Shown: piece by piece, positions 1 through 64,000 of the stretch | Position numbering within the stretch: the first letter of the stretch is position 1 | Layout: each line of letters opens with the position of its first letter | Source of the DNA: a bacterium | Lineage (GTDB): Bacteria; Zixibacteria; MSB-5A5; GN15; FEB-12 | Direction of reading: 5' to 3' | DNA: 64,000 nucleotides | Assembly: GCA_043811375.1 (NCBI GenBank) | Contig: JBDRNJ010000072.1 | Coordinates: 137,984-201,983, forward strand | Position numbers and translations under genes: made by a program | Notes under the pieces: generated by a model | What the model saw: only the letters and a program-made list of their open reading frames with translations | Told to the model about the DNA's origin: nothing | Databases searched by the model: none

Positions 1-257
1 TCACCTACCACTGCCGCCAGGTGCACCACCGCCGCCACCCCTTTCAGGGCTGTCGTCACGTCCCTGGCCTGCCGGATGTCGCCCCGGCAAAACTCGAAGC
101 GGGGGTGAGTAATATACGGCAGGAGCGACTCTCCCCCATATATAAGATTGTCTATGGTGCGAACGGAATAACCACCGGCCAGCAACTGTCCGATCAGCAC
201 CGACCCGATGTAACCGGCGCCGCCGGTGACCAGGACAGTTGTTGTTGTTGTAGTCAA
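1..257 (-). CDS. NAD-dependent epimerase/dehydratase (extended SDR) family protein, N-terminal fragment running off the window edge
   Basis: Not in the ORF track because it is open at the edge. Reverse-strand translation from TTG at 257 gives (M)TTTTTTVLVTGGAGYIGSVLIGQLLAGGYSVRTIDNL...RGDIRQARDVTTALKGVAAVVHLAA. The Rossmann TGGAGYIGS glycine motif sits at the N-terminus. An in-frame stop at 264-266 limits upstream extension. Confidence 0.7.
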   Translation of the reverse strand, partial: MTTTTTTVLVTGGAGYIGSVLIGQLLAGGYSVRTIDNLIYGGESLLPYITHPRFEFCRGDIRQARDVTTALKGVAAVVHLAAVVG

Positions 258-325
258 GGCAGTTTAGTCTTGTTCTCCGAGGTCATCGACCGGCTCCATC
301 TGACAGAATATTCCGGAGAAGTCTT

Positions 326-2500
326 TCACTTCTGCTGCAGGAGATTCCTGGCCGTCTCCAACTGTTCTCCTCTCAGGCCCATATCGATAGCTTTTTGAAG
401 GTTTTCCGCGGCTGCCTCGTTGCCTTCCATGTGCATGGCCATGCCGATCCAATAGAACGGTTCCGGTTCATCCTTGCGTGAACGGCTGGCTTTCAGCGCC
501 TCCCCCCGAGCCAGATCGTAACGGCCCGACTGGAAATAAACATAGCACAGGTTCATCCAGGTTCTCTGGTCGTGTTGTGAGTTGAACACGGCGTGTCGGG
601 CTATATTGGCAGCCCGATTGAGATCCTCCTGCTCCGTGGCCAGGATGCGGGAGAAGTAGTGACCGTTGTCGGCATTGGAGCGGGCTTCAATCAGATTTTT
701 CTCAAAGATATCAAATGCTTCCTGGCGTCGATCGAGTTCATAGAGCGCCCGTGCCTTCTGCACGGAGGCGGACACACGTCTCGGTTCAATGGACAATGCC
801 TTTTCCGCCAGGTCCAGGGCGGTTTCATAGGCCGACTGGTCGCACTTAATCCCGGCCAGCAGCACCAGAGCGTCAGTATTATCCTGGTCCAACTGTAGCA
901 GCAGTTCGATAAGCCGGTTCTTTTCGCTTTGCCGATCAAGTTTGTCAACCAGCGTTGATATTTCTTCGAACGCTACCAGATTCCCCCTGACCGCAGGGAA
1001 CCGTTGCACAAAGAGCGTCACACCTTCCTCAATGGCGCCGGACTCAACCAGGCAGACAGCTTTCAAAAGGGACAGTTCGGGGAAGTTGCGCTCCAGATCG
1101 GCATAGCCGTCAAACTGCTCGAGCGCGGTTTGTGGCTGTCCGATGCGGCGGTACATCTCCACCAAACCTTCAAAGGCCGGTCGGTTCCACGGTTCTTTGC
1201 CCAGTGCCAATTGATAATAGCGGGTAGCCAGATCGTATTTCCTGACAAAACGGTCAGCGTAAATATCAGCCAATCCGGCCAGCCAATCCGGCTGGGTGCT
1301 GTGATACTTATACAATAGAGACATCAATTCCTCAAATTCGTCGTGCTGTCCGGATCGATACAGGTTGTTAGCAGAAGTCAATCTGGCCGACAGGCGATTG
1401 GCCATCACCTCCGGTACTTTCTCCAGTGCTTTGAGACCGTCCACCCCCGGAAAGAATCCAGCATAAGTGACAGCGTTGGTGTACCACATGAACTCCTGAA
1501 ACTTCGGATCATACCGGTCCCGGCCCATAATTTTGCCGATGGCCGACACGTTGCCGGTACAGGTCATCATGTCCTCGCTTCTGCCCCGCACCTGAAGATC
1601 GAAGGCCAGAGCACTGATGCTCTGATGGACCAGCTTGCCATATTGGTCGCAGGCTTTTCGAGCGGTTACCTGATCCTGTATGGCCAGTGCCAGGAACATC
1701 TCCAGACCGGCTACCACCATTTCAGTGCCGGTATACTCCCGGAAATTGCTAATGACCTGCCTGGCTTCGAAGTAATAGTGGTGTCTCAAACAACGAAAGA
1801 AATGATCGAGCGCCAGATCAAAGTCAGCCTCGGTTAACGTCAAGCGGCCAACCGTTATGGACGAGTCGATCAATCCCGCCGCTTCCAGGTAAGCGACTCT
1901 CCGAGATATGTCGGCCGTTGATCCGGAAGATTGTTCGGTCGCAGTCTGATAGGCAACAGCCGCTGAATCAAAAAAGCCCTGGCGGCAATAAGACTCCGCC
2001 TTCAACACCGAAACAATGTCGGCTTCGGCTCCCAGCTCGGCGGCCCGGTCAGCCTCCTGTCTGGCCCGGACATACTGACCGACGTTTATCAAGGCTTGCG
2101 CCAGCACCAGTCTGGCCTGCGACTCATCGGGAAGCAGGGCACTGTACTCAGACGCAGCCTGAAAAGCGTCTTCGGATTCCTCCAGGTGTTTCATAATCCT
2201 GAACACACCCAGATGAGCCGGGGCAAACGAGGGTGTCCTTCGGTTGACCACCAGGTAGGAATGAAGGGCATCATACCACTGCAACTGACGCTCGAATACC
2301 AGCCCGATACCGTAGCCGCTCAACGGGGAGGTGGAATCGATGGCAGCCACCTGCTTAAACACGTCAATGGCGGCATCGAATTCGTAGTGATCGACATGCC
2401 TTTGTCCTGTCTTAAATAAATCCAGGATGCTCTCCTCAGGAGACTTGCTGCATCCCAAGGCTATCAGCACAAACACACCAACCGCAAAGCATTTTCTCAT
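326..2500 (-). CDS. TPR-repeat lipoprotein
   Basis: 724-aa ORF. The N-terminus MRKCFAVGVFVLIALGCSKS is a signal peptide with a lipobox (LGC). The rest is repetitive helical sequence with many TPR-like A/Y/L patterns (e.g. ..ALDLAEKALSIEPRR.., ..WMNLCYVYFQSGRYDLARGEALKA..). Confidence 0.75.
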   Translation of the reverse strand: MRKCFAVGVFVLIALGCSKSPEESILDLFKTGQRHVDHYEFDAAIDVFKQVAAIDSTSPLSGYGIGLVFERQLQWYDALHSYLVVNRRTPSFAPAHLGVFRIMKHLEESEDAFQAASEYSALLPDESQARLVLAQALINVGQYVRARQEADRAAELGAEADIVSVLKAESYCRQGFFDSAAVAYQTATEQSSGSTADISRRVAYLEAAGLIDSSITVGRLTLTEADFDLALDHFFRCLRHHYYFEARQVISNFREYTGTEMVVAGLEMFLALAIQDQVTARKACDQYGKLVHQSISALAFDLQVRGRSEDMMTCTGNVSAIGKIMGRDRYDPKFQEFMWYTNAVTYAGFFPGVDGLKALEKVPEVMANRLSARLTSANNLYRSGQHDEFEELMSLLYKYHSTQPDWLAGLADIYADRFVRKYDLATRYYQLALGKEPWNRPAFEGLVEMYRRIGQPQTALEQFDGYADLERNFPELSLLKAVCLVESGAIEEGVTLFVQRFPAVRGNLVAFEEISTLVDKLDRQSEKNRLIELLLQLDQDNTDALVLLAGIKCDQSAYETALDLAEKALSIEPRRVSASVQKARALYELDRRQEAFDIFEKNLIEARSNADNGHYFSRILATEQEDLNRAANIARHAVFNSQHDQRTWMNLCYVYFQSGRYDLARGEALKASRSRKDEPEPFYWIGMAMHMEGNEAAAENLQKAIDMGLRGEQLETARNLLQQK

Positions 2501-2691
2501 CAGGTTATCCTACCTTCCGAACAAACGGGATTTTCAATTGGGGCCAATCTATAACCTGTTATACCATAAATCCATAGCTTTTTTCATTCAAATCCCATGA
2601 ACTTCAGTGGAATCATTCTAAAGATATTACCGTGATCGGACAATCGGCGGAATTTGATTGGTTTTTAATCAAACATCGACTATATTTCAAT

Positions 2692-3417
2692 ATGGTAGTC
2701 CTTGAAGCAGATATGCTCAGCAAGTACTACCGCAGACGTGCCGTTGTCGATGAGGTTTCGATCGTTGTGAAACCGGGAGAAGTGGTAGGTCTGTTGGGGC
2801 CAAACGGAGCCGGCAAGACAACGACATTTTACATGATTATCGGATTTGTCAGACCTGATGGGGGTAAAGTGTATCTCGGCGGCAGGAATATCGGTGGCAA
2901 GCCCATGTATCGGCGAGCCAAACTGGGAATCGGTTATCTGGCTCAGGAGGCTTCGGTCTTTCGAAAAATGACGGTTGAGGATAACATTTTGTCGATTCTC
3001 CAGTTTCGCCGGATGAGCCGCAAGCGGCGCAAAGAGCGGTTGGATGAACTCCTGCAGCAGTTGGATATCGCCCACCTGCGCAAGAGCAAAGCCTACACGT
3101 TATCAGGCGGCGAACGCCGACGGGTTGAGATCACGCGAGCCCTCGTCAACGATCCCAAGTTTATGTTGCTGGACGAGCCGTTTGCCGGTATCGATCCCAT
3201 CGCCGTGGAAGACATACAGAAAATCATCAACCGCCTGGTTCAACATGGACTTGGAATCCTGATTACGGATCACAATGTTCGGGAGACACTTTCGATCTGT
3301 AGCCGGGCTTATATTATGTGCGATGGAAAGATCCTCAAATCGGGGACCTCGGAATTCCTGGCCGGCGATCCGGAAGCGAGAAAAATCTATTTGGGAGAAA
3401 AGTTTCGACTGGACTGA
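2692..3417 (+). CDS. lptB: LPS export ABC transporter ATP-binding protein LptB
   Basis: Walker [10 protein letters not shown], signature [11 protein letters not shown] and Walker [13 protein letters not shown] are present. The N-terminus [23 protein letters not shown] is typical of LptB, and the gene sits directly upstream of rpoN, the classic lptB-rpoN-hpf order. I prefer the ATG at 2692 over the ORF-track start at 2632. Confidence 0.85.
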
Positions 3418-3554
3418 ACAGTCCGTCGGCTTTGTCTAATATATGAACGATATAAGCCGGGAACGTCAATCGAGCAGGTTTGTTTCCGATAACATGATCG
3501 GAGCCGGTATTGACCGGCTGGAACCTTTCGGAGTACAAATCGGCAGGTAAGACT

Positions 3555-4940
3555 ATGAAACTTGGGCTACAATTAAGACTCCAGCAAACCCTGGCACCTC
3601 AGTTGATACAATCGCTGAAGATGCTCCAGATGCCGGTGCTCAAACTGGAGCAGACTATTCGTCAGGAGCTGTCCACCAACCCACTTCTGGAAGAAATAGA
3701 AGAACTGGAACCTGAGCAGGAACTCGACGCTGAGGCTGAAGAGACCGAAGAGAACCCAGACGAGGGTGTTGACTGGGACGAGTACCTCTCTGATGATGAA
3801 GAAGGTTACAAGGTACGTGAACCTCGGGAAGTTCGCGAGGATACTCTGGAGGGATCGGCATCATCGTCACGTAGCCTGCTGACCTACCTGCTGGAGCAGT
3901 TGTCGTTTTTGAAACTGTCCAATGAGGAATACCTGATCGGAGAGTATATCATCGGCAATATCTCGCCCGACGGTTACCTTACTATCGGGGTGCCGGAGAT
4001 GGCCCATGAGCTATCCCTTGACGCCGCCAAGATCGAGTTGGTACTGGCAATGGTCCAGCGTTTCGACCCGACCGGTGTCGGTTCGCGAGACTTGCGGGAG
4101 TCCCTTCTTATTCAGTTGCGAGAAAAAGGACTGGAAGACACCCTACCCTATCGGATCGTTGAGGAACATATCAACAAGTTGGATCGGAAGTCGATCCTGC
4201 AGATATCCAAACTGATGCACACCCCTCTGGAAAAGACAGAAGAGGCGATGGCCGAAATAAAGGAGCTCTCGCCGACACCGGCCTACGGTCGTTTTGCGGA
4301 AGCCGCGATGCCAATTGTCCCGGATCTGACGGTGGAGCGGTTTGGCGATGAGTATGTTGTCTTCCATAACGACCGGCATGTCCCCCGATTACGCATCAAC
4401 TCAGGATACAAAGCCCTGATGAAACGCGGCAGTGAGTCATCCAAGGACACCCGGCAATATATCAAGCAGAAACTGGAACAGGCTCGATGGCTGCTCAATG
4501 CCATCAATCAGCGACGTTCGACGATGATCCGGGTGATGGAAGCCATTATCGAAAAACAGCACGATTTCTTCGACAAAGGCCCCTCGTTTCTCAAACCGTT
4601 GATAATGGAGGAAATTGCCCAAAAGGTCGATATGAATGTGGCCACTATCAGTCGCGTGTCCAACAGCAAATACGTTCAGACTCCCTTTGGCGTTTACGAG
4701 ATCAAATACTTTTTCAACGCCGGTATCACCAAAGCTGATGGTGAGGATATGTCGAAAAGGTCGGTCAAACAACGCATAGAGGAGATTATCAAGGCGGAAC
4801 AACCCAGCCAACCGCTTTCTGACCAGGAAATCTATCGCTTACTGAACGAAGAGGGTATCCGCCTGGCGAGACGAACCGTCACCAAGTACCGTGAGGAGCT
4901 AAAGCTTCCAGCCGCCAGACTTCGCAAACGGGTCAAGTAG
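3555..4940 (+). CDS. rpoN: RNA polymerase sigma-54 factor RpoN
   Basis: The N-terminus MKLGLQLRLQQTLAPQLIQSLKMLQMP matches region I. An acidic region II follows, and the C-terminus carries an RpoN-box-like ARRTVTKYRE. ATG at 3555 is preferred, since the ORF-track start at 3510 would add an atypical 15-aa leader. Confidence 0.92.
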   Translation: MKLGLQLRLQQTLAPQLIQSLKMLQMPVLKLEQTIRQELSTNPLLEEIEELEPEQELDAEAEETEENPDEGVDWDEYLSDDEEGYKVREPREVREDTLEGSASSSRSLLTYLLEQLSFLKLSNEEYLIGEYIIGNISPDGYLTIGVPEMAHELSLDAAKIELVLAMVQRFDPTGVGSRDLRESLLIQLREKGLEDTLPYRIVEEHINKLDRKSILQISKLMHTPLEKTEEAMAEIKELSPTPAYGRFAEAAMPIVPDLTVERFGDEYVVFHNDRHVPRLRINSGYKALMKRGSESSKDTRQYIKQKLEQARWLLNAINQRRSTMIRVMEAIIEKQHDFFDKGPSFLKPLIMEEIAQKVDMNVATISRVSNSKYVQTPFGVYEIKYFFNAGITKADGEDMSKRSVKQRIEEIIKAEQPSQPLSDQEIYRLLNEEGIRLARRTVTKYREELKLPAARLRKRVK

Positions 4941-5112
4941 AAGATACGGTACAACCCGACAGGGAACAGACAACCTGTCGCATCGGAGGAAGAGGGCACA
5001 TGGAACGAGCCGAAAATCTTCAATCCCGGGCCGCGGTGAGCGCCCGATACCCCTCACGGCGGCACCCTTCCATTCAACGCCGGCAAATCATTTTCGGCAG
5101 TGAACCTGTTCA

Positions 5113-5140
5113 GACCGGGTGGCTGCCGGTTATTTTTTTT
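5113..5140 (+). terminator. putative rho-independent terminator downstream of rpoN
   Basis: The stem gaccgg/ccggtt (one G-U pair) encloses a 7-nt loop and is followed by a T8 run at 5133-5140. The stem is short, so confidence is moderate. Confidence 0.5.
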
Positions 5141-5295
5141 AGTCGATGCGGAGAGAATAATCGTAAGACTTAATAGGGAAAAGATGGCTGCGTCGACGCC
5201 CGGCGCCGGCGATGTCAAGGTTAATGAGAGTAGTCGACTGCTGCTCTCCCGTCAAACGACGACCGGAAAGTTACATGGAAAGGAGGTTTGTGACG

Positions 5296-5655
5296 ATGCA
5301 AAAGGTGATCACGGCCCGCCATTTTGATCTCACCCCAGAAATGAAGGAGAAAGCGGAGAAAGAAATGGACCGACTGACTCGCTACTTCGGCAATATCGTC
5401 TCCGCCGAACTCGTTCTCGATACCGAAAGACACCTCCGCACGGCGGAATTGAAAGTCAACGTGTACAACAATATGATCGCCGGCACCGGCGAAACGGATG
5501 ATATGTACAACTCCATAGCCGTGGCGGTCGACAAGGTTAAGGGACAACTGAAGAAATACAAGTCGAAATTGAAACAGAGGTCCCCGGAAGAAATCACTAA
5601 CATCAAGGACAGGTCTACTCGTCCCAGCACTGATGTGGACGAACTGGATACATAG
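5296..5655 (+). CDS. hpf: ribosome hibernation promoting factor (HPF/RaiA family)
   Basis: MQKVITARHFDLTPEMKEKAEKEMDRLTRYFGNIVSAELVLD... is typical of HPF/YfiA. AGGAGG at 5281-5286 lies 9 nt upstream of the ATG at 5296. The position after rpoN is conserved in many bacteria. Confidence 0.88.
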   Translation: MQKVITARHFDLTPEMKEKAEKEMDRLTRYFGNIVSAELVLDTERHLRTAELKVNVYNNMIAGTGETDDMYNSIAVAVDKVKGQLKKYKSKLKQRSPEEITNIKDRSTRPSTDVDELDT

Positions 5656-5743
5656 CTGATATTCGCGACATGCTATCGGAAATGCCGAGTACCGAATAGG
5701 CACCCTGCCACCGGTATTAAGCTACTATCGTCAGACAAGCTAC

Positions 5744-5775
5744 AGCCCGCCTGATCTCAGGCGGGCTTTTTTTCA
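5744..5775 (+). terminator. rho-independent terminator of hpf
   Basis: A perfect 8-bp GC-rich stem agcccgcc/ggcgggct with an 8-nt loop is followed by a T-run (5767-5774). Confidence 0.8.
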
Positions 5776-5799
5776 TGGAGGGATAGGGGTGCAAGTTCT

Positions 5800-5830
5800 T
5801 GTAGGGCAGGTCTCCTCTTAGAAACCTGCC
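5800..5830 (+). repeat. hairpin repeat family R1 (tgtagggcaggtctc-loop-ga[g/a]acctgcc), copy 1
   Basis: cttgtagggcaggtctcctcttagaaacctgcc. It shares 17 nt (cttgtagggcaggtctc) with the reverse complement of 54754-54787 and has one stem mismatch. Confidence 0.8.
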
Positions 5831-5957
5831 AATTACAAGTCTCGTAGGTCAACCCCTGCGGTTTCGACATACACTTAAGGCTTGACATTCCCGCTTCTCT
5901 CGCACAACATTTATTTGTGTATAACGTAGCGAAATCGTCATTGCGAGGTGCGAAGCG

Positions 5958-5992
5958 CTGTGGTAAACCGCGAACTCTGATCGCTACCACAC
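5958..5992 (+). repeat. hairpin repeat family R2, degenerate copy
   Basis: ctgtggtaaaccgcgaactctgatcgctaccacac aligns with 46743-46775 (tgtgaaccgcgatcgcagatcgcggccacacag), with several substitutions or indels that weaken the stem. Confidence 0.55.
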
Positions 5993-6026
5993 TGGCCGAA
6001 AAAGGGGGTAATCTGGAGTTCCTAAC

Positions 6027-9000
6027 ATGAAGGTAAAAAAGCACGAACAACAACGGTTGTTATTCGGGTCACGCGATTCCGTTCTGGAGGCGGCTGATAA
6101 GCTGGTAAACGCTGCTAATGATCTTATGCGTACTTCCAATACTGAAGAGGACTTGCGCATCGGGTTTGAAAAAGCGCTGGAGCCTTTATGCAGAAGTATA
6201 GGGATCAAACTTGAGCCAAGATATGAAAAGTATGCCAAGTTCACAAGGGTGTTCTCTGACGTGATGCATGGACGGGTTCTTATTGAATACGAAAACCCAG
6301 GTGCCTTTAAATCTCAAAAATGGATAGAACACGCATATGACCAGCTATTTGACCAAATCCAGGGCGAAGCAAAGGCCGAGAAAGAAACCCTATTCCTTTT
6401 TGACCCAAAATTTGTAGGAGTCGCTTTTGACGGCAAACAAATATTTTTTGTTCGCTACAGGGGAGAGAAAAATAAAGCTAAAATCACCCTTAATAAAAGA
6501 GATTTTATTCTAGAAGGCCCCCATCCTTTTGACCAGCAAAGCGCACGCACACTGCTTACCTATTTGCGCGCACTCTCCCGCAAACTCCTGACCGCCGTGA
6601 ACCTCGCGGAGGTCTTCGGGCCCAAAAGCAAGGTTGCTCCTATGGCTGTCTCCGCTTTTGCGGACGCGCTGGAGCACTGGGGCGGCGACAGGGTGAAGGT
6701 CTTCTTTAACGAGTGGAAGCGGCTTTTTGGCATTGTCTACGGGGAAAGGTTCGGTGCCCACTCGGCCGAGGACGCCAATGCGCTTTCAAAGCAATATAAC
6801 GTGGGCAGGAAGACCAACCTTCAGGAGCTTCTTTTTTCGGTCCACACCTATTTCGCTCTTCTTATGAAGTTTATTGCAGCCGAACTCATCACCTTCAAGG
6901 AGAGCTCCTTTTCGGCGTCGTTTTCCCACGATCTCACGCATTGCTCAAAGAACGGACTTAAGGCCCGGCTTGCCGATATCGAGGACGGGGGGGTATACGC
7001 CAAACGGGGCATAACGAATTTTCTGGAGGGCGATTTTTTCAGGTGGTATCTTGATGCCTTCTCTCCTCGACTTGAGGATGCCGTGAGGGAGATCGCCAGG
7101 GGACTCTCGGAGTTCGAGCCTGCCACAACAATGATCGATCCTGAGTCAACCCGAGACCTATTGAAAAAGCTGTATCAGTATCTGGTGCCACAACAGGTGC
7201 GGCATAACCTGGGCGAATACTATACCCCTGACTGGCTAGCGGAGCTTGTCCTGGACGAGACTGGGTACAAGGGCAATCTCAAAAAGCGGCTCCTCGACCC
7301 GGCCTGTGGCTCCGGCACGTTCCTCGTGCTGGCCATAAAGCGTGCCATAGAGCACGGTAAAGAATATCGTTATTCGCCCCTTGAGACTGTCAAGAGCATT
7401 GTCGAAAACATATGGGGTTTCGATCTTAACCCATTGGCTGTTATTGCGGCGCGTACCAACTACCTTTTTGCACTGGGCGACATGATCTCGGAACTGCCCT
7501 CCTTCGAGGTGCCTGTGTATCTGGCCGATTCGGTCTTGTGGCCTGAAAGAAGACAGATCCACATTACAGCATCGGAATCAGTTGAAATACCCACTTCCGT
7601 TCAGACCTTTCTGGTACCGAAGGTCTGGGTCGAGAACAAGGGCTTCCATATGACCAGGGCCGCACCCCTCGTTGAGAAAATGTCAAGAGAGCGCTACGAA
7701 GTCTCCGAGGCCATGGAGAGGTTCAAAAAGGAAGGTCTTGCCTTTCCGCCACACGAGGAGGCTGTTCAATGCTTCTACGCCGACATACTGAAGCTCGAAA
7801 AGGAAGGGAAAAACGGTATCTGGGCGCGCTTTCTTAAGAACTCTTTCGCCCCTCAGACGGCTGGAAAGTTTGATTACGTAGCTGGAAATCCTCCCTGGAT
7901 AAGGTGGGATTACCTTTCCCAAGAGTACCGCGCTGCGACGCTTTCCCTCTGGCAGGAATACGGCCTTTTTTCACTCAAGGGATTTCAGAGTAGACTTGGC
8001 GGTGGGAAGAAAGATTTTTCCATGCTTTTTACCTATGCCTCCGCCGACCACTACCTCAATGACAAGGGCAGACTCGGCTTTCTTATAACCCAAGAGGTCT
8101 TCAAGTCCAAGGGCGCGGGTGAGGGTTTCCGGAAGTTCTGTCTTGGGCCAAACGGCAAGCCGCTCAAGGTCTTGAAGGCCCACGACCTCGTAACCGTACA
8201 GCCCTTCGAGGGAGCCGCCAACAAAACTGCCGCTATAGTTTTAGAGAAGGGGCGATCTACTAAGTATCCTGTCCCATATACAGTGTGGACACGCAAAAAG
8301 AAGGTCGGGAGGATACCAACGGACTTCGTGCTAAAAGAGGCGTTACAGTTACTCCAAAAAGAGAAGCTGTCGGCACAACCGATGGGCTCTAAGTTGGGTG
8401 CTTGGCAAACTTATCCCTTAGAATCAGAGGATTTAACGAAGATACAAGGTAAGAATTATTATACTGCCCATTCTGGTGCTTATATTTCTCCTTACGGAGT
8501 ATTCTGGTTGAAAATTAAACAAGTGTTATCTAACGGTGACTTGCTTGTTGAAAACCTTACCGAAAAAGGGAAGACAAAAATTCCTAAATTAGAAGAAACA
8601 ATTGAGCAAGATTTAGTTTATCCCGGCCTGCGTGGCTCGGATATTCAAAGGTGGCAAGCAACTCCTAAAATACATGTTTTGCTTACCCAAGACCCATCTA
8701 AACGGGAACCATATCCAGAAGCAGTTATGAAAAGAGAGTGGCCAAGAACTTATGGATATCTAACAAAATTCAAAGGAATTTTACAGTCAAGAGCATCAAA
8801 GATATTACAAGATTTGGCACGAAAAACTTCTTTTTACGCAGTTTTCGGAGTTGCAAATTATACAATGAGTAATTATAAGGTCGTATGGAAACGAATGACT
8901 AATGATTTAATCGCAACAGTTATTTCACAAACGAAAACATCGTTCGGGTATAAAACTATCATCCCTTTTGAAACAACAGCCCTGATTGCTACCGATAACG

Positions 9001-9278
9001 AATCCGAAGCCCATTATCTCTGCGCTATTATCAATTCAAAACCAGTTCGCGATTTTATTAAGTCATTTTCTTCCGCTGGCCGGGGCTTTGGCACACCTTC
9101 AGTGATGAACTATGTAGGGATTCCTATGTTCGACCGGGGGAACAAGATACACAGCGAGCTCGCGCGCCTTTCCAAGATGCTACACAAACTCAAAAAAGAG
9201 GATAAAACAGACGAAATCCCCGGCTTTGAGAAGGAAGTGAACAAACAAGCGCGAAAGATGTTTGGAATCAAAGAATAA
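6027..9278 (+). CDS. single-polypeptide type IIG/IIL-like restriction-modification enzyme homologue: N-terminal MmeI-like nuclease-like domain, gamma-class N6-adenine methyltransferase and TaqI-C-like specificity domain
   Basis: 1083-aa ORF with GGAG 8 nt upstream of the ATG. SAM motif I is LLDPACGSGTFLVLA and motif IV is DYVAGNPPWIRWDY. The C-terminal LVYPGLRGSDIQRW resembles the TaqI_C specificity-domain signature. The N-terminal FSDVMHGRVLIEYENPGAF...AYDQLFDQI resembles, from my memory, the MmeI-family nuclease motif (D-x9-E-x-K ... AYDQALDY). Here it reads D-x8-E-x-E. Confidence 0.8.
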   Translation: MKVKKHEQQRLLFGSRDSVLEAADKLVNAANDLMRTSNTEEDLRIGFEKALEPLCRSIGIKLEPRYEKYAKFTRVFSDVMHGRVLIEYENPGAFKSQKWIEHAYDQLFDQIQGEAKAEKETLFLFDPKFVGVAFDGKQIFFVRYRGEKNKAKITLNKRDFILEGPHPFDQQSARTLLTYLRALSRKLLTAVNLAEVFGPKSKVAPMAVSAFADALEHWGGDRVKVFFNEWKRLFGIVYGERFGAHSAEDANALSKQYNVGRKTNLQELLFSVHTYFALLMKFIAAELITFKESSFSASFSHDLTHCSKNGLKARLADIEDGGVYAKRGITNFLEGDFFRWYLDAFSPRLEDAVREIARGLSEFEPATTMIDPESTRDLLKKLYQYLVPQQVRHNLGEYYTPDWLAELVLDETGYKGNLKKRLLDPACGSGTFLVLAIKRAIEHGKEYRYSPLETVKSIVENIWGFDLNPLAVIAARTNYLFALGDMISELPSFEVPVYLADSVLWPERRQIHITASESVEIPTSVQTFLVPKVWVENKGFHMTRAAPLVEKMSRERYEVSEAMERFKKEGLAFPPHEEAVQCFYADILKLEKEGKNGIWARFLKNSFAPQTAGKFDYVAGNPPWIRWDYLSQEYRAATLSLWQEYGLFSLKGFQSRLGGGKKDFSMLFTYASADHYLNDKGRLGFLITQEVFKSKGAGEGFRKFCLGPNGKPLKVLKAHDLVTVQPFEGAANKTAAIVLEKGRSTKYPVPYTVWTRKKKVGRIPTDFVLKEALQLLQKEKLSAQPMGSKLGAWQTYPLESEDLTKIQGKNYYTAHSGAYISPYGVFWLKIKQVLSNGDLLVENLTEKGKTKIPKLEETIEQDLVYPGLRGSDIQRWQATPKIHVLLTQDPSKREPYPEAVMKREWPRTYGYLTKFKGILQSRASKILQDLARKTSFYAVFGVANYTMSNYKVVWKRMTNDLIATVISQTKTSFGYKTIIPFETTALIATDNESEAHYLCAIINSKPVRDFIKSFSSAGRGFGTPSVMNYVGIPMFDRGNKIHSELARLSKMLHKLKKEDKTDEIPGFEKEVNKQARKMFGIKE

Positions 9279-9280
9279 GC

Positions 9281-9313
9281 CTGTGTGGCCGCGATCTCTG
9301 ATCGCGGTTCACC
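9281..9313 (-). repeat. hairpin repeat family R2, copy in inverted orientation
   Basis: ctgtgtggccgcgatctctgatcgcggttcacc starts 3 nt after the methyltransferase stop codon. Its reverse complement nearly equals 46744-46775, differing only in the loop. The stem is ccgcgatc/gatcgcgg. Confidence 0.8.
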
Positions 9314-9384
9314 AACCACGCACTTTCCCTACAACTTTTTACCAGATAACTGCCCTTCCCCTTATGTTATAGAAAGGCACAATT

Positions 9385-9906
9385 ATGTCAGGCACTAGCC
9401 CGAAGCAGCTCGAGGCCAACCGGCGCAACGCACCGCGCTCCACCGGCCCCCGGACTCCCGCAGGCAAATCGCGCGTGAAATTCAACGCGCTCAAGCATGG
9501 CCTGTTGGCGAAGTCCGTCATCCTGCCCATCCGCAGCCGCTCCGAAAAACGGAGCCACTTCGATGCCCTCCTGGCGCAGCTGATCGACGAACTCAAACCG
9601 GTTGGCATCCTGGAAGATATGCTGGTGGAGAAAATTGCTGTGTCGTACTGGCGCCTGCGCCGCGCCCTCCGCGCCGAAGCCGGCGAAATCTGTGACAACA
9701 TCCGCGATTTCCGCCGGTATCCCTACGCCACCGACCCCGCTACTCTCGCCCTTCCTTCATCCCGCGATACCCTCAAGATCGTCCGCTACCAAAATGCCAT
9801 CGAGCGTCAGCTTCATCGGGCTATCACCCAACTACAACGCCTGCAAGATCACCGTTGCCTTTCCCACGCTAACACCTCGGAGACACCGCCTATCGACGAA
9901 AAATAA
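9385..9906 (+). CDS. hypothetical protein with a basic N-terminus (NALKHGLLA motif) and a helical C-terminus
   Basis: 173-aa ORF with an ATG start and clearly higher GC than the neighbouring methyltransferase gene. No catalytic motif was recognised. The Arg/Lys-rich N-terminal 40 aa are followed by predicted helices (..WRLRRALRAEAGE.., ..QLHRAITQLQRLQDHR..). Confidence 0.55.
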   Translation: MSGTSPKQLEANRRNAPRSTGPRTPAGKSRVKFNALKHGLLAKSVILPIRSRSEKRSHFDALLAQLIDELKPVGILEDMLVEKIAVSYWRLRRALRAEAGEICDNIRDFRRYPYATDPATLALPSSRDTLKIVRYQNAIERQLHRAITQLQRLQDHRCLSHANTSETPPIDEK

Positions 9907-10138
9907 CGAAATTACGAAACAAACCCATTTTCATCCGTCCGTTCAGTCTGGATACAGTAGGTCAGTATCCTTGCGGTGACGACGAATGCTTGAATTGGCA
10001 GATTTCAATAAGATGGCATATACAAGACTATCAACGTAAAACTCTGTATTTGATCGGACCCCACTGGGCTCTCGACGTGCGTGGCATCCTGACCTTGATC
10101 TGGTCCGGGATGTGGTTCAACATACAGTTGCAAACCGC

Positions 10139-11110
10139 TCACTGAGCATCAATACTGAAGTATTCCTCCAGCAGCAGGTAGTTCATCCTGGCTTCGTGGT
10201 TGAGCCGGTTGAAATCATCAGTCTTTAGCCTGCCATCGTCTCCGAGCCTGACCAGCGCAAACGAATTGAACTCACGCTTCTGTTCGTCGACAGCCTCAAG
10301 CCGATCCGTGATTTCATCAGGCGTTAATTGTGAGCGTATCAGGCAGAATATCTGAGGTCTTTCGCCACGGAAGACTTCACGCGCGTAAGCCAGTGGGGTA
10401 ACAGCGAATTCCGACTCGTCCAGATTCAGTTCCTCGGTGACCTCTTGTTTCATCGCCCGGACGGCCAACTCGGCCAGATGACCATATCCCGGCGCGTAGT
10501 CGACCGCACCGGCGGCAGAGGGTCCGACGGATCCTTCCAGCGAGGCGACCGTGTCTGATCGCAACACCAAAAGTAGATACTGCCGATTGCCCTGCTTCAG
10601 CAACAGCCAGCCACAGATTCCGAGACATACCGCCAGCGGGTTTTGTTTCAGTCCCGGTTCCGGATATTTGATCTTGTAGTAATTCCTCAGGTATTCCCCC
10701 TGCCCGGCAAATAACGGATGAGGATAGTCGAGAGCAAAGCAACTACCCGCCTGGACGGAATAAGAACAGGGCTGGACCGTCATGTTGTACGGTCTCGAAT
10801 CCAGGCTGATGTCTACAACTTTCATAGCCTCGGGACCATCATAAAGGCGACCCTCTTTTCGCAGTAGGTCGGTCATCAGATATGCATATTCGGCAATAGA
10901 ACTGTCGCAGAATTCAAATCGGTCGGGGAGGTACTTGATCCTGATCTCCTGCGGATCAAGAGCGCCAGGACCGTAGAAACGGGCAATATCAATGTAACCG
11001 GAGTCGTACCGGCGATCAGCACCCGCCATTCGAACCCGAATCTGAGCCGGGGAACCGAAATGGCGAGCCAGAAAACGCTCGAAGCGATTGTAATTAAGGT
11101 ACTTCATCAC
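10139..11110 (-). CDS. Nudix-hydrolase-like protein (near-canonical Nudix box) with an uncharacterised N-terminal domain
   Basis: 323-aa ORF. GYGHLAELAVRAMKQEVTEELNL fits GX5EX7REUXEEXGU except for R->Q and G->N. The start overlaps the upstream EamA gene stop by 4 nt, which suggests translational coupling. Confidence 0.55.
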   Translation of the reverse strand: MMKYLNYNRFERFLARHFGSPAQIRVRMAGADRRYDSGYIDIARFYGPGALDPQEIRIKYLPDRFEFCDSSIAEYAYLMTDLLRKEGRLYDGPEAMKVVDISLDSRPYNMTVQPCSYSVQAGSCFALDYPHPLFAGQGEYLRNYYKIKYPEPGLKQNPLAVCLGICGWLLLKQGNRQYLLLVLRSDTVASLEGSVGPSAAGAVDYAPGYGHLAELAVRAMKQEVTEELNLDESEFAVTPLAYAREVFRGERPQIFCLIRSQLTPDEITDRLEAVDEQKREFNSFALVRLGDDGRLKTDDFNRLNHEARMNYLLLEEYFSIDAQ

Positions 11111-12036
11111 AAGAGGAAAATCATCGCCACGCCGGCTACCGTGACAACGGCACCCACGGCAGCTCTGAAGGTCACCTTCTCCTTATACCACCGGGCTACC
11201 AGTGGCAACACCAGGACGGGTGTAGTCGAATTGAGCGTCGCCGCCAGACCGGCCGGTATGTATTTGACCGAGACCAGAGACATCCAGACACCCAGAAACG
11301 GTCCCACAATCGCTCCGGCGACACAAAACGACAGCGCCCGGCCGTTTTTCATGGCGCGGATCGTTTGTATCATTTGGCCTCGACCGGCAGCCAGAATCCA
11401 AATGACCACCAGCGACACGACCATACGCACATAAGCCGCCTCAAGCGGCGCCAAGTCACCACCGGCACCAACCATGCCCTGTTTGGCCAGTACCAATCCC
11501 GCAGCCTGTCCCAGTGCCGCCACTATGCCCAGCAGCACCCCTTTGAACAGGGTACCCCGATCGGGGTGGTCCTGATCAAGTCCGAAGCGGTTGTCACTAT
11601 CGTACCTGCGCTCCAGCACCACCCAGGTAATACCGCCCAGTGTCACGGCGATACCCAGCAGGTTCATCAGGCTGAGGTGTTCTCCCAGAAACGGCCAGGC
11701 CATAATCGTGGCCATAACGGGAGCGCCGGCGTAAATCAAAGTTGCCAGCCGGGGACCGATCATTACCAGCGCTTTGAAACCGCAACCGTCCCCGATCACC
11801 AGCCCGACCACACCGGACAGTCCCAGCCAGAACAGTTGCTGTTGGTTCAAATCCCGGGGCCACAGAGACCCGGTGGTCAACAGTACCACTACCGCATACA
11901 CTACCACCGCCACCAGCAGGCGGATATTGTTAACGGTAAAAGAGCCGACCAGCCGTCCGGCCTGGGCGAAAAATATCGACGTGAAAGCCCACAAAAGAGC
12001 GGTGGCCAGTCCGGCCAGTTCACCTGTATATGGCAT
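11107..12036 (-). CDS. EamA/DMT-superfamily transporter
   Basis: 309 aa with about 10 hydrophobic helices in two similar halves, a Gly/Ala-rich sequence typical of EamA (RhaT/DMT) permeases. Confidence 0.75.
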   Translation of the reverse strand: MPYTGELAGLATALLWAFTSIFFAQAGRLVGSFTVNNIRLLVAVVVYAVVVLLTTGSLWPRDLNQQQLFWLGLSGVVGLVIGDGCGFKALVMIGPRLATLIYAGAPVMATIMAWPFLGEHLSLMNLLGIAVTLGGITWVVLERRYDSDNRFGLDQDHPDRGTLFKGVLLGIVAALGQAAGLVLAKQGMVGAGGDLAPLEAAYVRMVVSLVVIWILAAGRGQMIQTIRAMKNGRALSFCVAGAIVGPFLGVWMSLVSVKYIPAGLAATLNSTTPVLVLPLVARWYKEKVTFRAAVGAVVTVAGVAMIFLL

Positions 12037-12128
12037 GAGGGAATATATCGCGGGTAATGAACAAGGTCAACCGGACCGGGGCCGGGGTAGCGGTGGAAAC
12101 TTGTGGAGGGTATTCAGAAATGACTGTC

Positions 12129-12569
12129 TCAGGGAACAATCAGGCTCAGCTTGAACATGACGGAGCTGTTATCGTAATAGGCCAGCAGCTTCATATTGGG
12201 CGGCAGGAGCATCGATGAGGCGACGCCACCGACATCCACCAGTAGATCCCGACGGGACCAGCCTTCGCGATAGCCGTCATCGACCTCTTTCAGCAATCCC
12301 ATACCGAGAGCAAAAACACCGGCCAGTGTCTTGTCCCTGACAATCTGGTGAGTAATTTCCGTCAGCGCATATGTACCCATGTAGTGGGTCCACTTGTCGG
12401 GGGCTTTGATATACCAATTCTGATGATCGACATAGTACCAGGGATCACTGTCCAGATCCAGTCGTTTGAATTGACCGTCTCGGGGGTAGGACCCGGCCTG
12501 AGACTGCCCGAACAGGGCAACCGTCAGGCAGGCAGCAATTGACCACAGGCGTAAGATTCTGAGCGACAT
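12129..12569 (-). CDS. secreted YfiM/DUF2279-like protein
   Basis: Signal peptide MSLRILRLWSIAACLTVALFGQSQA. The motifs PDKWTHYMGTYA and LLKEVDDGYREGWSRRDLLVDVGG match my recollection of the DK..H / KE..D...S..D...D..G signature of YfiM-like proteins. Confidence 0.5.
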   Translation of the reverse strand: MSLRILRLWSIAACLTVALFGQSQAGSYPRDGQFKRLDLDSDPWYYVDHQNWYIKAPDKWTHYMGTYALTEITHQIVRDKTLAGVFALGMGLLKEVDDGYREGWSRRDLLVDVGGVASSMLLPPNMKLLAYYDNSSVMFKLSLIVP

Positions 12570-12818
12570 AAAAGTTTCCTTTCAGAATCCCTCATGGCGC
12601 AAGCCTTGTGCCTCCGAACGTTTTTTGTCAGATGAGTGTATCTTGTTGGGTTGGTGTTACTTACGCAGATGTCGGTAATTGCACACGGGTGCAATCACCT
12701 GACGGTCTGCAGAATTGTGCAGAGATTGGGGTGGGGGGGTGCGGATGGAGAGAGAGGGATCAGGAAACAAGCCGGATCTCATGCTGATATTGGAGTATTG
12801 ATGGCGCCTTCGGAAGTT

Positions 12819-14051
12819 CTATCTGCACGGGGTCATCTCCTCCGATAAGAACGACTGTCCACATCGGCTGATGCCTGCCACGATAAAAGCCATGGCATTT
12901 GTGTGTGTAAGATTGTATATCCACCTGTGTTGCCCCGAATCCGGAGTCATGAAGTCGGCACTAATCGAACCGTTGTAGGGTTCCCAACATATGATCGGCG
13001 TGCCAAAGACGAGTGTATCGAAGGCGACGGTAACGGTGTTCTCGTCGCAATTAGTGGCGACAGCCAAGCCAAAGGAGTCAGGACAGTAGATTCCCACAAG
13101 CAGGCTTATGGCATCTGAAGCGGTGCAGTACCTGTATGCAACACCATACCTACTACTCAGGTCGGCTAATATTTGCTGCACTGCCGCTGCTCGCGTTTTG
13201 AGCGTGTTGTTTTTTCTGTTTGTGCCACCGTAGTTGTGACAGTAGTATGCAAAGATGACATCTTCACCTGCAGATGCTCTTTCAAAGAGAGCCCGTAAAT
13301 GTGTCGTATCGGGTCTGTCGACGCATCTCACAACTTGTCGAGAGAGTGAACCACGCCTAAAGACGTTCTTCAGACTCGGTCGGTATGCAATAACGCTGAG
13401 GTCGATATCCGGCCAGTTGTTTGAATAATCAAACGGGATGAGACTGTCCAGCCAGTTGCTGAAATCAGTGTTTTCCCAGTTCCATCCGGAACGAAACGAA
13501 GCCGGATAGACACGGTTCAGATACACAAACGAAGCCATCTGGTCGAAGGCAAGCCGCCGATCTGTTTTTTCGCAGTAGACCGAGTCGGAAAAGGTTCGTA
13601 TCAGTTTCCATCCCTTCGCCTTGCGCCGTTCGTCCCAACACCAGTCCGCGTGATGGTAGTGCCAAGCCACTTCGTCACCGTGACTCAGCACCCTATCTTT
13701 GAATTGCTCCAGAAATCTCTCGGGTATAGCGTTGATACCTTGAGGGGTATGCCGGTATCCTTCTATGGTCATTAGAAACCAGGTGAACTTGACGTGTCCG
13801 CCAAAACTGTCTGTCAGGCTGTCCCGCCATGCAGTCTCAAACGTTTGATCGATGAGATTTCCCGGAACAAAGGTATTCATGTTTAGTGATTGGGAATAGC
13901 AATAGTAGTTGAAGGCGTTTGATTCCGTATCAACGCAGTCGACAACATATACAATTCCTGGTACTCGCTTTTTGAGGAACCGGCCCCCCATACACGCAGA
14001 CATAAGGAAACATGCACCGACCGCAAACATAAATGCTGACGGCTTTATCAT
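12819..14051 (-). CDS. hypothetical secreted protein (possibly polysaccharide-deacetylase-like)
   Basis: 410-aa ORF with an N-terminal hydrophobic signal (MIKPSAFMFAVGACFLMSAC) and lower GC than its flanks by eye. VYVVDCVDTES and AWHYHHADW weakly recall metal-dependent carbohydrate esterase motifs. The function is not established. Confidence 0.45.
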   Translation of the reverse strand: MIKPSAFMFAVGACFLMSACMGGRFLKKRVPGIVYVVDCVDTESNAFNYYCYSQSLNMNTFVPGNLIDQTFETAWRDSLTDSFGGHVKFTWFLMTIEGYRHTPQGINAIPERFLEQFKDRVLSHGDEVAWHYHHADWCWDERRKAKGWKLIRTFSDSVYCEKTDRRLAFDQMASFVYLNRVYPASFRSGWNWENTDFSNWLDSLIPFDYSNNWPDIDLSVIAYRPSLKNVFRRGSLSRQVVRCVDRPDTTHLRALFERASAGEDVIFAYYCHNYGGTNRKNNTLKTRAAAVQQILADLSSRYGVAYRYCTASDAISLLVGIYCPDSFGLAVATNCDENTVTVAFDTLVFGTPIICWEPYNGSISADFMTPDSGQHRWIYNLTHTNAMAFIVAGISRCGQSFLSEEMTPCR

Positions 14052-14116
14052 TTCTTAAGAGCGCAATATGACGGCCGGATGCTGGAGTGTCCAAAGGGCC
14101 GTAGAATACTCGTAAC

Positions 14117-16543
14117 TCACCCCTCGTTCGCCACCCGCGCTACATCGATTACGACATCGCCGCCCTTCAGCGAGATCAGCCGCACGCCCTGGGTGTTGCG
14201 GCCGATGACTTTGATGTCCTTAACTGCCTGGCGGTTGGCGATGCCTTTTTTGGTGATCAGGATCAGTTCGTCACCGTCGAGGATTTCCTTGATCGTCACT
14301 ACCTCGCCGTTGCGATCGGAGGTCTTGACATTGATGACTCCCTTGCCACCCCGGTTGGTCATGCGGTAATCGTCAATAGAGGTGCGCTTGCCGTAGCCGT
14401 TTTCAGTCACTACCAAAAGCGAGCTGTCACGCTTGACAACCACCATGCCGATGACATAGTCACCCTTGGCCAGGTTGATCCCCTTGACTCCGTAGGCGGT
14501 GCGGCCCATCGAGCGGACTTTCTCCTCCTGGAAACGGATCGCCATCCCCTTACGGGTGGCCAGGACGATCTCATACGAGCCGTCGGTCAGAGCGGCCTCG
14601 ATCAACTCATCGCCTTTGGGAATATTCATGGCGTTGACGCCGGTCACGCGCGGGTTAGCGAATGCATCCAGCGACGTTTTCTTGATGATACCAGCGCGGG
14701 TTGCCATGACGATAAACATATCCGGCGAGAAACTGCGTACTTTGCAGAAAGCGGTAACTTGCTCGTCTCGCTCCATGCTGCACATGTTGACAACCGGCTT
14801 ACCCTTGGCCAGCTTGCCGCCGGTGGGTATAGCGTGCACTTTGACCCAGTAACACCGCCCCTTGCTGGAGAAGAACAGGATGTAGTCGTGGGTAGAGGCG
14901 ATGAAGAGATGCTCGGCAAAATCATCTTCCCTGGTCTCAATGCCGATAACTCCCTTGCCGCCGCGCTGCTGCCGACGGTAGGCCGTAACCGAAAGACGTT
15001 TGACGTAACCGAGGTGCGAGATCGTTATCACCACCTCCTCTTCGGCGATCAGGTCTTCAACGGTGAGGTCCTCGGCCGCTTCCTGTATCTCGGTGCGGCG
15101 GTCGTCGCCGAATTTTTTCGCCAGTTGTTCGGTCTCGTCCTTGATGATCTGCATTCGCAGTTGTTTGGAGTCAAGAATCGACTTCAGTTCGCTGATCTTC
15201 TTGATCAGTTCACGGTACTCTTCCTGGATTTTCTTTCGCTCCAGGCCGGTCAGGCGTTGCAACCGCATTTCCAGAATGGCCGTAGCCTGTTTATCCGACA
15301 GCTTAAACTTGTTCATAAGGCCGTCATGAGCGGTGGGCGTATCTTTGGACTTCTTGATCAGCGCGATCACTTCATCGATATGATCCAGCGCAATCCGGTA
15401 ACCCTCGAGGATATGCGCCCGTTCCTCGGCTTTGCGCAACTCGAAGGTCGTCCGGCGCACCACTACTTCGTGACGATGGTCGACAAACGCGTCAAGCAGT
15501 TGTTTCAGGGTCAGCAGCCGGGGTTGACCGTGGTCCAGCCCCAGCAGCATGACTGAGAACGTTGTCTGCATGGTGGTATGTTTGTAGAGCTGGTTGAGCA
15601 CCACCTCCGCCTGAACGTCGCGTTTGAGTTCGATAACAATGCGCATGCCGTCGCGGTCGGATTCATCGCGCAGATCGGAGATGCCCTCAATCCGCTTGTC
15701 GCGCACCAGGTCGGCGATCTTCTCCAGCAGGTGTGATTTGTTGACCTGGTAAGGAATTTCGGAAACGATAATCATTTCCTTGCCGTTTTTCATCCGTTCC
15801 ACAGCCACCCTGGCCCGCACGGGGATATGTCCCTTGCCGGTGGTGTAGGCCTGGTGTATCCCGGCACGGCCGTTGATTATTCCCCCGGTGGGAAAATCAG
15901 GTCCCGGCACCAGTTCTTTCAGATCCTCGTTAGTGCACTCCGGATCATCGATAACACGCGCAATTGCCCGGGCAATCTCGGTCAGGTTATGCGGAGGGAT
16001 ACTGGTCGCCATCCCGACCGCGATACCCGTGGTCCCGTTGCACAGCAGATTGGGGAACTTGCCGGGCAGCACTTTCGGTTCCTTGCGGGTGACGTCATAG
16101 TTGGGCATAAAGTCGACCGTTTCCTTCTCCAGGTCGGCCAGTACCTCGACGGCTATGGGAGACAGCCGCGCCTCCGTGTAACGCATCGCCGCCGCGCCGT
16201 CGCCGTCGACAGAACCGAAATTGCCCTGCCCGTCCACCAGCGGATAACGCATGCTGAAATCCTGCGCCATGCGCACCAGCGTCGGGTAGACCACCTGCTC
16301 GCCGTGGGGGTGGTAGTTACCGGACGTGTCGCCGGCGATCTTGGCACACTTGCGATGTGGCCGTCCCGGTGACAGGTGCAGGTCGTTCATGGCCACCAGG
16401 ATGCGACGGTTGGACGGTTTCATGCCGTCGCGGATATCCGGCAGCGCCCGGTTGGTGATGACCGACATGGAGTAATCGAGGTAGGAGGATTTCATCTCCT
16501 CCTCAAGGAAGATGGTGTCGATTTTCTGTCGTTCAAGAGCCAT
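14117..16543 (-). CDS. gyrA: DNA gyrase subunit A
   Basis: 808 aa. [36 protein letters not shown] and [11 protein letters not shown] (catalytic Tyr region) are present, with C-terminal beta-pinwheel repeats. Confidence 0.95.
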
Positions 16544-16759
16544 AAGGGGAACAAGTTCCTTTTATTTCATCAGGTATGTATCTCTATTTTCAATCCTTTA
16601 AGTTACGATTCAACTACGCACAAAGCAACAAAAAAACCGGCGGCGGGCGGATTTATAATGTTGGGCGGCAGGGGGTTATGGGGAGCTCTCCGTGCAATGA
16701 AAAAGTGATGCTTGCAGCTTGTTTGATTGGAGAGAGGGGCGGACTGAAGATTGCTCACC

Positions 16760-18658
16760 CTACCGACTGCGCTGAGCCGCCAGTTTTCTCTCCGTTATGG
16801 CCTCAACCTCGGGCCAGTACCAGGGTACCAGTTTCTGAATCCATCTTTTATGCACTTCTGCCTTGTTTTCATCACTCGTCATCCGGCTGCGCAAGTATAA
16901 GTATTGATGCGCTTCATAGACCAGCGAGTCCTGCTGCACTAATTCGTTCAACAACCGCCATCCAATCTCATCCTGAGACATCTCCATATGTAATAGTGCT
17001 TTCTCATAGACCAAGTATGGGTAATATGGTTGCGGCGACAATGCCATGGCCCGGTTGAAGCAATCCATTGCCTCCCGGTATTGCATTCTTGCCTGGTAGG
17101 CGTGTCCCTTGGCGAAGAGGTGTACATATTCGATGGGATATGTGGCTATCGGTTCGCCGGCAAAATCTCTAACCTTCTTGAATGCGATCTCCATAGTGGG
17201 TCTTGACCGGGCATCCTTTCGCCTGTAAACCCAACCGATTCCGCGGTAGCCCTCCAAAAACTGCGGATAGAGTAAAAGTGCCTGTTCCGCTGGTGCCGAT
17301 GGCTTCGCACCGGTAGAAAAGGTAATGTAGTCGGGTGCTCTTTTTAGTACATAGCGGGAATTGAAACTGTGTTCCTTCCAGGTTGTCTGCATACCGGGTA
17401 TAGGCGGCTCCGGGTGGCGGGCTATAGTCGAGTCGGTCAGACCGAGCAGGTCGATCACGTCGTGCCCCATCAGTTCATAACCGAAAATCCCTATGGTAGA
17501 CATGGCTACGGAGAAGTTAGTGGAATCGGCCAGCTTCATCTGTGATGCCAGGAAGCTCATTTTTCGCGTGTGGACTTTTTCGTTGTGATTGAATAGCAGA
17601 ACGAAATTTCGTGGGATATTGTAAGTCAATGCAAGAGCAACAACAGCGGACAAGAACAAGATCAGGACCTTTGTCTGCAAAACGCGTCTGGCAAGAAAAA
17701 GCCATATCGAGAGAGTGAAGAGTACCCCAAAGATACCGAAGAGCGGCAGAAAGAACCGATGCACCTTCAGGACATCACCACCGACCAGAATAATGTAGAC
17801 TACGTACAGTACAGCGAACAGCCAAATCGATCTGGCCATCTTCGGTAATCGTCGGAAAAAAAACACCGGGACCACCAAGCTCAAACCGTAAAGCCAGTAA
17901 TGCCGGAAAAAGCGACCCGCGTACTCCAGACCGCTGGTTGCCTGCTCCAGACTAAATCCCGTTTTCGCATAGAAGGGATTGGGCAACAGGGAACCGTAGT
18001 ACCATATCTTGAAGACGACATAAGGTAGCGACAGGACAAAAGCAATAAGACCTGCGCTCAGGCAAAACCGCGGAAATCTTTTTTCCACGACTGTCTCCAC
18101 CAGCACCAGCAAACCGGCCACCAGAGCACCCTCGGGACGTATCCAGACAAGTAACAACAAACCGAGTATTAGCCACCAGTTGCGCCTGAGATAACAGTAC
18201 AGTGAGAAGATAACCAGGAAACCAAATGCCGCCGTCTCCAGCCCGGCGGGTGACCAATAGGCATGCGACATACTGGCCGCTACCAGATAAACCGGCAGAA
18301 ACGATACCCACCGGTCGCGATCGGCAAAAACCAGCCGCGCCAGAAAGTACACCAGCACAATTGTCGCAGCCCCGAATAGAAAACCGGTTATCTTGGATAC
18401 GAGAATGTAATTGACGCCCAGCGCCCCCCACAGTATCAGGTAGATAACCCAGCCGAAATTAGTGAAACCCTCCACTCTCTCGCCGATGTTGTATACCAGG
18501 CCGTCGCCGTTCAGGTAATTTTGCACGTAACGATACGATATATATGCATCGTCCTGAGTGAAATCGAGATCACGCGCCAAATATGTATAGATCAACAGGG
18601 CGGGAACAAGGACCAGCAACCAACTGATCGCGCGCTTTAATGATATAGATTCCATCAC
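16760..18658 (-). CDS. polytopic membrane protein, GT-C-type glycosyltransferase-like, with C-terminal TPR-like domain
   Basis: 632 aa. The N-terminal loop motif DDAYISYRYVQNYLNGDGLVYN is followed by about 12 hydrophobic helices. The soluble C-terminal part (~200 aa) has TPR-like helices (..QARMQYREAMDCFNRAMALSPQ..). Confidence 0.55.
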   Translation of the reverse strand: MMESISLKRAISWLLVLVPALLIYTYLARDLDFTQDDAYISYRYVQNYLNGDGLVYNIGERVEGFTNFGWVIYLILWGALGVNYILVSKITGFLFGAATIVLVYFLARLVFADRDRWVSFLPVYLVAASMSHAYWSPAGLETAAFGFLVIFSLYCYLRRNWWLILGLLLLVWIRPEGALVAGLLVLVETVVEKRFPRFCLSAGLIAFVLSLPYVVFKIWYYGSLLPNPFYAKTGFSLEQATSGLEYAGRFFRHYWLYGLSLVVPVFFFRRLPKMARSIWLFAVLYVVYIILVGGDVLKVHRFFLPLFGIFGVLFTLSIWLFLARRVLQTKVLILFLSAVVALALTYNIPRNFVLLFNHNEKVHTRKMSFLASQMKLADSTNFSVAMSTIGIFGYELMGHDVIDLLGLTDSTIARHPEPPIPGMQTTWKEHSFNSRYVLKRAPDYITFSTGAKPSAPAEQALLLYPQFLEGYRGIGWVYRRKDARSRPTMEIAFKKVRDFAGEPIATYPIEYVHLFAKGHAYQARMQYREAMDCFNRAMALSPQPYYPYLVYEKALLHMEMSQDEIGWRLLNELVQQDSLVYEAHQYLYLRSRMTSDENKAEVHKRWIQKLVPWYWPEVEAITERKLAAQRSR

Positions 18659-18760
18659 TTGTTATAAGGCAAGCTAATCACCTGGCAACTTTCCCCAATT
18701 GTCTCAGTATATGTACTGTTCTGCCCCAACTTGTCAAGTGAGTTGATACTCTGATCCCCC

Positions 18761-19681
18761 CTACCCCTCAAACGGATGATCCTTCATGAAATCGGGGCGG
18801 TAGTGGTGAGGGCTGGAAAGTTCCTGCACGAATCCCCGGTGAAAACCAAGCCGTTCAAGTTCATCCAGAACTTCATCGTACTCGTCAGGCGTCAGGAGGC
18901 GACCGAGGACGGGATGGTCGGCCACCGCCGGGGTCGGGTAGTATTGTGACATAAGCGAGATGTAAACGTCCGGCGACAGTTGTTCGGCAATAAAGCGCAG
19001 CACCCCCTTGCTGTTTTCCACATGACCCGGTAATACCAGATGCCGGATTATCATTCCCGAGGTAATCAGGCCGTCGGCGTCCAGTGTAATGTCGGCCCCT
19101 TTCTGGCGGAACATCTCTTTGATCGCCGCCCCGGCAATCCGGGGATAGTCAGGCGTGTCGGAATATTCCAACCCCAGGTCGGTATCGGCGTACTTCATAT
19201 CGGGCAGGTAGACATCGATGATGCCATCCAAAGATCGTATCGTCTCCACTTTGTCGTAGCCGTTGGTGTTGTACAGAAAGACGGGGTTGCGGCCACGATC
19301 CCTGACGGCATCAATGATACCCCGCACCTGCGGCAGGACGTGCGATGGTGAGACAAAACCTACTGACCTGCAACCGGCATCAAGATGGGCTTCGATTCGA
19401 TCCACAAGTTGTAGAAGACTGATCTCATGGGAAATAGATGACACTTGTGTCCGGCTGATGTCGTAGTTCTGGCAGAAGATGCACTGCATATTGCAGTGAG
19501 CGAAAAAGATATTGCAGATACCGTGGCGACCGGAGATAACCGGCTCCTCGCCGCGATGAGCGCAGATGGAGGCAAACGAGAGGTCGGTACCTGTACGGCA
19601 CCAGCCGAGTTTATCGCTGGTCCGGTCAGCCCGGCATTCACGCGGGCAGCAGGTACATTCTTTCAGTTCATCGAACGGCAT
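18761..19681 (-). CDS. radical SAM protein, PflX-like (pyruvate formate-lyase activase-related, COG1313-type)
   Basis: CCPRECRADR...GWCRTG...AHRGEEPVISGRHGICNIFFAHCNMQCIFCQNYDIS contains the CX3CX2C cluster motif. I prefer the ATG at 19681 (MPFDELKECT...), because the ORF-track start at 19759 extends into the repeat element. Confidence 0.82.
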   Translation of the reverse strand: MPFDELKECTCCPRECRADRTSDKLGWCRTGTDLSFASICAHRGEEPVISGRHGICNIFFAHCNMQCIFCQNYDISRTQVSSISHEISLLQLVDRIEAHLDAGCRSVGFVSPSHVLPQVRGIIDAVRDRGRNPVFLYNTNGYDKVETIRSLDGIIDVYLPDMKYADTDLGLEYSDTPDYPRIAGAAIKEMFRQKGADITLDADGLITSGMIIRHLVLPGHVENSKGVLRFIAEQLSPDVYISLMSQYYPTPAVADHPVLGRLLTPDEYDEVLDELERLGFHRGFVQELSSPHHYRPDFMKDHPFEG

Positions 19682-19698
19682 TTGCCAATGACCGATAG

Positions 19699-20078
19699 CA
19701 GGATGTTGAAAAACACAGAATGAAAAACAAAAAGGGTGTGACCTTGCCTTCTCTGTCATTCCTGCGAAAGCAGGAATCCAGATTCATTGAGAAGTTACTG
19801 GATCCCCGCCTTCGCGGGGATGACGACCTCCGTAAACGGTTGTATGACCGTGCAGGTAGGTCAATGAGAAATAGCGGTTCATTCGGCACACTGTTAGCAG
19901 GGTGTTGAAAAACACCGAATGAAAGACATGAATGTTACTACCTTGCTTTTTCTGTCATTCCTGCGTAAGCAGGAAACTATATATATCAATAGGTAACTGG
20001 ATCCCCGCTTTCGCGGGGATGACGAGTGTGTTGGCAATTGAGCATGATAGAACACTTTTTCAACACCCTGTTAGAGCT
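19699..20078. repeat. two tandem ~199-bp copies of a MITE-like intergenic element, each with two conserved hairpins
   Basis: Unit 1 has hairpins attcctgc-gaaa-gcaggaat (19758-19777) and atccccgc-cttc-gcggggat (19802-19821). Unit 2 has the same hairpins exactly 199 bp later (19957-19976 and 20001-20020). Unit 2 is bounded by the inverted ends cagggtgttgaaaaa (19898-19912) and tttttcaacaccctg (20056-20070). Confidence 0.8.
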
Positions 20079-20161
20079 TCTCATAAAACAGATACTGCCG
20101 GGCGAGGTTACCCGACAGCACCGTCATCTGTCAATCGTGAATGTCTGTGTTCGGTCGGTCT

Positions 20162-20674
20162 CTATTGATCGGCGACCTTGACAAACTCCACATCGAAGTT
20201 CAGGGTGGCATTGGGCGGAATGACGTTGCCGGCGCCACGGGCGCCGTAGCCGAGTTCCGGGGGAATGATGAGTTCCCGTTTGCCGCCTTCTTTCATACCG
20301 ACAATACCTTCGTCCCAGCCATTTATAACTCGTCCGGCCCCCAGATCAAAAACAAAGGTCTGGTTGCGATCGCGGGAACTGTCGAATTTCTGGCCGCGCT
20401 TGCCGTCGACCCACAGCCAGCCGGTATAGTGCATTTCCACTTTTATGCCGCTGACCGCTTCCTCGCCGTCGCCAACAACATGGTCGATATACTTCAATCC
20501 GGTTTCAGTCGTCACCCATTCTCCGGAGGTGGTTGTCTCTTGTTGCGGTTCGCTCTGAGCAGTCATGTCCTGGGGCTCTTCCTTTTTAGTGTCTTGCTCC
20601 TGGGTCTCGTTGCAGGCAGCAACAATAAATGCTACCAGAGCAATCATGCCCAGAATCAGTGTCAGTTTTCTCAT
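20162..20674 (-). CDS. FKBP-type peptidyl-prolyl cis-trans isomerase lipoprotein
   Basis: MRKLTLILGMIALVAFIVAAC is a signal peptide with a lipobox. The C-terminal FKBP domain reads ...HYTGWL.DGKRGQKFDSSRDRNQTFVFDLGAGRVINGWDEG..GMKEGGKRELIIPPELGYG. AGGAG precedes the ATG at 20674. Confidence 0.88.
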   Translation of the reverse strand: MRKLTLILGMIALVAFIVAACNETQEQDTKKEEPQDMTAQSEPQQETTTSGEWVTTETGLKYIDHVVGDGEEAVSGIKVEMHYTGWLWVDGKRGQKFDSSRDRNQTFVFDLGAGRVINGWDEGIVGMKEGGKRELIIPPELGYGARGAGNVIPPNATLNFDVEFVKVADQ

Positions 20675-20699
20675 CGGTGTCGGTTCTCCTTTGTGGGGG

Positions 20700-21974
20700 T
20701 TAAACAACTATGGTTTCTGTGCGTTTGGCCCCGGTGGACACCAGGGCGATTTTCACTTTCAGATCGTCGGCAATAAAACTCAGGTACTTGCGGGCGTTGG
20801 CCGGAAGTTGGTCAAAAGAAGTAATGCCGGTGGTTTCGGTTTGCCACCCGGGGAATGTCCGGTAGACCGGTTTGACCTCATCGAGCCGGGACAGGTCCAG
20901 CGGCACCTGGTCGATCGTCTGTCCGTCCAACTGGTAGGCAATACAGACTTTGATCTCATCCAGATCGTCCAGCACGTCGAGTTTGGTAACGGCGATGGCA
21001 TCGACCCCGTTGACACCGATCGAGTGGCGCAGGATAACCAGATCCAGCCAGCCGCAACGTCGCGGCCGCCCGGTGCTGGCGCCGAATTCCCGGCCGATGT
21101 TGCGGAGCTGCTCGCCGGTTTTATCTATAAGCTCAGTAGGAAACGGACCCGCTCCGACGCGCGTCGTGTAGGCCTTGACGATACCGATGACTTCATCGAT
21201 CAACCGCGGTCCGACACCCAGTCCGGTCAGTGCCCCGCCGACGGTGGTATTGGACGAGGTCCCGAACGGGTAAGTGCCCATATCAACATCGAGCAGGCAC
21301 CCCTGGGCTCCCTCGAACAGGATTGTTTTTCCGGCCGCTGCCGCCCGGCGCAGAGCCAGCGAGACATCCACTACCAGGGGAGCCAGCATATCAACCAGCC
21401 CCATCAAGTCATCATAGGTACAATCCAGATCAGCCCGCTTGTCGTCGGATCCCTCAAGATACGTCGCTTTGATTATTCTCTGGTAATCCAGCTTTTTTCT
21501 GAGCCTCTCCGGAGCCAGCAGATCGATAACGCGAATGCCGTGTCGGGCCACTTTGTCAACGTAAGCGGGGCCGATACCGCGCTTGGTAGTGCCGAGATTG
21601 GCGGCGCCCCGACTTCTCTCCTGCACATCTTCTATCAGCTTGTGATAGGGCAAGACCAGGTTGGTCGCCGGCGACACAAACAACCGTCCCTGCCAGTAGA
21701 TCCCTTTGCCGGTCAGTAAATCCAGTTCTTCTTTCAGTGCGAAAGGATCCATCACTACCCCGTTGCCTATGTAACATTCCTTGCCGGGATGAATGATACC
21801 TGATGGAATCAGGTGCAGGATGTACTGCCGGTCACCTATTACTATCGTATGACCGGCGTTGGCACCGCCCTGGAAGCGGGCAACGATATCGGCCTCGGCC
21901 GCCAGCAAATCGACGATCTTGCCCTTGCCTTCATCGCCCCATTGGCAGCCTACGACTATCTTGTTTTTTGCCAT
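20700..21974 (-). CDS. purA: adenylosuccinate synthetase
   Basis: MAKNKIVVGCQWGDEGKGKIVD is the P-loop signature of PurA, and similarity extends over the full length. The alternative GTG start at 21983 would overlap the engB stop. Confidence 0.93.
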   Translation of the reverse strand: MAKNKIVVGCQWGDEGKGKIVDLLAAEADIVARFQGGANAGHTIVIGDRQYILHLIPSGIIHPGKECYIGNGVVMDPFALKEELDLLTGKGIYWQGRLFVSPATNLVLPYHKLIEDVQERSRGAANLGTTKRGIGPAYVDKVARHGIRVIDLLAPERLRKKLDYQRIIKATYLEGSDDKRADLDCTYDDLMGLVDMLAPLVVDVSLALRRAAAAGKTILFEGAQGCLLDVDMGTYPFGTSSNTTVGGALTGLGVGPRLIDEVIGIVKAYTTRVGAGPFPTELIDKTGEQLRNIGREFGASTGRPRRCGWLDLVILRHSIGVNGVDAIAVTKLDVLDDLDEIKVCIAYQLDGQTIDQVPLDLSRLDEVKPVYRTFPGWQTETTGITSFDQLPANARKYLSFIADDLKVKIALVSTGAKRTETIVV

Positions 21975-21979
21975 CTGTT

Positions 21980-22636
21980 TCACACCCCTGTTGGCTCGTC
22001 GTGTTGAGAAATCAGTGTCAGAATCGATCCCAGCAACTCTTTCTTGCCGACACCTGTTGTTGCCGAAAAAGCGATTGCGGTCACACCCAGCCGGGATTGA
22101 ACCTCACGTACCTTCCGACCGACTTTGTCACGATTGAGCTTGTCGGTTTTGGTTACAACTGCCAGCGTCGGCAGAGACCGCTCGGCCAGCCAGGCAACCA
22201 GTTGCATATCTTCGTCCGTCAGGTCCCGTCGGCAATCCAGCAACAGGACCAGCCCCGCCAGTCGTTCATTGTCCGTCAGGTAATCCTCGATCAGTTGTTT
22301 CAGATGCTTTTTGACTTCACGAGGAGCCTTAGCATAACCATAACCGGGTAAATCGACCAGGTAGAAACGGTCGTTGATCAGAAAGAAATTCAGCGATCGA
22401 GTCTTCCCCGGTGTGGACGACACCCGGGCAACTTTGGGACCGCCGATAATGCTGTTGAGCAACGTCGATTTACCCACGTTGGAGCGACCGGCCACGGCAA
22501 TCTGCGCCCGGGGGTCATGGGGTAGTTGGCGGCAGTCAAAAAACGACCCGACCAGGCGGCAGGAACTTATCTTTGAAAATTGTGTTCGACCCATCGGATA
22601 TAATTTCCTCGATAGCGTGGCGGTGGTACTGATCAT
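21980..22636 (-). CDS. engB: ribosome-biogenesis GTPase EngB/YihA
   Basis: G1 is [14 protein letters not shown]3 is DLPGYG and G4 is TKTDK. The ATG at 22636 overlaps the lon stop codon by 1 nt (TGATG). A later Met (MGRTQF) is also a possible start. Confidence 0.85.
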
Positions 22637-25041
22637 CAACTGATCCTGGATCGAAGCGCCCGGTCAGTTGAAACCCGGTTTCTGACGAAAGGAGCTTGTG
22701 TCATCGCCAGTTTGAGTACTTCACTCGTGGTACGCACAAAGTGCAGTTTCAGTCCTTCCAGCAGAACCGGCTGGAGATCATCGATATCCTTGCGGTTTTT
22801 ATCGGGAAGGATGATCTGTGTTATTCCCAGCCGTTTGGCCGCCAGCAATTTTTCATTGAGGCCACCCACCGCCAGAACATCACCCACCAGAGTTATCTCT
22901 CCCGTCATGGCGATATCGGTTCGCACCGGAATCCCGGTCAGAGTTGAGAGCATGGCGGTAACCAGCGTAATCCCGGCCGACGGCCCGTCTTTGGGAACCG
23001 CACCTTCGGGTATGTGAACATGAATATCAAGCTTATCGTAGAAGCCTTCATCGAGACCGAAACTACGAGCGTGGTTACGGATATATGAGAGCGCCGCCGT
23101 GGCTGATTCCCGCATAATGTCTCCCAGCGAACCGGTCAGCGTCAGCTTGGCTTTGCCCTTCATGGGGATCACTTCCACCGGTAATGCCTCGCCGCCCACT
23201 TCAGTCCAGGCCAGGCCCACCGCGTAGCCGACCGTCGGTTGCTGCTTGATATTGGTGCCGATATACTTGGGAGCACCGAGCAACTTGTGCACTTTGGCCT
23301 TATTGAAGGTAACGCTGCGCGTACGCTTACCCTGGGCCAATTGTACAGCCGTCTTGCGCAGCATACTGCTGATCTGTCGCTCCAGTTCTCGCACTCCCGA
23401 TTCCCTGGTGTAGTGGCGAATTATTTCGTACAGGGCATCCTCCCTGAAAGTCAACCGCATCGATTGCAAACCGGTATCCTTGATCAGTTTGGGGATCAGG
23501 TAATCACGCGCGATAGCGACTTTCTCAAAGTCCAGGTAACCCGGCAGATGAATCATCTCCATGCGATCGCGCAGAGCAGCCGGTACCGGTCCGACCGTGT
23601 TGGCCGTTGTGATAAACAGTATGTTTGACAGATCGTATTCAACTTCGAGATAATTATCCGTGAAGGTGTTGTTCTGCTCCGGGTCAAGCACTTCCAACAG
23701 AGCTGCCGCCGGATCACCGCGAAAGTCCTTGCCGATCTTGTCCACCTCGTCCAGCAGCATCACCGGGTTGGTAGAACCCGCTCTCTTTATCATCTGGAGA
23801 ATTCGGCCCGGCAGAGCCCCGACATAGGTGCGGCGATGTCCGCGAATTTCCGCTTCATCATGGACACCGCCCAGAGACATTCTGACAAACCGGCGATCCA
23901 TAGCACGGGCAATGGACCGGCCGACTGAAGTCTTGCCGACGCCGGGAGGACCAACCAGGCAAAGAATCGGACCTTTCACTTTGCCGGCAAGTTTGATTAC
24001 CGCCAGGTGCTCCATTATCCGGCGTTTGGGTTTCTCCAGGCCATAATGATCACTGTCTAAAATTTGGTTTACTTCCTTGAAATTGACCCGGTCCCGGGTC
24101 GTCTCGCACCAGGGCAAACCCAGCAGCCACTCGAGATAGCTGCGGACAACCCCTGACTCTGCCGAGTAAGGATGCATCCTGGCCAGTTTCTTGATTTCCT
24201 CTTCGGCCCGGGTGCGTACTGCCGGTGGGTAATCCTGGCTGGAGAGTTTAGCCCGCAGATCATCGACCTCGGCGGATGATTCCTCAGACTGGCCCAACTC
24301 GTCCTTGATGGCCTTGAGTTGCTGCTGCAGATAGAACTCGCGCTGACTGCGCGACATTGATTCCCGAACGTTGCTGTCAATCGACTGTTCCAGCTTGAGA
24401 ATTTCAATTTCCTCGCGGAGAATCTCCGTCAGTAACACCAACTGGCTCTTCATCGAAAAAGCTTCCAGCAGTTTCTGTTTGGCTTCGGTGTTATACAGCA
24501 GATGGGCCGCTATGGTATCGATCTGATGGTGGCGCTCGTCAATTGAACCCAGCGATATGGCCACTTCATCGGGAATCCGGCGATTGAGACGAACATACTC
24601 TGAAAAACGTTCATTTACCGAACGGAACAGGGCTTCGGCTTCACGATCACCTTCACCGCTATCAGGAGCGATAAGCCGGACATCGGCAACCCCGCACCGG
24701 CTGGTCTTGCGAAAGGCTTCGACATGGGCGCGGACCAGTCCTTCAACGAGCACTTTCAGAGTCCCGTTGGGCATCTTGGTGACCTGCAGTACGCGGGCCA
24801 TAACGCCCACGTCATAGAGGTCCTCCGGGTCGGGCTGATCGATAGCCGCCCGACGCTGGGCGATCAGCAGAACGCGCTTATCCTTGCCCATGGCCTGGCG
24901 CAGGGCCTTGACGGTAAACTCTCTGCCGATCAGCAGCGGGTACATCATATGGGGGAAGACAACCACATCCCGCAACGGAATTACCGGCAACGAAGTTCTC
25001 ACTTCGGTTGCCTGTTCGTCTTTGGTTTTCACTTTTTTCAT
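22636..25041 (-). CDS. lon: ATP-dependent Lon protease (endopeptidase La)
   Basis: The N-terminal [15 protein letters not shown], the AAA+ Walker [10 protein letters not shown] and the protease Ser motif [15 protein letters not shown] are all present. Start chosen at [10 protein letters not shown] (25041) rather than the upstream GTG at 25122. Confidence 0.93.
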
Positions 25042-25194
25042 AGCACATCCTGAGCGTGAGTGTAACCGGTCCACATCGCGCAAACGGCCCAAGATAGGCA
25101 ATATTCGTTCATCGGCAAACACCTTTTTTGAGAGTTCACGCGGGCTCCGGCGGCTGGTTTCCAGCCGACGACAGCGGACCGAAATGATAACCGA

Positions 25195-26343
25195 TTACTT
25201 CAGTTCAGCGTACACTTTCTCGGCATACCGATCAGTCATACCGGCAATATAGTCGGCGATAACGATTTGTGGCTTTTCGTCGGCGAGCATATTCCGGAAG
25301 CGTGGCGGCATCAGAGAAATATCCTTCCGGATTCTTTCAAATAAGGTCTCTATTATGACTCGCGCTCGTTTCGATGGCTCCTGAAGTCGCAGATGCTCGT
25401 AAAGTCGGTGTCGTAACAGACTCTTGATGGAGTCAACAAACGGTTGTACGGTCGGTGAGTAGCGGCAGATTCTCTCGGCACAGTTTCGTACTGCCGGCAA
25501 ATCCTTTATCTGTAACTGTTCCAATCGATTGCGGGCATGAGTGATTACGTCGGTGGCCATTCTGTCGACCAATCTACGCACTAATTCGTGGTGGCGGTGC
25601 TCATCGGTGAGCCTAAGGAAACCCTGATCGTCTTGAAATCCGAAACCCTGCCAGAAAACGGCTTCCTTCAGATCATCGAGAGCCAGCAGTCCCGAGGTCA
25701 GTCCGTCATCGATATCGTGTGAATTGTAGGCGATTTCATCGGCCACATCGACCAGGGCTGCCTCCAGGGTCGGCTGCCGGAAGATATTGAATTCTTCGAC
25801 ACTAATCCTGACCGAGGTTTCGTGTTTGGCGATCCCTTCACGAACCTCAAACGACAGATTCAAACCGGGATGCTGCGCGTACCTCTGTTCCAGCTTGTCG
25901 ACCACCCGCAAAGACTGGCGATTGTGATTAAACCCGCCCAGATCCTCAAGCAGTTCATCAAGCACTTCTTCCCCGGCATGACCGAACGGCGTGTGTCCCA
26001 GGTCGTGAGCTAGGGCCACCGCTTCGGCCAGGTCCTCGTTGAGGCGAAGGTTCCGCGCAAGCGTACGGCTTATCTGAGCTACCTCGATAGTGTGCGTCAG
26101 ACGAGTGCGATAGTGATCTCTCTCGTGTGGTATGAATACCTGGGTTTTGTACTCCAGGCGTCTGAAAGCGGTGGAGTGGACTATACGATCGCGGTCACGC
26201 TGGAAGGCGGTGCGCAACGGATGATCCGGCTGCGGGTAAACTCTTCCCCGAGATTGAGTCGACAGCGCCGCATACGGCGCCAGGAACTGACGTTCATTTT
26301 GTTCTATCTCATCTCGTGACAGGATTATTCGGCGGATATTCAT
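25195..26343 (-). CDS. dgt: dGTP triphosphohydrolase-like HD-domain protein
   Basis: RTRLTHTIEVAQISRTLAR...AHDLGHTPFGHAGE is the HD motif, and the protein is the typical ~380 aa of the dGTPase-like family. Its start overlaps the upstream gene stop by 4 nt. Confidence 0.85.
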   Translation of the reverse strand: MNIRRIILSRDEIEQNERQFLAPYAALSTQSRGRVYPQPDHPLRTAFQRDRDRIVHSTAFRRLEYKTQVFIPHERDHYRTRLTHTIEVAQISRTLARNLRLNEDLAEAVALAHDLGHTPFGHAGEEVLDELLEDLGGFNHNRQSLRVVDKLEQRYAQHPGLNLSFEVREGIAKHETSVRISVEEFNIFRQPTLEAALVDVADEIAYNSHDIDDGLTSGLLALDDLKEAVFWQGFGFQDDQGFLRLTDEHRHHELVRRLVDRMATDVITHARNRLEQLQIKDLPAVRNCAERICRYSPTVQPFVDSIKSLLRHRLYEHLRLQEPSKRARVIIETLFERIRKDISLMPPRFRNMLADEKPQIVIADYIAGMTDRYAEKVYAELK

Positions 26344-27185
26344 GGCTTGTCGGTCCTCTCCGATGATGGTCCAAACCGGTAGGACAGACCGGCGCTGTGT
26401 GACAGTCCGAGAGCGGGATGGTAACTGGTCGCGAAGGTCAGACCTCCGTGGTCAACAGTCACTTCGAAACCGCCTCCATATTGCAGAGGCGCCGTGGACA
26501 CCCCCCAGAAAACCGCACCCTGACGGGTGAGAGTCAATTTTTGTCCCAGGCCAAACTGGGGCCGTTCGGTTTCTTCCACAGTGAAGCGGCCCAGTATAGA
26601 AAAAGACCCCTGTCCCAACGTTTCCAGATAGAACGAGCATCTTTTGGTGGTCACCGGACCCTGAGGGCTCAGACGAGGGGAAGTGAGATTATCGGACGAG
26701 ACAGCAACCTTGATCCGGGAAGTGCGATACCCGGCACAAACACCGACGGTAGCGGCGCTGAGGGGATCATAACCACCGCCAAATGATATCAACCGGGCCG
26801 ACAGGGCGGCACCAACGGTCAGGGAATCTATTCTAAAGGCAGTACCCAATCGAATTGTCTTTTCGGCATACAGGTCACTGAACCCCAGTTGGGTCAACCC
26901 CAGAGTCAGCGTGGTCTGTCCCCAGCGATGGGCAACGGCGAACACCACCTGGTCGAGTTCCTTCAGGTTGAACCGGCGCAGTGCGCCCAACTCAATTTTC
27001 GTCTCACCGGTTTCAATGCCACCGACCGGCACCGCTACCAGCGCTGTCGCCGACGATTTTGACAACACCACACCACCGCCTACGCCCGGTCCGTGACCGG
27101 TCTCAAACTCGAAAGCGGACAAGTCCCCACCACCAGTGATGGCCAGCAGGATGATACCGGCGATAATTGTACGATGCTTCGTCAC
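26340..27185 (-). CDS. putative small outer-membrane beta-barrel protein
   Basis: 281 aa with a signal-like N-terminus (MTKHRTIIAGIILLAITGGG). The rest is Gly/Ser/Thr-rich with alternating-hydrophobic beta-strand patterns up to ...SAGLSYRF. It is coupled by 4-nt overlaps to both neighbours. Confidence 0.45.
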   Translation of the reverse strand: MTKHRTIIAGIILLAITGGGDLSAFEFETGHGPGVGGGVVLSKSSATALVAVPVGGIETGETKIELGALRRFNLKELDQVVFAVAHRWGQTTLTLGLTQLGFSDLYAEKTIRLGTAFRIDSLTVGAALSARLISFGGGYDPLSAATVGVCAGYRTSRIKVAVSSDNLTSPRLSPQGPVTTKRCSFYLETLGQGSFSILGRFTVEETERPQFGLGQKLTLTRQGAVFWGVSTAPLQYGGGFEVTVDHGGLTFATSYHPALGLSHSAGLSYRFGPSSERTDKP

Positions 27186-28843
27186 CGCGCTATCACCAGC
27201 GGTTTCTTGACAGCCCCCCAGCCGCTGGCCTCGACGTACAAGATGTAGATACCGACCGGCAGGCGACGGTTTCCGTCGGAGCGGCCATTCCAGGTATAGC
27301 TGTCTTTTAACAGTCTTTCCTCTTCGACCAGGGTGCGCACGACTCTCCCCTGCCGATCATAGATGCGTATCGATAAGTCCGTTTCGGTCGGAGCCGAGGT
27401 GACCACAATCGTAACCTCATCCTGCACTCCGTCGCCGTCCGGGGAAAAGACCGCCGGCTCTACCGTAACTGCCAGATCGGAGACCTCCGGTTGCAGCAGG
27501 ACCGCGTTGAGCCTACCCGGTGAGCCGCCGACCTGTTCTGATCTGCCCCACTCGCTCTCCCGCTCACCGGCGTTGCTGCGGCTCCAGGTGTAGTTGCTGC
27601 CGTAGGTGTCGGCATAAGCAAAACTGTCGGCCGTAAATCCAAAGCTGTCGACCAATCTCACCAGGTCGTCATTATCGTTAAAAGGCGGCCACTGCAACGG
27701 CTGCAGGCAGCGTCCGTCGAATTGGGAGTAGAAATCATGAAAAGCCACACTATCCTGCACCAGGATGAAGTATTCACCCGGTTCTATCAAGACCGCCATA
27801 TCCGCAACAACCCGCAACACCCGGGAATCACCGAGCAGGTATCCGGCCAGGTTAACGATGTCCGTAGAACTATTCTTAATCTCAACCCACTCCGTCCGTA
27901 GCGGCAATTCATGGTCGGCCAGGATTTCCGACAGGATGATGGATGGAAAGTCTACACCCGGTGCGACAAAATCTGAATGGTTGTTGCGCTCGCGATCATC
28001 GTTCGATAAAGAAGCAGACAGCCTGGCATAGACACCGTCAAGGTAATACTGTCGGGCAGTCGTGAAGGTATCGCCCGGCAGTAGTTCACCGGTGTCAATG
28101 CTATCAATAATCTGATACAGTGTAGCCGAATCGCTGACCGTGTCGGTGCTGATAATGAGTTGTGAGTTTGGTGTTGTCTCCAGACCGCGATTTGTCACGG
28201 TGAAGGTTATGTCAGCAGCTCCGTTTTGCGGCCTGACGGATATGTCCTCCAGCGCCAGATCAAACGGCACCGGTGTCCACGAATTGACCATACCGGGCGT
28301 GGAACCATCGGAGTCTATCGATTGTTCAACCTCCGCCGATGCCGGTGACAACCGTTCCCACGAGACTCCATCGGCGCTTTCAATGGTCCATGACAATTGC
28401 GAGATGCTCATTCCGCTGCCGTCTAACAGTTTGACAGTTCCATTTGTGTTGGTCAGTATCAGACCGGTTTCGAAAGGAGTCGGTAGCAGGCTCTCCTGCG
28501 GCGTGTCCCCCCAGACGCCGGAGCTGTCGCCCCAGTAGTCTTCGAAACCGCGTGATGAACCGTCAGTGTAGAGACGGCGGCAAATGATCAGGTAGCCACC
28601 AGCCGAAATATCGAGACTGTCGGACAATGCAACCGGGGAACCGTTGACGGTAAGCTGATAGCCATCAAGCGCAACGGCGGCGGTCGAGTCATTGTAGAGT
28701 TCAATCCACTCCAGAGTGACGTAACCCAGGGGTTCATTGGCCAGAACTTCGTTAATGATGACTCCCGCTCTGACATCACCCCACAAGACCAACCCCCAGA
28801 CAGACAAACCGACAATTGCCGGCATGAAGCGAGCCACTCTCAT
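27182..28843 (-). CDS. secreted protein with two lamin-tail domains (LTD) and a C-terminal FlgD-Ig / T9SS-CTD-like domain
   Basis: A signal peptide is present. The LTD signatures are GVIINEVLANEP..VTLEWIELYNDS..VALDGYQL and SIILSEILADHE..RTEWVEIKNSS..VNLAGYLL. The C-terminus FSPDGDGVQDEVTI...IRIYDRQGRVVRTL...WNGRSDGNRRLPVGIYILYVEA is typical of FlgD_ig/Por-tail-like domains. Confidence 0.75.
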   Translation of the reverse strand: MRVARFMPAIVGLSVWGLVLWGDVRAGVIINEVLANEPLGYVTLEWIELYNDSTAAVALDGYQLTVNGSPVALSDSLDISAGGYLIICRRLYTDGSSRGFEDYWGDSSGVWGDTPQESLLPTPFETGLILTNTNGTVKLLDGSGMSISQLSWTIESADGVSWERLSPASAEVEQSIDSDGSTPGMVNSWTPVPFDLALEDISVRPQNGAADITFTVTNRGLETTPNSQLIISTDTVSDSATLYQIIDSIDTGELLPGDTFTTARQYYLDGVYARLSASLSNDDRERNNHSDFVAPGVDFPSIILSEILADHELPLRTEWVEIKNSSTDIVNLAGYLLGDSRVLRVVADMAVLIEPGEYFILVQDSVAFHDFYSQFDGRCLQPLQWPPFNDNDDLVRLVDSFGFTADSFAYADTYGSNYTWSRSNAGERESEWGRSEQVGGSPGRLNAVLLQPEVSDLAVTVEPAVFSPDGDGVQDEVTIVVTSAPTETDLSIRIYDRQGRVVRTLVEEERLLKDSYTWNGRSDGNRRLPVGIYILYVEASGWGAVKKPLVIAR

Positions 28844-30462
28844 ACCGTCACCTTTAGTTGGAACCGGATGAGAGTCCTCGGGGCACTGCTTGAACGCTGA
28901 TAACTATGGCTCAACTTGGTCACTGCCGTCACACCCTGAAACAGTTGCTGCTCACCGGAGAGATACCAGTACCAGTAGTTTATTGATGCCTCCTTCAGAT
29001 CGAATCGGGCCAGATTGGACCAGGCTTCAAATGATCCCAGGCGGCGGGATCGGTAGCGGACATTAACAAAAACTGAAAGATGGTCCGCTTTGTCACTGCC
29101 CGTGTTGTAAGCAATATAGCTTCTGGCGGTCAGATTGCCAGCGTTGATTCGGCTCTCCATTCGCAGCCGCCGGTCTGTTTGCACCTGTCCCCGTTTCCTG
29201 GTCCGATTGAGAAAGTCAAAGCGCAGTTCTCTGCCGGGGGAAGTTTGCCACACCAGTGCCGCTAAATACCGGACATTCAGCGAATCGCTGTTGAGGCCGG
29301 CATACAGGACGGAGTTGACCACTTCCAGATCGTCAGCAGCCCGCACAATGCTTCTGATCATCGCACCTGCCTGTCCGGAACGCCTGGTCGAATAAGTAAA
29401 GTCGACCCTGTCCAGCGATGTTGTGTGAAGGACACGACCGGACTTGCCTCCGGCGGCAAGATCAAGGTAAGTGTCGGCGTAGACCCAGCCGGCATATCTG
29501 ACCTCGGCCGCCTGGAGACGATGCCGACCTTCGACCACCAGCCCGGCCCAGGCCGGCCTTGCCCCGGTTTGCCCGCATGATTCCAGACGCAGGTACCCGC
29601 TCCGGTAGCGGTAGTCGGACGAGAGGGCATACTTGACGTCATCAAGAACAACTCCGGTGGTACGGTTCTTGAGCCGGGTGGCACCCAGTATGACACCGGG
29701 TCGGAATGATCCGGACGCGGCAGATATCATACCCCCGTACGAGACGATGCTGTGGTCGTTATCGCGGTTGACGGAGGCGAGTGTCTGCATGGATGTGCCG
29801 CGCCAGCGGGTTTTAGCATAGAAACCGTTAAAACCGCCGTAGTCGGGAAACAGGACCGACTCTATCTCCAGCCGATCAGAAGACTCCAGCAACTTACCCC
29901 GATATCCCAGCACTGTTCCGGCGCCCAGACGACGCGAGAAGCTTCCCAGGGTCAGTTCCCGCAGTACCGTCTGCCGGTTGCGGTAGGTGAGTCCTCGGCT
30001 GACGATTCGTTCGGTCCCGGAAAATCCCCGGTGGATCATCAATGCCGCGTGGAGATTTCCGCCCAGGTAGAAACGGCCGGAAGTGCGGTATTCACCACGC
30101 CCGGATTCACTAATTTCCTGTACGTAGCGATAGCGGAGAACCGTGTGGGGTCGGGTCGTCGGGAGTGTGTCGCAAGAAAATACCGCCCTCTGTTCTTTTT
30201 CCAGCGACGTCCTCAAAGCCAGTTCAGACCTGAGAAAAGCCGACAGGTTGGGTATTTCATCAAACAGATCGCCAGCGGCGGAATCGAGACCGTGGACAAT
30301 GATCTCGCGTAGCGTCAGGTACTGCTGATAATCGATTTCCCCCAACTGCCAGGCTTGATACAACTCATCTTCGGATGAAAAGACTTCTGTCGCCGGTTCC
30401 AGTCCGTCCGCCACCGACACCATAAGCAGCAAGGTCGGAATGACCATCACCAGTGATCGCAC
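28840..30462 (-). CDS. hypothetical secreted/outer-membrane protein (helical N-terminal segment followed by a long beta-rich region)
   Basis: 540 aa. The GTG start lies 2 nt after the activator stop. The signal is MRSLVMVIPTLLLMVSVADG. About 90 helical aa (..EIDYQQYLTLREIIVHGL..EIPNLS.., weakly HhH-like) are followed by repetitive R/Y/G/S-rich strands consistent with a large beta-barrel. Confidence 0.45.
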   Translation of the reverse strand: MRSLVMVIPTLLLMVSVADGLEPATEVFSSEDELYQAWQLGEIDYQQYLTLREIIVHGLDSAAGDLFDEIPNLSAFLRSELALRTSLEKEQRAVFSCDTLPTTRPHTVLRYRYVQEISESGRGEYRTSGRFYLGGNLHAALMIHRGFSGTERIVSRGLTYRNRQTVLRELTLGSFSRRLGAGTVLGYRGKLLESSDRLEIESVLFPDYGGFNGFYAKTRWRGTSMQTLASVNRDNDHSIVSYGGMISAASGSFRPGVILGATRLKNRTTGVVLDDVKYALSSDYRYRSGYLRLESCGQTGARPAWAGLVVEGRHRLQAAEVRYAGWVYADTYLDLAAGGKSGRVLHTTSLDRVDFTYSTRRSGQAGAMIRSIVRAADDLEVVNSVLYAGLNSDSLNVRYLAALVWQTSPGRELRFDFLNRTRKRGQVQTDRRLRMESRINAGNLTARSYIAYNTGSDKADHLSVFVNVRYRSRRLGSFEAWSNLARFDLKEASINYWYWYLSGEQQLFQGVTAVTKLSHSYQRSSSAPRTLIRFQLKVTV

Positions 30463-30464
30463 GG

Positions 30465-31922
30465 TCAGCTCAGATGATACTTCTTGAGTTTACGGTAGAG
30501 TGTCCGTTCACCTATACCCAGTCTGCGGGCGGCTTCCTTGCGATTACCGCCGGTGTCGGACAGGGCCTTGACGATGAGTGCTCTTTCCATCTGCTCCACG
30601 GTTGTCCCCGGTGGTACCTGGGCTGACTCTGCCGTATCCTGCTCAGCCGGAATTTCGGTCGGGAGGTGAGAGGTAATAATATCTCGCAGCAGGCGAATCT
30701 CGTTGCCCATTGAGAGAATCGCCCGATAGATGAGTTCCTGACCGGCTTCCTCAACCGTGCGGCCGGTGGTAACGGGCAAGTGCACGGCACCGGCGCGCTG
30801 CTCGTCAAGGAAAGTCTCGATATCTTCGGCCTCGACCAGTCCCTCCGGTTTGAGAGCCGCCATACGGTCGGCAAAGTTCTTCAACTGGCGGATATTGCCG
30901 GGCCAGTCATATTTCACCAGGAGTTCCAGGGCTGAGTCAGAGTAGTCCAGGTCTTGACGCCCCGACCAGAAATGCTGCAACAACGGCTGTATGTCGCATT
31001 TTCTCTCCCATAGCGGCGGCAGAACAACCTTAACGACACTGATCCTGAAATAGAGATCCTCACGGAACAAGCGATCGGCGATAGCCTCATTGAGATCACG
31101 GTTGGTGGCCGCGATAACACGTACATCCGTTCTTGACGGCGTTGAGGAACCGACCGGGTAATAGGTACCGTCCTCCAGAACCCGCAGCAGTTTGGTTTGC
31201 ATTGGCGGACTGGTTTCACCTATTTCGTCTAAGAAGATCGTGCCGCCGTCAGCTTTGTGAAAGAGACCCCGGCGTCGCCCCACCGACCCGGTAAAAGCAC
31301 CCTTTTCATGACCGAACAGTTCCGACTCCAGGACTCCCTCGGCCAGGGCGCCACAATTGACAGACACAAAAGGACGGTCGCTGCGAGCCGAGTTTTCATG
31401 CAGAGCGCGAGCCACCAGTTCTTTGCCGGAACCGGACGGACCCACTATCAGCACCGACACCTCGGTGGCGGCAAGGCGTTTGATTGTCTGGCCCACGGCT
31501 TTCATTCGTGGAGACCGGCCGATCATCTTCAACTGTGTCAGCAGGTCTTTGCCATCGAGAATGCGGCCAACGGCTTTTGCGATACCCTGCTGGTCGGCAT
31601 CACGACTGATAACACCATCGATAAAATCGTGGGGCGGTTCCGAATGAATGTCACCGGCGGCCACCATCCAGATTTCGGTCAGTCCATAGTAACGGCGAAT
31701 CTTGGCCGCTACGGCCCGCTTGAGATCTGAACGACTTTCATCGACCAGGATCAGGTCGATCCGATTCTCTCTGACCAGATGGTAAAGTTGCGATAACTCG
31801 GTGACGACTTGTCCGACAGCCGTCCAGTCGATGAGGTCATCGGTCACCTCCTGAGCGTTCAGCAACACGGCGACTCTTTTTTTTGAACTCCGGCGATTGG
31901 TAGTCTTTTCCAGTTTGTTCAC
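30465..31922 (-). CDS. sigma-54-dependent transcriptional activator (NtrC family) with atypical receiver-like N-terminus
   Basis: The AAA+ domain has Walker A GPSGSGKELVARALH, the GAFTGS loop (EKGAFTGSV) and an ESELFGHE-type motif. A C-terminal Fis-type HTH (NRKEAARRLGIGERTLYRKLKKY) is present. The N-terminal ~120 aa is receiver-like (..DLILVDES..) but lacks the usual acidic DD pair after strand 1. Confidence 0.88.
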   Translation of the reverse strand: MNKLEKTTNRRSSKKRVAVLLNAQEVTDDLIDWTAVGQVVTELSQLYHLVRENRIDLILVDESRSDLKRAVAAKIRRYYGLTEIWMVAAGDIHSEPPHDFIDGVISRDADQQGIAKAVGRILDGKDLLTQLKMIGRSPRMKAVGQTIKRLAATEVSVLIVGPSGSGKELVARALHENSARSDRPFVSVNCGALAEGVLESELFGHEKGAFTGSVGRRRGLFHKADGGTIFLDEIGETSPPMQTKLLRVLEDGTYYPVGSSTPSRTDVRVIAATNRDLNEAIADRLFREDLYFRISVVKVVLPPLWERKCDIQPLLQHFWSGRQDLDYSDSALELLVKYDWPGNIRQLKNFADRMAALKPEGLVEAEDIETFLDEQRAGAVHLPVTTGRTVEEAGQELIYRAILSMGNEIRLLRDIITSHLPTEIPAEQDTAESAQVPPGTTVEQMERALIVKALSDTGGNRKEAARRLGIGERTLYRKLKKYHLS

Positions 31923-31998
31923 CTGCTACTTCCCGGTTGCCAAAACGTTTAGAGCTTGACTTAAAAGGTCCATAAGTGCCGTTCCGAACGCCGGAGTG

Positions 31999-32328
31999 GT
32001 CATGCTGAGCGGAGTCGAAGCATGGCAGCTATCGGCTGATTTATGAGTCTCCCAACTTCAGTCTTACTTCCATTACGCTAAAGCAAAATGTGGCGACACC
32101 ACTCACCCTTCGACTCCGCTCAGGGTGACGACATTCGCTGCCTTTCGTTTGTTCGGTTGGGTCTTGGCTCGCCTCCGGGCGAGGTGTAACCCGACCGGAA
32201 ATCCACTTAGTTGCAGCACAAGTCCTTGGGAGATATTCGTCAGGTCACACCCCCGACTTCATCGGTGGCAAGACCTGACGAAACATTATTATGACACAGC
32301 TTGTCCGCTCAGGGTGACGACATTCGCT
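31999..32328. repeat. intergenic repeat family R3 (…ctgagcggagtcgaag… / tccgctcagggtgacgacattcgct)
   Basis: A 25-nt perfect direct repeat tccgctcagggtgacgacattcgct occurs at 32115-32139 and 32304-32328. gtcatgctgagcggagtcgaagcatg (31999-32024) is an imperfect inverted copy of 32106-32129 (cccttcgactccgctcagggtgac). Confidence 0.75.
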
Positions 32329-32360
32329 ACCTTGTGAAACATACTTATGGGACAACCTCT

Positions 32361-34544
32361 TCACTTCCGACCTGTCTTTTTACGACGAGTCCCTGCCGCC
32401 CGTTTACGCCCGTCTTTGCCGGATCGCCGACCTTTGGGAGGCACCACAAAAAGATCAATTCCGCTGTTTATTTTGTCAACCTTGAGCACACCAACCCTGA
32501 TTTTGTCACCCAGTCGGAAACATCGCCGGCTGGCACGACCCACCATCCGATGCTGCTTCTCGTCGAATCGGTAGTAATCGTCATCGATGGTTGACATACG
32601 CACGAGACCTTCGGCACCCATATTGTCGAGCCTGACGAAGAAACCGTATGAAGCGACGCCGGAGATCACACCATCGAACTCATCACCCAGGTGGCGAGCC
32701 ATGTAGGTTGCCTGCTTGACTTTGATGGCCTGACGTTCGGCTGCTTCGGAGGTTCGTTCGGTCTCGGAACAATGCCGACCGGTATGGTCAATCACGGAGA
32801 CTACTCTCCGGGCGAACGCCGGCGGGTACTTCCCGTCCCGCAACCGTCTCAGCAGGCGATGAACCAGCAGGTCCGGATAGCGCCGAATCGGCGAGGTAAA
32901 GTGCGTATAGTGTGTAAAAGCCAATCCGAAATGACCGATATTTCGACGCTGGTAGACCGCTTTCTGCATCGACCGCAGCATCAGCTCATTGATAAAATCT
33001 GATTCCGGCCGGTCTTTGACCTGGTCCAGAAAACGTGCGAAGGCCAGCGGTTTCATATCAGGTGAAACGACAAAGCGATGTCCCAGCCGGGTCATCATCT
33101 CCGAAAAAGCTTCCAGTTTCTCCATGTCCGGTCGGTCATGGACACGATAGAGAAAAGGCTGAGCCTTGCGGAAGACTTCCAGCGCCACCGCTCGATTGGC
33201 CGCCAGCATGAACTCTTCGACCAGCCGATGCGACTCCAGTCGTACGCGACTGCCCAGTTCGAGTACTTCTCCCCGTCGGTTGAGAATGATTTTTGCCTCC
33301 GGCAGGTCAAAGTCCAGCGAGCCGTGTGCAAATCGACGCTTGCTCAGAAGCTTCGCCAGCCGACGCGCTACGGTCAGGCTTTCGGCAACTCGGGCTACCC
33401 GGGAGTTGGCCGTACTGTCGTCAAAGAAAGTCTGTACGTCTTCGTAAGACAACCTGGCTCGGGATTTGATCACGGTGTCATCCAGACGCCATGACAACAT
33501 CTTTCCCCTACGGTCAAAATCGATGAATATGGAAAAGGCTAAGCGTTTCCGGTTCGGTTTGAGCGAACAGACGTCGTTGGAAAGAACCTCGGGCAGCATT
33601 GGAATCACCATCCCCGGCAGATAAACCGAGTTACCCCGCTCAAACGCCTCTTTGTCCAGTTCCGAGCCGGCCGCAACGAAGTACGAGACATCAGCGATAT
33701 GCACTCCCAGACGGAACCCGCCGGTCACTTCCTCAACCGAGACGGCATCATCATGGTCTTTGGCATCGACCGGATCGATAGTGTAGACGCACTCCCGGGT
33801 AAGGTCCAGCCGTCGCTCCATTTCCGACGATGTCATGGTTGCATGGGCAGCTTCCGCCTCGCGCACCACCTGTGCCGGGAACTTCTCCGACAAGCCGAAA
33901 CTCCTTACAACCGACAACATGTCAACACCCGGATCGCCCGGTAAACCCAATCGTTCTTTGACCGAAGCGACCGGATTCTCATACGGGTTGTCCCAGGCAC
34001 TCAACACCGCCACCACTTTCTCGCCGTCGGCTGCGCCGGCCGTTTCGCCCCGTGGGATGTACAAGTCGCGCTGGAATCGCGGGTTATCGGGCCGGACAAA
34101 GCATAGTTGACGACTCTGATGAAAAACACCTATTATGTTCCTGTCAGCCCTTTCCACCACCCTGATCACTGCCGCCGTCTGACGACCACTCCGCTGCCCG
34201 GTGAGGCGCACCATAACCCGATCACCATCCATAGCGGTGGCCATATCAGAAGGAGGAATCATGACATCCTCGACATCCTCCTCTGCCTCGCGCGCCACGA
34301 ATCCAGTGCCGCCGCGCGTGACGGAGATTTCCCCGACCAGAATATCCATGCGAGCGGCCAGACCGATACGGTTCCGCTTGAGTTTGACCAGTTCACCTGT
34401 CTCCAGCAACTGTCGGATCACCTGCCGAAATCGACGATAATCTGATTGCGGAATCTCAAGCGCCGTCGCCAATTCCTTGATCTTCATGGGCCGCTGCGAT
34501 TGCGACCTGATGAAAGCAACTATCTGTTCCGGGTCAAAGGTCAT
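32361..34544 (-). CDS. rnr: ribonuclease R
   Basis: 727 aa. An N-terminal HTH/cold-shock-like region is followed by the RNB catalytic domain (..YTIDPVDAKDHDDAVSVE..) and an S1 domain (..DGVISGVASYGFFVRL..). A Lys/Arg-rich C-terminal tail is typical of RNase R. Confidence 0.92.
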   Translation of the reverse strand: MTFDPEQIVAFIRSQSQRPMKIKELATALEIPQSDYRRFRQVIRQLLETGELVKLKRNRIGLAARMDILVGEISVTRGGTGFVAREAEEDVEDVMIPPSDMATAMDGDRVMVRLTGQRSGRQTAAVIRVVERADRNIIGVFHQSRQLCFVRPDNPRFQRDLYIPRGETAGAADGEKVVAVLSAWDNPYENPVASVKERLGLPGDPGVDMLSVVRSFGLSEKFPAQVVREAEAAHATMTSSEMERRLDLTRECVYTIDPVDAKDHDDAVSVEEVTGGFRLGVHIADVSYFVAAGSELDKEAFERGNSVYLPGMVIPMLPEVLSNDVCSLKPNRKRLAFSIFIDFDRRGKMLSWRLDDTVIKSRARLSYEDVQTFFDDSTANSRVARVAESLTVARRLAKLLSKRRFAHGSLDFDLPEAKIILNRRGEVLELGSRVRLESHRLVEEFMLAANRAVALEVFRKAQPFLYRVHDRPDMEKLEAFSEMMTRLGHRFVVSPDMKPLAFARFLDQVKDRPESDFINELMLRSMQKAVYQRRNIGHFGLAFTHYTHFTSPIRRYPDLLVHRLLRRLRDGKYPPAFARRVVSVIDHTGRHCSETERTSEAAERQAIKVKQATYMARHLGDEFDGVISGVASYGFFVRLDNMGAEGLVRMSTIDDDYYRFDEKQHRMVGRASRRCFRLGDKIRVGVLKVDKINSGIDLFVVPPKGRRSGKDGRKRAAGTRRKKTGRK

Positions 34545-34585
34545 TACCCGAATATATTAAGACGAAATTAAACCCAGTCAAGCAA

Positions 34586-34607
34586 GAATGGCAGAATTAT
34601 GCCATTC
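34586..34607. promoter_or_regulatory. perfect 8-6-8 palindrome (gaatggca-gaatta-tgccattc), candidate operator
   Basis: Seen directly in the divergent intergenic region between rnr and the first dockerin-tagged beta-helix gene, about 100 nt upstream of the putative -35 box. Confidence 0.3.
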
Positions 34608-34708
34608 TGACAGATTATATTTCATCACACTCCAGCTACAAACTGCGGACCGGGTGGATTTAACTCTCCTAAGATACTGTAAGACAACGAACAACCGAGA
34701 ATTATCGC

Positions 34709-34736
34709 TTGACACGGCTTTGCAGAATGATATATT
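34709..34736 (+). promoter_or_regulatory. sigma-70-like promoter candidate for the 34791 operon
   Basis: TTGACA (34709-34714), a 16-nt spacer and TATATT (34731-34736), lying 55 nt upstream of the ATG. Confidence 0.45.
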
Positions 34737-34790
34737 GTTGATGGATAAGGAAGTTCAGATCTATTTACACTGTCTGAAGGTTAACTACAA

Positions 34791-37190
34791 ATGAATCGTT
34801 TGATGTTTATTGTGGTGCTGGCTGGCTGTATGACCGGTCTGGGGATTACGGTTTCTGCGAGTGTGATTCATGTTCCCGGTGATTCGGCCACTATTCAGGC
34901 GGGAATCAACGGTGCGTCGACGGGCGACACCGTGTTAGTTGCCGACGGCACCTATACCGGAGTTGGGAACCGTGACCTTGATTTCATGGGCAAGAACATT
35001 GTCCTGAAGTCTCAAAACGGCCCGGAAGTTACGATTATCGACTGTCAGGGTGATTCGCTTGACGAGCACTTTGGGATAATTCTTGAGAATGGCGAAGACA
35101 CTACCGCCACTATAGAAGGTTTTACTATTACCAACAGCTATGTCATAGAGTGGAAGTCAGGCGCCATCTGGATGAAGGATGCCTCGGCGACTGTCAGGAA
35201 CTGTGTTGTTACCGGCAACCATGGTAAGGGTATTTATCACGATTTCGCTTTGAATCGCACGTTTCTGCTGTATGACTCCAAGATCAACAACAACAGCGGC
35301 ACGGGATTCTGGAGCGAGGCCTGGATCACAATTGTATCCGGGTGCGAGATTTCGTTCAACGGCCAATACGGCATGAACTGGTCTTCGTGGAACAAGCTGG
35401 AATTATCCGACTGCCTGTTTGAAGGCAACGCTGATGACGGCCTGTTTATCTGGACCTCCGGCCCTGATTTTCACGTTTACAACTGCACGTTTGTCGGCAA
35501 CGGCAACGGGATGTCTTACGAATGGAACTTTCCCAAAAGTGGTGACGGAACCGCCGGGACATCGAGGGTGACATGCGTCATTGAGAACTGTCTCTTTGCT
35601 TATAATGACAATGCGGGACTGTCATCATACCATTTCCCCTTCAGCATCAATGTTCACTGTAATAACGCCTACGGCAACGGCACCGCTGACTACGACCTCC
35701 ACCTGGACGAGCCCACCGACACCGCCAACAACATATCTCTGCACCCGCTTTTTTGCGATACTGCTTCCGGCGATTACACTATCGACGCCATTTCGCCCTG
35801 TGCCGCAACCAGCCCGCTCAATCCCTGCGCTACCCTGATCGGCCGCTACGACGTCGGTTGCGCGCTGGTGCCGGATACTGATGGCGACGGCATCGGTGAC
35901 GACGGGGATAACTGTCCGCTCGTTTACAACCCCGGCCAGGAAGATACCGACGGCGACGGTATCGGTGACAGCTGCGACGTCGAGATAGTCTGGTATGTCA
36001 AGGCCGATGGCAGCGGCGATGCACCCACCATCCAGGCCGCGGTTGATTCGGCATCAGACGGTGATACCGTGCTGGTTGCGGCCGGCACCTACACCGGCGT
36101 CGGTAACCGCGCCATTGATCTGAGCGGCAAAGTGCTGGTTGTGATTTCAGAAAGTGGCGCCGGTTCAACGACTGTTGACTGTGAAGCGGTACCCGGCGCT
36201 GCCTTCCTGGTCGTCACCGGCGAGGACTCGCTGACTGTAATCGACGGCTTCACTATAACCGGGGCTCTTGGTGGCTACGACACCGGCGCCGTGGTCTGCC
36301 GGTCGGCATCGCCCACTATCCGCAACTGCATCATTACTCAGAACGAATGCTATGGCTTCATGGGCGATCACTCCTCGGCGATAATCGAAAACTGTGTCCT
36401 CTCACATAATAACTCTGATGGCGTGTATGCGTTTGCGGCCTACCCACCTATCCGGATAACCGGCTGCGAAGTATCGAATAATCTGTACAACGGCGTCTTC
36501 AGCGCCTGGCACGGAATGCTGGAGATGTCCGACTGCCTGGTCACAAACAACGGTGAGCACGGGCTGCTGATTCTCACTTTTGCAGAAGAGTATCATGTCA
36601 CCAACTGTACTTTTGTCGGCAACAAGTACGGAATGACGTTCTGGTTCAACTATCCCAAGGGCAGCTCGGTCCAACCGACCTTCGACAGCGCCGCGGTCAT
36701 GAACTGCATTTTTGCCTTTAACGAAGACAAAGGTCTGACACTTGACCAGACGTTTGAGATCTCGGCCATTGCGCGCTGTAATAATTCCTATGGCAACCCC
36801 GGTGGTGATTACGAGTTCGGTATTCTAGATACCACGATATCGTTCGCAAACTTGTCACTGCACCCGTTGTTCTGTGACACCGCCATCGGCGACTTCACTA
36901 TAGCCGAGGAATCTCCCTGCGCTCCGGCCAACAACTCCTGCGGTGTGCTAATGGGCGTTTTCGGTACTGCCTGCAAATGTTGTCAGGAGCCGGGTGATGT
37001 CGACCACAGCGGCGGCGTCGATGCCGGCGACCTGACCTACCTGGTAGCGTATCTTTTCCAGGGCGGCCCACCACCACCATGTCCGGAGGAGGGTGATGTC
37101 GACGGCAGCGGCACCATGGATGTTGGCGACCTGACGTTCCTGGTGGCTTACCTGTTCCAGGGCGGTGGTCCGCCCTTGCCGTGCCCGTGA
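34791..37190 (+). CDS. secreted protein: two parallel beta-helix modules, thrombospondin-type-3-like Ca-binding repeats, C-terminal dockerin-like module
   Basis: Signal MNRLMFIVVLAGCMTGLGITVSA. There are two homologous modules, each starting ..GDTVLVA.GTYTGVGNR.. followed by repeated ..NC.....N..G.. turns (VRNCVVTGNHGKGIY, IRNCIITQNECYGF). The TSP3-like part reads DTDGDGIGDDGDNCPLVYNPGQEDTDGDGIGDSCD. The C-terminus is CCQEPGDVDHSGGVDAGDLTYLVAYLFQGGPPPPCPEEGDVDGSGTMDVGDLTFLVAYLFQGGGPPLPCP. Confidence 0.8.
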   Translation: MNRLMFIVVLAGCMTGLGITVSASVIHVPGDSATIQAGINGASTGDTVLVADGTYTGVGNRDLDFMGKNIVLKSQNGPEVTIIDCQGDSLDEHFGIILENGEDTTATIEGFTITNSYVIEWKSGAIWMKDASATVRNCVVTGNHGKGIYHDFALNRTFLLYDSKINNNSGTGFWSEAWITIVSGCEISFNGQYGMNWSSWNKLELSDCLFEGNADDGLFIWTSGPDFHVYNCTFVGNGNGMSYEWNFPKSGDGTAGTSRVTCVIENCLFAYNDNAGLSSYHFPFSINVHCNNAYGNGTADYDLHLDEPTDTANNISLHPLFCDTASGDYTIDAISPCAATSPLNPCATLIGRYDVGCALVPDTDGDGIGDDGDNCPLVYNPGQEDTDGDGIGDSCDVEIVWYVKADGSGDAPTIQAAVDSASDGDTVLVAAGTYTGVGNRAIDLSGKVLVVISESGAGSTTVDCEAVPGAAFLVVTGEDSLTVIDGFTITGALGGYDTGAVVCRSASPTIRNCIITQNECYGFMGDHSSAIIENCVLSHNNSDGVYAFAAYPPIRITGCEVSNNLYNGVFSAWHGMLEMSDCLVTNNGEHGLLILTFAEEYHVTNCTFVGNKYGMTFWFNYPKGSSVQPTFDSAAVMNCIFAFNEDKGLTLDQTFEISAIARCNNSYGNPGGDYEFGILDTTISFANLSLHPLFCDTAIGDFTIAEESPCAPANNSCGVLMGVFGTACKCCQEPGDVDHSGGVDAGDLTYLVAYLFQGGPPPPCPEEGDVDGSGTMDVGDLTFLVAYLFQGGGPPLPCP
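36972..37187 (+). other. dockerin-like C-terminal module (paired EF-hand-like loops, Cys-flanked)
   Basis: Two copies of D-x-D-x-S/D-G-x-[VIM]-D-x-x-D-L-x-[YF]-L-V-x-Y-L-F, each followed by P-rich ..PCP, and preceded by CC. Confidence 0.7.
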
Positions 37191-37232
37191 TAAGGCAATT
37201 GACAGCATAACCTTAACTGGAGAGAGAATTCC

Positions 37233-39740
37233 ATGACCCTGGTGAAAGCACTGTCTATTGGCGTCAGCCTGATTTTCGCACTGTCGCACGTAACCTTTGC
37301 CTCGATAATCCATGTCCCCGGTGATTCCGCGACCGTACAAGCCGGTATCGACGGCGCCGGCAGCGGCGACACAGTCCTGGTCGCACCCGGATCATACGTT
37401 GAGAACATCCTTTTCGGCGGTGTGGATATCGCGGTAACCAGTTCGGCCGGTGCCGAAAGCACATTCCTGGAGCCGCTGACAGATGCTCAGCCGATCGTCA
37501 CCTTCAACAGCAATGAGAGTCTCGACTGCGAACTGTCCGGTTTCACGCTCCGCAACAGCGGTGCTTCACCGGCCATTGAAATCACCGGGAGTTCGCCCAC
37601 GGTCCGTGATAATATTTTCTTCAACAACCGCGAGGATGCCTGGAGCGGCGTATCAGTAATTACCATCTATCCCGATGCTGCTCCGAACGTCTGCTACAAT
37701 CTCTTTTACGACAATGACGGACCGGCCGGTATCTCGGTCGCCGGTGCCGCAGCCATATTCAACAACACCATTGTTGACTCCCGCCGCTACGGTATCATAG
37801 TCAACAATGACACTGCTGTTGTTATAAACAATATCATCGTCGCCGCCGGTCAGAGGGCCATAATCGGTTCTGATGTAGCATGGATAGACTACAACAACGT
37901 CTTTGAACCGTCGTCTGGCGGTCCCATTGGACCCAACAGCATATCTGTCGACCCGCGCTTTGTAGACCCCGCCGTGCGCGACTACCGGTTAAGCTACCTG
38001 TCGACCTGCATCAACGCCGGTGTCCCAACACCGCCTTACACTGATCCGGACGGTACACCGGCTGACATGGGTGCTTTTCCCTGGCATTTTGAACCGCCGG
38101 CAGCCGTAGGCATTGCGGTTGATTCCGGCACCCTGACCCCAACCTTCACCTGGACTTTCAGCGACACAGCCGCTACAACCCAGCAGGGTTATGAGCTTGA
38201 GGTCGGCACCGATCTCAACTGGGATGTCACCGAGATGTGGTCGTCCGGGCAAGTGTCGTCCGGGACCGGTTCCGCCCTGTATGGTGGTACTGCCCTTCAG
38301 GACCGCCAACTCTACTACTACCGCCTGCGTCTGGACAACGGCACTACCTGGGGAGCCTGGGTCACCGGCCGTTTCGCCGTTCAGATTGCAGCGTACCAGA
38401 CCATTGCGGTCCCCGGCCAATTGCCCAACATACAGGACGGTATCGACGCTGCTCTGCCTGGTGACACGGTACTGGTAGCGGACGGAACCTACACCGGCCC
38501 CGGCAACCGTGACCTTGATTTCTGGGGGAAGAACGTCATCCTGAAATCGGAAAACGGTCCGGACGTGGCGGTTATCGACTGTCAGGGTGATTCCGCCGTG
38601 CAGCGTCGGGCCTTCCGGGTCCACTATGGAGAAGATTCAACCTGTGTTATCGACGGTCTCACTCTCACCAACACCTACGATGACGGTGATCGTTATTCCC
38701 GGGAGGCGGCTGTTCTGCTCATAGCTTCGGCGCCGACTATCCGCAACTGCGTCATTACTGGCAACACCGGCTGTGGCATTTACGCCGAACCGGCAGCATT
38801 GAGTCTGATTATCGAGGACTGTGTCGTCACTCACAACTCCGGGTACGGCGGCATCTGGGTTGACTGGGGAGTTGTGCGCATTGCGAGTTCGGAGATCGCT
38901 TTCAACAACGGAGCGGGAGCGTTCATTTACTCGGTCGCTTACGACACCACTAAAGTCTCCGATTGCCTGTTCCGGGGCAACGGTGGCGATGGTCTGCGGA
39001 TAATCCAGATGATGATGTGGGAGAAAATCCAGGTCTCAAACTGCACGTTTGTAGGCAATCAGAACGGACTGGTGACCGACTGGGACTGGGCCAAAGGTAG
39101 TCCGGCCGGCGCCTCTGACGATACAACTTCATCGCTTCACAACAATCTGGCGGCCTACAATCGGGGAGCCGGCATCTATCTGGCGGCCCCTTTCGACTAC
39201 TATGTTGAATGCAATAACTCCTTCGGCAATGCCGGCAGTGACTGGGCGGGCCTGGATTTTGGGCACGGGGATCCGTTCGGCAATCTCTCGCTTAACCCGC
39301 TGTTCTGTGACACCACCGCCGGAGATTTCACACTTGACTCCCTGTCACCCTGTGCGCCGGATAACCCTTTGAACCAATGCGGTCAGGTGATCGGAGCCTA
39401 TGGCGTTGGCTGCCAGATCCACGCCGACAGTGACAGCGACGGTATCGCAGATGCTTACGACAATTGCCCGGTTGATCCCAACCCTGAACAGGAAGACACT
39501 GACGGTGACGGCGTCGGCGACGCCTGCTGCTGCGTGGAACCGGGTGATGTCGACCACAGCGGCAGCGTCGATGCCGGCGACCTGACCTACCTGGTAGCGT
39601 ATCTATTCCAGGGCGGCCTACCACCGCCGTGTCCGGAGGAGGGCGATGTCGACGGCAGCGGCACCATGGATGTTGGCGACCTGACGTTCCTGGTGGCTTA
39701 CCTTTTCCAGGGCGGTGGCCCGCCTCTGCCTTGTCCGTAG
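37233..39740 (+). CDS. secreted protein: beta-helix module, Fn3-like module, second beta-helix module, TSP3-like repeat, C-terminal dockerin-like module (paralogue of 34791)
   Basis: Signal MTLVKALSIGVSLIFALSHVTFA. The opening IIHVPGDSATVQAGIDGAGSGDTVLVAPGSY parallels the 34791 protein. The middle part reads TFTWTFSD..QQGYELEVG...LYYYRLRL.NGTTWGAW (Fn3-like). The second half is homologous at DNA level to the first module of 34791 (e.g. 38480-38600 vs 34940-35060). The C-terminal 70 aa are nearly identical to the 34791 tail. Confidence 0.8.
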   Translation: MTLVKALSIGVSLIFALSHVTFASIIHVPGDSATVQAGIDGAGSGDTVLVAPGSYVENILFGGVDIAVTSSAGAESTFLEPLTDAQPIVTFNSNESLDCELSGFTLRNSGASPAIEITGSSPTVRDNIFFNNREDAWSGVSVITIYPDAAPNVCYNLFYDNDGPAGISVAGAAAIFNNTIVDSRRYGIIVNNDTAVVINNIIVAAGQRAIIGSDVAWIDYNNVFEPSSGGPIGPNSISVDPRFVDPAVRDYRLSYLSTCINAGVPTPPYTDPDGTPADMGAFPWHFEPPAAVGIAVDSGTLTPTFTWTFSDTAATTQQGYELEVGTDLNWDVTEMWSSGQVSSGTGSALYGGTALQDRQLYYYRLRLDNGTTWGAWVTGRFAVQIAAYQTIAVPGQLPNIQDGIDAALPGDTVLVADGTYTGPGNRDLDFWGKNVILKSENGPDVAVIDCQGDSAVQRRAFRVHYGEDSTCVIDGLTLTNTYDDGDRYSREAAVLLIASAPTIRNCVITGNTGCGIYAEPAALSLIIEDCVVTHNSGYGGIWVDWGVVRIASSEIAFNNGAGAFIYSVAYDTTKVSDCLFRGNGGDGLRIIQMMMWEKIQVSNCTFVGNQNGLVTDWDWAKGSPAGASDDTTSSLHNNLAAYNRGAGIYLAAPFDYYVECNNSFGNAGSDWAGLDFGHGDPFGNLSLNPLFCDTTAGDFTLDSLSPCAPDNPLNQCGQVIGAYGVGCQIHADSDSDGIADAYDNCPVDPNPEQEDTDGDGVGDACCCVEPGDVDHSGSVDAGDLTYLVAYLFQGGLPPPCPEEGDVDGSGTMDVGDLTFLVAYLFQGGGPPLPCP
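39525..39737 (+). other. dockerin-like C-terminal module
   Basis: CCCVEPGDVDHSGSVDAGDLTYLVAYLFQGGLPPPCPEEGDVDGSGTMDVGDLTFLVAYLFQGGGPPLPCP. By eye it is about 93% identical in nucleotides to 36990-37190. Confidence 0.7.
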
Positions 39741-39824
39741 GTAACCTGACCGGGTAATATCAGACAGGCTGTCATTTCTTAATTCAAGTAACTCTCTCGC
39801 GGCTAAGTTCGCCGACAGTACTGG

Positions 39825-39852
39825 TTGACAGATCGCTATCTACCGATATACT
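39825..39852 (+). promoter_or_regulatory. sigma-70-like promoter candidate for the 39889 gene
   Basis: TTGACA (39825-39830), a 16-nt spacer and TATACT (39847-39852). GGAGG at 39880-39884 precedes the TTG start at 39889. Confidence 0.45.
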
Positions 39853-39888
39853 GTACATGGTCATACCAGTGTCATATCTGGAGGTTGT

Positions 39889-41937
39889 TTGAGACAATTG
39901 GCTGTTATCCTGGTCAGCGCCCTCTGTATCGGCCCGGTCCGGTCAGAGGTAGGCATTCATATCGAACGGGCCATGTGTGCTTATCCGGGGAACCAGATTT
40001 CGGTTGCCATCACTCTGGAGAACCCGCCGCCGGCTCTCGAGCTGGGCGGTTTTGACCTGATGTTTGTATATGACTCAACACTCCTGCTGCAGACCGTGAC
40101 GATGGGACCACTCCTGACCGGCTGCCAGTGGGAGTATCTTGACTACATCACCTGCGGCACCTATTGTGCTCGGATTGTAGCCATAGCCGATATCGCCAAC
40201 GGTTCCCATCACCCGACCTGTTATGCTGATTCCTCGGGCATACTGGCCGAGGCAACTTTCCTGGTAACCAGCGCACCGCCATCGGGCAGCGAGTTTGAGG
40301 CCATAAGATGGATGTGGACCGACTGCGGGGACAATGCCGTCTCATCACGGACCGGCGATACGCTATATGTTTCTGATGATATCTTCCATTTCGACGGCAA
40401 TTATGAATACTTGATCACATTAGACACTACTCTGCCGACTCCCACCGGCGTCCCCGACGCTTGTCTTTCAGGCGGTGGCGGTATAGAACGGGCAATTGAT
40501 TTCTATGGTGGCGGAATTGAAGTTATGACCACCGATACCCGGCCGCCGGTTGCCTATTGTCCGGCTGATATCACAGTCGGCAACGATCCCGGCCTGTGCG
40601 GAGCGACGGTCGCCTTCGAAGCAGACGCCAGCGACAACTGTCCCGGTGTTACTATTAATTGTGTACCGGCCTCGGGTACCTTCTTCTGGGCCGGTATGAC
40701 CCGGGTAGGCTGCACGGCGGTCGATGCCTTAGGAAATACCGACACCTGCGGATTCTACGTAACCGTCCTTGACACCACCCGGCCGATTGCCGAATGTCCG
40801 CCCGACACCACAGTCGACAACGACTCCGGTCTGTGCGGAGCAGTGGTGACTTTTAATACTGCCGTGATTGACAACTGTCCTGCTTCCATCAACTGCACAC
40901 ACGCTTCCGGGGCTTTCTTTGATATCGGGACCACTGCCGTTACCTGTGTCGCTGTGGACGGTTCAACCAACAGCGACATCTGCACTGCCGAGATCACCGT
41001 TCGCGACGCCGAACCGCCGATAGTCAACTGCCCGTCCGGCGTAACCATCGGCAATGACCCCGGACAGTGCCACGCAGTGGTAGACTTCGAGGCGTCGGCG
41101 GCGGACAATTGTCCCGGTGTGGAAGTGACGGTAACACCACCGGCGGGTTATTTGTTTGCAATCGGCACCACCCCGGTGCAGGTGGTCGCCGTGGACGTTT
41201 CCGGGAACGCTGATACCGGCTGGTTCGATGTATTGGTGGAAGATACCGCCGGACCGGTCATCACCTGTCCCCTTGATGTCGATATCCCCAATGACAGCGG
41301 TGAGTACGGCGCCGTTGCCGGTTTTGTCCTGTCGGCTGACGACAATTGCTCGGTGGCATCGCTGCTGGCGGTGCCGCCTTCCGGTACGTTGTTTCCCAAT
41401 GGTACTACATTAGTGACGATAACCGCTGCCGACCCGGCCGGCAACACCGACACCTGTGTTTTCAGTGTCATGGTGACGCTCAATGATCCTGACGGCGATG
41501 GACGGCCGAACTGGGACGATAACTGCCCACAGAACTTTAATCCCGACCAGGTCGACACTGATAATGACGGCTGCGGCGACAGTTGCGACGTCTGCACTGA
41601 TGTCGACGGCGACGGTTACGGGGACCAGGGCGTCCCCAGTGACACATGCGCTCCCGATAATTGCCCTGACACCTACAATCCCGATCAGTCGGATGCAAAT
41701 GGTGACGGTATCGGTGACGCTTGTTGTTGTTTTGCTCGCGGCGACGTGGATGGTATCGAAGATATCAATGTCGCTGACCTGACCTGGCTGGTCGAGTATC
41801 TGTTCCGCAACGGCGTCGGGCCGCCATGTCCGAATGAAGGTGATGTCGACGGCAGTAGTTTCATCGATGTCGGTGACCTGACATACCTGGTAAACTATCT
41901 GTTCCAGGGCGGACCGGCACCGCCGGCGTGCCCGTAG
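39889..41937 (+). CDS. secreted protein: cohesin-like N-terminal domain, four HYR (hyalin-repeat) domains, TSP3-like repeats, C-terminal dockerin-like module
   Basis: TTG start and signal (M)RQLAVILVSALCIGPVRS. The N-terminal domain PGNQISVAITLENPPPALELGGFDLMFVYDSTLLLQTVTMGPLL...SGILAEATFLVTS resembles the cohesin fold signature. Four ~80-aa repeats follow, of the type P.V..CP.D.TV.ND.G.CGA.V.F...A.DNCPG......P.SG..F..GTT.V...A.D..GN.D.C.F.V.V.D. The TSP3-like part reads DDNCPQNFNPDQVDTDNDGCGDSCD..DNCPDTYNPDQSDANGDGIGDACCC, followed by the dockerin-like tail. Confidence 0.75.
   Translation: MRQLAVILVSALCIGPVRSEVGIHIERAMCAYPGNQISVAITLENPPPALELGGFDLMFVYDSTLLLQTVTMGPLLTGCQWEYLDYITCGTYCARIVAIADIANGSHHPTCYADSSGILAEATFLVTSAPPSGSEFEAIRWMWTDCGDNAVSSRTGDTLYVSDDIFHFDGNYEYLITLDTTLPTPTGVPDACLSGGGGIERAIDFYGGGIEVMTTDTRPPVAYCPADITVGNDPGLCGATVAFEADASDNCPGVTINCVPASGTFFWAGMTRVGCTAVDALGNTDTCGFYVTVLDTTRPIAECPPDTTVDNDSGLCGAVVTFNTAVIDNCPASINCTHASGAFFDIGTTAVTCVAVDGSTNSDICTAEITVRDAEPPIVNCPSGVTIGNDPGQCHAVVDFEASAADNCPGVEVTVTPPAGYLFAIGTTPVQVVAVDVSGNADTGWFDVLVEDTAGPVITCPLDVDIPNDSGEYGAVAGFVLSADDNCSVASLLAVPPSGTLFPNGTTLVTITAADPAGNTDTCVFSVMVTLNDPDGDGRPNWDDNCPQNFNPDQVDTDNDGCGDSCDVCTDVDGDGYGDQGVPSDTCAPDNCPDTYNPDQSDANGDGIGDACCCFARGDVDGIEDINVADLTWLVEYLFRNGVGPPCPNEGDVDGSSFIDVGDLTYLVNYLFQGGPAPPACP
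41722..41934 (+). other. dockerin-like C-terminal module
   Basis: CCCFARGDVDGIEDINVADLTWLVEYLFRNGVGPPCPNEGDVDGSSFIDVGDLTYLVNYLFQGGPAPPACP. Confidence 0.7.
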
Positions 41938-42076
41938 GGGCCATTCCGTACCCGGAAGTAGCGAGAATCGAATCCCCCTGTCGGCTCTGGAGCGGCAGCG
42001 CACAACCTGCTGCTAATCAGTTGATTGCGGTAGAAACGCTGGCGTCGGACTGTTTGACGCTAAATCACAAAGATAA

Positions 42077-42105
42077 GATGTCGGCACCGGTCTGGTGCCG
42101 ACATC
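42077..42105. terminator. strong hairpin between convergent genes (likely terminator, possibly bidirectional)
   Basis: A perfect 12-bp stem gatgtcggcacc/ggtgccgacatc encloses a 5-nt loop. On the minus strand it is followed by the T-rich ttatctttgtgattt. There is no clean T-run on the plus strand. Confidence 0.5.
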
Positions 42106-42188
42106 ACTGTAATTGTATAGTGGGCTGTCCTGTTCCGGATATCAGAGGTCCGGTTAAATCATTAAACAGCACACACCCTGTCTCTATA

Positions 42189-42479
42189 CTACTTGCTGAC
42201 TGTCACCGTGCGTGAGGAAACCGTTATTAGCCCGGTAAATATGTTCATGATGAAATCCAGGGCGGACTGCTCAGTCTTGATTGTGTAATCATTTTCACCG
42301 GCAGCCATGACGTCAGTCTCCACATTGTTCAGCGGAACGATACCAAAGAGAATGTACCATTGACGCTCTTGCGAAGTTTCATTCCCCTGGGCACCACCAC
42401 CGACAACGTGGGTATGGGCGGCACAGCCAACTATGAACACCATCACAGCCAGCATGAACACTGCTACAACCTTTCTCAT
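42189..42479 (-). CDS. Bor-family-like small lipoprotein
   Basis: 96 aa with lipobox FIVGC. ..WYILFGIVPLNNVETDVMAAGENDYTIKTEQSALDFIMNIFTGLIT.. aligns, from memory, with lambda Bor (..FFVSGIGQ..VD...CGGAENVVKTETQQTFVNGLLGFITLGIYTP..). Confidence 0.55.
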   Translation of the reverse strand: MRKVVAVFMLAVMVFIVGCAAHTHVVGGGAQGNETSQERQWYILFGIVPLNNVETDVMAAGENDYTIKTEQSALDFIMNIFTGLITVSSRTVTVSK

Positions 42480-42482
42480 TCC

Positions 42483-43109
42483 TTATCCTCCTTGATGAAG
42501 TGGTTTGAGGGTTCCTATTGATGATTCCAACGATTTGATCATTGTGGCATACACGGCACGCGGCACAACATACTGCAATTCAAGCGCGTCCCCTTCCGAT
42601 GAAAGGCAGAGCAGTTGAAATCGCACGTGCACGCTGTCGGTAATGATAAAGTTCTTCACGTAAATGCTGTCAACCCAATAATCCCCGACCCTGACATTGT
42701 CGTTGCCGTATTCCGCCAGCACAGCCTGACGATATTTGTCTATAAAAATCGACGTATCCGCTGTCAGATTCAGCCCGTCCACTGTCGAGACTATCAAACC
42801 GGAGCTGTGTTGTTCATCGAAAAAGAACCGGATGAACTCTATCATTCCCTCCGGGCTAACCTCTTGCGTAAACCTCGTATGGAGGATTTCGAAAAGAGAG
42901 TCAGGAATGGGCACAAAATCGACCGGGGGGTGAAAACTTTTCCGGGCGGTAGCTACTTCACAAATCGGTCCCAGAAGAGAGTCCACAACATCAAAGCTCA
43001 ACTGTTGCGCGGTTGACTGATCACTACCGGAGGAATGACACCCTACGATAAGCGGCAACAACAACAGAAGCGCTTTACGCCCAAGATTATCCCACTGCAC
43101 TTTCATCAA
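42483..43109 (-). CDS. hypothetical lipoprotein
   Basis: 208 aa with a signal and lipobox (LLLPLIVGCHSSG). No recognisable domain. It lies 3 nt upstream of the Bor-like gene, so the two are probably co-transcribed. Confidence 0.5.
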   Translation of the reverse strand: MMKVQWDNLGRKALLLLLPLIVGCHSSGSDQSTAQQLSFDVVDSLLGPICEVATARKSFHPPVDFVPIPDSLFEILHTRFTQEVSPEGMIEFIRFFFDEQHSSGLIVSTVDGLNLTADTSIFIDKYRQAVLAEYGNDNVRVGDYWVDSIYVKNFIITDSVHVRFQLLCLSSEGDALELQYVVPRAVYATMIKSLESSIGTLKPLHQGG

Positions 43110-43290
43110 GTATAATTATCAGATTGTGCATAGGTTATTGTCAAGTTGTATTTCTTGTCAATCAGCATTACCGAGGCTTGAAAAAGCTGGCTTTTGGTCG
43201 ATTTTTTGTATAAATAGCGTGTCGATTGGACCCGATCACACCCCGGTCAGAATGTTGCCGGGGCTTTCGTGTTCGAAAAACAGGAGCCGT

Positions 43291-46200
43291 ATGTACGAAG
43301 CGTCACAGACAGAAACAACTTCGTCACACACTACCGGATCGAAGCTTGGTACAATTCTGAATCGCTGGAACCGCTACCAGCCGGTGGTCGATCTGTGTCA
43401 CGCTCTCACCGACGAAACTACCGCCCACCTGACAGTAACCGGACTGTCCGGTTCATCCGAAGCGTTCCTGCTCAATGCCATTACCGGTCAGACGGACAGC
43501 CCGATCTTGATTATCGTGGAGAACTCCGAACAGGCCAGTGACCTCTACGATGATCTGAGTTTTCTGATGCCGGCGGGACAGGTGGGTCACTTCCCCGCCC
43601 GGCAGATTCTGCCTTATGATTTCCGCGCGCCCGTGGGTGAAATCATGGGGCGGCGCATTTCAACGCTGGCCGGTCTGGCCGATGGTGAGTTGCGAGCGGT
43701 TGTCTGTCCCGTGCGGGCTCTGCTGGAACCGACCCTGGCCCGCGATTACCTGCAGTCGGGCCGTATCAACCTCAGGATAGGTCACGAGACCGATCTGGAC
43801 GACCTTGTTCAGCGCCTTTTGACGCTCGGTTTTCGTCGAGTACCGGTGGTGGAAGAAGTGGGCGATTTCGCGCTGCGCGGTGGTCTGGTAGATTTCTTTA
43901 CACCCGGCGCCGCAGCACCGGTGCGAGTCGAGTTCTTCGGCGATGTGGTGGATACCATCCGCGAATTTGATGTCGCTACCCAGCGCACTATTCAAAAGGT
44001 GAACACCGTTTCCCTGCTGCCCAAACGGGAAGTGCCCATCACCCAGGAGACGCTGGAAGAGTACCTGTGCCATATTCCCGAAGATGATGCCGACTTTATC
44101 CGATCACGCTACCTCAACGACCCGGAACTGCCCGGGCTGGAGTGGTTGTCGGTTATGTTTGGCATGAAACAGGGCTGCCTGCTGGATTATTTTCCCGAAA
44201 ACGGCATTGCCTATCTTCAGGGCGAGGGAATCCTGAAAGCGGAGGCGGCGGCGATCCTCGACGAAGCGCACTCTCTCTACGAACGCCTGAAGGGACGTAT
44301 CACCTCCCTGCCTGTTCCTGAAAGCTACTACCACTCACCGGAGGCTTTATTTGCGGCTATTGACGGTCACCGAAAGATCGACCGGGTGCCGTTCCGCGGT
44401 GGGCGCGCACATATAATTGATTTCCAGTGCCGGTCCCACCCGGCGTTTGGCTCCCGGCTGGATCTGCTGTTGAAAGAGACGGCTCAATACGACGCTGCCG
44501 GAGTTGACTATTTCATTGCCGTCGACAGCGAAGGACAGGCTGCACGCCTGGGTGAACTGATTGCCGAACGGGTCGGTCTGGAAAGTCCGCCGTTGATCGA
44601 GAAGGCCGATCTGAGGAGTGGCTTTGTCTGCCGGTCGGGCGGTTTTACCATCCTGACCGACCATGAGACATTCGGCCGTCACCACCGCCGCGTGCGCCGC
44701 AAGCAGTTCAAGGAAGGGGTGGCGATATCGAATTACTCCGACCTGCTGCCAGGTGATTTTGTGGTTCACACCTCGTACGGTATCGCTCTTTACGTTGGAC
44801 TGAAAACGATTACCGTCGACAATCGCAGCCGCGACTGCCTGCTGCTGCAATACGCCGACAACGACCGCCTGTACGTGCCTATCGAAGAATTCAACCGGGT
44901 CTCCAAGTACTCCGGCAAAGACACCGCACCGGTCCTGACGCACCTGGGCGGACCCGGCTGGGACAAGCTCAAGAAAAAGACCAAAAAAGCCATCGCCGAC
45001 ATGGCGGCGGACCTGCTGAAACTGTATGCTTCGCGGAAGGACCAGCCGGGCTTCTCTTACGGCGAGGATACCGTCTGGCTCAGACAACTGGAAACGTCAT
45101 TCACCTATCAGGAAACTCCCGATCAACTCAAGGCGATCAATGATGTCAAGTTCGATATGTCTCAGAACAAACCGATGGATCGGCTGGTTTGCGGAGACGT
45201 CGGCTACGGCAAAACCGAAGTTGCGGTGCGGGCGGCGTTCAAGGCGGTTGAGCAGGGAAAACAGGTGGCGGTGCTGGTGCCGACGACGGTGCTGGCGCAA
45301 CAGCACTTTCATACTTTTTCCGAAAGGCTGCACGAGTTCCCGGTGAAAATCGAAATGCTCTCCCGCTTCCGCAAACGCAAGCAACAACTGGAAATCATCA
45401 ACCAACTGGCTGAAGGTACGGTTGACCTGGTCATCGGCACGCACCGATTACTGTCGAAAGATGTCTACTTCAAGGACCTGGGGCTGCTGGTGGTTGACGA
45501 GGAGCACCGCTTTGGGGTCCGGCATAAGGAAAAGCTGCGGCAGCTGAAAATAACCGTCGACACCATCGCCATGTCGGCCACGCCAATCCCGCGCACGCTG
45601 CAGATGTCACTGATGGGCGTGCGCGACATGAGCCTGATCCATACCTCCCCCAAGGATCGCCTGCCGATCATTACCGACATTGTGGAGTTTGACCCGGCTA
45701 TCATTGCTACCGCCATCCTGCGTGAGATCGATCGTGGCGGGCAGGTCTTTTTCGTGCACAACCGGGTGCAGACGATTCAGTCGATGTACCGCTACTTGAA
45801 AAAGATCGTCCCCCAGGCGGAGATCGCCGTCGCCCACGGGCAGATGCACGAACGCTCATTGGAAGGGATCATGCTGGCCTTTCTGGCCAAACAGTACAAC
45901 GTCCTGTTGTGCACGGCGATTATCGAGTCGGGACTGGACATTCCCTCGGTCAACACGATCATCATTCATCGGGCCGACCGCTTCGGACTGGCGCAGTTGT
46001 ACCAGTTGCGCGGGCGGGTCGGCCGCAGCGCTGTTCGCGCTTATGCCTACCTGATAACGCCGCCGGTCAAAACGATGAAAGCGGACGCCATCAAACGGCT
46101 GCGGGCGCTGGAAGCCCACTCCGATCTCGGTTCCGGGTTTGCGCTGGCCATGCGCGACCTGGAGATTCGCGGCGCCGGAACTGTCCTGGGGGCGCGGCAG

Positions 46201-46731
46201 TCAGGCTTCATCGAAGAGATCGGGTTCGACATGTACAACAAACTTCTCGAAGAAGCTGTCGCCGAACTCAAGGGAGAACAACTCAAACGCCCTCCCGACA
46301 CCAAGCTGGAAATTGACATCGAGATTCACCTCAGCGACCGGTACATATCTGACCGCCGGCAGAAGGTCGATATCTACCGTCGTCTCGCCAATGCCGGCAC
46401 GCTCGACGAAGTGGAGAATATACGAGACGAAGTCTCCGACCGCTTCGGCAAACAGCCGCAGTCGGCGGTGAACCTTTTTGACGCGGCAGCGGTCAAGATA
46501 TCGGCGGCGGCGCTGGAGATCGAGAAGGTCAAGCTGCGTGACGGCATGGTCAACCTTTTCTTCAAGGAAGGGCGTCCGATCACCCGCGACGAGGTGCAGG
46601 CGTTTCGCAAAGGGACCGACCGTCCGCTGGAGTTTTCGTTAGCCGGTCGGTCACAAGTGATTCTTGATCTGTCACAACTCCCCATCACCGGACGCCTGCC
46701 GCATCTGAGAGGGATGCTGGGGAAGGTGTAG
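43291..46731 (+). CDS. mfd: transcription-repair coupling factor Mfd
   Basis: The protein has a UvrB-homology N-terminus and an RNAP-interaction (CarD-like) region (..GDFVVHTSYGIALYVGL..). The superfamily-2 translocase motifs are GDVGYGKTEVA, DEEHRFG and QLRGRVGRS, and a C-terminal TRCF domain is present. I prefer the ATG at 43291 (AGGAG at 43282-43286) over the ORF-track start at 43126. Confidence 0.93.
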   Translation: MYEASQTETTSSHTTGSKLGTILNRWNRYQPVVDLCHALTDETTAHLTVTGLSGSSEAFLLNAITGQTDSPILIIVENSEQASDLYDDLSFLMPAGQVGHFPARQILPYDFRAPVGEIMGRRISTLAGLADGELRAVVCPVRALLEPTLARDYLQSGRINLRIGHETDLDDLVQRLLTLGFRRVPVVEEVGDFALRGGLVDFFTPGAAAPVRVEFFGDVVDTIREFDVATQRTIQKVNTVSLLPKREVPITQETLEEYLCHIPEDDADFIRSRYLNDPELPGLEWLSVMFGMKQGCLLDYFPENGIAYLQGEGILKAEAAAILDEAHSLYERLKGRITSLPVPESYYHSPEALFAAIDGHRKIDRVPFRGGRAHIIDFQCRSHPAFGSRLDLLLKETAQYDAAGVDYFIAVDSEGQAARLGELIAERVGLESPPLIEKADLRSGFVCRSGGFTILTDHETFGRHHRRVRRKQFKEGVAISNYSDLLPGDFVVHTSYGIALYVGLKTITVDNRSRDCLLLQYADNDRLYVPIEEFNRVSKYSGKDTAPVLTHLGGPGWDKLKKKTKKAIADMAADLLKLYASRKDQPGFSYGEDTVWLRQLETSFTYQETPDQLKAINDVKFDMSQNKPMDRLVCGDVGYGKTEVAVRAAFKAVEQGKQVAVLVPTTVLAQQHFHTFSERLHEFPVKIEMLSRFRKRKQQLEIINQLAEGTVDLVIGTHRLLSKDVYFKDLGLLVVDEEHRFGVRHKEKLRQLKITVDTIAMSATPIPRTLQMSLMGVRDMSLIHTSPKDRLPIITDIVEFDPAIIATAILREIDRGGQVFFVHNRVQTIQSMYRYLKKIVPQAEIAVAHGQMHERSLEGIMLAFLAKQYNVLLCTAIIESGLDIPSVNTIIIHRADRFGLAQLYQLRGRVGRSAVRAYAYLITPPVKTMKADAIKRLRALEAHSDLGSGFALAMRDLEIRGAGTVLGARQSGFIEEIGFDMYNKLLEEAVAELKGEQLKRPPDTKLEIDIEIHLSDRYISDRRQKVDIYRRLANAGTLDEVENIRDEVSDRFGKQPQSAVNLFDAAAVKISAAALEIEKVKLRDGMVNLFFKEGRPITRDEVQAFRKGTDRPLEFSLAGRSQVILDLSQLPITGRLPHLRGMLGKV

Positions 46732-46743
46732 GGGAATGCGACT

Positions 46744-46775
46744 GTGAACCGCGATCGCAGATCGCGGCCACACAG
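46744..46775 (+). repeat. hairpin repeat family R2, copy
   Basis: gtgaaccgcgatcgcagatcgcggccacacag, with stem ccgcgatc/gatcgcgg. It lies 13 nt after the mfd stop codon and probably doubles as a terminator hairpin. Confidence 0.8.
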
Positions 46776-46796
46776 ACCGGCGTTGGAGCAGCTACA

Positions 46797-46824
46797 TGTA
46801 GGGCAGGTCTCGAAGAGACCTGCC
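46797..46824 (+). repeat. hairpin repeat family R1, copy 2
   Basis: tgtagggcaggtctcgaagagacctgcc, a perfect 10-bp stem ggcaggtctc/gagacctgcc with a 3-nt loop. Confidence 0.8.
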
Positions 46825-47001
46825 AAGTCAACCTACCCCACCTTCATATTATCAATCAACCGCACGCGGTGTAGTTTCCACCGCCAGGGAACAGATGGTG
46901 CTCTTGACCACTCTCTTTACCGGCGTCAGTGAGGTAAAATCAACTACAACTGCAGAAACACAAGGGCTTCCGCACTACGGCCATTGATCCGGCACTGCCG
47001 G

Positions 47002-48321
47002 TTACTTAAACGCACCCCAGACCGGGTTGGAGCAGTTACCGCTTTTGGTCACGCGGCGCTGGTTACGGCCGGTGATGTCCATCGTGTACAGATCACGCGG
47101 ACCGAGCCGGGTCGAAGAAAAAATGATATGTTTGCCGTCGGCTGAAAAATGCGGGTTCTCGTTGGCGCCGACTTCGGTCAAAATCCGGTAATCGTGACCG
47201 GAAGTAGCTATCGACGCAATATCGAAGCGCCCCGACTTGGTGCGGCTGACAAAAGTGATACGATGGCTGCGGTGGGACCAGACGGGGGAATCATTGTAGC
47301 TACCTTCGTAAGTAAGACGTCGAACGTTCAGTCCGTCGGCATCCATGATGTATATCTGCGGACGACCGGAGCGATCGGAGGCAAAGGCGATCTCCTGCCC
47401 GTCGGGCGACCAGGTCGGCGAGGTATCGATAGACCAGTGGTAGGTCAGACGCTTGATGATTTTCCCCTCAAGGTTAAGCACATAGATTTCGGAGTTGCCG
47501 TCGCGGGTCAGTACGCAGGCAATCTTGTTGCCGTCGGGTGAAATCGCCGGCGCCGCCACAATGCCGGGAAAACTGGTCACCCGGGAAATCTTGTCGCTGT
47601 AAACATTGACCTTGTACAGTTGCGGGTCACCATCCATATAGCTGGTGAAATAGACTTCCTCCCCGTCGGGCGTAAAAAACGGCGAAATGCTGATGGAACC
47701 GACATCGGTCAACTGGCGTTCGCTGGCGCCGTCGAAATCGGCGACAAACAATTCTTTACCCTCGCCCACTTTTTTAGCGTAGACAATCTTGGTCCGGAAG
47801 ATGCCCTGCTCGCCGGTCAGGGTGTGCACGATTTCATTGGCGACATCGTGTCCCAGCTCGCGCCAGGAGGTGCGGTGCTGCTCCAGTGTTCCCCGGGCAA
47901 ACTGCTGCTTGCGGACGGTATCAAACAGTCGCCAGCGGACGCGCATGTTGGAGCCGGGGAACTCCGCCTCAAGTCTGACAAGATAGGTTGCCCCCAATCG
48001 CTGCCAGCCCAGCAGGTCCAGATCTGCAATCTCGTAGACTCTCATATAAAAGGTGTCAATCGGCACCAACTCGAAGTCGGCGTAGAAATCAACATCGAAC
48101 TGCACGATGCGGGTGGTGTAGGCCATCAGGGTGGAATCGTCCGGCCCGATGTAACGGCTACCTATATAACGCATCTCGTCGACGCCAATCAGCGTCGCTT
48201 GCACATCGCCGGTACGCAGTGTGTCAAAGAAGACGTTGCGGACGTTTTCCTGCTGGGCGGTCACAACACCAACCGGGAACAGGGAGATTGCCAGTAACAA
48301 TGCAGTCATTCTAAGAAGCAT
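47002..48321 (-). CDS. tolB: Tol-Pal system beta-propeller protein TolB
   Basis: 439 aa with a signal peptide and an N-terminal TolB domain. Repeated propeller blades of the type ..SP.FSPDG..I.F.S.R.G...IY.. follow (e.g. SPTWSPDGQEIAFASDRSGRPQIYIM). The gene is last in the tolQ-tolR-tolA-like cluster. Confidence 0.9.
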   Translation of the reverse strand: MLLRMTALLLAISLFPVGVVTAQQENVRNVFFDTLRTGDVQATLIGVDEMRYIGSRYIGPDDSTLMAYTTRIVQFDVDFYADFELVPIDTFYMRVYEIADLDLLGWQRLGATYLVRLEAEFPGSNMRVRWRLFDTVRKQQFARGTLEQHRTSWRELGHDVANEIVHTLTGEQGIFRTKIVYAKKVGEGKELFVADFDGASERQLTDVGSISISPFFTPDGEEVYFTSYMDGDPQLYKVNVYSDKISRVTSFPGIVAAPAISPDGNKIACVLTRDGNSEIYVLNLEGKIIKRLTYHWSIDTSPTWSPDGQEIAFASDRSGRPQIYIMDADGLNVRRLTYEGSYNDSPVWSHRSHRITFVSRTKSGRFDIASIATSGHDYRILTEVGANENPHFSADGKHIIFSSTRLGPRDLYTMDITGRNQRRVTKSGNCSNPVWGAFK

Positions 48322-48322
48322 T

Positions 48323-49006
48323 TCAGTATCCTGAAGCGTATTTGAAGGGAAGAGTTATACCGATGATTTCGTCCCGAAACTCACGCGGCAATGGCGGAAA
48401 CGGCGACGAACTCTGTACCGCCTGCAAGCAGGCATCGTCAAAGGCGCCAAAACCCGATGACGTCTCCACCCGCAGCTCGATCAGACGCCCGGAACGAATC
48501 ACCTGGAAGTATACCACGCAGACCAGCGTAGCGTCGGAACCGACCGGATTGCGCCAGTTGCCGGCGATCTTATTAAAAGCCTGCGTGAACCAGTAGGGAT
48601 AGTCAAAGGAAGCATTGTCGATAGTCGCTCCCTGAAAGGGTGAACCACCGCCGGTGGCTGATGATTCGATCTCCTTCTCACCGGCTCCGGCATCGGACGG
48701 CACCTGGCCGGTCGTTTTGGGCTTGGGCTTTTTTGGCTCTTCCTTTTTCTTCGGTTCTGATTCGATAACGGCCTTGGCGGCGGTGGTGGGGGCGTCGATG
48801 GGGATATCCGGCAACACTTCCAACATCGGCTTGGGAACTGTAATAGGAGTCGGTTCCGACGGCGTTATCTCCGGAAGCGATGTCAACGATACCCGAATCA
48901 CTTCACCGAAATCCTTCTGTCTCTTCAGATCGAAGGGCGCCGATACTACCGTAGCCATTATGATGGCCGCGTGCAGACACAGAGACAGGACTATGTCGCG
49001 CTTCAT
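48323..49006 (-). CDS. TonB-C-domain energy transducer (TolA-equivalent by position)
   Basis: 227 aa with an N-terminal TM anchor, a Pro/Lys/Glu-rich linker (EPKKKEEPKKPKPK) and a C-terminal TonB_C-like fold (..YPYWF..A..I..NWRNP.....TLVCVVYFQVIRSGRL..). It sits between tolR and tolB. Confidence 0.7.
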   Translation of the reverse strand: MKRDIVLSLCLHAAIIMATVVSAPFDLKRQKDFGEVIRVSLTSLPEITPSEPTPITVPKPMLEVLPDIPIDAPTTAAKAVIESEPKKKEEPKKPKPKTTGQVPSDAGAGEKEIESSATGGGSPFQGATIDNASFDYPYWFTQAFNKIAGNWRNPVGSDATLVCVVYFQVIRSGRLIELRVETSSGFGAFDDACLQAVQSSSPFPPLPREFRDEIIGITLPFKYASGY

Positions 49007-49009
49007 GTA

Positions 49010-49447
49010 TCACCGTCCCGTTTGCCGCCGGTGGCCTTGCTCATGCTGCTCGGTCACCAGACCGATCGACTCAATACCCATATCTTTTAACCGTCCGATA
49101 ACATCGATGGCAACACCATACACTACCGCCGAGTCGCCTCGCAGGTAAACGCTGGAGGTGTTCTTGCTCCGCATCTCACGTTTGAGAGCTTCCTCGAAAC
49201 CATCTTGTCGAGCCCAGACGTCGTTGATATAAATGCCGCCCCTGGCATCGATGGTCACTACCACTCCTTCAGCTTCCTCTTCAATCGCGGCCGCCTTGGT
49301 CTTGGGCAGGTTGACCTCGATACCCGACTGCAACAAGGGAGCGGATATCATGAAGATAATCAGCAGCACCAGGACCACGTCTACCAGGTTGGCGATATTG
49401 ATATCCGCCATTGCCCGGTACTGCCGTCGCACACGGCGCTTTTTCAT
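49010..49447 (-). CDS. tolR: ExbD/TolR-family biopolymer transport protein
   Basis: 145 aa. ADINIANLVDVVLVLLIIFMISAP is the typical ExbD/TolR N-terminal TM segment. The start overlaps the tolQ stop by 4 nt. Confidence 0.85.
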   Translation of the reverse strand: MKKRRVRRQYRAMADINIANLVDVVLVLLIIFMISAPLLQSGIEVNLPKTKAAAIEEEAEGVVVTIDARGGIYINDVWARQDGFEEALKREMRSKNTSSVYLRGDSAVVYGVAIDVIGRLKDMGIESIGLVTEQHEQGHRRQTGR

Positions 49448-50160
49448 CGGCTTTCCTTTTTAGCTCGCACCAGAAACTCCAGGATGAAATTGCTGCCGTA
49501 ATCGTTGAGGAACTTCATCTTATTGTTAGCCCAGTTAAAGGCGACCACAGCCGGGATAGCCGCGCCCAGACCGACGATGGTGGCCAGCAGCGCTTCAGCA
49601 ATTCCCGGAGCCACCACGGCCAGCGAAGCCGAACCGCGCTCCCCGATCGCCCAGAACGAGTCCATGATGCCCACGACGGTGCCCAGCAACCCCATAAACG
49701 GAGCGGCACTGGCGGTGGCGGCCAGAAAAATAATTTTTTGCTCCAGCCGACCCATTTGTTCCACCAGCGCCTTTTCCATAGTCATTTCGATAATCTCAAA
49801 ATCGTCATCATCGATCGGACGGTGACTTTCCTGCAGCGCTCCCCCTTCGTTCTTCAGTTCGTGCAGTTCACGAAGTTCGTTATAACCGGCTGTATAAATC
49901 CCGGCCAGAGGTGAGTCTCGGTGAGACTTGGCCTGACCCAGCGACTCCGCCAGTTGGCGCGAGCGCCTGAAGGTCTGCTGAAATATCCGGTTATCGCTTT
50001 CGACATTCCGGAACTGCCGCCACTTGTGAAAAATGATTACCCAGCAAACAATCGACATGAAAGTCAGTGCCAGCAGAATGAACAGCCCGAAAGCCGATGT
50101 CTGTCCGATGATCTGCCAGATCGATCCGGTGAAAATACTCAGTATCATAACATTATCCAT
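49444..50160 (-). CDS. tolQ: MotA/TolQ/ExbB-family proton channel
   Basis: Three TM helices are present, and the C-terminal conserved part reads ..LATIVGLGAAIPAVVAFNW.. with LGLLGTVVGIMDSF. Start chosen at MDNVMILSIF (ATG 50160); the ORF-track GTG at 50196 is possible. Confidence 0.85.
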   Translation of the reverse strand: MDNVMILSIFTGSIWQIIGQTSAFGLFILLALTFMSIVCWVIIFHKWRQFRNVESDNRIFQQTFRRSRQLAESLGQAKSHRDSPLAGIYTAGYNELRELHELKNEGGALQESHRPIDDDDFEIIEMTMEKALVEQMGRLEQKIIFLAATASAAPFMGLLGTVVGIMDSFWAIGERGSASLAVVAPGIAEALLATIVGLGAAIPAVVAFNWANNKMKFLNDYGSNFILEFLVRAKKESR

Positions 50161-50380
50161 ACCTGTTGTACGCCTGATGCGGTCGTTAGTTTGCACTCAG
50201 CCGAACCGACGGATGACCGGATCAAACCGAATTGCGGCTCGAAAATAGGCGGCCGATCGGTGCCCGTCAACAAAAAGCGATAAAACAGGCGTTTACCTCA
50301 ATTTATGGTTGACTCAACAGCAGACCCGGCGCATCATCGGGCTGTTCACCTGAGTTGAAAATGTTGATGAAAGGAGTGAC

Positions 50381-50596
50381 ATGAAAAGAATACTGGTTGG
50401 CTCGATGCTGATCGTACTGATCCTGGCAGCCGGTTGCGGCCAGAAACAGGACAGTCAGCCCGCAGACAAGGTCCCCACCGAAGTTAAACAGGCTGAAAGT
50501 ATGGACAGCACTCGTCTGGATTCGGCTGCCATCGATTCTACCGTAGTGGATTCGATAGCTACGGAGACCACCGAAGAGCCTCCCGACAGCATATAG
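50381..50596 (+). CDS. small acidic lipoprotein, hypothetical
   Basis: 71 aa with AGGAG 7 nt upstream. Signal and lipobox LILAAGCGQ. The mature part is Asp/Ser/Thr-rich (DSTRLDSAAIDSTVVDSIATE). A terminator hairpin follows. Confidence 0.55.
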   Translation: MKRILVGSMLIVLILAAGCGQKQDSQPADKVPTEVKQAESMDSTRLDSAAIDSTVVDSIATETTEEPPDSI

Positions 50597-50620
50597 TACG
50601 ACTCACTGCAAACAAAAAAA

Positions 50621-50647
50621 GACCTCCCGTGACATTCACGGGAGGTC
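50621..50647. terminator. bidirectional rho-independent terminator
   Basis: The stem gacctcccgtg/cacgggaggtc encloses a short loop. It is flanked by an A7 run on the left (a T-run for the minus-strand gene ending at 50679) and by ttt on the right. Confidence 0.75.
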
Positions 50648-50678
50648 TTTCATAGCCGGTTGTAACCGTGTAATTATC

Positions 50679-51809
50679 TCAGCTTTCGATCATTTCCACG
50701 TTGGCACGCGGGACTACTGCTCGGTTGCCGTCTTCGAATTCAACTTCCAGAACACGAGCTTTCGATTCGGATTCCAGCTTCTGTAACGGCGACGGTAAAT
50801 CCACTACCTGGCCCAAACGTCCAAAGTAGGGATGCCGGATAACCCGCACCGGGGACCCTACGGCCAGTCCTGAGATCGTTACCTCTTTCACATCTGTCAG
50901 CGCCTCCTGGTCAACGACCAGAGGAATAACCACCTCCGGGCGAATCACGCCGGCTCTGATCTGTGTCGCCCCGTTGATACAGGCCATCTGCCCCTGGTGT
51001 GCTTTGAGCAGATCAAACGTCTTACCCGCCATAGAAATCTGTCCAAAACCCTCGGTGACAACCAGAGTTATCCCGATGCCCTCCGAACCGGTGATGGCCA
51101 CGCCGATGTCATACCCCAGGAAATCCCGCAGATCCCGGTCGTCAAGACCGCCGACGACAATCCCGCGCACGCCCATTTCAATCGCTTTCTTCGTAGCCGA
51201 CGCCGTCACCAACGAACCGCCGACAATAACCTTACCGGCAAGGTCCGGTCGGATCAGTTTGTCATCCAGTACTTCACTGTTGTCAGATGTCACCACTTCC
51301 ACTATCCCCGAGGTTTCACCGCCGATGCCAAAAATACCCTGTACAAAACTGCCTAAGGTTGAGACAACCACACCCTCTCCCGGCAGGACCTCGGTGACCA
51401 TGCCCCGCAGGTAGGCTTTCACCTCAACCGGAATCGGTAAACCGCGCAACAGCACTTGACCGGTAACATTAGAAACCGACTCAACTTTGCCGGTGACTGA
51501 TGCCTTACAGGTAGTAGACCATCTCTTGATGAGCGGGAACTTCTTGACGGCGATAACCTCTCCCTCTTCGATGGTATCCCCGGCCTTCTTGACCATGAAC
51601 TCGTGGATATCTTCCGGGGGTATACTCAGCTTGTTGGCCACGTTGATCGGGATAATGTTGCCCGGCAACTCGGTTCGGGCCACAACGTCATCGGGATTCA
51701 CCTCATCGCCGACCTTAACCACTACGTCACCCTTGAGAGGCAGGATACGGCTCTTGTTAATCTGCAGCCGCTCAGTGACTTTTAGTCCGGGAGTGTATGC
51801 GTGGGCCAT
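50679..51809 (-). CDS. conserved hypothetical protein with N-terminal barrel-sandwich-hybrid (lipoyl/biotinyl-like) motifs
   Basis: 376 aa with no signal peptide. The motifs KGDVVVKVGDEVNPDDVVARTELPG and KAGDTIEEGEVIAVKK resemble hybrid-motif hairpins. A Gly-rich alpha/beta-like region follows (..VIVGGSLVTASATKKAIEMGVRGIVVGG..). No family was recognised. Confidence 0.5.
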   Translation of the reverse strand: MAHAYTPGLKVTERLQINKSRILPLKGDVVVKVGDEVNPDDVVARTELPGNIIPINVANKLSIPPEDIHEFMVKKAGDTIEEGEVIAVKKFPLIKRWSTTCKASVTGKVESVSNVTGQVLLRGLPIPVEVKAYLRGMVTEVLPGEGVVVSTLGSFVQGIFGIGGETSGIVEVVTSDNSEVLDDKLIRPDLAGKVIVGGSLVTASATKKAIEMGVRGIVVGGLDDRDLRDFLGYDIGVAITGSEGIGITLVVTEGFGQISMAGKTFDLLKAHQGQMACINGATQIRAGVIRPEVVIPLVVDQEALTDVKEVTISGLAVGSPVRVIRHPYFGRLGQVVDLPSPLQKLESESKARVLEVEFEDGNRAVVPRANVEMIES

Positions 51810-51833
51810 ATGGCTCCTTCCTGTAACTTGTAA

Positions 51834-52586
51834 CTATTCGTCACGCCTTCCGGCGGCGGCGCAAAGCGCCAGCAATATCAACACCACCGCCACACCGGCG
51901 AAGAGAAATATCGTATTCGACTTCTTCCCCTCGTCCTCATTATCTTCCAGGTCGGCTATGCGCACCTGTTCCCGGGGAAAGGCGTTCTCGATGTTTTCGG
52001 TCGAAAATGACGCCACTATTTGCAGAAATCGAAGCTGACTTTCTTGAAATATCGAATCCGGTGCATAGCAGTAAAATGTGGCGATACCTCTCTCGTAGAA
52101 TTTCATCATCAGCAGGTTCTTTTTCATCACCTGCTGTTCATCGACGATGTCACTGATAATGGCTACCGTCTGCATGAGAGTATCATAGCAGGGTACTTCC
52201 AGCTCCGGATCGGACAAAAACTCCGCCAGGTCCTGGTGCCTGACCCGATTACCAAAAGTGCCCACCAGGTCAATCAGCACTGAGTCAATCTGCCACTCAC
52301 GTAGTTCGCCGACAGTATCAACACTGAGTATCAAATACTCCCGGGAAAAAAACTGGGGAGCATCCTTGACGGCAAAAACAGCATCATAATCAAGGGCTAT
52401 CCGTGCGGTGTCGCTGCTGCGCAGAAAAGCATCAACCAGCCAGTAATCAACCTGGGCCCATTCCTGCGGGTAGGTGATATGGAACTCCCCCTTGAGACTG
52501 ACATAGGTCTGGTCCTGGGCCGGCACAGTCGTCGCCAGAATCGCCACCAGCAATACGACTCTAATTAATGTTTTAGCAGTTATCAT
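51834..52586 (-). CDS. hypothetical protein with signal peptide and C-terminal TM anchor
   Basis: 250 aa. The N-terminus is MITAKTLIRVVLLVAILATTVPAQ. The C-terminus has an acidic stretch followed by IFLFAGVAVVLILLALCAAAGRRDE. Confidence 0.5.
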   Translation of the reverse strand: MITAKTLIRVVLLVAILATTVPAQDQTYVSLKGEFHITYPQEWAQVDYWLVDAFLRSSDTARIALDYDAVFAVKDAPQFFSREYLILSVDTVGELREWQIDSVLIDLVGTFGNRVRHQDLAEFLSDPELEVPCYDTLMQTVAIISDIVDEQQVMKKNLLMMKFYERGIATFYCYAPDSIFQESQLRFLQIVASFSTENIENAFPREQVRIADLEDNEDEGKKSNTIFLFAGVAVVLILLALCAAAGRRDE

Positions 52587-52595
52587 TGTTCACCA

Positions 52596-54446
52596 TTATA
52601 GCCTGTCGGAGGGATAAACATTCAGTTCTGTCATCCATTGCTTCAGATTGGTTACCCGTTCGGCATCACTCAACGTCGACAGGTCAAACGGACGCCCCCG
52701 ACCATCAAGAATCACACCGATCACTCCGCCGTGCAACTCCTTCTCGACACGAGAACCGCGGCCGGCACCAACATCGAAAGCCCGCTCCGGTTCAAACACC
52801 GCCCGGGCTGTTTCCGGCAGGCCGTTGTCCTTGAAGCCCAGCTCAAACCGCTTCATTTCCAAGCGGTTGAGCGTTCCGGTCACCGTCCCCGACGGCAACT
52901 CAATGGTGTACTTCATCACCGATCCCGGTTTCTTGATTGTTCCCGCCGGTGCCACACAGGTACCCAGATGAATCAGACAATCTTTGACAAACACTTCCGT
53001 GGCCGCCCGTTTGTGCACCTCGGTCAACACACCCAGTTGCGGCATCATAAAGATGGAGTCAACCGCCAGACGGGTGACACCTTCCGGCAGGAAAGCATCG
53101 ATCATCATCAGAGCCGACTGCTGGCGACGGGGCGCGTGCGACAGTACTCCGCCCGAGCCGATCAGCATGTCCAGCGACATCATATTTACAATAGTAGCGC
53201 CGGAAGACGACTGCTCGAAAGCATCCGCGATGGTTCGCTGCTGCTGAATGCCCTTGAGAACCGTGGCAAAACTCTTGTGCTGGACAAGGGCCAGCCGCAG
53301 GGCTTCCTTGGCGATGGCCTGCTCAAAGATCAACTCTTCCATTGACTGAGGGATTGTCGTCGGGCGGACCATCTTGTTCTTGACCCGGTTTCTCAGATCA
53401 CGCTCGTCCATTTCAAACGGCACCCAGCGCATCACCATCGGCAGGGTCGCTTCCAAAAACACATTGGATATCGAGTAGGACATGCCTAAGTTGGCCGATA
53501 CGGTCCGGTTGAAGACCGGTGTTTTTCCATCGGGGCGAAAAACCGAGAAGACGTCAGTGGTGGCTCCGCCGATATCCACGCCCATCGCCTCGATACCATA
53601 CTGCTCGGCAATCGTTTGAATGATCAGGCCAACCGCTCCCGGAGTCGGCATGATCGGGGCATCGGTCCACGACATCAGCTTCTTGTATCCGGGCGCCTGA
53701 GCCATAACATGTTCCATAAACAGTTCGTGGATCTCATCCCGCGCCGGACCCAGGTTTTCTCGTTCCAGAACCGGCCGCAGATTGTCGACCGTTTTCAGAT
53801 CTACCTTACCTTTTAGAGTCTCCTCAACACTGCCGGCAGCATTTTTGTTACCGGCGAAGATGACCGGTAACTGGTAGCTGGAACCCAGCCGCGGTCGCGG
53901 GTCGGCAGCGGCGACCAGTTCGGCTATCTCGACCACGTGCGTGGTGGTGCCGCCGTCGATACCGCCCGATAACAGAATCATGTCCGGGCGGAGATGGCGA
54001 ATGCGTTCTATCTGCTGGTGCGGCAGGCGCTTATCGTTGGAAGCAATAACATCCATAACGATGGCGCCGGCGCCCAGCGCCGCCCGCTCGGCCGACTCAG
54101 CGGTCATCGAGCGTACCACCCCGGCTACCATCATCTGCAAACCACCGCCGGCTGACGATGTTGAGATGTAGATATCGGAACCGACCTTGTCCTTACAGGG
54201 AGTAATGATCTTGCCCTCGTCGTCCAGCAGCTTGCGACCGGAGAGCTCTTCGACCTCGGCCACGGCATTAAGCACGCCCATAGTGACGTCTTCGAATGGG
54301 GCTTCCACCGTTGTCGGGGCTTCACCACGGACCACCAGCCGGTATTCGCCGTCGTGGTATTCGATCAGAATCGCTTTGGTGGTGGTGGAACCACAGTCAG
54401 TCGCCAGAATTACCTTGATATCATCGGGATTTTCAAACTTGGCCAT
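52596..54446 (-). CDS. GlmL/MutL-like (glutamate-mutase-L family) ASKHA-fold ATPase homologue, long form
   Basis: About 616 aa. The N-terminal phosphate-1 motif VILATDCGSTTTKAILIE is typical of the GlmL family. Further Gly-rich ASKHA motifs are present (..LLSGGIDGGTTTHV.., ..GVDIGGATTDVFSV.., ..IGSGGVLSHAP..). ATG at 54446 is preferred over the TTG at 54449. Confidence 0.6.
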   Translation of the reverse strand: MAKFENPDDIKVILATDCGSTTTKAILIEYHDGEYRLVVRGEAPTTVEAPFEDVTMGVLNAVAEVEELSGRKLLDDEGKIITPCKDKVGSDIYISTSSAGGGLQMMVAGVVRSMTAESAERAALGAGAIVMDVIASNDKRLPHQQIERIRHLRPDMILLSGGIDGGTTTHVVEIAELVAAADPRPRLGSSYQLPVIFAGNKNAAGSVEETLKGKVDLKTVDNLRPVLERENLGPARDEIHELFMEHVMAQAPGYKKLMSWTDAPIMPTPGAVGLIIQTIAEQYGIEAMGVDIGGATTDVFSVFRPDGKTPVFNRTVSANLGMSYSISNVFLEATLPMVMRWVPFEMDERDLRNRVKNKMVRPTTIPQSMEELIFEQAIAKEALRLALVQHKSFATVLKGIQQQRTIADAFEQSSSGATIVNMMSLDMLIGSGGVLSHAPRRQQSALMMIDAFLPEGVTRLAVDSIFMMPQLGVLTEVHKRAATEVFVKDCLIHLGTCVAPAGTIKKPGSVMKYTIELPSGTVTGTLNRLEMKRFELGFKDNGLPETARAVFEPERAFDVGAGRGSRVEKELHGGVIGVILDGRGRPFDLSTLSDAERVTNLKQWMTELNVYPSDRL

Positions 54447-54753
54447 CAAATCAACCTATTCTTAGGTGCTCCTTCGGGTCGCCTTACTTTCGGCATACCC
54501 CTCATGTCATGTCAGTGGTTATCGCGTTTTCCGTCGCCGGGCACGGTTACCCACCAAAGTTTACCAGTATAATATAACCTCCCGGCAAAGTAAACAGCAA
54601 TTTTGAGGGGCATTTCGTGTTGCAATCGGTGCTGAAACATGCCGGACAAATAAGCGGCAAGCCGCCTTAATCGCGTAGCGGCAGGTCTTGGCGCCGCCGC
54701 AGGTGGTGGTGTGACTTTCCGGCCATAAGTGGCTTCCATTGACAGAAAAAGAT

Positions 54754-54785
54754 GGCAGGTCTCTTTAAATGAGACCTGCCCTACA
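54754..54785 (-). repeat. hairpin repeat family R1, copy 3 (inverted orientation)
   Basis: The reverse complement is tgtagggcaggtctcatttaaagagacctgcc, a perfect 10-bp stem with a 7-nt loop. Confidence 0.8.
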
Positions 54786-54793
54786 AGACTGCC

Positions 54794-54830
54794 AAAAAAG
54801 AGCGAGGCTCCCGGGAGCAGGAGCCTCGCT
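54794..54830 (-). terminator. rho-independent terminator of the 54874..56169 gene
   Basis: An 11-bp stem agcgaggctcc/ggagcctcgct encloses an 8-nt loop. On the minus strand it is followed by T6 (A-run 54794-54799 on the plus strand). Confidence 0.78.
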
Positions 54831-54873
54831 GTCATCCAGCGCGCCGATAGAGTGCTCGGCGGCTAAAGGGGAA

Positions 54874-56169
54874 TTAACACGGTGCTGGTGACGGGCCACC
54901 CTGGAACAGGTACGCTACAAGATATGTCAGGTCACCGACATCAATACTGCTGCTGCCATCCACGTCGGCTTCTTCCGGGCACGGCGGTGATGGGCCGCCC
55001 TGGAAGAGATAAGCGACCTGGTTTGTCAAATCGCCAACGTCAATGGCGCCGCTACGGTCAACATCGCCCCGTATGTCACAACAATACAGAATGGGAAAAC
55101 AGTGGGGACCATCCCAAGAAGGTGCGAATTTCTTAAAGTATGACGAACCGTGTACGACTGTGGCCCATATCCAGTCACCACCGGGCGGATACCAGGATGA
55201 ATCAAGACAAATCTCACCCCCGGAATACATCCTGTCTATCGGCCCAATGGTTATAGTATGAGTTACAGAATCGAATCCTACCGGCAATCCGTAGTTTATC
55301 CAGCTCATATAACCCAACAAGGCCGTGTCCGAGTCGGAACCGGTTACACCGATGGATCTGTAGATGTGTTCGACATCAAAGAAACTATCAATGGCAATAA
55401 CGGTAGCAACAGTCATACCGGACCAGGTAGCGCCAGTGGGGGAATATACCCGAAACCCATTTGTCAGCCCGCGGATTCGATCGGGAAGGTTGTTGAACAT
55501 GCGAATGTGAAAAACTATTTCCTTATCAGTGAGAACAGTATCGGGGCCGAGAAGTCCATCAACATGATCCAGGCTGATCACTCCCCCGGTGAGCGGTGGG
55601 CAATCAGGAGGACCGTCGCAGTTAAGTAAAGGACTTCCCACGAAACGGCTCCACGTATAAACAGGATCATAGACATTGACCCCTTCGCAGCCGTCCGTGT
55701 TTGCGGCATACATACATGCAGGTGACAGTCCGCCACGCCACAGGAAATTACTGATGAAAAACAAGTCGCCTGGACCAACAATGTCATTGCCATCCGCATC
55801 ACCGCACTTCACTTGCTCGCATGAATCTCCAATGCCATCACCATCGGTGTCGGTCTGGTCAGAATTGGCAAACCCCGGGCAGTTGTCCTCCGGGCAGGTA
55901 TTCGATGGAAAACCCGGATCACCAAAGCCGTCACCATCCTGATCGGTGCATTCGTCACAGGGGTTACCAATACCGTCACCATCGGCATCATACTGTTCCG
56001 GGTTCCAATAGTTCGGGCAGTTGTCAAGCGAGTCTTCGATACCATCACCATCGCTATCACTTCGTTGACTGGTATACTGGTCTGCTGCTGCCTGCACAAC
56101 CGTATCTTTGGTGGTGACAGAGAGGAGGAAAATCATTGCTGTGATTATAAGGAAAACAATCGTTAGCAT
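54874..56169 (-). CDS. secreted protein with TSP3-like Ca-binding repeats, an internal and a C-terminal dockerin-like module
   Basis: 431 aa with the N-terminal TM/signal MLTIVFLIITAMIFLLSV. The TSP3-like part reads DSDGDGIEDSLDNCPNYWNPEQYDADGDGIGNPCDECTDQDGDGFGD..DNCPGFANSDQTDTDGDGIGDSC. The internal module is CGDADGNDIVGPGDLFFISNFLWRGGLSPAC. The C-terminal module is CCDIRGDVDRSGAIDVGDLTNQVAYLFQGGPSPPCPEEADVDGSSSIDVGDLTYLVAYLFQGGPSPAPC. Confidence 0.75.
   Translation of the reverse strand: MLTIVFLIITAMIFLLSVTTKDTVVQAAADQYTSQRSDSDGDGIEDSLDNCPNYWNPEQYDADGDGIGNPCDECTDQDGDGFGDPGFPSNTCPEDNCPGFANSDQTDTDGDGIGDSCEQVKCGDADGNDIVGPGDLFFISNFLWRGGLSPACMYAANTDGCEGVNVYDPVYTWSRFVGSPLLNCDGPPDCPPLTGGVISLDHVDGLLGPDTVLTDKEIVFHIRMFNNLPDRIRGLTNGFRVYSPTGATWSGMTVATVIAIDSFFDVEHIYRSIGVTGSDSDTALLGYMSWINYGLPVGFDSVTHTITIGPIDRMYSGGEICLDSSWYPPGGDWIWATVVHGSSYFKKFAPSWDGPHCFPILYCCDIRGDVDRSGAIDVGDLTNQVAYLFQGGPSPPCPEEADVDGSSSIDVGDLTYLVAYLFQGGPSPAPC
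54877..55083 (-). other. dockerin-like C-terminal module
   Basis: See the CDS evidence. The module starts with the CC codons at 55078-55083 (minus strand) and ends at the C-terminus. Confidence 0.7.
55618..55806 (-). other. internal dockerin-like module (more divergent)
   Basis: Residues ~122-184 read CGDADGNDIVGPGDLFFISNFLWRGGLSPACMYAANTDGCEGVNVYDPVYTWSRFVGSPLLNC. The first half fits the loop-helix pattern well and the second half is degenerate. Confidence 0.45.
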
Positions 56170-56458
56170 AATAATATCACCCCTAATTTGATTGGTTGCT
56201 AATAGATCCCAAAACTGTTTGCTCCAGACCTATTCTACCATAGCAATATAAGTTCTGCTTACGCTCTTGTCCAGTTAAATATGGAGCCTTAAATGAAAAC
56301 GAAAAGAGTCCCCCTTTTTTGTGGTAGCAGCTCAATTAACTCAATACTGAAAGTTTTTAGTTTGTTTCGCGACTCAGCCTCGGTATTATTTTCTTTCTTG
56401 CAAAATGTAAGTTTAAATTAACTGACGAAAGATCACTAACATAAGAGGAGAGACCACA

Positions 56459-57811
56459 ATGAAGAATCGTACTTTCTACTTCTGGATATTACCAATGATA
56501 CTTGTTGTAATGTTTATGGTGCAATCCCGTGGTGACAATCCTGCGGATAGCGCCTACTTCAGTTGGGCAGATTCTGGCTATGTTACACCAGTGAGACACA
56601 ACCAATACAGCTGTCATTCCTGTCAGACAATGTCTGGTTGCGCTATAATTGAAAGCCAGATCCTATTGCAACTTGGCAAGGCAGATTCAAATGTGAACCT
56701 ATCCGAACAGTATATCGTATCATGCTGGAATACTGATACATTCTGTTTATCAATCATTAACTTCGATTCGGCCATAATACCCGGCATACCTACGGAGGAT
56801 TGCCTCCCGTGGCAAATAGACAGTGATTGTATTAATATGTACAATTGTAACTTCGATTTCTGTGATGATACGTGTGATTATCCTTATGCCTGGGCCAGTT
56901 TCATCGATTCTACCGGAACCTCGACAGTAAATGTAGGTTCTTTGAAGGAGGCTATTGTTGTGCACGGACCAATCAGGGTTATGGGCTACTTTGACAGTTG
57001 TTCCTTGGCTAGTTTTGATCCGGACACGGGCGTATTTAACTCCCAACCGTTTGGGAAAGACACAGTCGGCTACGGACACTTCTATGTGATTTATGGGTGG
57101 AATGATACCTGCACCGCTTTTACTCCACCGAAAGGTCCGTACCCCTGCTGGCTTGCCAAGAACTCCTGGGGCACAAGTTGGGGCGAGCCGGGGCCGGATA
57201 GTGTAGGCGAAGCCCCCGGATGCTTCAAGCTTCACCAAGACACTAGTATGTTCAGAATATCTGCCGACTGGGTGGATTGGACACCCCTGGGCAAACCGAC
57301 CCTGTGTGGTCCCTTTGGCTACACGGCTTACGATCCATCCGACAGCTCAGTCAGATTTGTCTGGCAAACGCCGGGTGACGCCTCTGAGGACGCGGACAGC
57401 AACGATTACCGTCTGAATATTCTGGATGCGTCAGACAGTATTTTCTACTCCGCTATCGTGGCGGACACATACATTGTTCTCGATAATTTGGTCTTTGATT
57501 CTACATATACCTGGTTTGTACGTGCTTTTGTGGAGGGTCGCACCAGCTCACGGGTTAGTGATTGGTCAGCCGGTGAGGTTACAGTGCTGTCCCTACCCTG
57601 CTGCTCTGTCCCCGGTGATTGTAATCATGATGCTGGGGTAAATGTAGGGGATATTGCGTATCTGACCCAGTATGTTCATTACAATGGCTTGTACCTCGCT
57701 TGCTGGGAGGAGGCTGATGTTAACGATGATGACGAAGTGGATGCCGACGATATATCATATTTGGTGGCCTATCTATTCCAGAGCGGCCCGGCTCCGGCGG
57801 CCTGCCCGTGA
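56459..57811 (+). CDS. secreted papain-like (C1 family) cysteine peptidase with Fn3-like domain and C-terminal dockerin-like module
   Basis: GAGGAG lies upstream of the ATG, and the N-terminus is a signal/TM (MKNRTFYFWILPMILVVMFMV). WADSGYVTPVRHNQYSCHSCQTMSG aligns with papain DWR..GAVTPVKNQG.CGSCWAFS, retaining Gln and the catalytic Cys. The His region is GYGHFYVIYGW and the Asn region is WLAKNSWGTSWGEPG. The tail reads CCSVPGDCNHDAGVNVGDIAYLTQYV...EEADVNDDDEVDADDISYLVAYLFQSGPAPAACP. Confidence 0.8.
   Translation: MKNRTFYFWILPMILVVMFMVQSRGDNPADSAYFSWADSGYVTPVRHNQYSCHSCQTMSGCAIIESQILLQLGKADSNVNLSEQYIVSCWNTDTFCLSIINFDSAIIPGIPTEDCLPWQIDSDCINMYNCNFDFCDDTCDYPYAWASFIDSTGTSTVNVGSLKEAIVVHGPIRVMGYFDSCSLASFDPDTGVFNSQPFGKDTVGYGHFYVIYGWNDTCTAFTPPKGPYPCWLAKNSWGTSWGEPGPDSVGEAPGCFKLHQDTSMFRISADWVDWTPLGKPTLCGPFGYTAYDPSDSSVRFVWQTPGDASEDADSNDYRLNILDASDSIFYSAIVADTYIVLDNLVFDSTYTWFVRAFVEGRTSSRVSDWSAGEVTVLSLPCCSVPGDCNHDAGVNVGDIAYLTQYVHYNGLYLACWEEADVNDDDEVDADDISYLVAYLFQSGPAPAACP
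57599..57808 (+). other. dockerin-like C-terminal module (most divergent copy)
   Basis: The CC prefix, two acidic loop-helix repeats and a C-terminal ..PAACP are present. Confidence 0.6.
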
Positions 57812-57877
57812 GCTTGTTGTACTGCCCGGTTAGACCATCACAAAATCCGTCGTTTTTTTCCTTGACCAGCAATAACA

Positions 57878-57893
57878 TGGCCCCTACCTTGCG
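57878..57893 (+). promoter_or_regulatory. sigma-54 (-24/-12) promoter candidate upstream of the membrane-module cluster
   Basis: TGGCCCctaccTTGCG versus the consensus TGGCAC-N5-TTGCW. The invariant GG and GC are at the correct 10-nt spacing, and the site lies about 160 nt upstream of the first gene of the 58039-64000 cluster. rpoN and one enhancer-binding protein are encoded in this window. Confidence 0.5.
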
Positions 57894-58038
57894 ATCTGTT
57901 GATCCGGAATAATGATAACGAATCAGTTGAAAACGAACCGGACCGACAGCACTCCGGGTGAGTGACTATAAGGTTAGAGGGAAATAGTCTCGGGACGCAT
58001 CGGACACACACCGTGTCTTTTTTGGTTCCTGGGTACGG

Positions 58039-59322
58039 TTGAGGACTAAGAACTTGGCAAACATCTCCTGCTCGTCTGCTCGTTTCCGCTTCTCCCGCCA
58101 CATTATCTTATTGTCTCTGATTCTTTTGGTGGCCGTGCCCGCAATTGGCGCGCAGGAAGAACCGGCCGCAGTCGACAGCCTTGATCTGGCCCTTGCACCT
58201 GACAGCATCCCTCAGGAATACTATCCCCTCCCACCAACCGACGTTACCGTTCGCGATGTCCCCAATGACGCCGGGGAAGCTATCATTATTGAATGGCAAC
58301 TCTCAGTAGATGACTTTGAGGACGGTAAGGTGCTCGAGTACATTCTATTACGTAGCAAGACCGACGCCCTGCCGTTTGAGGAGATCGGGCGAGTTGACCA
58401 GGGAAATACCAGTTTCACAGATCGCACTGCTGAGAACGGCGTTGATTATTATTACCGCGTGGCAGCCATCAATTACGAAAAGCAGGATACACTGACCCTC
58501 TGGGAGGCAATCAGTGAATCGGTCACTGCCGGACCGGTAGTCGCCAGCGCCCAGTGGTTCAACACCGAACGCTTGAATATCTTTATCGGCATAATTATTC
58601 TGTGCGGGTCAATAATCTACTTTATAACGGCCGCCAAGGGGGGCAAGGACTTCTACGTCCGCAAGATCGCCGGTATTGAAGAAGTCAATAATGCCGTGGG
58701 GCGAGCAACCGAAATGGGGCGCTCCATCTACTATGTTCCCGGCATTATGGACATGGATGACGTGCAAACTCTTGCCAGCCTGACCATACTGGGCAGTGTG
58801 GCAGCAATCGCCGCCGAGAACGACACCCGGATCGACGTACCCGTTTCCAAATCAATGGTCATGGTGACTGCCAAAGAGGTTGTCAGGGAAGCCTACAGCA
58901 AAGTGGGGCGACCGGATTCCTTCATGGATGATCAGGTTCGCTACCTGACCGACGACCAATTCGGCTATGCAGCCGCCATTGACGGTTTGTTTGTGCGCGA
59001 GAAACCGGCCACGATCTTTTTGATCGGGGCCTTTTTTGCCGAGTCGCTGATTATGGCCGAAACCGGTAACAGCATCGGCGCTATTCAGATTTCGGGGACG
59101 GCCATGCCGTCGCAGTTGCCTTTTTTCATTGCCGCCTGTGATTTCACCCTGATCGGGGAAGAGTTGTTCGCCGCCTCGGCTTACCTGTCACGCGAACCCA
59201 AACTGCTTGGTTCGCTCAAAGGTCAGGACGTGGGCAAAGCTGTTTTCCTGCTGGCCATACTGGTCGGCTGCATACTGGAGAGTTTCGGCGTGCCGGTGCA
59301 CGAACTGTTTGTCGGGCGTTAG
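58039..59322 (+). CDS. membrane-module subunit A: signal peptide, extracytoplasmic Fn3-like domain, then a conserved multi-TM domain of unknown family
   Basis: 427-aa ORF with a TTG start at 58039. The alternative TTG at 58054 has GAGGA 7-8 nt upstream. Signal ..HIILLSLILLVAVPAIGA|QEE. The Fn3-like part reads PPTDVTVRDVPNDAGEAIIIEWQ...YYYRVAAINYE. The C-terminal ~240 aa are strongly conserved with A' (GRATEMGR, DMDDVQTLA.LTILG, REKPAT.FL.GAFFAESLI.AETGNSIGAIQI.GTA.P.QLPFFIAACDFTLIGEELFAASAYLS.EP..LGSLKGQDVGKA). Confidence 0.7.
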   Translation: MRTKNLANISCSSARFRFSRHIILLSLILLVAVPAIGAQEEPAAVDSLDLALAPDSIPQEYYPLPPTDVTVRDVPNDAGEAIIIEWQLSVDDFEDGKVLEYILLRSKTDALPFEEIGRVDQGNTSFTDRTAENGVDYYYRVAAINYEKQDTLTLWEAISESVTAGPVVASAQWFNTERLNIFIGIIILCGSIIYFITAAKGGKDFYVRKIAGIEEVNNAVGRATEMGRSIYYVPGIMDMDDVQTLASLTILGSVAAIAAENDTRIDVPVSKSMVMVTAKEVVREAYSKVGRPDSFMDDQVRYLTDDQFGYAAAIDGLFVREKPATIFLIGAFFAESLIMAETGNSIGAIQISGTAMPSQLPFFIAACDFTLIGEELFAASAYLSREPKLLGSLKGQDVGKAVFLLAILVGCILESFGVPVHELFVGR

Positions 59323-59340
59323 CCGGACGAGGATTGACTG

Positions 59341-60015
59341 ATGAGACGCGAGATACCGCTGGCCATAACATTCATTGCCGGGATAGCTTTTGCCACTGCT
59401 TTCTTTATCCCGCACTGGCCGTTTAATAAGCTGGAACACTGGTTTTCCGACTGGCTGGCAATCGTGTTCGCATTTGCTATCTGGTTGGGAGCCTTGAACC
59501 TTATCAAGATCTCGGCGCTGAGGATTATCAATAAGAAAAAGGACTGGATACATGGCCTGCTGATCATTGTGTCGTTTCTGATCATTGTGGGAGTCGGTCT
59601 TTACGAGGGATATCGGGGACTGGCTGCCGAACCGACTTTCTCCTACCGTGATCCCGGCACCGGGTTCAACTGGCTGTACATAAACGTCTACTCTTCATTG
59701 TCGGCAACGATGTTTGCCCTGCTGGCATTTTTTGTAGCGTCGGCATCATATCGGGCATTTCGCGCCCGCAATTTCGAGGCGACGCTGCTGTTGCTGGCGG
59801 CTTGCTTTGTTATGCTGGGGCGGGTTCCCTTTGGCGATATGATTACCGGGTGGCTGCCGGCAGACTACCAGATGTCGCAATGGGCCAACTGGATCATGAA
59901 CGTACTCAACACGGCTGGACAGCGAGCCATTATGATCGGCATCGCCCTCGGGTTGGTTTCCACGTCCCTGCGCATCATTCTGGGGCTGGAACGATCTTAC
60001 CTGGGGGGTGATTGA
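59341..60015 (+). CDS. membrane-module subunit B: polytopic membrane protein, unknown family
   Basis: 224 aa with about 6 hydrophobic helices. The conserved core shared with B' is LLAFFVASASYRAFRA.N.EAT.LL.AA...LGR.PFG.M.T.W.P ... N.AGQRAI.IGI.LG..S.SLR.ILG.ERSYLG. Confidence 0.65.
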   Translation: MRREIPLAITFIAGIAFATAFFIPHWPFNKLEHWFSDWLAIVFAFAIWLGALNLIKISALRIINKKKDWIHGLLIIVSFLIIVGVGLYEGYRGLAAEPTFSYRDPGTGFNWLYINVYSSLSATMFALLAFFVASASYRAFRARNFEATLLLLAACFVMLGRVPFGDMITGWLPADYQMSQWANWIMNVLNTAGQRAIMIGIALGLVSTSLRIILGLERSYLGGD

Positions 60016-60998
60016 TGAAGGCTACTCAGTATATTGTCAGCGCCGCCATAGCCGCATTCCTGATCCTCTGCTATTTCTTTGCTCCCAAACCAGTGGAGTT
60101 CTCCCCCACCGTGTCTGTGATCGTCATCATATTATTGGCGGTGGCACTGTTTTACATTTTCCTGCGGACTTTTGCCGGACACTTTGTCGGTCGGCGGACG
60201 GTGTTTATCTTTGTGGGGGTGGCGTTGCTGCTGCCGTTTTTCATGCAGTTTCAACTGCCTCTGCAGATCAGTCCCGAGGTCCGGTCTGTCTTTGATGCCC
60301 TGGAGGAACTGCCGCCCGGCTCAAAGGTTCTGACCGCCTTTGACTTTGACCCGCCCTCCGCTCCGGAGTTGCAGCCAATGGCCGACGCCTTTATGAAGTA
60401 TGCTTTCGAACGCCGCCTGAAAATTATCATGATGGGACTGTGGCCCCAGGGACCGGATCAGGCCAATCAAGCGGTACAGGCCGCGTTTGAATACAACCCG
60501 GAATTCCGGGAGACGATCAAATACGGTGAGGATTACGTTAATCTCGGATTCCAGGCTGGTAACGAGTTTGTTATCCTGCGCATGGGCGAAAGCTTTGCCG
60601 CCATGTTTCCCACCGACCTGTATAACACACCGTACGATTCCATCCCGGTACTCAGGAACGTTCGCGGATTCGCGGATATTGACTTCGGTATGAACTTTTC
60701 GGCCGGTAAACCGGGTACGCAGGAATGGGTGCAGATCGCGGTTGATCGTTACCAGTTGCCGCTGGCCGCGGCCAACACCGCTGTCCAGGCACCGATGGCC
60801 TATCCCTGGCTGAAAGCCGGCCAGTTGGTTGGACTGATGGGCGGTATGGCCGGCGGAGCGGAATTTGAAAAGTTGACTGGGAAGCAAGACAAAGCGACCA
60901 CCTTCCTGCTGTCGCAATCTTTCGCGCACATGGTGGTGATTATCTTCATCATCATCGGTAACGCAGCTTTCCTGCGCGAGAAGAGAAAGAAAAAGTAA
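60012..60998 (+). CDS. membrane-module subunit C: N-terminal TM helices, ~230-aa soluble domain, C-terminal TM anchor; unknown family
   Basis: 328 aa. The start overlaps the B stop by 4 nt (ATGA). The soluble part reads ..VFDALEELPPGSKVLTAFDFDPPSAPELQPMADAF.. and is homologous to the partial C' at the window end. The C-terminus is MVVIIFIIIGNAAFLREKRKKK. Confidence 0.65.
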   Translation: MMKATQYIVSAAIAAFLILCYFFAPKPVEFSPTVSVIVIILLAVALFYIFLRTFAGHFVGRRTVFIFVGVALLLPFFMQFQLPLQISPEVRSVFDALEELPPGSKVLTAFDFDPPSAPELQPMADAFMKYAFERRLKIIMMGLWPQGPDQANQAVQAAFEYNPEFRETIKYGEDYVNLGFQAGNEFVILRMGESFAAMFPTDLYNTPYDSIPVLRNVRGFADIDFGMNFSAGKPGTQEWVQIAVDRYQLPLAAANTAVQAPMAYPWLKAGQLVGLMGGMAGGAEFEKLTGKQDKATTFLLSQSFAHMVVIIFIIIGNAAFLREKRKKK

Positions 60999-61634
60999 AT
61001 GGGCTTCTGGGATACATTTGGAGTCTGGCTGGCAGCCGCGCTGACTATCGGTATTATCTCTTTTCTGTACCGGGACAACGCCTTTTACAAGGTGTGCGAA
61101 AGCATCTTTGTCGGGATATCGGCCGGTTACTGGTTTATTACTTACTACTGGGATAACCTGTATAAGAAGTTCTATGTCCAGGTGACCGACCCTAACAACC
61201 CGGAGTGGTACGTGCCGTGGGTCGGCTTTGTTCTGGGAACATTGATGCTGACACGGCTGATCGGCAAGATCGGCTGGCTGTCACGCTGGCCGCTGGCGTT
61301 TATCGTGGGTGGTGTTGCCGGCCTCTACATGATGACCTATTTCGTATCCAACGCCATGAACCAGGTAGCAGCTACAATTGTGCCGGTTCTTACCGGCAGC
61401 TGGACTGATATAATCGCCAGTTCGATGATAGCCATCGGTACCTTCTGCGGGCTGGTTTATTTCTTCTTCTCCAAAGCACATACCGGGGTTTTTGGCGGCG
61501 CGGCACGAGTGGGTATCTGGTTTTTGATGGTCACTTTCGGAGCGTCGTTCGGCTACACCGTCATGAGCCGTATGTCGCTGATGCTGGGGAGACTGGACTT
61601 CCTGTTCGGAACCTGGCTGGGAATGATCCCATAG
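60999..61634 (+). CDS. membrane-module subunit D: polytopic membrane protein, unknown family
   Basis: 211 aa. The ATG directly abuts the C stop codon (TAAATG). There are about 6 hydrophobic helices rich in aromatic residues and Gly (..GISAGYWFITYYWDNLY.., ..FIVGGVAGLYMMTYF..). Confidence 0.65.
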   Translation: MGFWDTFGVWLAAALTIGIISFLYRDNAFYKVCESIFVGISAGYWFITYYWDNLYKKFYVQVTDPNNPEWYVPWVGFVLGTLMLTRLIGKIGWLSRWPLAFIVGGVAGLYMMTYFVSNAMNQVAATIVPVLTGSWTDIIASSMIAIGTFCGLVYFFFSKAHTGVFGGAARVGIWFLMVTFGASFGYTVMSRMSLMLGRLDFLFGTWLGMIP

Positions 61635-62896
61635 TGTTGCCGCTCCTGCCGACAGTAGCGCGTTGTAAAAGTACTCTTTTCATATCGGCTGTTATCACCC
61701 TGATCCTGTTGGCGGCAGTTGCATCCGCACAGACAGAGCCCACTGACGGCGACAGCACAAAAATCGAGGCTGATTCTGTAACTGTTGCAGTGGCTCCTGT
61801 CACATCATTGATCGCTTCCGACCACAAGTACGATGCGGGCGAACAAATCGACCTGTCCTGGGTGCCGTCTATCGATGACCGACTGGTCGACGGCAAGGTA
61901 ACCGGTTACTCCGTCTTCCGGATAATTGAGGGTGGTGAACCGGAAATTATCGCAGAACTCGCACCCGGAAGCAACTCATATAATGACAGGGACCTTGAGT
62001 CCGGCACCGAGTACAGCTACTATGTGGTGGCGCTCTCTGAAAGTTCTCTGGCCATGTCGGTGTCGACGGCACAGATAGCACCGAAGCCGGAGTGGCTGAA
62101 TCTCTCACGCGGATACCTGTTTCTGATCGCTTTGTTCATCTCGGCCGCGGTGATATACTTTGTAGAAAGCGCCAAGAGAGGCAAGAAGTTGTTTGTACGC
62201 CGAATAGCCGGTCTGGAGGCGATTGACGATGCCGTCGGGCGCGCCACCGAGATGGGCCGACCGGTACTTTTTATCCCCGGCATTAGCGACATGGATGATG
62301 TCCAGACCCTGGCGGCACTGACCATTCTGGGGCGGGTGTCCCGCACTATAGCCGATTACGATACCAAAATCTTCATGCCGGTGGCACGGTCACTGGTAAT
62401 GACAGCCGCTCGCGAAACTATCAAGACATCTTACCAGGCAGCCGGGCATCCCGATGCCTACAGTGACGATATGGTCAACTATGTCACCGACGAGCAATTC
62501 GGTTATGTAGCGGCCGTGGATGGTCTCATGGTACGTGAGAAACCGGCGACGGTGTTCCTGCTGGGGGCGTTTTTTGCCGAATCGTTGATCCTGGCCGAGA
62601 CCGGCAACTCGATTGGCGCCATCCAGATTGCCGGTACTGCTCGACCGGCCCAGTTGCCGTTCTTTATTGCCGCCTGCGACTTTACCCTGATCGGCGAAGA
62701 ACTGTTTGCGGCTTCGGCCTACCTGTCCGGCGAACCGCGTATGCTGGGTTCCCTCAAAGGTCAGGATGTGGGTAAAGCAATTGCCGTGGCGGCTATCTTT
62801 TTGGGCGTCCTGACAATCACTATCGCCGAAGCCTGGGATTCAGAATCCATGCAGGCTGTTTACGACTGGCTGAGCGAGATATTCTCGAGTAACTGA
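61634..62896 (+). CDS. membrane-module subunit A' (paralogue of A)
   Basis: 420 aa. The GTG start overlaps the D stop by 1 nt. It has a signal, an Fn3-like domain (..DLSWVPSIDDRLVDGKVTGYSVFRI...YSYYVVALSE) and the same conserved C-terminal domain as A, roughly two-thirds identical by eye. Confidence 0.7.
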   Translation: MLPLLPTVARCKSTLFISAVITLILLAAVASAQTEPTDGDSTKIEADSVTVAVAPVTSLIASDHKYDAGEQIDLSWVPSIDDRLVDGKVTGYSVFRIIEGGEPEIIAELAPGSNSYNDRDLESGTEYSYYVVALSESSLAMSVSTAQIAPKPEWLNLSRGYLFLIALFISAAVIYFVESAKRGKKLFVRRIAGLEAIDDAVGRATEMGRPVLFIPGISDMDDVQTLAALTILGRVSRTIADYDTKIFMPVARSLVMTAARETIKTSYQAAGHPDAYSDDMVNYVTDEQFGYVAAVDGLMVREKPATVFLLGAFFAESLILAETGNSIGAIQIAGTARPAQLPFFIAACDFTLIGEELFAASAYLSGEPRMLGSLKGQDVGKAIAVAAIFLGVLTITIAEAWDSESMQAVYDWLSEIFSSN

Positions 62897-62904
62897 GTAG
62901 ACTG

Positions 62905-63582
62905 ATGAGACGATTGATACCACTTTGGATAACGTTTATTGTCGGCACGGTGCTGATCATCTCGGTGTTTATCCCCCCCTTCCAGGATATGGAACGGACA
63001 TTCACTCTGTTCTTCGATATTATAGCCGTATTTGCCTTTTTCTTAGGCGGCGGCAATCTGTTGCGCGTCCACATCAATAAGTTACAGCAACGCAAGAAAG
63101 ACTGGGGCTTCTCTATTGTCACCGTCGCCGGCTTCCTGACCATGCTCACCGTCGGTTTGCTCAAGCTGGGCAACCCGGGTGACATATCCACCGCCGTCGA
63201 CACGCCGGGTTCACTGTTTTATGGCATATTCGACACGGTGCTGGTGCCGCTGCAATCGACCATGTATTCGCTGCTGGCGTTTTTCGTCGCTTCGGCGTCC
63301 TACCGCGCTTTCCGCGCCAAGAACCGGGAAGCCACCATGCTGCTGATCGCGGCGTTCATCATTTTGCTCGGCCGAACACCCTTTGGCGCTATGTTGACCG
63401 CCTGGGTACCGGACTCCTTCTCGCTGGCTCAGATTCCCAACCTGGCCATCTGGATTATGAATTCCCCCAACTTAGCCGGACAGCGGGCTATCATTATCGG
63501 TATCGGGTTAGGTGTGATCTCGATGTCGCTGCGGTTGATCCTGGGCATCGAGCGCTCTTATCTGGGGGAAGATCGTGGTTAA
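62905..63582 (+). CDS. membrane-module subunit B' (paralogue of B)
   Basis: 225 aa with the same helix pattern and conserved core as B. Confidence 0.65.
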   Translation: MRRLIPLWITFIVGTVLIISVFIPPFQDMERTFTLFFDIIAVFAFFLGGGNLLRVHINKLQQRKKDWGFSIVTVAGFLTMLTVGLLKLGNPGDISTAVDTPGSLFYGIFDTVLVPLQSTMYSLLAFFVASASYRAFRAKNREATMLLIAAFIILLGRTPFGAMLTAWVPDSFSLAQIPNLAIWIMNSPNLAGQRAIIIGIGLGVISMSLRLILGIERSYLGEDRG

Positions 63583-64000
63583 TATCGGCACCATAGTCTC
63601 GCTGATTATCATCTTTGGCGGCCTGTTGTGGCTTTTGGTGCGGTCCGTCAAGGGTAAGGAAGTCGACCGCCGGATCATCTTTGTCTTCATTTTAGTATCG
63701 GTGGCGGCACCGATATTGTTCCCCATCACTTTCGAGGAACATGCCACGCCGGTTGTGAAAGGGTTGTTTGATCGCATCGAAGACCTGCCGCCTGATTCCT
63801 ACGTGCTGATATCATTTGATTATGACCCGGCTATGGCGCCGGAAGTGCAGCCGATGGCCAACGCCCTGTCTCGCCATTGCCTGAATAAGGGACACAAAGT
63901 TATCTTCATGTGCCTGTGGGCCACCGGTCAGTCGCTGTTGATGAGTACACTGGAGAACATTATCCTGCCCGATTTCCCGGAACTGGTCAACGGTGTTGAC
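63575..64000 (+). CDS. membrane-module subunit C' (paralogue of C), 5' part, truncated by window end
   Basis: Not in the ORF track because it has no stop codon. A GTG at 63575 overlaps the B' stop by 8 nt, and the frame stays open to 64000. (V)VNIGTIVSLIIIFGGLLWLLV...LFDRIEDLPPDSYVLISFDYDPAMAPEVQPMANAL...KVIFMCLWATGQ parallels C residues ~90-150. Confidence 0.6.
   Translation, partial: MVNIGTIVSLIIIFGGLLWLLVRSVKGKEVDRRIIFVFILVSVAAPILFPITFEEHATPVVKGLFDRIEDLPPDSYVLISFDYDPAMAPEVQPMANALSRHCLNKGHKVIFMCLWATGQSLLMSTLENIILPDFPELVNGVD

Follow-up and report, generated by a model that had tools for sequence, protein, structure and literature searches.

The nearest described relatives of the protein considered here belong to the TspDTI subfamily of restriction endonuclease-methyltransferases. 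TspDTI, Tth111II, TthHB27I and TsoI have been purified as active enzymes that combine both functions and carry the methyltransferase motifs DPACGSG and NPPW, which are typical of the TspDTI subfamily, the corresponding motifs of the TspGWI subfamily being DPA[VM]GTG and NPPY (PMC3384240). The nuclease motif of these four enzymes was described as an 'atypical D-EXE' (D66, E75 and E77), as in BamHI, other homologues having D-EXK; the catalytic role given there to the three acidic residues was assigned by bioinformatics, marked 'B', without reported mutagenesis (PMC3384240). BamHI, the precedent named by those authors (PMC3384240), is a PD-(D/E)XK restriction enzyme in which Glu replaces the canonical Lys to give an E-x-E active site, but it is a type IIP homodimer that is not fused to a methyltransferase. 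For Tth111II, cleavage at a fixed distance (N11/N9), stimulation by SAM or sinefungin, and m6A modification of a single strand are established.

Other systems share parts of this design. MmeI (type IIL) and DrdV are likewise single chains in which nuclease, helical, methyltransferase and target-recognition domains follow one another, with the nuclease motif at the same place and a Q-x3-Y helix after it, and both gave fold-level matches to the methyltransferase and target-recognition domains of our protein (E-values of 1e-10 to 1e-11). In MmeI, however, the motif is D-x9-E-x-K, and no sequence similarity was detectable beyond motif I. RM.BpuSI, a type IIG enzyme with a crystal structure, is described as having an N-terminal PD-...-ExK nuclease that a helical domain couples to a gamma-class methyltransferase and target-recognition domain (PMC3185434), but its spacing is PD-x15-ExK; it was absent from the sequence and fold search results for our protein. 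PglX/BrxX of BREX shares the methyltransferase and target-recognition fold (Foldseek E-value of about 1e-13) but acts within a multi-gene system.

The locus lies in a window of 64 kb (the whole stretch of DNA analysed), the source of which is an uncultured bacterium (MAG) and not a Thermus. An open reading frame at 6027..9278 on the forward strand begins with ATG, preceded 8 nt upstream by GGAG, and runs full length without a frameshift, encoding a complete single polypeptide of 1083 amino acids (the TspDTI-type enzymes: 1116). BLASTP against TsoI, the sequence of which was taken from supplement 3 of PMC3384240, gave 37% identity over 1120 columns (residues 15-1083, E=0), with DPACGSGTF and GNPPW in register. 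The PADLOC model REase_MTase_IIG PDLC03630 was matched from positions 17 to 1084 of its 1100 (E=4e-280), and PDLC03630, PDLC03580 and PDLC03625 were matched by both TsoI and the window protein. Full-length homology to TsoI, the D-EXE motif (an identical D-x8-E-x-E), the DPACGSG/NPPW pair and the R-helical-M-S domain order in a chain of about 1100 residues together place the protein in the TspDTI subfamily. As in that subfamily, the enzyme is encoded by a single gene with no companion methyltransferase, and its alleles share the N-terminal two-thirds and differ in the target-recognition domain. By analogy with the purified members, the gene most probably encodes a stand-alone type IIG (IIC/IIS) enzyme, belonging to the TspDTI subfamily of the 'Thermus family' of restriction-modification proteins, that both methylates and cuts; a probability of roughly 0.8 is attached to this reading.

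The N-terminal nuclease domain, of predicted PD-(D/E)XK type (residues 1-175; 6027..6551, forward strand), was delimited from the TsoI alignment, homologue conservation and an AlphaFold model. It contains the string SDVMHGRVLIEYENPGAF and also AYDQLFDQI. The D-x8-E-x-E residues D78 (6258-6260), E87 (6285-6287) and E89 (6291-6293), all on the forward strand, align column for column with D66, E75 and E77 of TsoI by BLASTP (SDVMHGRVLIEYENPG versus ADAIFNRLVIEYERPG). The helix after the motif carries H102, Q106 and Q110 where relatives show H-x3-Q-x3-Y. When 150 representatives of the nuclease domain (50% identity) were compared, 87 had D-x8-E-x-E and 48 had D-x8-E-x-K, and no spacing other than x8 was found among them; the corresponding numbers for 120 close homologues were 116 and 4. 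The Asp and the first Glu are invariant in relatives, and the third position alternates between Glu and Lys.

D-x8-E-x-E is the usual published motif of DNA-cutting TspDTI-subfamily members and is no anomaly. The original prediction had treated it as one, and this part did not survive the comparison with TsoI and the 87 of 150 representatives; its observation that Glu stands where MmeI has Lys, with a spacing one residue shorter, was accurate with respect to MmeI D70-x9-E80-x-K82, and the MmeI string that it had quoted is exact, matching residues 69-88 of PDB 5HR4. The choice that it had offered between an orphan methylase, non-canonical nuclease chemistry and a missing partner is unnecessary given a full-length homologue, TsoI, with the motif in register. 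Its assignment of the N-terminal block to the PD-(D/E)XK motif region is supported both by that register and by the canonical D-x8-E-x-K that 48 of the 150 relatives have in the same columns.

The AlphaFold model of the N-terminal region has the order helix-helix-strand-strand-strand-helix-strand-strand, with E87 and E89 on the third strand (83-88), which fits the alpha-beta-beta-beta-alpha-beta core of PD-(D/E)XK nucleases; the pLDDT is below 50 near residues 70-80. A Foldseek search of the PDB with the 200-residue N-terminal model gave no significant match (best E=0.11), and its top matches were either unrelated proteins or no more than suggestive ones (CidB/CinB nucleases and a splicing endonuclease, E 0.16-0.6). 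Searching PDB sequences with a profile of the N-terminal domain, and scanning 26 such domains with Pfam at E<=10, returned only noise. The block is accordingly a predicted PD-(D/E)XK motif region.

The remaining domains, all on the forward strand, follow in the order expected of the subfamily. An all-helical linker domain (residues about 176-365; 6552..7121), helical from 170 to 361 in the full-length model, is the counterpart of the 'helical linker' in TspDTI. The gamma-class N6-adenine methyltransferase domain (residues about 366-790; 7122..8396) was matched above cut-off by Pfam N6_Mtase and Eco57I, and holds motif I, DPACGSGTFL (residues 424-433; 7296-7325), and motif IV, NPPW (residues 621-624; 7887-7898; GNPPW, residues 620-624); DPACGSG and NPPW were invariant in 34 homologues. 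Foldseek matches of this region were CamA, M.BseCI, BrxX/PglX, DrdV and MmeI, all with E<=1e-10. A TaqI-like target-recognition domain (residues about 791-1083; 8397..9275) completes the chain; it was placed by alignment to the TsoI C-terminus and by fold matches, those of M.BseCI and CamA covering both it and the methyltransferase, and Pfam TaqI_C gave a weak match (E=0.04) under its cut-off. The layout of nuclease, linker, gamma-class N6-adenine methyltransferase and TaqI-like target-recognition domain, which had been read from the letters alone, is therefore correct as judged by the model order, Pfam Eco57I/N6_Mtase and the fold matches, TaqI_C itself lying below cut-off, and every motif quoted with the 6027..9278 frame is present in the translation.

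The closest relative (P0002, encoded by gene L005) is 82% identical in protein sequence and 87% identical in the nuclease domain. Between the two, the nuclease domain has a dN/dS of 0.18 and the other domains have 0.13-0.15, so the nuclease domain is still under purifying selection. Codons about 730-1000 (8214..9026, forward strand) appear as an exchanged specificity cassette in the comparison with L005, in which nucleotide identity is 55-68% within the cassette and 87-95% outside it, and dS is 1.73 against 0.34-0.56 elsewhere; the GC content of the cassette is 0.40. This divergence suggests exchange of target-recognition domains as a source of new specificities.

Within the nuclease domain the window protein differs from the TspDTI subfamily by the lineage-specific substitutions G75V, R76F, Y110Q and G133A, positions where it and P0002 depart from the residue that over 93% of close homologues share. 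Such changes could weaken cleavage, and they are the main argument that the protein is a nuclease-attenuated or nuclease-dead derivative of TspDTI-type descent, whose chief role would be N6-adenine methylation as an orphan (or nicking-only) enzyme. Changed conserved positions are enriched in the domain (4 of 40, against 6 of 361 elsewhere; Fisher p=0.012), Y110Q removes the Tyr of the QxxxY motif in the H-x3-Q-x3-Y stripe, a residue that 113 of the 116 close D-E-E homologues retain, and the residues immediately ahead of D78 are modelled with low confidence. Against this, D78, E87, E89, H102 and Q106 are all intact, the frame is of full length and unshifted, and R76 is not kept throughout the wider family, being present in 73 of 87 D-E-E and 34 of 48 D-E-K representatives. 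The dN/dS of 0.18 and the 87% identity to P0002 imply, moreover, that selection has been retained since the substitutions arose. Loss of cleavage is consequently regarded as unlikely; the orphan methylase of the original prediction fails for the motif reason given there and survives as this minority explanation, through the loss of R76 and of the QxxxY Tyr.

A bolder proposal, also doubtful, is that nucleases with Glu for Lys form a distinct catalytic subclass in which H102, one helical turn before QxxxY, partly replaces the Lys. The equivalent of H102 was His in 57 of 80 D-E-E but 0 of 46 D-E-K representatives, these being raw counts that ignore phylogeny. The window lineage would then have been remodelled further (VF for GR ahead of the Asp, QxxxQ for QxxxY), and its altered activity might be nicking-only or strongly biased towards methylation.

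The stand-alone reading agrees with the neighbourhood. Upstream of the gene lie lptB, rpoN and hpf, and downstream a small unknown gene, an unknown open reading frame of 323 amino acids and an EamA transporter; the remaining content of the window is housekeeping, and no further restriction-modification or defence gene was found in its 64 kb. The unannotated neighbours had no matches in PADLOC or NCBIfam. After hpf, a hairpin resembling an intrinsic terminator (5744..5767, forward strand; 10-bp stem with 8 G-C pairs, then a T run) would set the gene apart from the rpoN-hpf operon. The gene has a GC content of 0.476 against 0.543 across the rest of the window, and an IS110 transposase adjoins the copy in the closest relative; low GC, the preceding terminator and the adjacent IS110 fit a horizontally acquired single-gene unit. 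Two forward-strand copies of a 17-nt direct repeat bracket the frame, one upstream (5968..5984, CCGCGAACTCTGATCGC) and one downstream (9289..9305, CCGCGATCTCTGATCGC), the latter forming a perfect 8-bp hairpin 11 nt past the stop codon; the window contains these 2 matches against 0.02 expected, and the downstream copy is also kept 3' of the closest relative's gene. Integration linked to a tRNA was considered, and the window contains no tRNA gene. A downstream gene for a protein of 173 amino acids was rejected as a general partner, even though it also adjoins the closest relative's enzyme gene: copies 91-93% identical in protein sequence adjoin unrelated genes with no restriction-modification gene nearby, and it was found at none of 80 GTDB loci of related enzymes.

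The loci of homologues give the same picture. Counted over GTDB species representatives, the family occupies 597 loci or more, spread through many bacterial phyla and also some archaea. On three long contigs with related genes the flanks were unrelated housekeeping genes. The solitary state is the family norm; no neighbour family was present at more than 9 of the 80 related loci. Those nine, all from distant relatives, carry a two-gene module without an assigned function 3' of the enzyme gene, and no homologue of it was found in the window. This module, together with weak PglX matches in NCBIfam and PADLOC and the Foldseek match to BrxX/PglX over more than 1000 columns, could be taken to mean that the protein is one component of a multi-gene defence system (BREX/PglX-like, DISARM, or a type I/III methyltransferase) with partners elsewhere in the genome. 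That is very improbable. The NCBIfam PglX scores fall 10- to 40-fold under their cut-offs (42.7 bits at best against 400; 12-23 against 500-900) and cover the motif I region only, whereas the best-scoring models describe single-chain type IIG enzymes and are matched over their full length, and the protein has an N-terminal nuclease domain; no neighbour is conserved across related loci, and PglZ, BrxC, BrxL, a helicase-nuclease and a second methyltransferase were not found within the 64-kb window. The prediction that the gene is solitary and not part of a BREX, DISARM or type I/III locus is borne out. Least credible of all is an MmeI-family (type IIL) protein with a mutated catalytic Lys: the domain order is identical, the D...E-x-[KE] and Q-x3-Y blocks can be matched by eye to D70-x9-E80-x-K82, and Foldseek matched MmeI through the methyltransferase and target-recognition domains (E=2e-10; the matched chain of 5HR4 comprises 751 of the 919 deposited residues), but the sole Pfam match to the family, MmeI_Mtase, is below cut-off (25.9 against 27 bits) and spans about 60 residues (419-478), phmmer against PDB sequences missed MmeI altogether, and a Glu that is ancestral and common in TspDTI-type relatives, with x8 invariant, argues against a mutated MmeI Lys, so that 'MmeI-like' holds for the architecture and not for the family.

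One polypeptide thus unites a predicted PD-(D/E)XK-type nuclease, with D-x8-E-x-E as its putative metal-binding motif, a helical coupler, a methyltransferase of the gamma class acting on N6 of adenine, and target recognition by a TaqI-like domain. If the enzyme works as Tth111II, TsoI and TspDTI do, it would bind an asymmetric site some 5-6 bp long and, at the host's own sites, use SAM to methylate one adenine on one strand. Unmodified DNA would be cut downstream of the site at a constant distance, which is 11/9 nt for the characterised members, the top strand probably being nicked first and two or more sites being needed for efficient double-strand cleavage, and SAM may serve as an allosteric stimulator. 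The recognition site, cut distance and activity of this allele are inferred from its relatives. Since both activities and the specificity would reside in one chain, a partner gene would be unneeded, and exchange of the target-recognition cassette would give new specificities.

The enzyme is a new sequence in an already studied Thermus-type family and, as such, an ordinary finding, with small importance beyond annotation and modest practical value. Rather than just as an 'N-6 DNA methylase', the gene should be annotated as a TspDTI-subfamily type IIG restriction enzyme/N6-adenine methyltransferase. The natural alternation of Glu and Lys, with the covariation of the His, offers a ready-made comparison of how PD-(D/E)XK sites cope without Lys. 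The very large size of the family, combined with cassette-like exchange of target-recognition domains, makes it a source from which new type IIS-like specificities can be drawn.

The restriction-modification (RM) gene is an ORF with an ATG start encoding 1083 amino acids (6027..9278, + strand), and GGAG is found 8 nt 5' of the ATG. All of the motif strings quoted for this ORF in the original prediction were recovered: AYDQLFDQI, DPACGSGTFL and GNPPW were each present in the protein, as was SDVMHGRVLIEYENPGAF, which gives the nuclease motif D78-x8-E87-x-E89. The MmeI string quoted for comparison was exact (residues 69-88 of PDB 5HR4), and the MmeI motif is D70-x9-E80-x-K82. The observation that Glu replaces Lys, with a spacing one residue shorter, was confirmed as correct. 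The Pfam matches to Eco57I and N6_Mtase exceeded their cut-offs, the match to MmeI_Mtase fell slightly under its own (25.9 vs 27 bits) and that to TaqI_C was weak.

The family to which the protein belongs was sought by profile and pairwise comparison. The PADLOC type IIG model PDLC03630 covered it end to end (E=4e-280, model positions 17-1084 of 1100). Alignment with TsoI, a characterized Thermus enzyme whose sequence was taken from the supplement of PMC3384240, gave 37% identity over 1120 columns (E=0), with ADAIFNRLVIEYERPG opposite SDVMHGRVLIEYENPG and both methyltransferase motifs in register, and three PADLOC models were common to the two proteins. These matches indicate that the window protein is a member of the TspDTI subfamily of Thermus-family type IIS/IIC/IIG enzymes. 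[quoted passage not shown] The motif had been predicted to be anomalous, a framing that does not hold: D-x8-E-x-E is a published variant and is the normal motif of the subfamily.

To assess the distribution of the motif, the first 210 residues were used to search 1.84 billion cluster representatives, and 275 relatives were returned at E<=0.001. When the best 150 of these were aligned with the window protein and TsoI, 87 sequences carried D-x8-E-x-E and 48 carried D-x8-E-x-K, the remainder being fragments or misaligned; the spacing was eight throughout. Among 119 close full-length homologues (>=61% identity) and the window protein, the corresponding counts were 116 and 4. The counts and the constant spacing show that Glu/Lys at the third catalytic position is a natural polymorphism within one family, and that the shorter spacing is a family trait. 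Position 102 (6330-6332), one helical turn ahead of the Gln of a QxxxY-like motif, was occupied by His in 57 of the 80 D-E-E sequences; not one of the 46 D-E-K sequences had His there, their residue being Lys, Arg or Glu. His102 and Glu at the third catalytic position thus co-vary (Fisher p=3e-17, uncorrected for phylogeny). With a spacing of i, i+4 and i+8, H102, Q106 and Y110 would all be on the same side of the helix after the E-x-E strand.

The AlphaFold model of the N-terminal domain (pLDDT 81) has the order helix, helix, three strands, long helix and further strands, with E87 and E89 on the third strand, an order that fits a PD-(D/E)XK core. Foldseek comparison of this domain with the PDB gave no match better than E=0.1, and neither a profile search of PDB sequences nor a Pfam scan gave a match. 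Its putative PD-(D/E)XK membership draws support from the relatives with a canonical D-E-K motif and from a weak HSDR_N match published for TspDTI. The full-length model (pLDDT 77.7) matched CamA, M.BseCI, BrxX/PglX, DrdV and MmeI across the methyltransferase and target-recognition domain (TRD) at E<=1e-10; identity as PglX was rejected (score 42.7 bits, cut-off 400).

It is unlikely, in our estimation, that this allele encodes an attenuated nuclease or an orphan methylase. The sole real argument for that reading is that, relative to the consensus of 118 close homologues, the protein departs at four of 40 highly conserved nuclease-domain positions (G75V, R76F, Y110Q and G133A), compared with six of 361 conserved positions elsewhere (p=0.012), with Y110Q replacing the Tyr of the QxxxY-like motif. 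However, D78, E87, E89, H102 and Q106 are intact. All four changes are common to the closest relative (P0002, 82% identical), and dN/dS between the two alleles is 0.18 in the nuclease domain, compared with 0.13-0.15 in other domains. A ratio of 0.18 between alleles that share the changes argues that the domain has been kept under purifying selection since they arose.

The RM gene has a lower GC content than the rest of the window (0.476 vs 0.543). Homology with L005, the locus of the closest relative's gene, spans ~5951 to ~9937, and an IS110 transposase lies upstream of the homologous stretch in L005. Codons ~730-1000 (8214-9026, GC 0.40) share only 55-68% nucleotide identity with the L005 gene, compared with 87-95% elsewhere, and dS is 1.73 in the TRD compared with 0.34-0.56 in other domains. 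The gene is thus a mosaic in which codons ~730-1000 are a TRD cassette swapped by recombination, the same pattern as in the TspDTI/TsoI/Tth111II 'triplets', and its recognition site probably differs from that of the relative. The gene is also bracketed by a 17-nt direct repeat, CCGCGAACTCTGATCGC at 5968-5984 (43 nt before the ATG) and CCGCGATCTCTGATCGC at 9289-9305 (11 nt after the stop), with an expectation of only 0.02 matches in the window. The downstream copy, a perfect 8-bp hairpin, is kept in L005 (4945-4961); the L005 counterpart of the upstream copy agrees with it at just 12 of 17 positions. The repeat could be a terminator, an operator or a recombination site.

Upstream of the RM gene are lptB, rpoN and hpf, with a strong terminator-like hairpin after hpf (5744-5767); downstream are a 173-aa gene, a 323-aa ORF without a family match and an EamA transporter. 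The unannotated neighbours had no PADLOC or NCBIfam match. Housekeeping and cell-surface functions account for the other large ORFs of the window (gyrA, purA, lon, RNase R, mfd, tolB/tonB/exbB and others), among which neither a second methyltransferase nor PglZ, BrxC or a restriction subunit was found. Several dockerin, beta-helix, HYR and CHU_C surface proteins are encoded at 27-42 kb, and a local GC dip (56001-58000, 0.466 vs ~0.54) covers the gene for a dockerin-bearing cysteine protease of the papain family (56459-57811). Two DUF6754 paralogues (58039-59322 and 61634-62896, E ~1e-119 each) are on the same strand and 2.3 kb apart, separated by three small ORFs that lack clear family matches.

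The 173-aa gene (9385-9906, + strand) lies in a conserved DNA block (~9345-9930), and its product had no Pfam, NCBIfam or PADLOC match. A total of 776 homologues were retrieved, many of them with 85-95% identity, and a second contig of the MAG carries a paralogue at 68% identity. The compact ~586-bp block recurs at 89-91% DNA identity in unrelated contexts, following a UvrD-like helicase in three loci (L087-L089) and a 279-aa gene in another (L086), and the gene adjoins the RM gene only in the window and L005. The block resembles a small unit that is mobile or present in several copies, or else a marker for a hotspot of variable genes.

The gene had been predicted to be solitary, with no adjacent helicase, PglZ or BrxC, and this was borne out: neither PglZ nor BrxC was found in the window, and relatives are likewise solitary. 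On three long contigs of relatives it is flanked by unrelated housekeeping genes. In one locus (L003, 7209-11749) it splits an rsmD-like methyltransferase gene (Cons_hypoth95) from a coaD-like gene (CTP_transf_like); with the rpoN-hpf setting in the window, such single-gene units seem to insert into conserved housekeeping operons or next to them. At least 597 loci were detected across GTDB species genomes, from many bacterial phyla and some archaea. After clustering of the ORFs on either side of the gene in the best 80 loci, the commonest neighbour family occurred in only nine and had no homologue in the window. In those nine loci, of distant relatives (~36-37% identity; L047, L051, L052, L066, L068, L070, L074, L078 and L085), a ~562-aa protein adjoins the RM gene, joined in six by a ~377-aa protein on the same strand (e.g., L047:4864-5994 and 6004-7689). 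Neither has a Pfam match, and the pair may form a defence module of its own or an accessory specific to a subfamily.

A solitary state is what is expected of a one-chain RM enzyme. Thermus-family enzymes of the TspDTI subfamily have been purified and seen to cleave DNA. Tth111II recognizes CAARCA and cleaves at N11/N9; its methylation is confined to the last adenine of one strand, and its nicking of the top strand is ~20x faster than methylation. The enzyme requires at least two sites for efficient double-strand cleavage and is stimulated by SAM or sinefungin. The window protein is an uncharacterized member of this known and very widespread family.

Follow-up and report, generated by a model that had tools for sequence, protein, structure and literature searches.

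A conserved six-gene block in Zixibacteria encodes a putative surface cargo protein, its candidate carrier and a large barrel of a new family

Analysis of a 64-kb stretch of Zixibacteria DNA (64,000 nucleotides, hereafter the window) identifies a conserved unit of six genes, encoding RNase R (rnr), a sigma-54 activator, a 540-residue protein (P540), a protein with two lamin-tail domains (LTD), a 281-residue protein (P281) and a dGTP triphosphohydrolase-family enzyme (dgt). The interpretation that we favor, with moderate confidence, is that the unit is expressed from a sigma-70 promoter, that the LTD protein is a cargo displayed via P281 as its carrier with P540 as a partner, and that the activator operates independently of a kinase. 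The block is present phylum-wide in a single copy, and its surroundings are of a housekeeping character, with rnr and dgt in the block itself and Lon, EngB and PurA elsewhere in the window.

All six genes are on the minus strand. The five downstream of rnr occupy positions 30465-31922 (activator), 28840-30462 (P540), 27182-28843 (LTD protein), 26340-27185 (P281) and 25195-26343 (dgt), and the ORF positions bear out the tight coupling proposed in the preliminary description, with one 2-nt gap and three 4-nt overlaps. This gene order is retained in approximately 45 of 60 Zixibacteria genomes, and those without it mostly have cut contigs or scaffold gaps at the locus; under strict ORF criteria, all six genes are colinear in 33 loci and the P540-LTD-P281 trio is kept in 43. 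The median gaps over 60 related loci, proceeding from the activator through P540, LTD and P281 to dgt, are 2, -4, -4 and 4 nt, and the coupling is therefore not a matter of chance. Both synteny and coupling persist across these 60 loci even though P540 identity drops to 26%, and the suggestion of a conserved, tightly coupled envelope operon, as opposed to a chance juxtaposition, thus stands.

The unit begins at RNase R rather than at the activator, which had previously been taken as the operon head. The conserved block opens with rnr (32361..34544; 727 aa), whose tblastn orthologues share 54-75% identity with it; in relatives they immediately precede the activator gene, at a median gap of 9 nt and with a 4-nt overlap in 13 loci. 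Sequence inspection and a promoter scan place the promoter and operator of the unit at 34554..34612 on the minus strand, with an operator of the TGCCA-N3-TGGCA type, CTGTCAgaaTGGCAtaattcTGCCA, at 34612-34589, followed by sigma-70 promoter elements TTGACT (-35; 34581-34576) and TAATAT (-10; 34559-34554). The rnr ATG is at 34544, just after the -10 element, and the transcript is therefore predicted to be leaderless or nearly so. This architecture is found in approximately 40 of 43 related loci, and the TGCCA-N3-TGGCr palindrome occurs almost exclusively at the rnr promoter site in 838 kb of loci. In the window, rnr and the activator gene are separated by a 438-nt spacer (31923..32360), an unusual insert peculiar to the window's lineage that contains two exact copies of GTCGTCACCCTGAGCGGA (32115-32132 and 32304-32321) and a degenerate inverted copy at 31996-32013, giving three matches where 0.04 are expected by chance. 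The repeat was not found in any of the 60 related loci, and a search of the spacer against Rfam gave nothing above threshold.

The putative surface cargo protein (27182..28843, minus strand; 553 aa) opens with a signal peptide. Its two lamin-tail domains, LTD1 (aa 26-152, nt 28388-28768) and LTD2 (about aa 301-450, nt 27494-27943), flank a middle domain of low conservation, and a CHU_C/FlgD-Ig sorting domain (CTD; aa 463-553, nt 27185-27457) forms the C-terminus. Two LTDs and a T9SS-like tail had been noticed earlier, and the Pfam searches recover both: the two LTD stretches match at 1.8e-22, CHU_C (PF13585) passes its gathering cut-off of 27 with 35.1 bits over aa 463-539, and FlgD_ig scores 25.3 bits. 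All 44 cargo orthologues match LTD, 40 match FlgD_ig (best 3.3e-9) and 35 match CHU_C (best 8.1e-12); the middle region of one orthologue also has a weak CARDB match. The orthologue conservation profile shows the CTD to be the best conserved region of the cargo, with a derived consensus of FSPDGDG...IYD..GR.V...WDG...G.Y..Y...VIAR, and it is a specific module, since its profile matches just one further protein across 838 kb of loci. Judged by these profiles, the CTD is most likely a type-B-like sorting domain of the T9SS, although the label is not secure, because the type B model TIGR04131 scores 24.8 bits, under its cut-off of 35, and FlgD_ig matches more of the orthologues than CHU_C does.

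The candidate carrier, P281 (26340..27185, minus strand), overlaps the cargo stop codon by 4 nt, and the median gap at this junction is -4 nt over 45 loci. A signal peptide and an N-terminal G-x-G-x-G-G segment precede a 14-strand barrel (aa 62-271, nt 26373-27002) in the AF2 model (pLDDT 82.6). The top Foldseek TM-score, 0.67, belongs to PorV of the T9SS (8gl6_F, 6h3i_F), but by E-value FadL/TodX come out on top, and FadL and OmpG equal PorV. Neither P281 nor P540 of the window has a Pfam or NCBIfam match, and P281 matches neither PorP_SprF (E<=10) nor TIGR03519. Among 61 P281 orthologues, PorP_SprF (PF11751) is the sole recurrent Pfam family, in eight of them (best 3.4e-6), all below the curated cut-offs, and TIGR03519 matches weakly, its scores being 24 and 16.7 bits where the cut-off is 90.55. 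An hhalign comparison with a PorV-family protein from Zixibacteria (E=4e-4) aligns the N-terminal segment of that protein with the G-x-G-M-G-G segment of P281. These comparisons suggest that P281 is remotely a PorP/SprF-PorV-like barrel. In SprF, a Cys-X-Cys in the C-terminal tail links the protein to the GldK track, a feature of close SprF homologues only (PMC12635249); the P281 C-tail, LSYRFGPSSERTDKP, has no Cys, and track-coupled movement is therefore not expected.

P540 (28840..30462, minus strand), described from an AF2 model and a conservation profile, begins with a signal peptide and a periplasmic N-domain of helical character (aa 24-95, nt 30178-30393), followed by a confidently predicted beta-barrel of approximately 24-26 strands (aa 106-539; pLDDT 87.9, pTM 0.84) with a highly conserved Gly-rich loop (aa 176-210, nt 29833-29937); conservation falls on periplasmic or loop regions. 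Profile and structure searches, which the preliminary description had recommended for both barrel proteins, thus gave a divided outcome: P281 was placed remotely with PorP/SprF-PorV, and P540 was assigned to no known family. Sequence searches of Pfam, NCBIfam and the PDB turn up no relative of P540, and 55 members of its family have no Pfam match. The family is uncurated, comprises 340 clusters at 50% identity, all of approximately 540 aa, and was found in Zixibacteria-type genomes only. Foldseek returns only generic large barrels, the FimD/PapC ushers being best (E 1.7e-10, TM ~0.5). A helix-hairpin-helix (HhH) character suggested for the N-terminus was not recovered: 23 N-domain sequences have no HhH Pfam match at E<=10, and the N-domain profile matches no HhH protein in the PDB. 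We note that at one locus, L004, P540 adjoins the activator and the cargo and carrier genes are lacking.

The activator (30465..31922, minus strand; 485 aa) comprises a pseudo-receiver (aa 14-125, nt 31548-31883), an AAA+ domain that contains the GAFTGS loop (aa 133-299, nt 31026-31526) and, at aa 441-482 (nt 30477-30602), a helix-turn-helix of the Fis type. As first described, the core is intact (Sigma54_activat, PF00158, 7.4e-67; GAFTGS loop; HTH_8, 6.5e-17), and its orthologues are 54-73% identical. The N-terminus has no Response_reg match at E<=0.1 and aligns only weakly, in a receiver-like manner, with 2qsj and a de novo receiver. An alignment of 52 orthologues agrees with the earlier observation that the acidic pair is missing and reveals no canonical pocket: the end of beta-1 reads D/N/S/G then P/R/S/K and so holds no acidic pair, the phospho-Asp position is D in just 56%, and the Thr/Ser (beta-4) and Lys (beta-5) positions are not conserved. 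Nor is there a kinase gene next to the activator, as had been stated. The activator is thus predicted to be a functional sigma-54 ATPase with a dead receiver; since the receiver has lost its phosphorylation site, control of the activator would not lie with a histidine kinase.

The window also contains rpoN (3510..4940, plus strand; Sigma54_AID, Sigma54_CBD and Sigma54_DBD domains), preceded by an lptB-like ABC ATPase gene (2632-3417), and this genome therefore encodes the activator's sigma factor. The search for sigma-54 promoters proposed earlier as a route to the regulon found none inside the block, and the activator drives the trio from no local one. In 20 relatives, a strong sigma-54 promoter lies downstream of dgt, ahead of a p126-holA-ECF sigma-anti-sigma-pspC gene set; it precedes p126 in all 20, is strongly conserved and is apparently leaderless. 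This envelope-stress-like operon is likely the activator's target in those relatives, and its absence from the window counts against this part of the model.

In the carrier model, the sigma-70 promoter and conserved operator would drive the whole unit from rnr to dgt, and its core would be a translationally coupled outer-membrane trio. The LTD protein would be exported by Sec, carrying its two Ig-like lamin-tail domains and a sorting domain of the type-B kind; P281, encoded immediately downstream, would be its cognate carrier and, by analogy with SprB-SprF and PG1035-PorP, would bind the CTD, carry the cargo through the outer membrane or out of it, and retain it at the cell surface. P540, with its conserved periplasmic helical domain and a lumen-type loop within the barrel, may be an obligate partner of the pair, whether it provides a platform or is itself the conduit. 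The activator would act not on the trio but probably at the p126 promoter of relatives. Two studies describe the genes of type B CTD proteins as generally linked to genes for PorP/SprF-like carriers, and these carriers as binding the cargo and being required for its secretion (PMC9143113; PMC12618676); five conserved CTD motifs, A-E, are required for secretion (PMC12618676). The model is also favored by a T9SS component within the phylum, the PorV/PorQ-family protein of a Zixibacteria MAG described below. Counted against this model are the sub-cut-off family matches of P281, the equal standing of FadL and OmpG by E-value and the missing Cys-X-Cys, as well as the solitary P540 of L004; the model also gives no account of rnr and dgt flanking the trio.

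The large barrel could alternatively make the trio a self-contained, minimal export device, in which P540, as an usher-like pore or a small counterpart of SprA, is the dedicated conduit through the outer membrane, P281 the shuttle that takes over the CTD there and the LTD protein the sole substrate, with no need of a canonical T9SS. We consider this unlikely, and equally doubtful the corollary that a self-sufficient trio confined to Zixibacteria-type genomes is an evolutionary forerunner or a pared-down relative of the type 9 translocon. The strand number, periplasmic N-domain, conserved internal loop and usher-like fold matches of P540 are in keeping with a conduit, as is the fact that, in almost every genome, its gene is translationally coupled to those of cargo and carrier; moreover, no core T9SS gene (SprA/Sov, PorK/L/M/N) was seen within the 64-kb window, whose other secreted proteins have dockerin tails rather than T9SS CTDs. 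The fold match is generic, however, TonB-dependent receptors and porins matching P540 too, and there is no usher Pfam match, chaperone gene or energy source; L004 has P540 without its supposed shuttle and substrate, and in another Zixibacteria MAG a PorV/PorQ-family protein (NF033709, 186.6 bits, cut-off 90) adjoins a type-A-like CTD, such that a conventional T9SS may exist. The phylum-wide single copy, the sigma-70 promoter and the housekeeping setting would suit a structural part of the envelope, for example an abundant surface-layer or outer-membrane-tethering complex, the PorP and CTD likenesses then reflecting common ancestry of barrels and Ig domains alone and not secretion through hand-over to a carrier; the weak family assignments of P281 and the difficulty of distinguishing FlgD_ig from CHU_C are compatible with this. 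We regard it as improbable, as a CTD gene followed by a PorP-like barrel gene is exactly the type B cargo arrangement, and the CTD is both the most conserved part of the cargo and a specific module.

In some bacteria, lamin-tail domains are found alongside extracellular nucleases, and the trio is flanked phylum-wide by RNase R and a dGTPase. The latter gene (25195..26343, minus strand; 382 aa), the last of the block, encodes an HD enzyme of the dGTP triphosphohydrolase family (NF002326, equivalog-level, 455.7 bits, cut-off 390; HD 1.1e-14; HD_assoc 1.4e-19), and its conserved place after P281 (median gap 4 nt) agrees with the co-linearity first noted. The preliminary description had very tentatively proposed an extracellular nucleic-acid or nucleotide-related surface system; on such a reading, the LTD protein and the P540 N-terminus would bind DNA and the dGTPase and RNase R process nucleotides. 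This is very improbable: none of P540, the LTD protein and P281 matches a nuclease family or a DNA-binding one such as HhH or OB-fold, the two enzymes are cytoplasmic housekeeping proteins in which sequence inspection shows no evident signal peptide, and the remote placing of P281 in the PorP/SprF-PorV barrel family is an outcome that the preliminary description had itself named as telling against the idea.

To our knowledge, type B cargo/carrier pairs have been studied in Bacteroidota only. Under the carrier model, the same genetic logic would be fixed across an uncultured and little-known phylum, with an additional large barrel that no database describes. Were P540 a conduit or a required platform, the three genes would constitute a small system for studying the receipt and display of cargo by PorP-like carriers, with a bearing on the origin of the T9SS. 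The locus also offers a handle on sigma-54 regulation in Zixibacteria, through an activator that is putatively independent of a kinase, the conserved operator of the operon in which it lies and the sigma-54 promoter of relatives.

Comparison with known systems illustrates both likeness and departure. Like FimD and PapC, P540 has a periplasmic domain at its N-terminus and a barrel of approximately 24 strands that is interrupted early on by an insertion, but the TM-score is only ~0.5 and identity is 8-9%; the insertion is of approximately 35 aa rather than a plug domain, C-terminal domains are lacking, and the locus has no chaperone or pilin genes. P540 as a chaperone-usher pore was rejected, there being no usher profile match among 55 members and its neighbors being an LTD cargo and P281. 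FleQ and VpsR are sigma-54 activators with degenerate receivers, and the window activator resembles this type in its NtrC-family AAA+ core, Fis-type HTH, receiver-like N-domain without phosphorylation residues and lack of a nearby partner kinase gene. FleQ is among its best PDB matches, through the AAA+ domain alone, and the two N-domains have no detectable sequence relationship; the window gene also differs in lying within a sigma-70 operon rather than beside a sigma-54 target. The closest parallels are the Bacteroidota type B pairs, SprB-SprF and Fjoh_3952-Fjoh_3951 of F. johnsoniae and PG1035-PorP-PorE of P. gingivalis, in which, as here, a Sec-exported surface protein has a CHU_C-type Ig-like end and its gene is followed, with tight coupling, by that of a 14-strand PorP/PorV-like barrel. 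The window locus differs from these in lying outside Bacteroidota, in having a carrier that is remotely related, below family cut-offs, and without the C-tail Cys-X-Cys or a PorE-like partner, in the 540-aa barrel of a new family that always stands ahead of the pair, and in the embedding of the pair among rnr, a sigma-54 activator and dgt.

The block of minus-strand genes running from rnr (RNase R) to dgt is best read as a conserved surface-display module carried within a housekeeping operon. Its five downstream open reading frames lie exactly where the preliminary description placed them, all on the minus strand: a sigma-54 activator gene (485 aa; 30465-31922), the gene for a 540-aa protein, P540 (28840-30462), that for a 553-aa protein with lamin-tail domains (LTD), the putative cargo (27182-28843), that for a 281-aa protein, P281, the proposed carrier (26340-27185), and a dGTPase gene (382 aa; 25195-26343), with one 2-nt gap and three 4-nt overlaps at the junctions. 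In a profile scan the 382-aa protein scores 455.7 bits to the dGTPase equivalog NF002326, above the cut-off of 390, and the NCBI protein names agree for all five products, with both P540 and P281 named 'hypothetical protein'.

A scan restricted to one genome per GTDB species yielded 60 related Zixibacteria loci (838 kb), in which gene order was mapped by tblastn with the window proteins. Almost every sufficiently long locus has RNase R, the activator, P540, the LTD protein, P281 and dGTPase in this order, with P540 identity falling as low as 26%; under strict ORF criteria all six genes are colinear in 33 loci, and the P540-LTD-P281 trio in 43. Most of the remaining loci are cut by a contig end or interrupted by a scaffold gap (runs of N in L008, L013 and L016), and L052 has frameshifts. 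The sole intact exception is L004 (3584-12456), where P540 still adjoins the activator and plsX-fabH-fabD-fabG occupy the place of the LTD cargo, P281 and dgt. Median intergenic distances in the related loci are 9 nt from rnr to the activator and then 2, -4, -4 and 4 nt down to dgt, so the coupling is a conserved property and not chance, and the five-gene synteny first seen in the window is indeed kept across related genomes.

The activator had been taken as the head of the operon, a view that does not survive this comparison. RNase R and the activator are coupled in the relatives as tightly as the other genes of the block, and the long spacer between them in the window (31923-32360; 438 nt, against about 9 nt in relatives) is unusual, a feature shared with the closest relative. 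Within the window spacer GTCGTCACCCTGAGCGGA occurs twice exactly and once as a degenerate inverted copy; it occurs nowhere else in the window and in none of the 60 loci. The region before rnr has one architecture in the window and in about 40 of 43 loci: cTGCCA-www-TGGCr-N5/6-TGCCA, followed by a -35 box (TTGAC) and, after a 17-nt spacer, by a -10 box (TAnnnT); in the window this promoter and its TGCCA-N3-TGGCA-N6-TGCCA operator, which abuts the -35 box, lie at 34554-34612 on the minus strand. Elsewhere in the 838 kb of related sequence the TGCCA-N3-TGGCr palindrome is almost absent. Given the rnr coupling, the shared upstream architecture and this near-unique palindrome, the unit begins with rnr, behind a sigma-70-type promoter that carries an operator, for which the operon's own activator is a candidate binder. 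The rnr transcript looks leaderless, since no more than about 7-10 nt separate the -10 box from the ATG. An Rfam scan of window positions 24900-35000 returned only a chance miRNA match.

The activator itself contains a Sigma54_activat domain (7e-67), a GAFTGS loop and HTH_8, and its AAA+ core can be aligned over the full length with ZraR, NifA, NtrC1 and FleQ. No Response_reg match was obtained at E<=0.1; a profile of the N-terminal 130 residues matched receiver-type proteins weakly, with DLILVD aligning at the beta-3 Asp region and DG-I at beta-5. The original point about this receiver-like N-terminus, its lack of the acidic pair, holds and is stronger than was claimed: among 52 orthologues there is no acidic pair, Asp is retained in only 56%, and neither the Thr/Ser nor the Lys position is conserved. 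The sigma-54 gene, rpoN (3510-4940), lies in the window after an lptB-like ABC ATPase gene, in the classic lptB-rpoN arrangement (2632-4940).

Where the activator might act is suggested by the relatives. In a window scan that allowed at most 2 mismatches, TGGCAC-N5-TTGCW matched 31 times, against 30.5 expected, with none of the matches sensibly placed, and no sigma-54 promoter occupies a conserved position inside the block in the 60 loci. Downstream of dgt, at a distance of 100-3500 nt and on its strand, 20 relatives carry a near-consensus sigma-54 promoter, which precedes a conserved 126-aa gene, p126, whose product is weakly RNase H-like. The operon, mapped at L020:13392-17159, has the order p126, holA, ECF sigma factor, anti-sigma factor and PspC-domain gene, and its promoter is likewise present in L012, L017-L021, L024, L027, L033, L035, L038, L039, L041-L044, L047, L052 and L054. 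GGCA(C/T)-N5-TTGC is found upstream of p126 in 20/20 cases, with 12-16 nt from the -12 GC to the ATG (exactly 13 nt in 17 of the 20), a spacing that suggests leaderless transcripts, and about 90 nt upstream of the promoter there is a conserved GTGAA-N6-TTGCA element. By neighbourhood only, this promoter is the natural candidate target of the activator. None of these genes and elements is present in the window, where dgt is followed by Lon, EngB and PurA.

P540 is modelled confidently by AF2 (pLDDT 87.9, pTM 0.84) as a signal peptide, four helices within residues 31-93 and a barrel of about 24-26 strands. The helix-hairpin-helix proposed at its N-terminus finds no support, both profile tests of this domain being negative. 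Sequence relatives are absent from Pfam and NCBIfam (searched with the window protein and 55 family members) and, by sequence profile, from the PDB, and hhalign detects no relationship to the P281 family. The source names of P540 homologues point to Zixibacteria. Searching 1.84 billion representative proteins by profile returned 340 clusters; the 150 clusters listed comprise fragments and proteins of about 510-580 aa, and no remote relative of a different kind is among them. Conservation is highest in the periplasmic N-domain and in a Gly-rich loop (residues 176-213), which contains most of the invariant residues, a pattern suggesting that partners on the periplasmic or lumen side are conserved as well. 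The Foldseek matches are generic large barrels only: the FimD and PapC usher pores score best (TM about 0.5, 8-9% identity), ahead of TonB-dependent receptors and porins. Less probably, P540 may itself be the conduit, an alternative to the role as a partner of the P281 barrel that we favor below.

The window P281 has no match in Pfam or NCBIfam profile scans, and its AF2 model is a 14-strand barrel (pLDDT 82.6). Foldseek against the PDB places FadL and TodX first by E-value, and by TM-score the best matches are the PorV chains of two T9SS translocon structures, 8gl6 and 6h3i (0.67, rmsd about 5 Å). Among Pfam families, PorP_SprF alone is matched repeatedly by the P281 family (8/61 members, best 3.4e-6), two members match TIGR03519 weakly, and the N-terminal G-x-G-M-G-G segment aligns with the corresponding segment of a bona fide PorV/PorQ-family protein of a Zixibacteria MAG (hhalign E=4e-4). 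A P281 profile run against a 5.8-billion-protein set in search of annotated PorP proteins recovered only orthologues, and found no match among PDB sequences. Because the window protein falls below every family cut-off, we describe it as PorP/SprF-PorV-like and not as a family member.

In the LTD protein, two lamin-tail domains are joined by a C-terminal sorting domain (CTD; aa 463-553) scoring 35.1 bits to CHU_C (cut-off 27), 25.3 to FlgD_ig and 17.7 to Por_Secre_tail. Among its orthologues LTD is detected in 44/44, FlgD_ig in 40/44 and CHU_C in 35/44, the last with the better E-values. The CTD is the best conserved region of the cargo, and some lineages have a short cargo with a single LTD and still keep both the CTD and the carrier gene. 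Searched against all loci, the CTD profile matched just one other protein. At L008:9986-11299 (MAG CP070756) a type-A-like CTD protein (PNPF...IRIYNLAGELV...GIYIY...) is directly followed by a PorV/PorQ-family gene (NF033709, 186.6 bits), and T9SS-style cargo-shuttle pairs of the other type therefore also occur in the phylum. Elsewhere in the window, two right-handed beta-helix proteins and a papain-family protease (34791-37190, 37233-39740 and 56459-57811) are secreted proteins with a C-terminal type I dockerin, not T9SS-type tails, a hint that this organism anchors proteins to its surface by a cohesin-dockerin-like system. We also note two paralogous DUF6754 proteins (58039-59322 and 61634-62896; E about 1e-119 each) in one plus-strand cluster, with three unannotated ORFs (59341-61634) between them.

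In the reading that we favor, a type-B-like cargo would be displayed by a PorP-like carrier with P540 as a new partner barrel, and the activator of the same operon, with its dead receiver, would act elsewhere. The trio is flanked by RNase R and dGTPase, and this flanking is conserved; the extracellular nucleic-acid or nucleotide-related role tentatively proposed earlier gained no positive support. We found no paper linking Zixibacteria with T9SS, or lamin-tail domains with PorP. Type B CTD genes of the Bacteroidota usually have a PorP/SprF-like gene linked to them, and the carrier binds its cargo (SprF-SprB, PorP-PG1035) and is needed for its secretion (PMC9143113; PMC12618676); the arrangement of cargo and P281 follows the same gene logic. 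SprF differs in possessing a Cys-X-Cys tail, which couples it to the gliding track (PMC12635249), whereas P281 has none, so display through P281 is more likely to be static than driven along a track.
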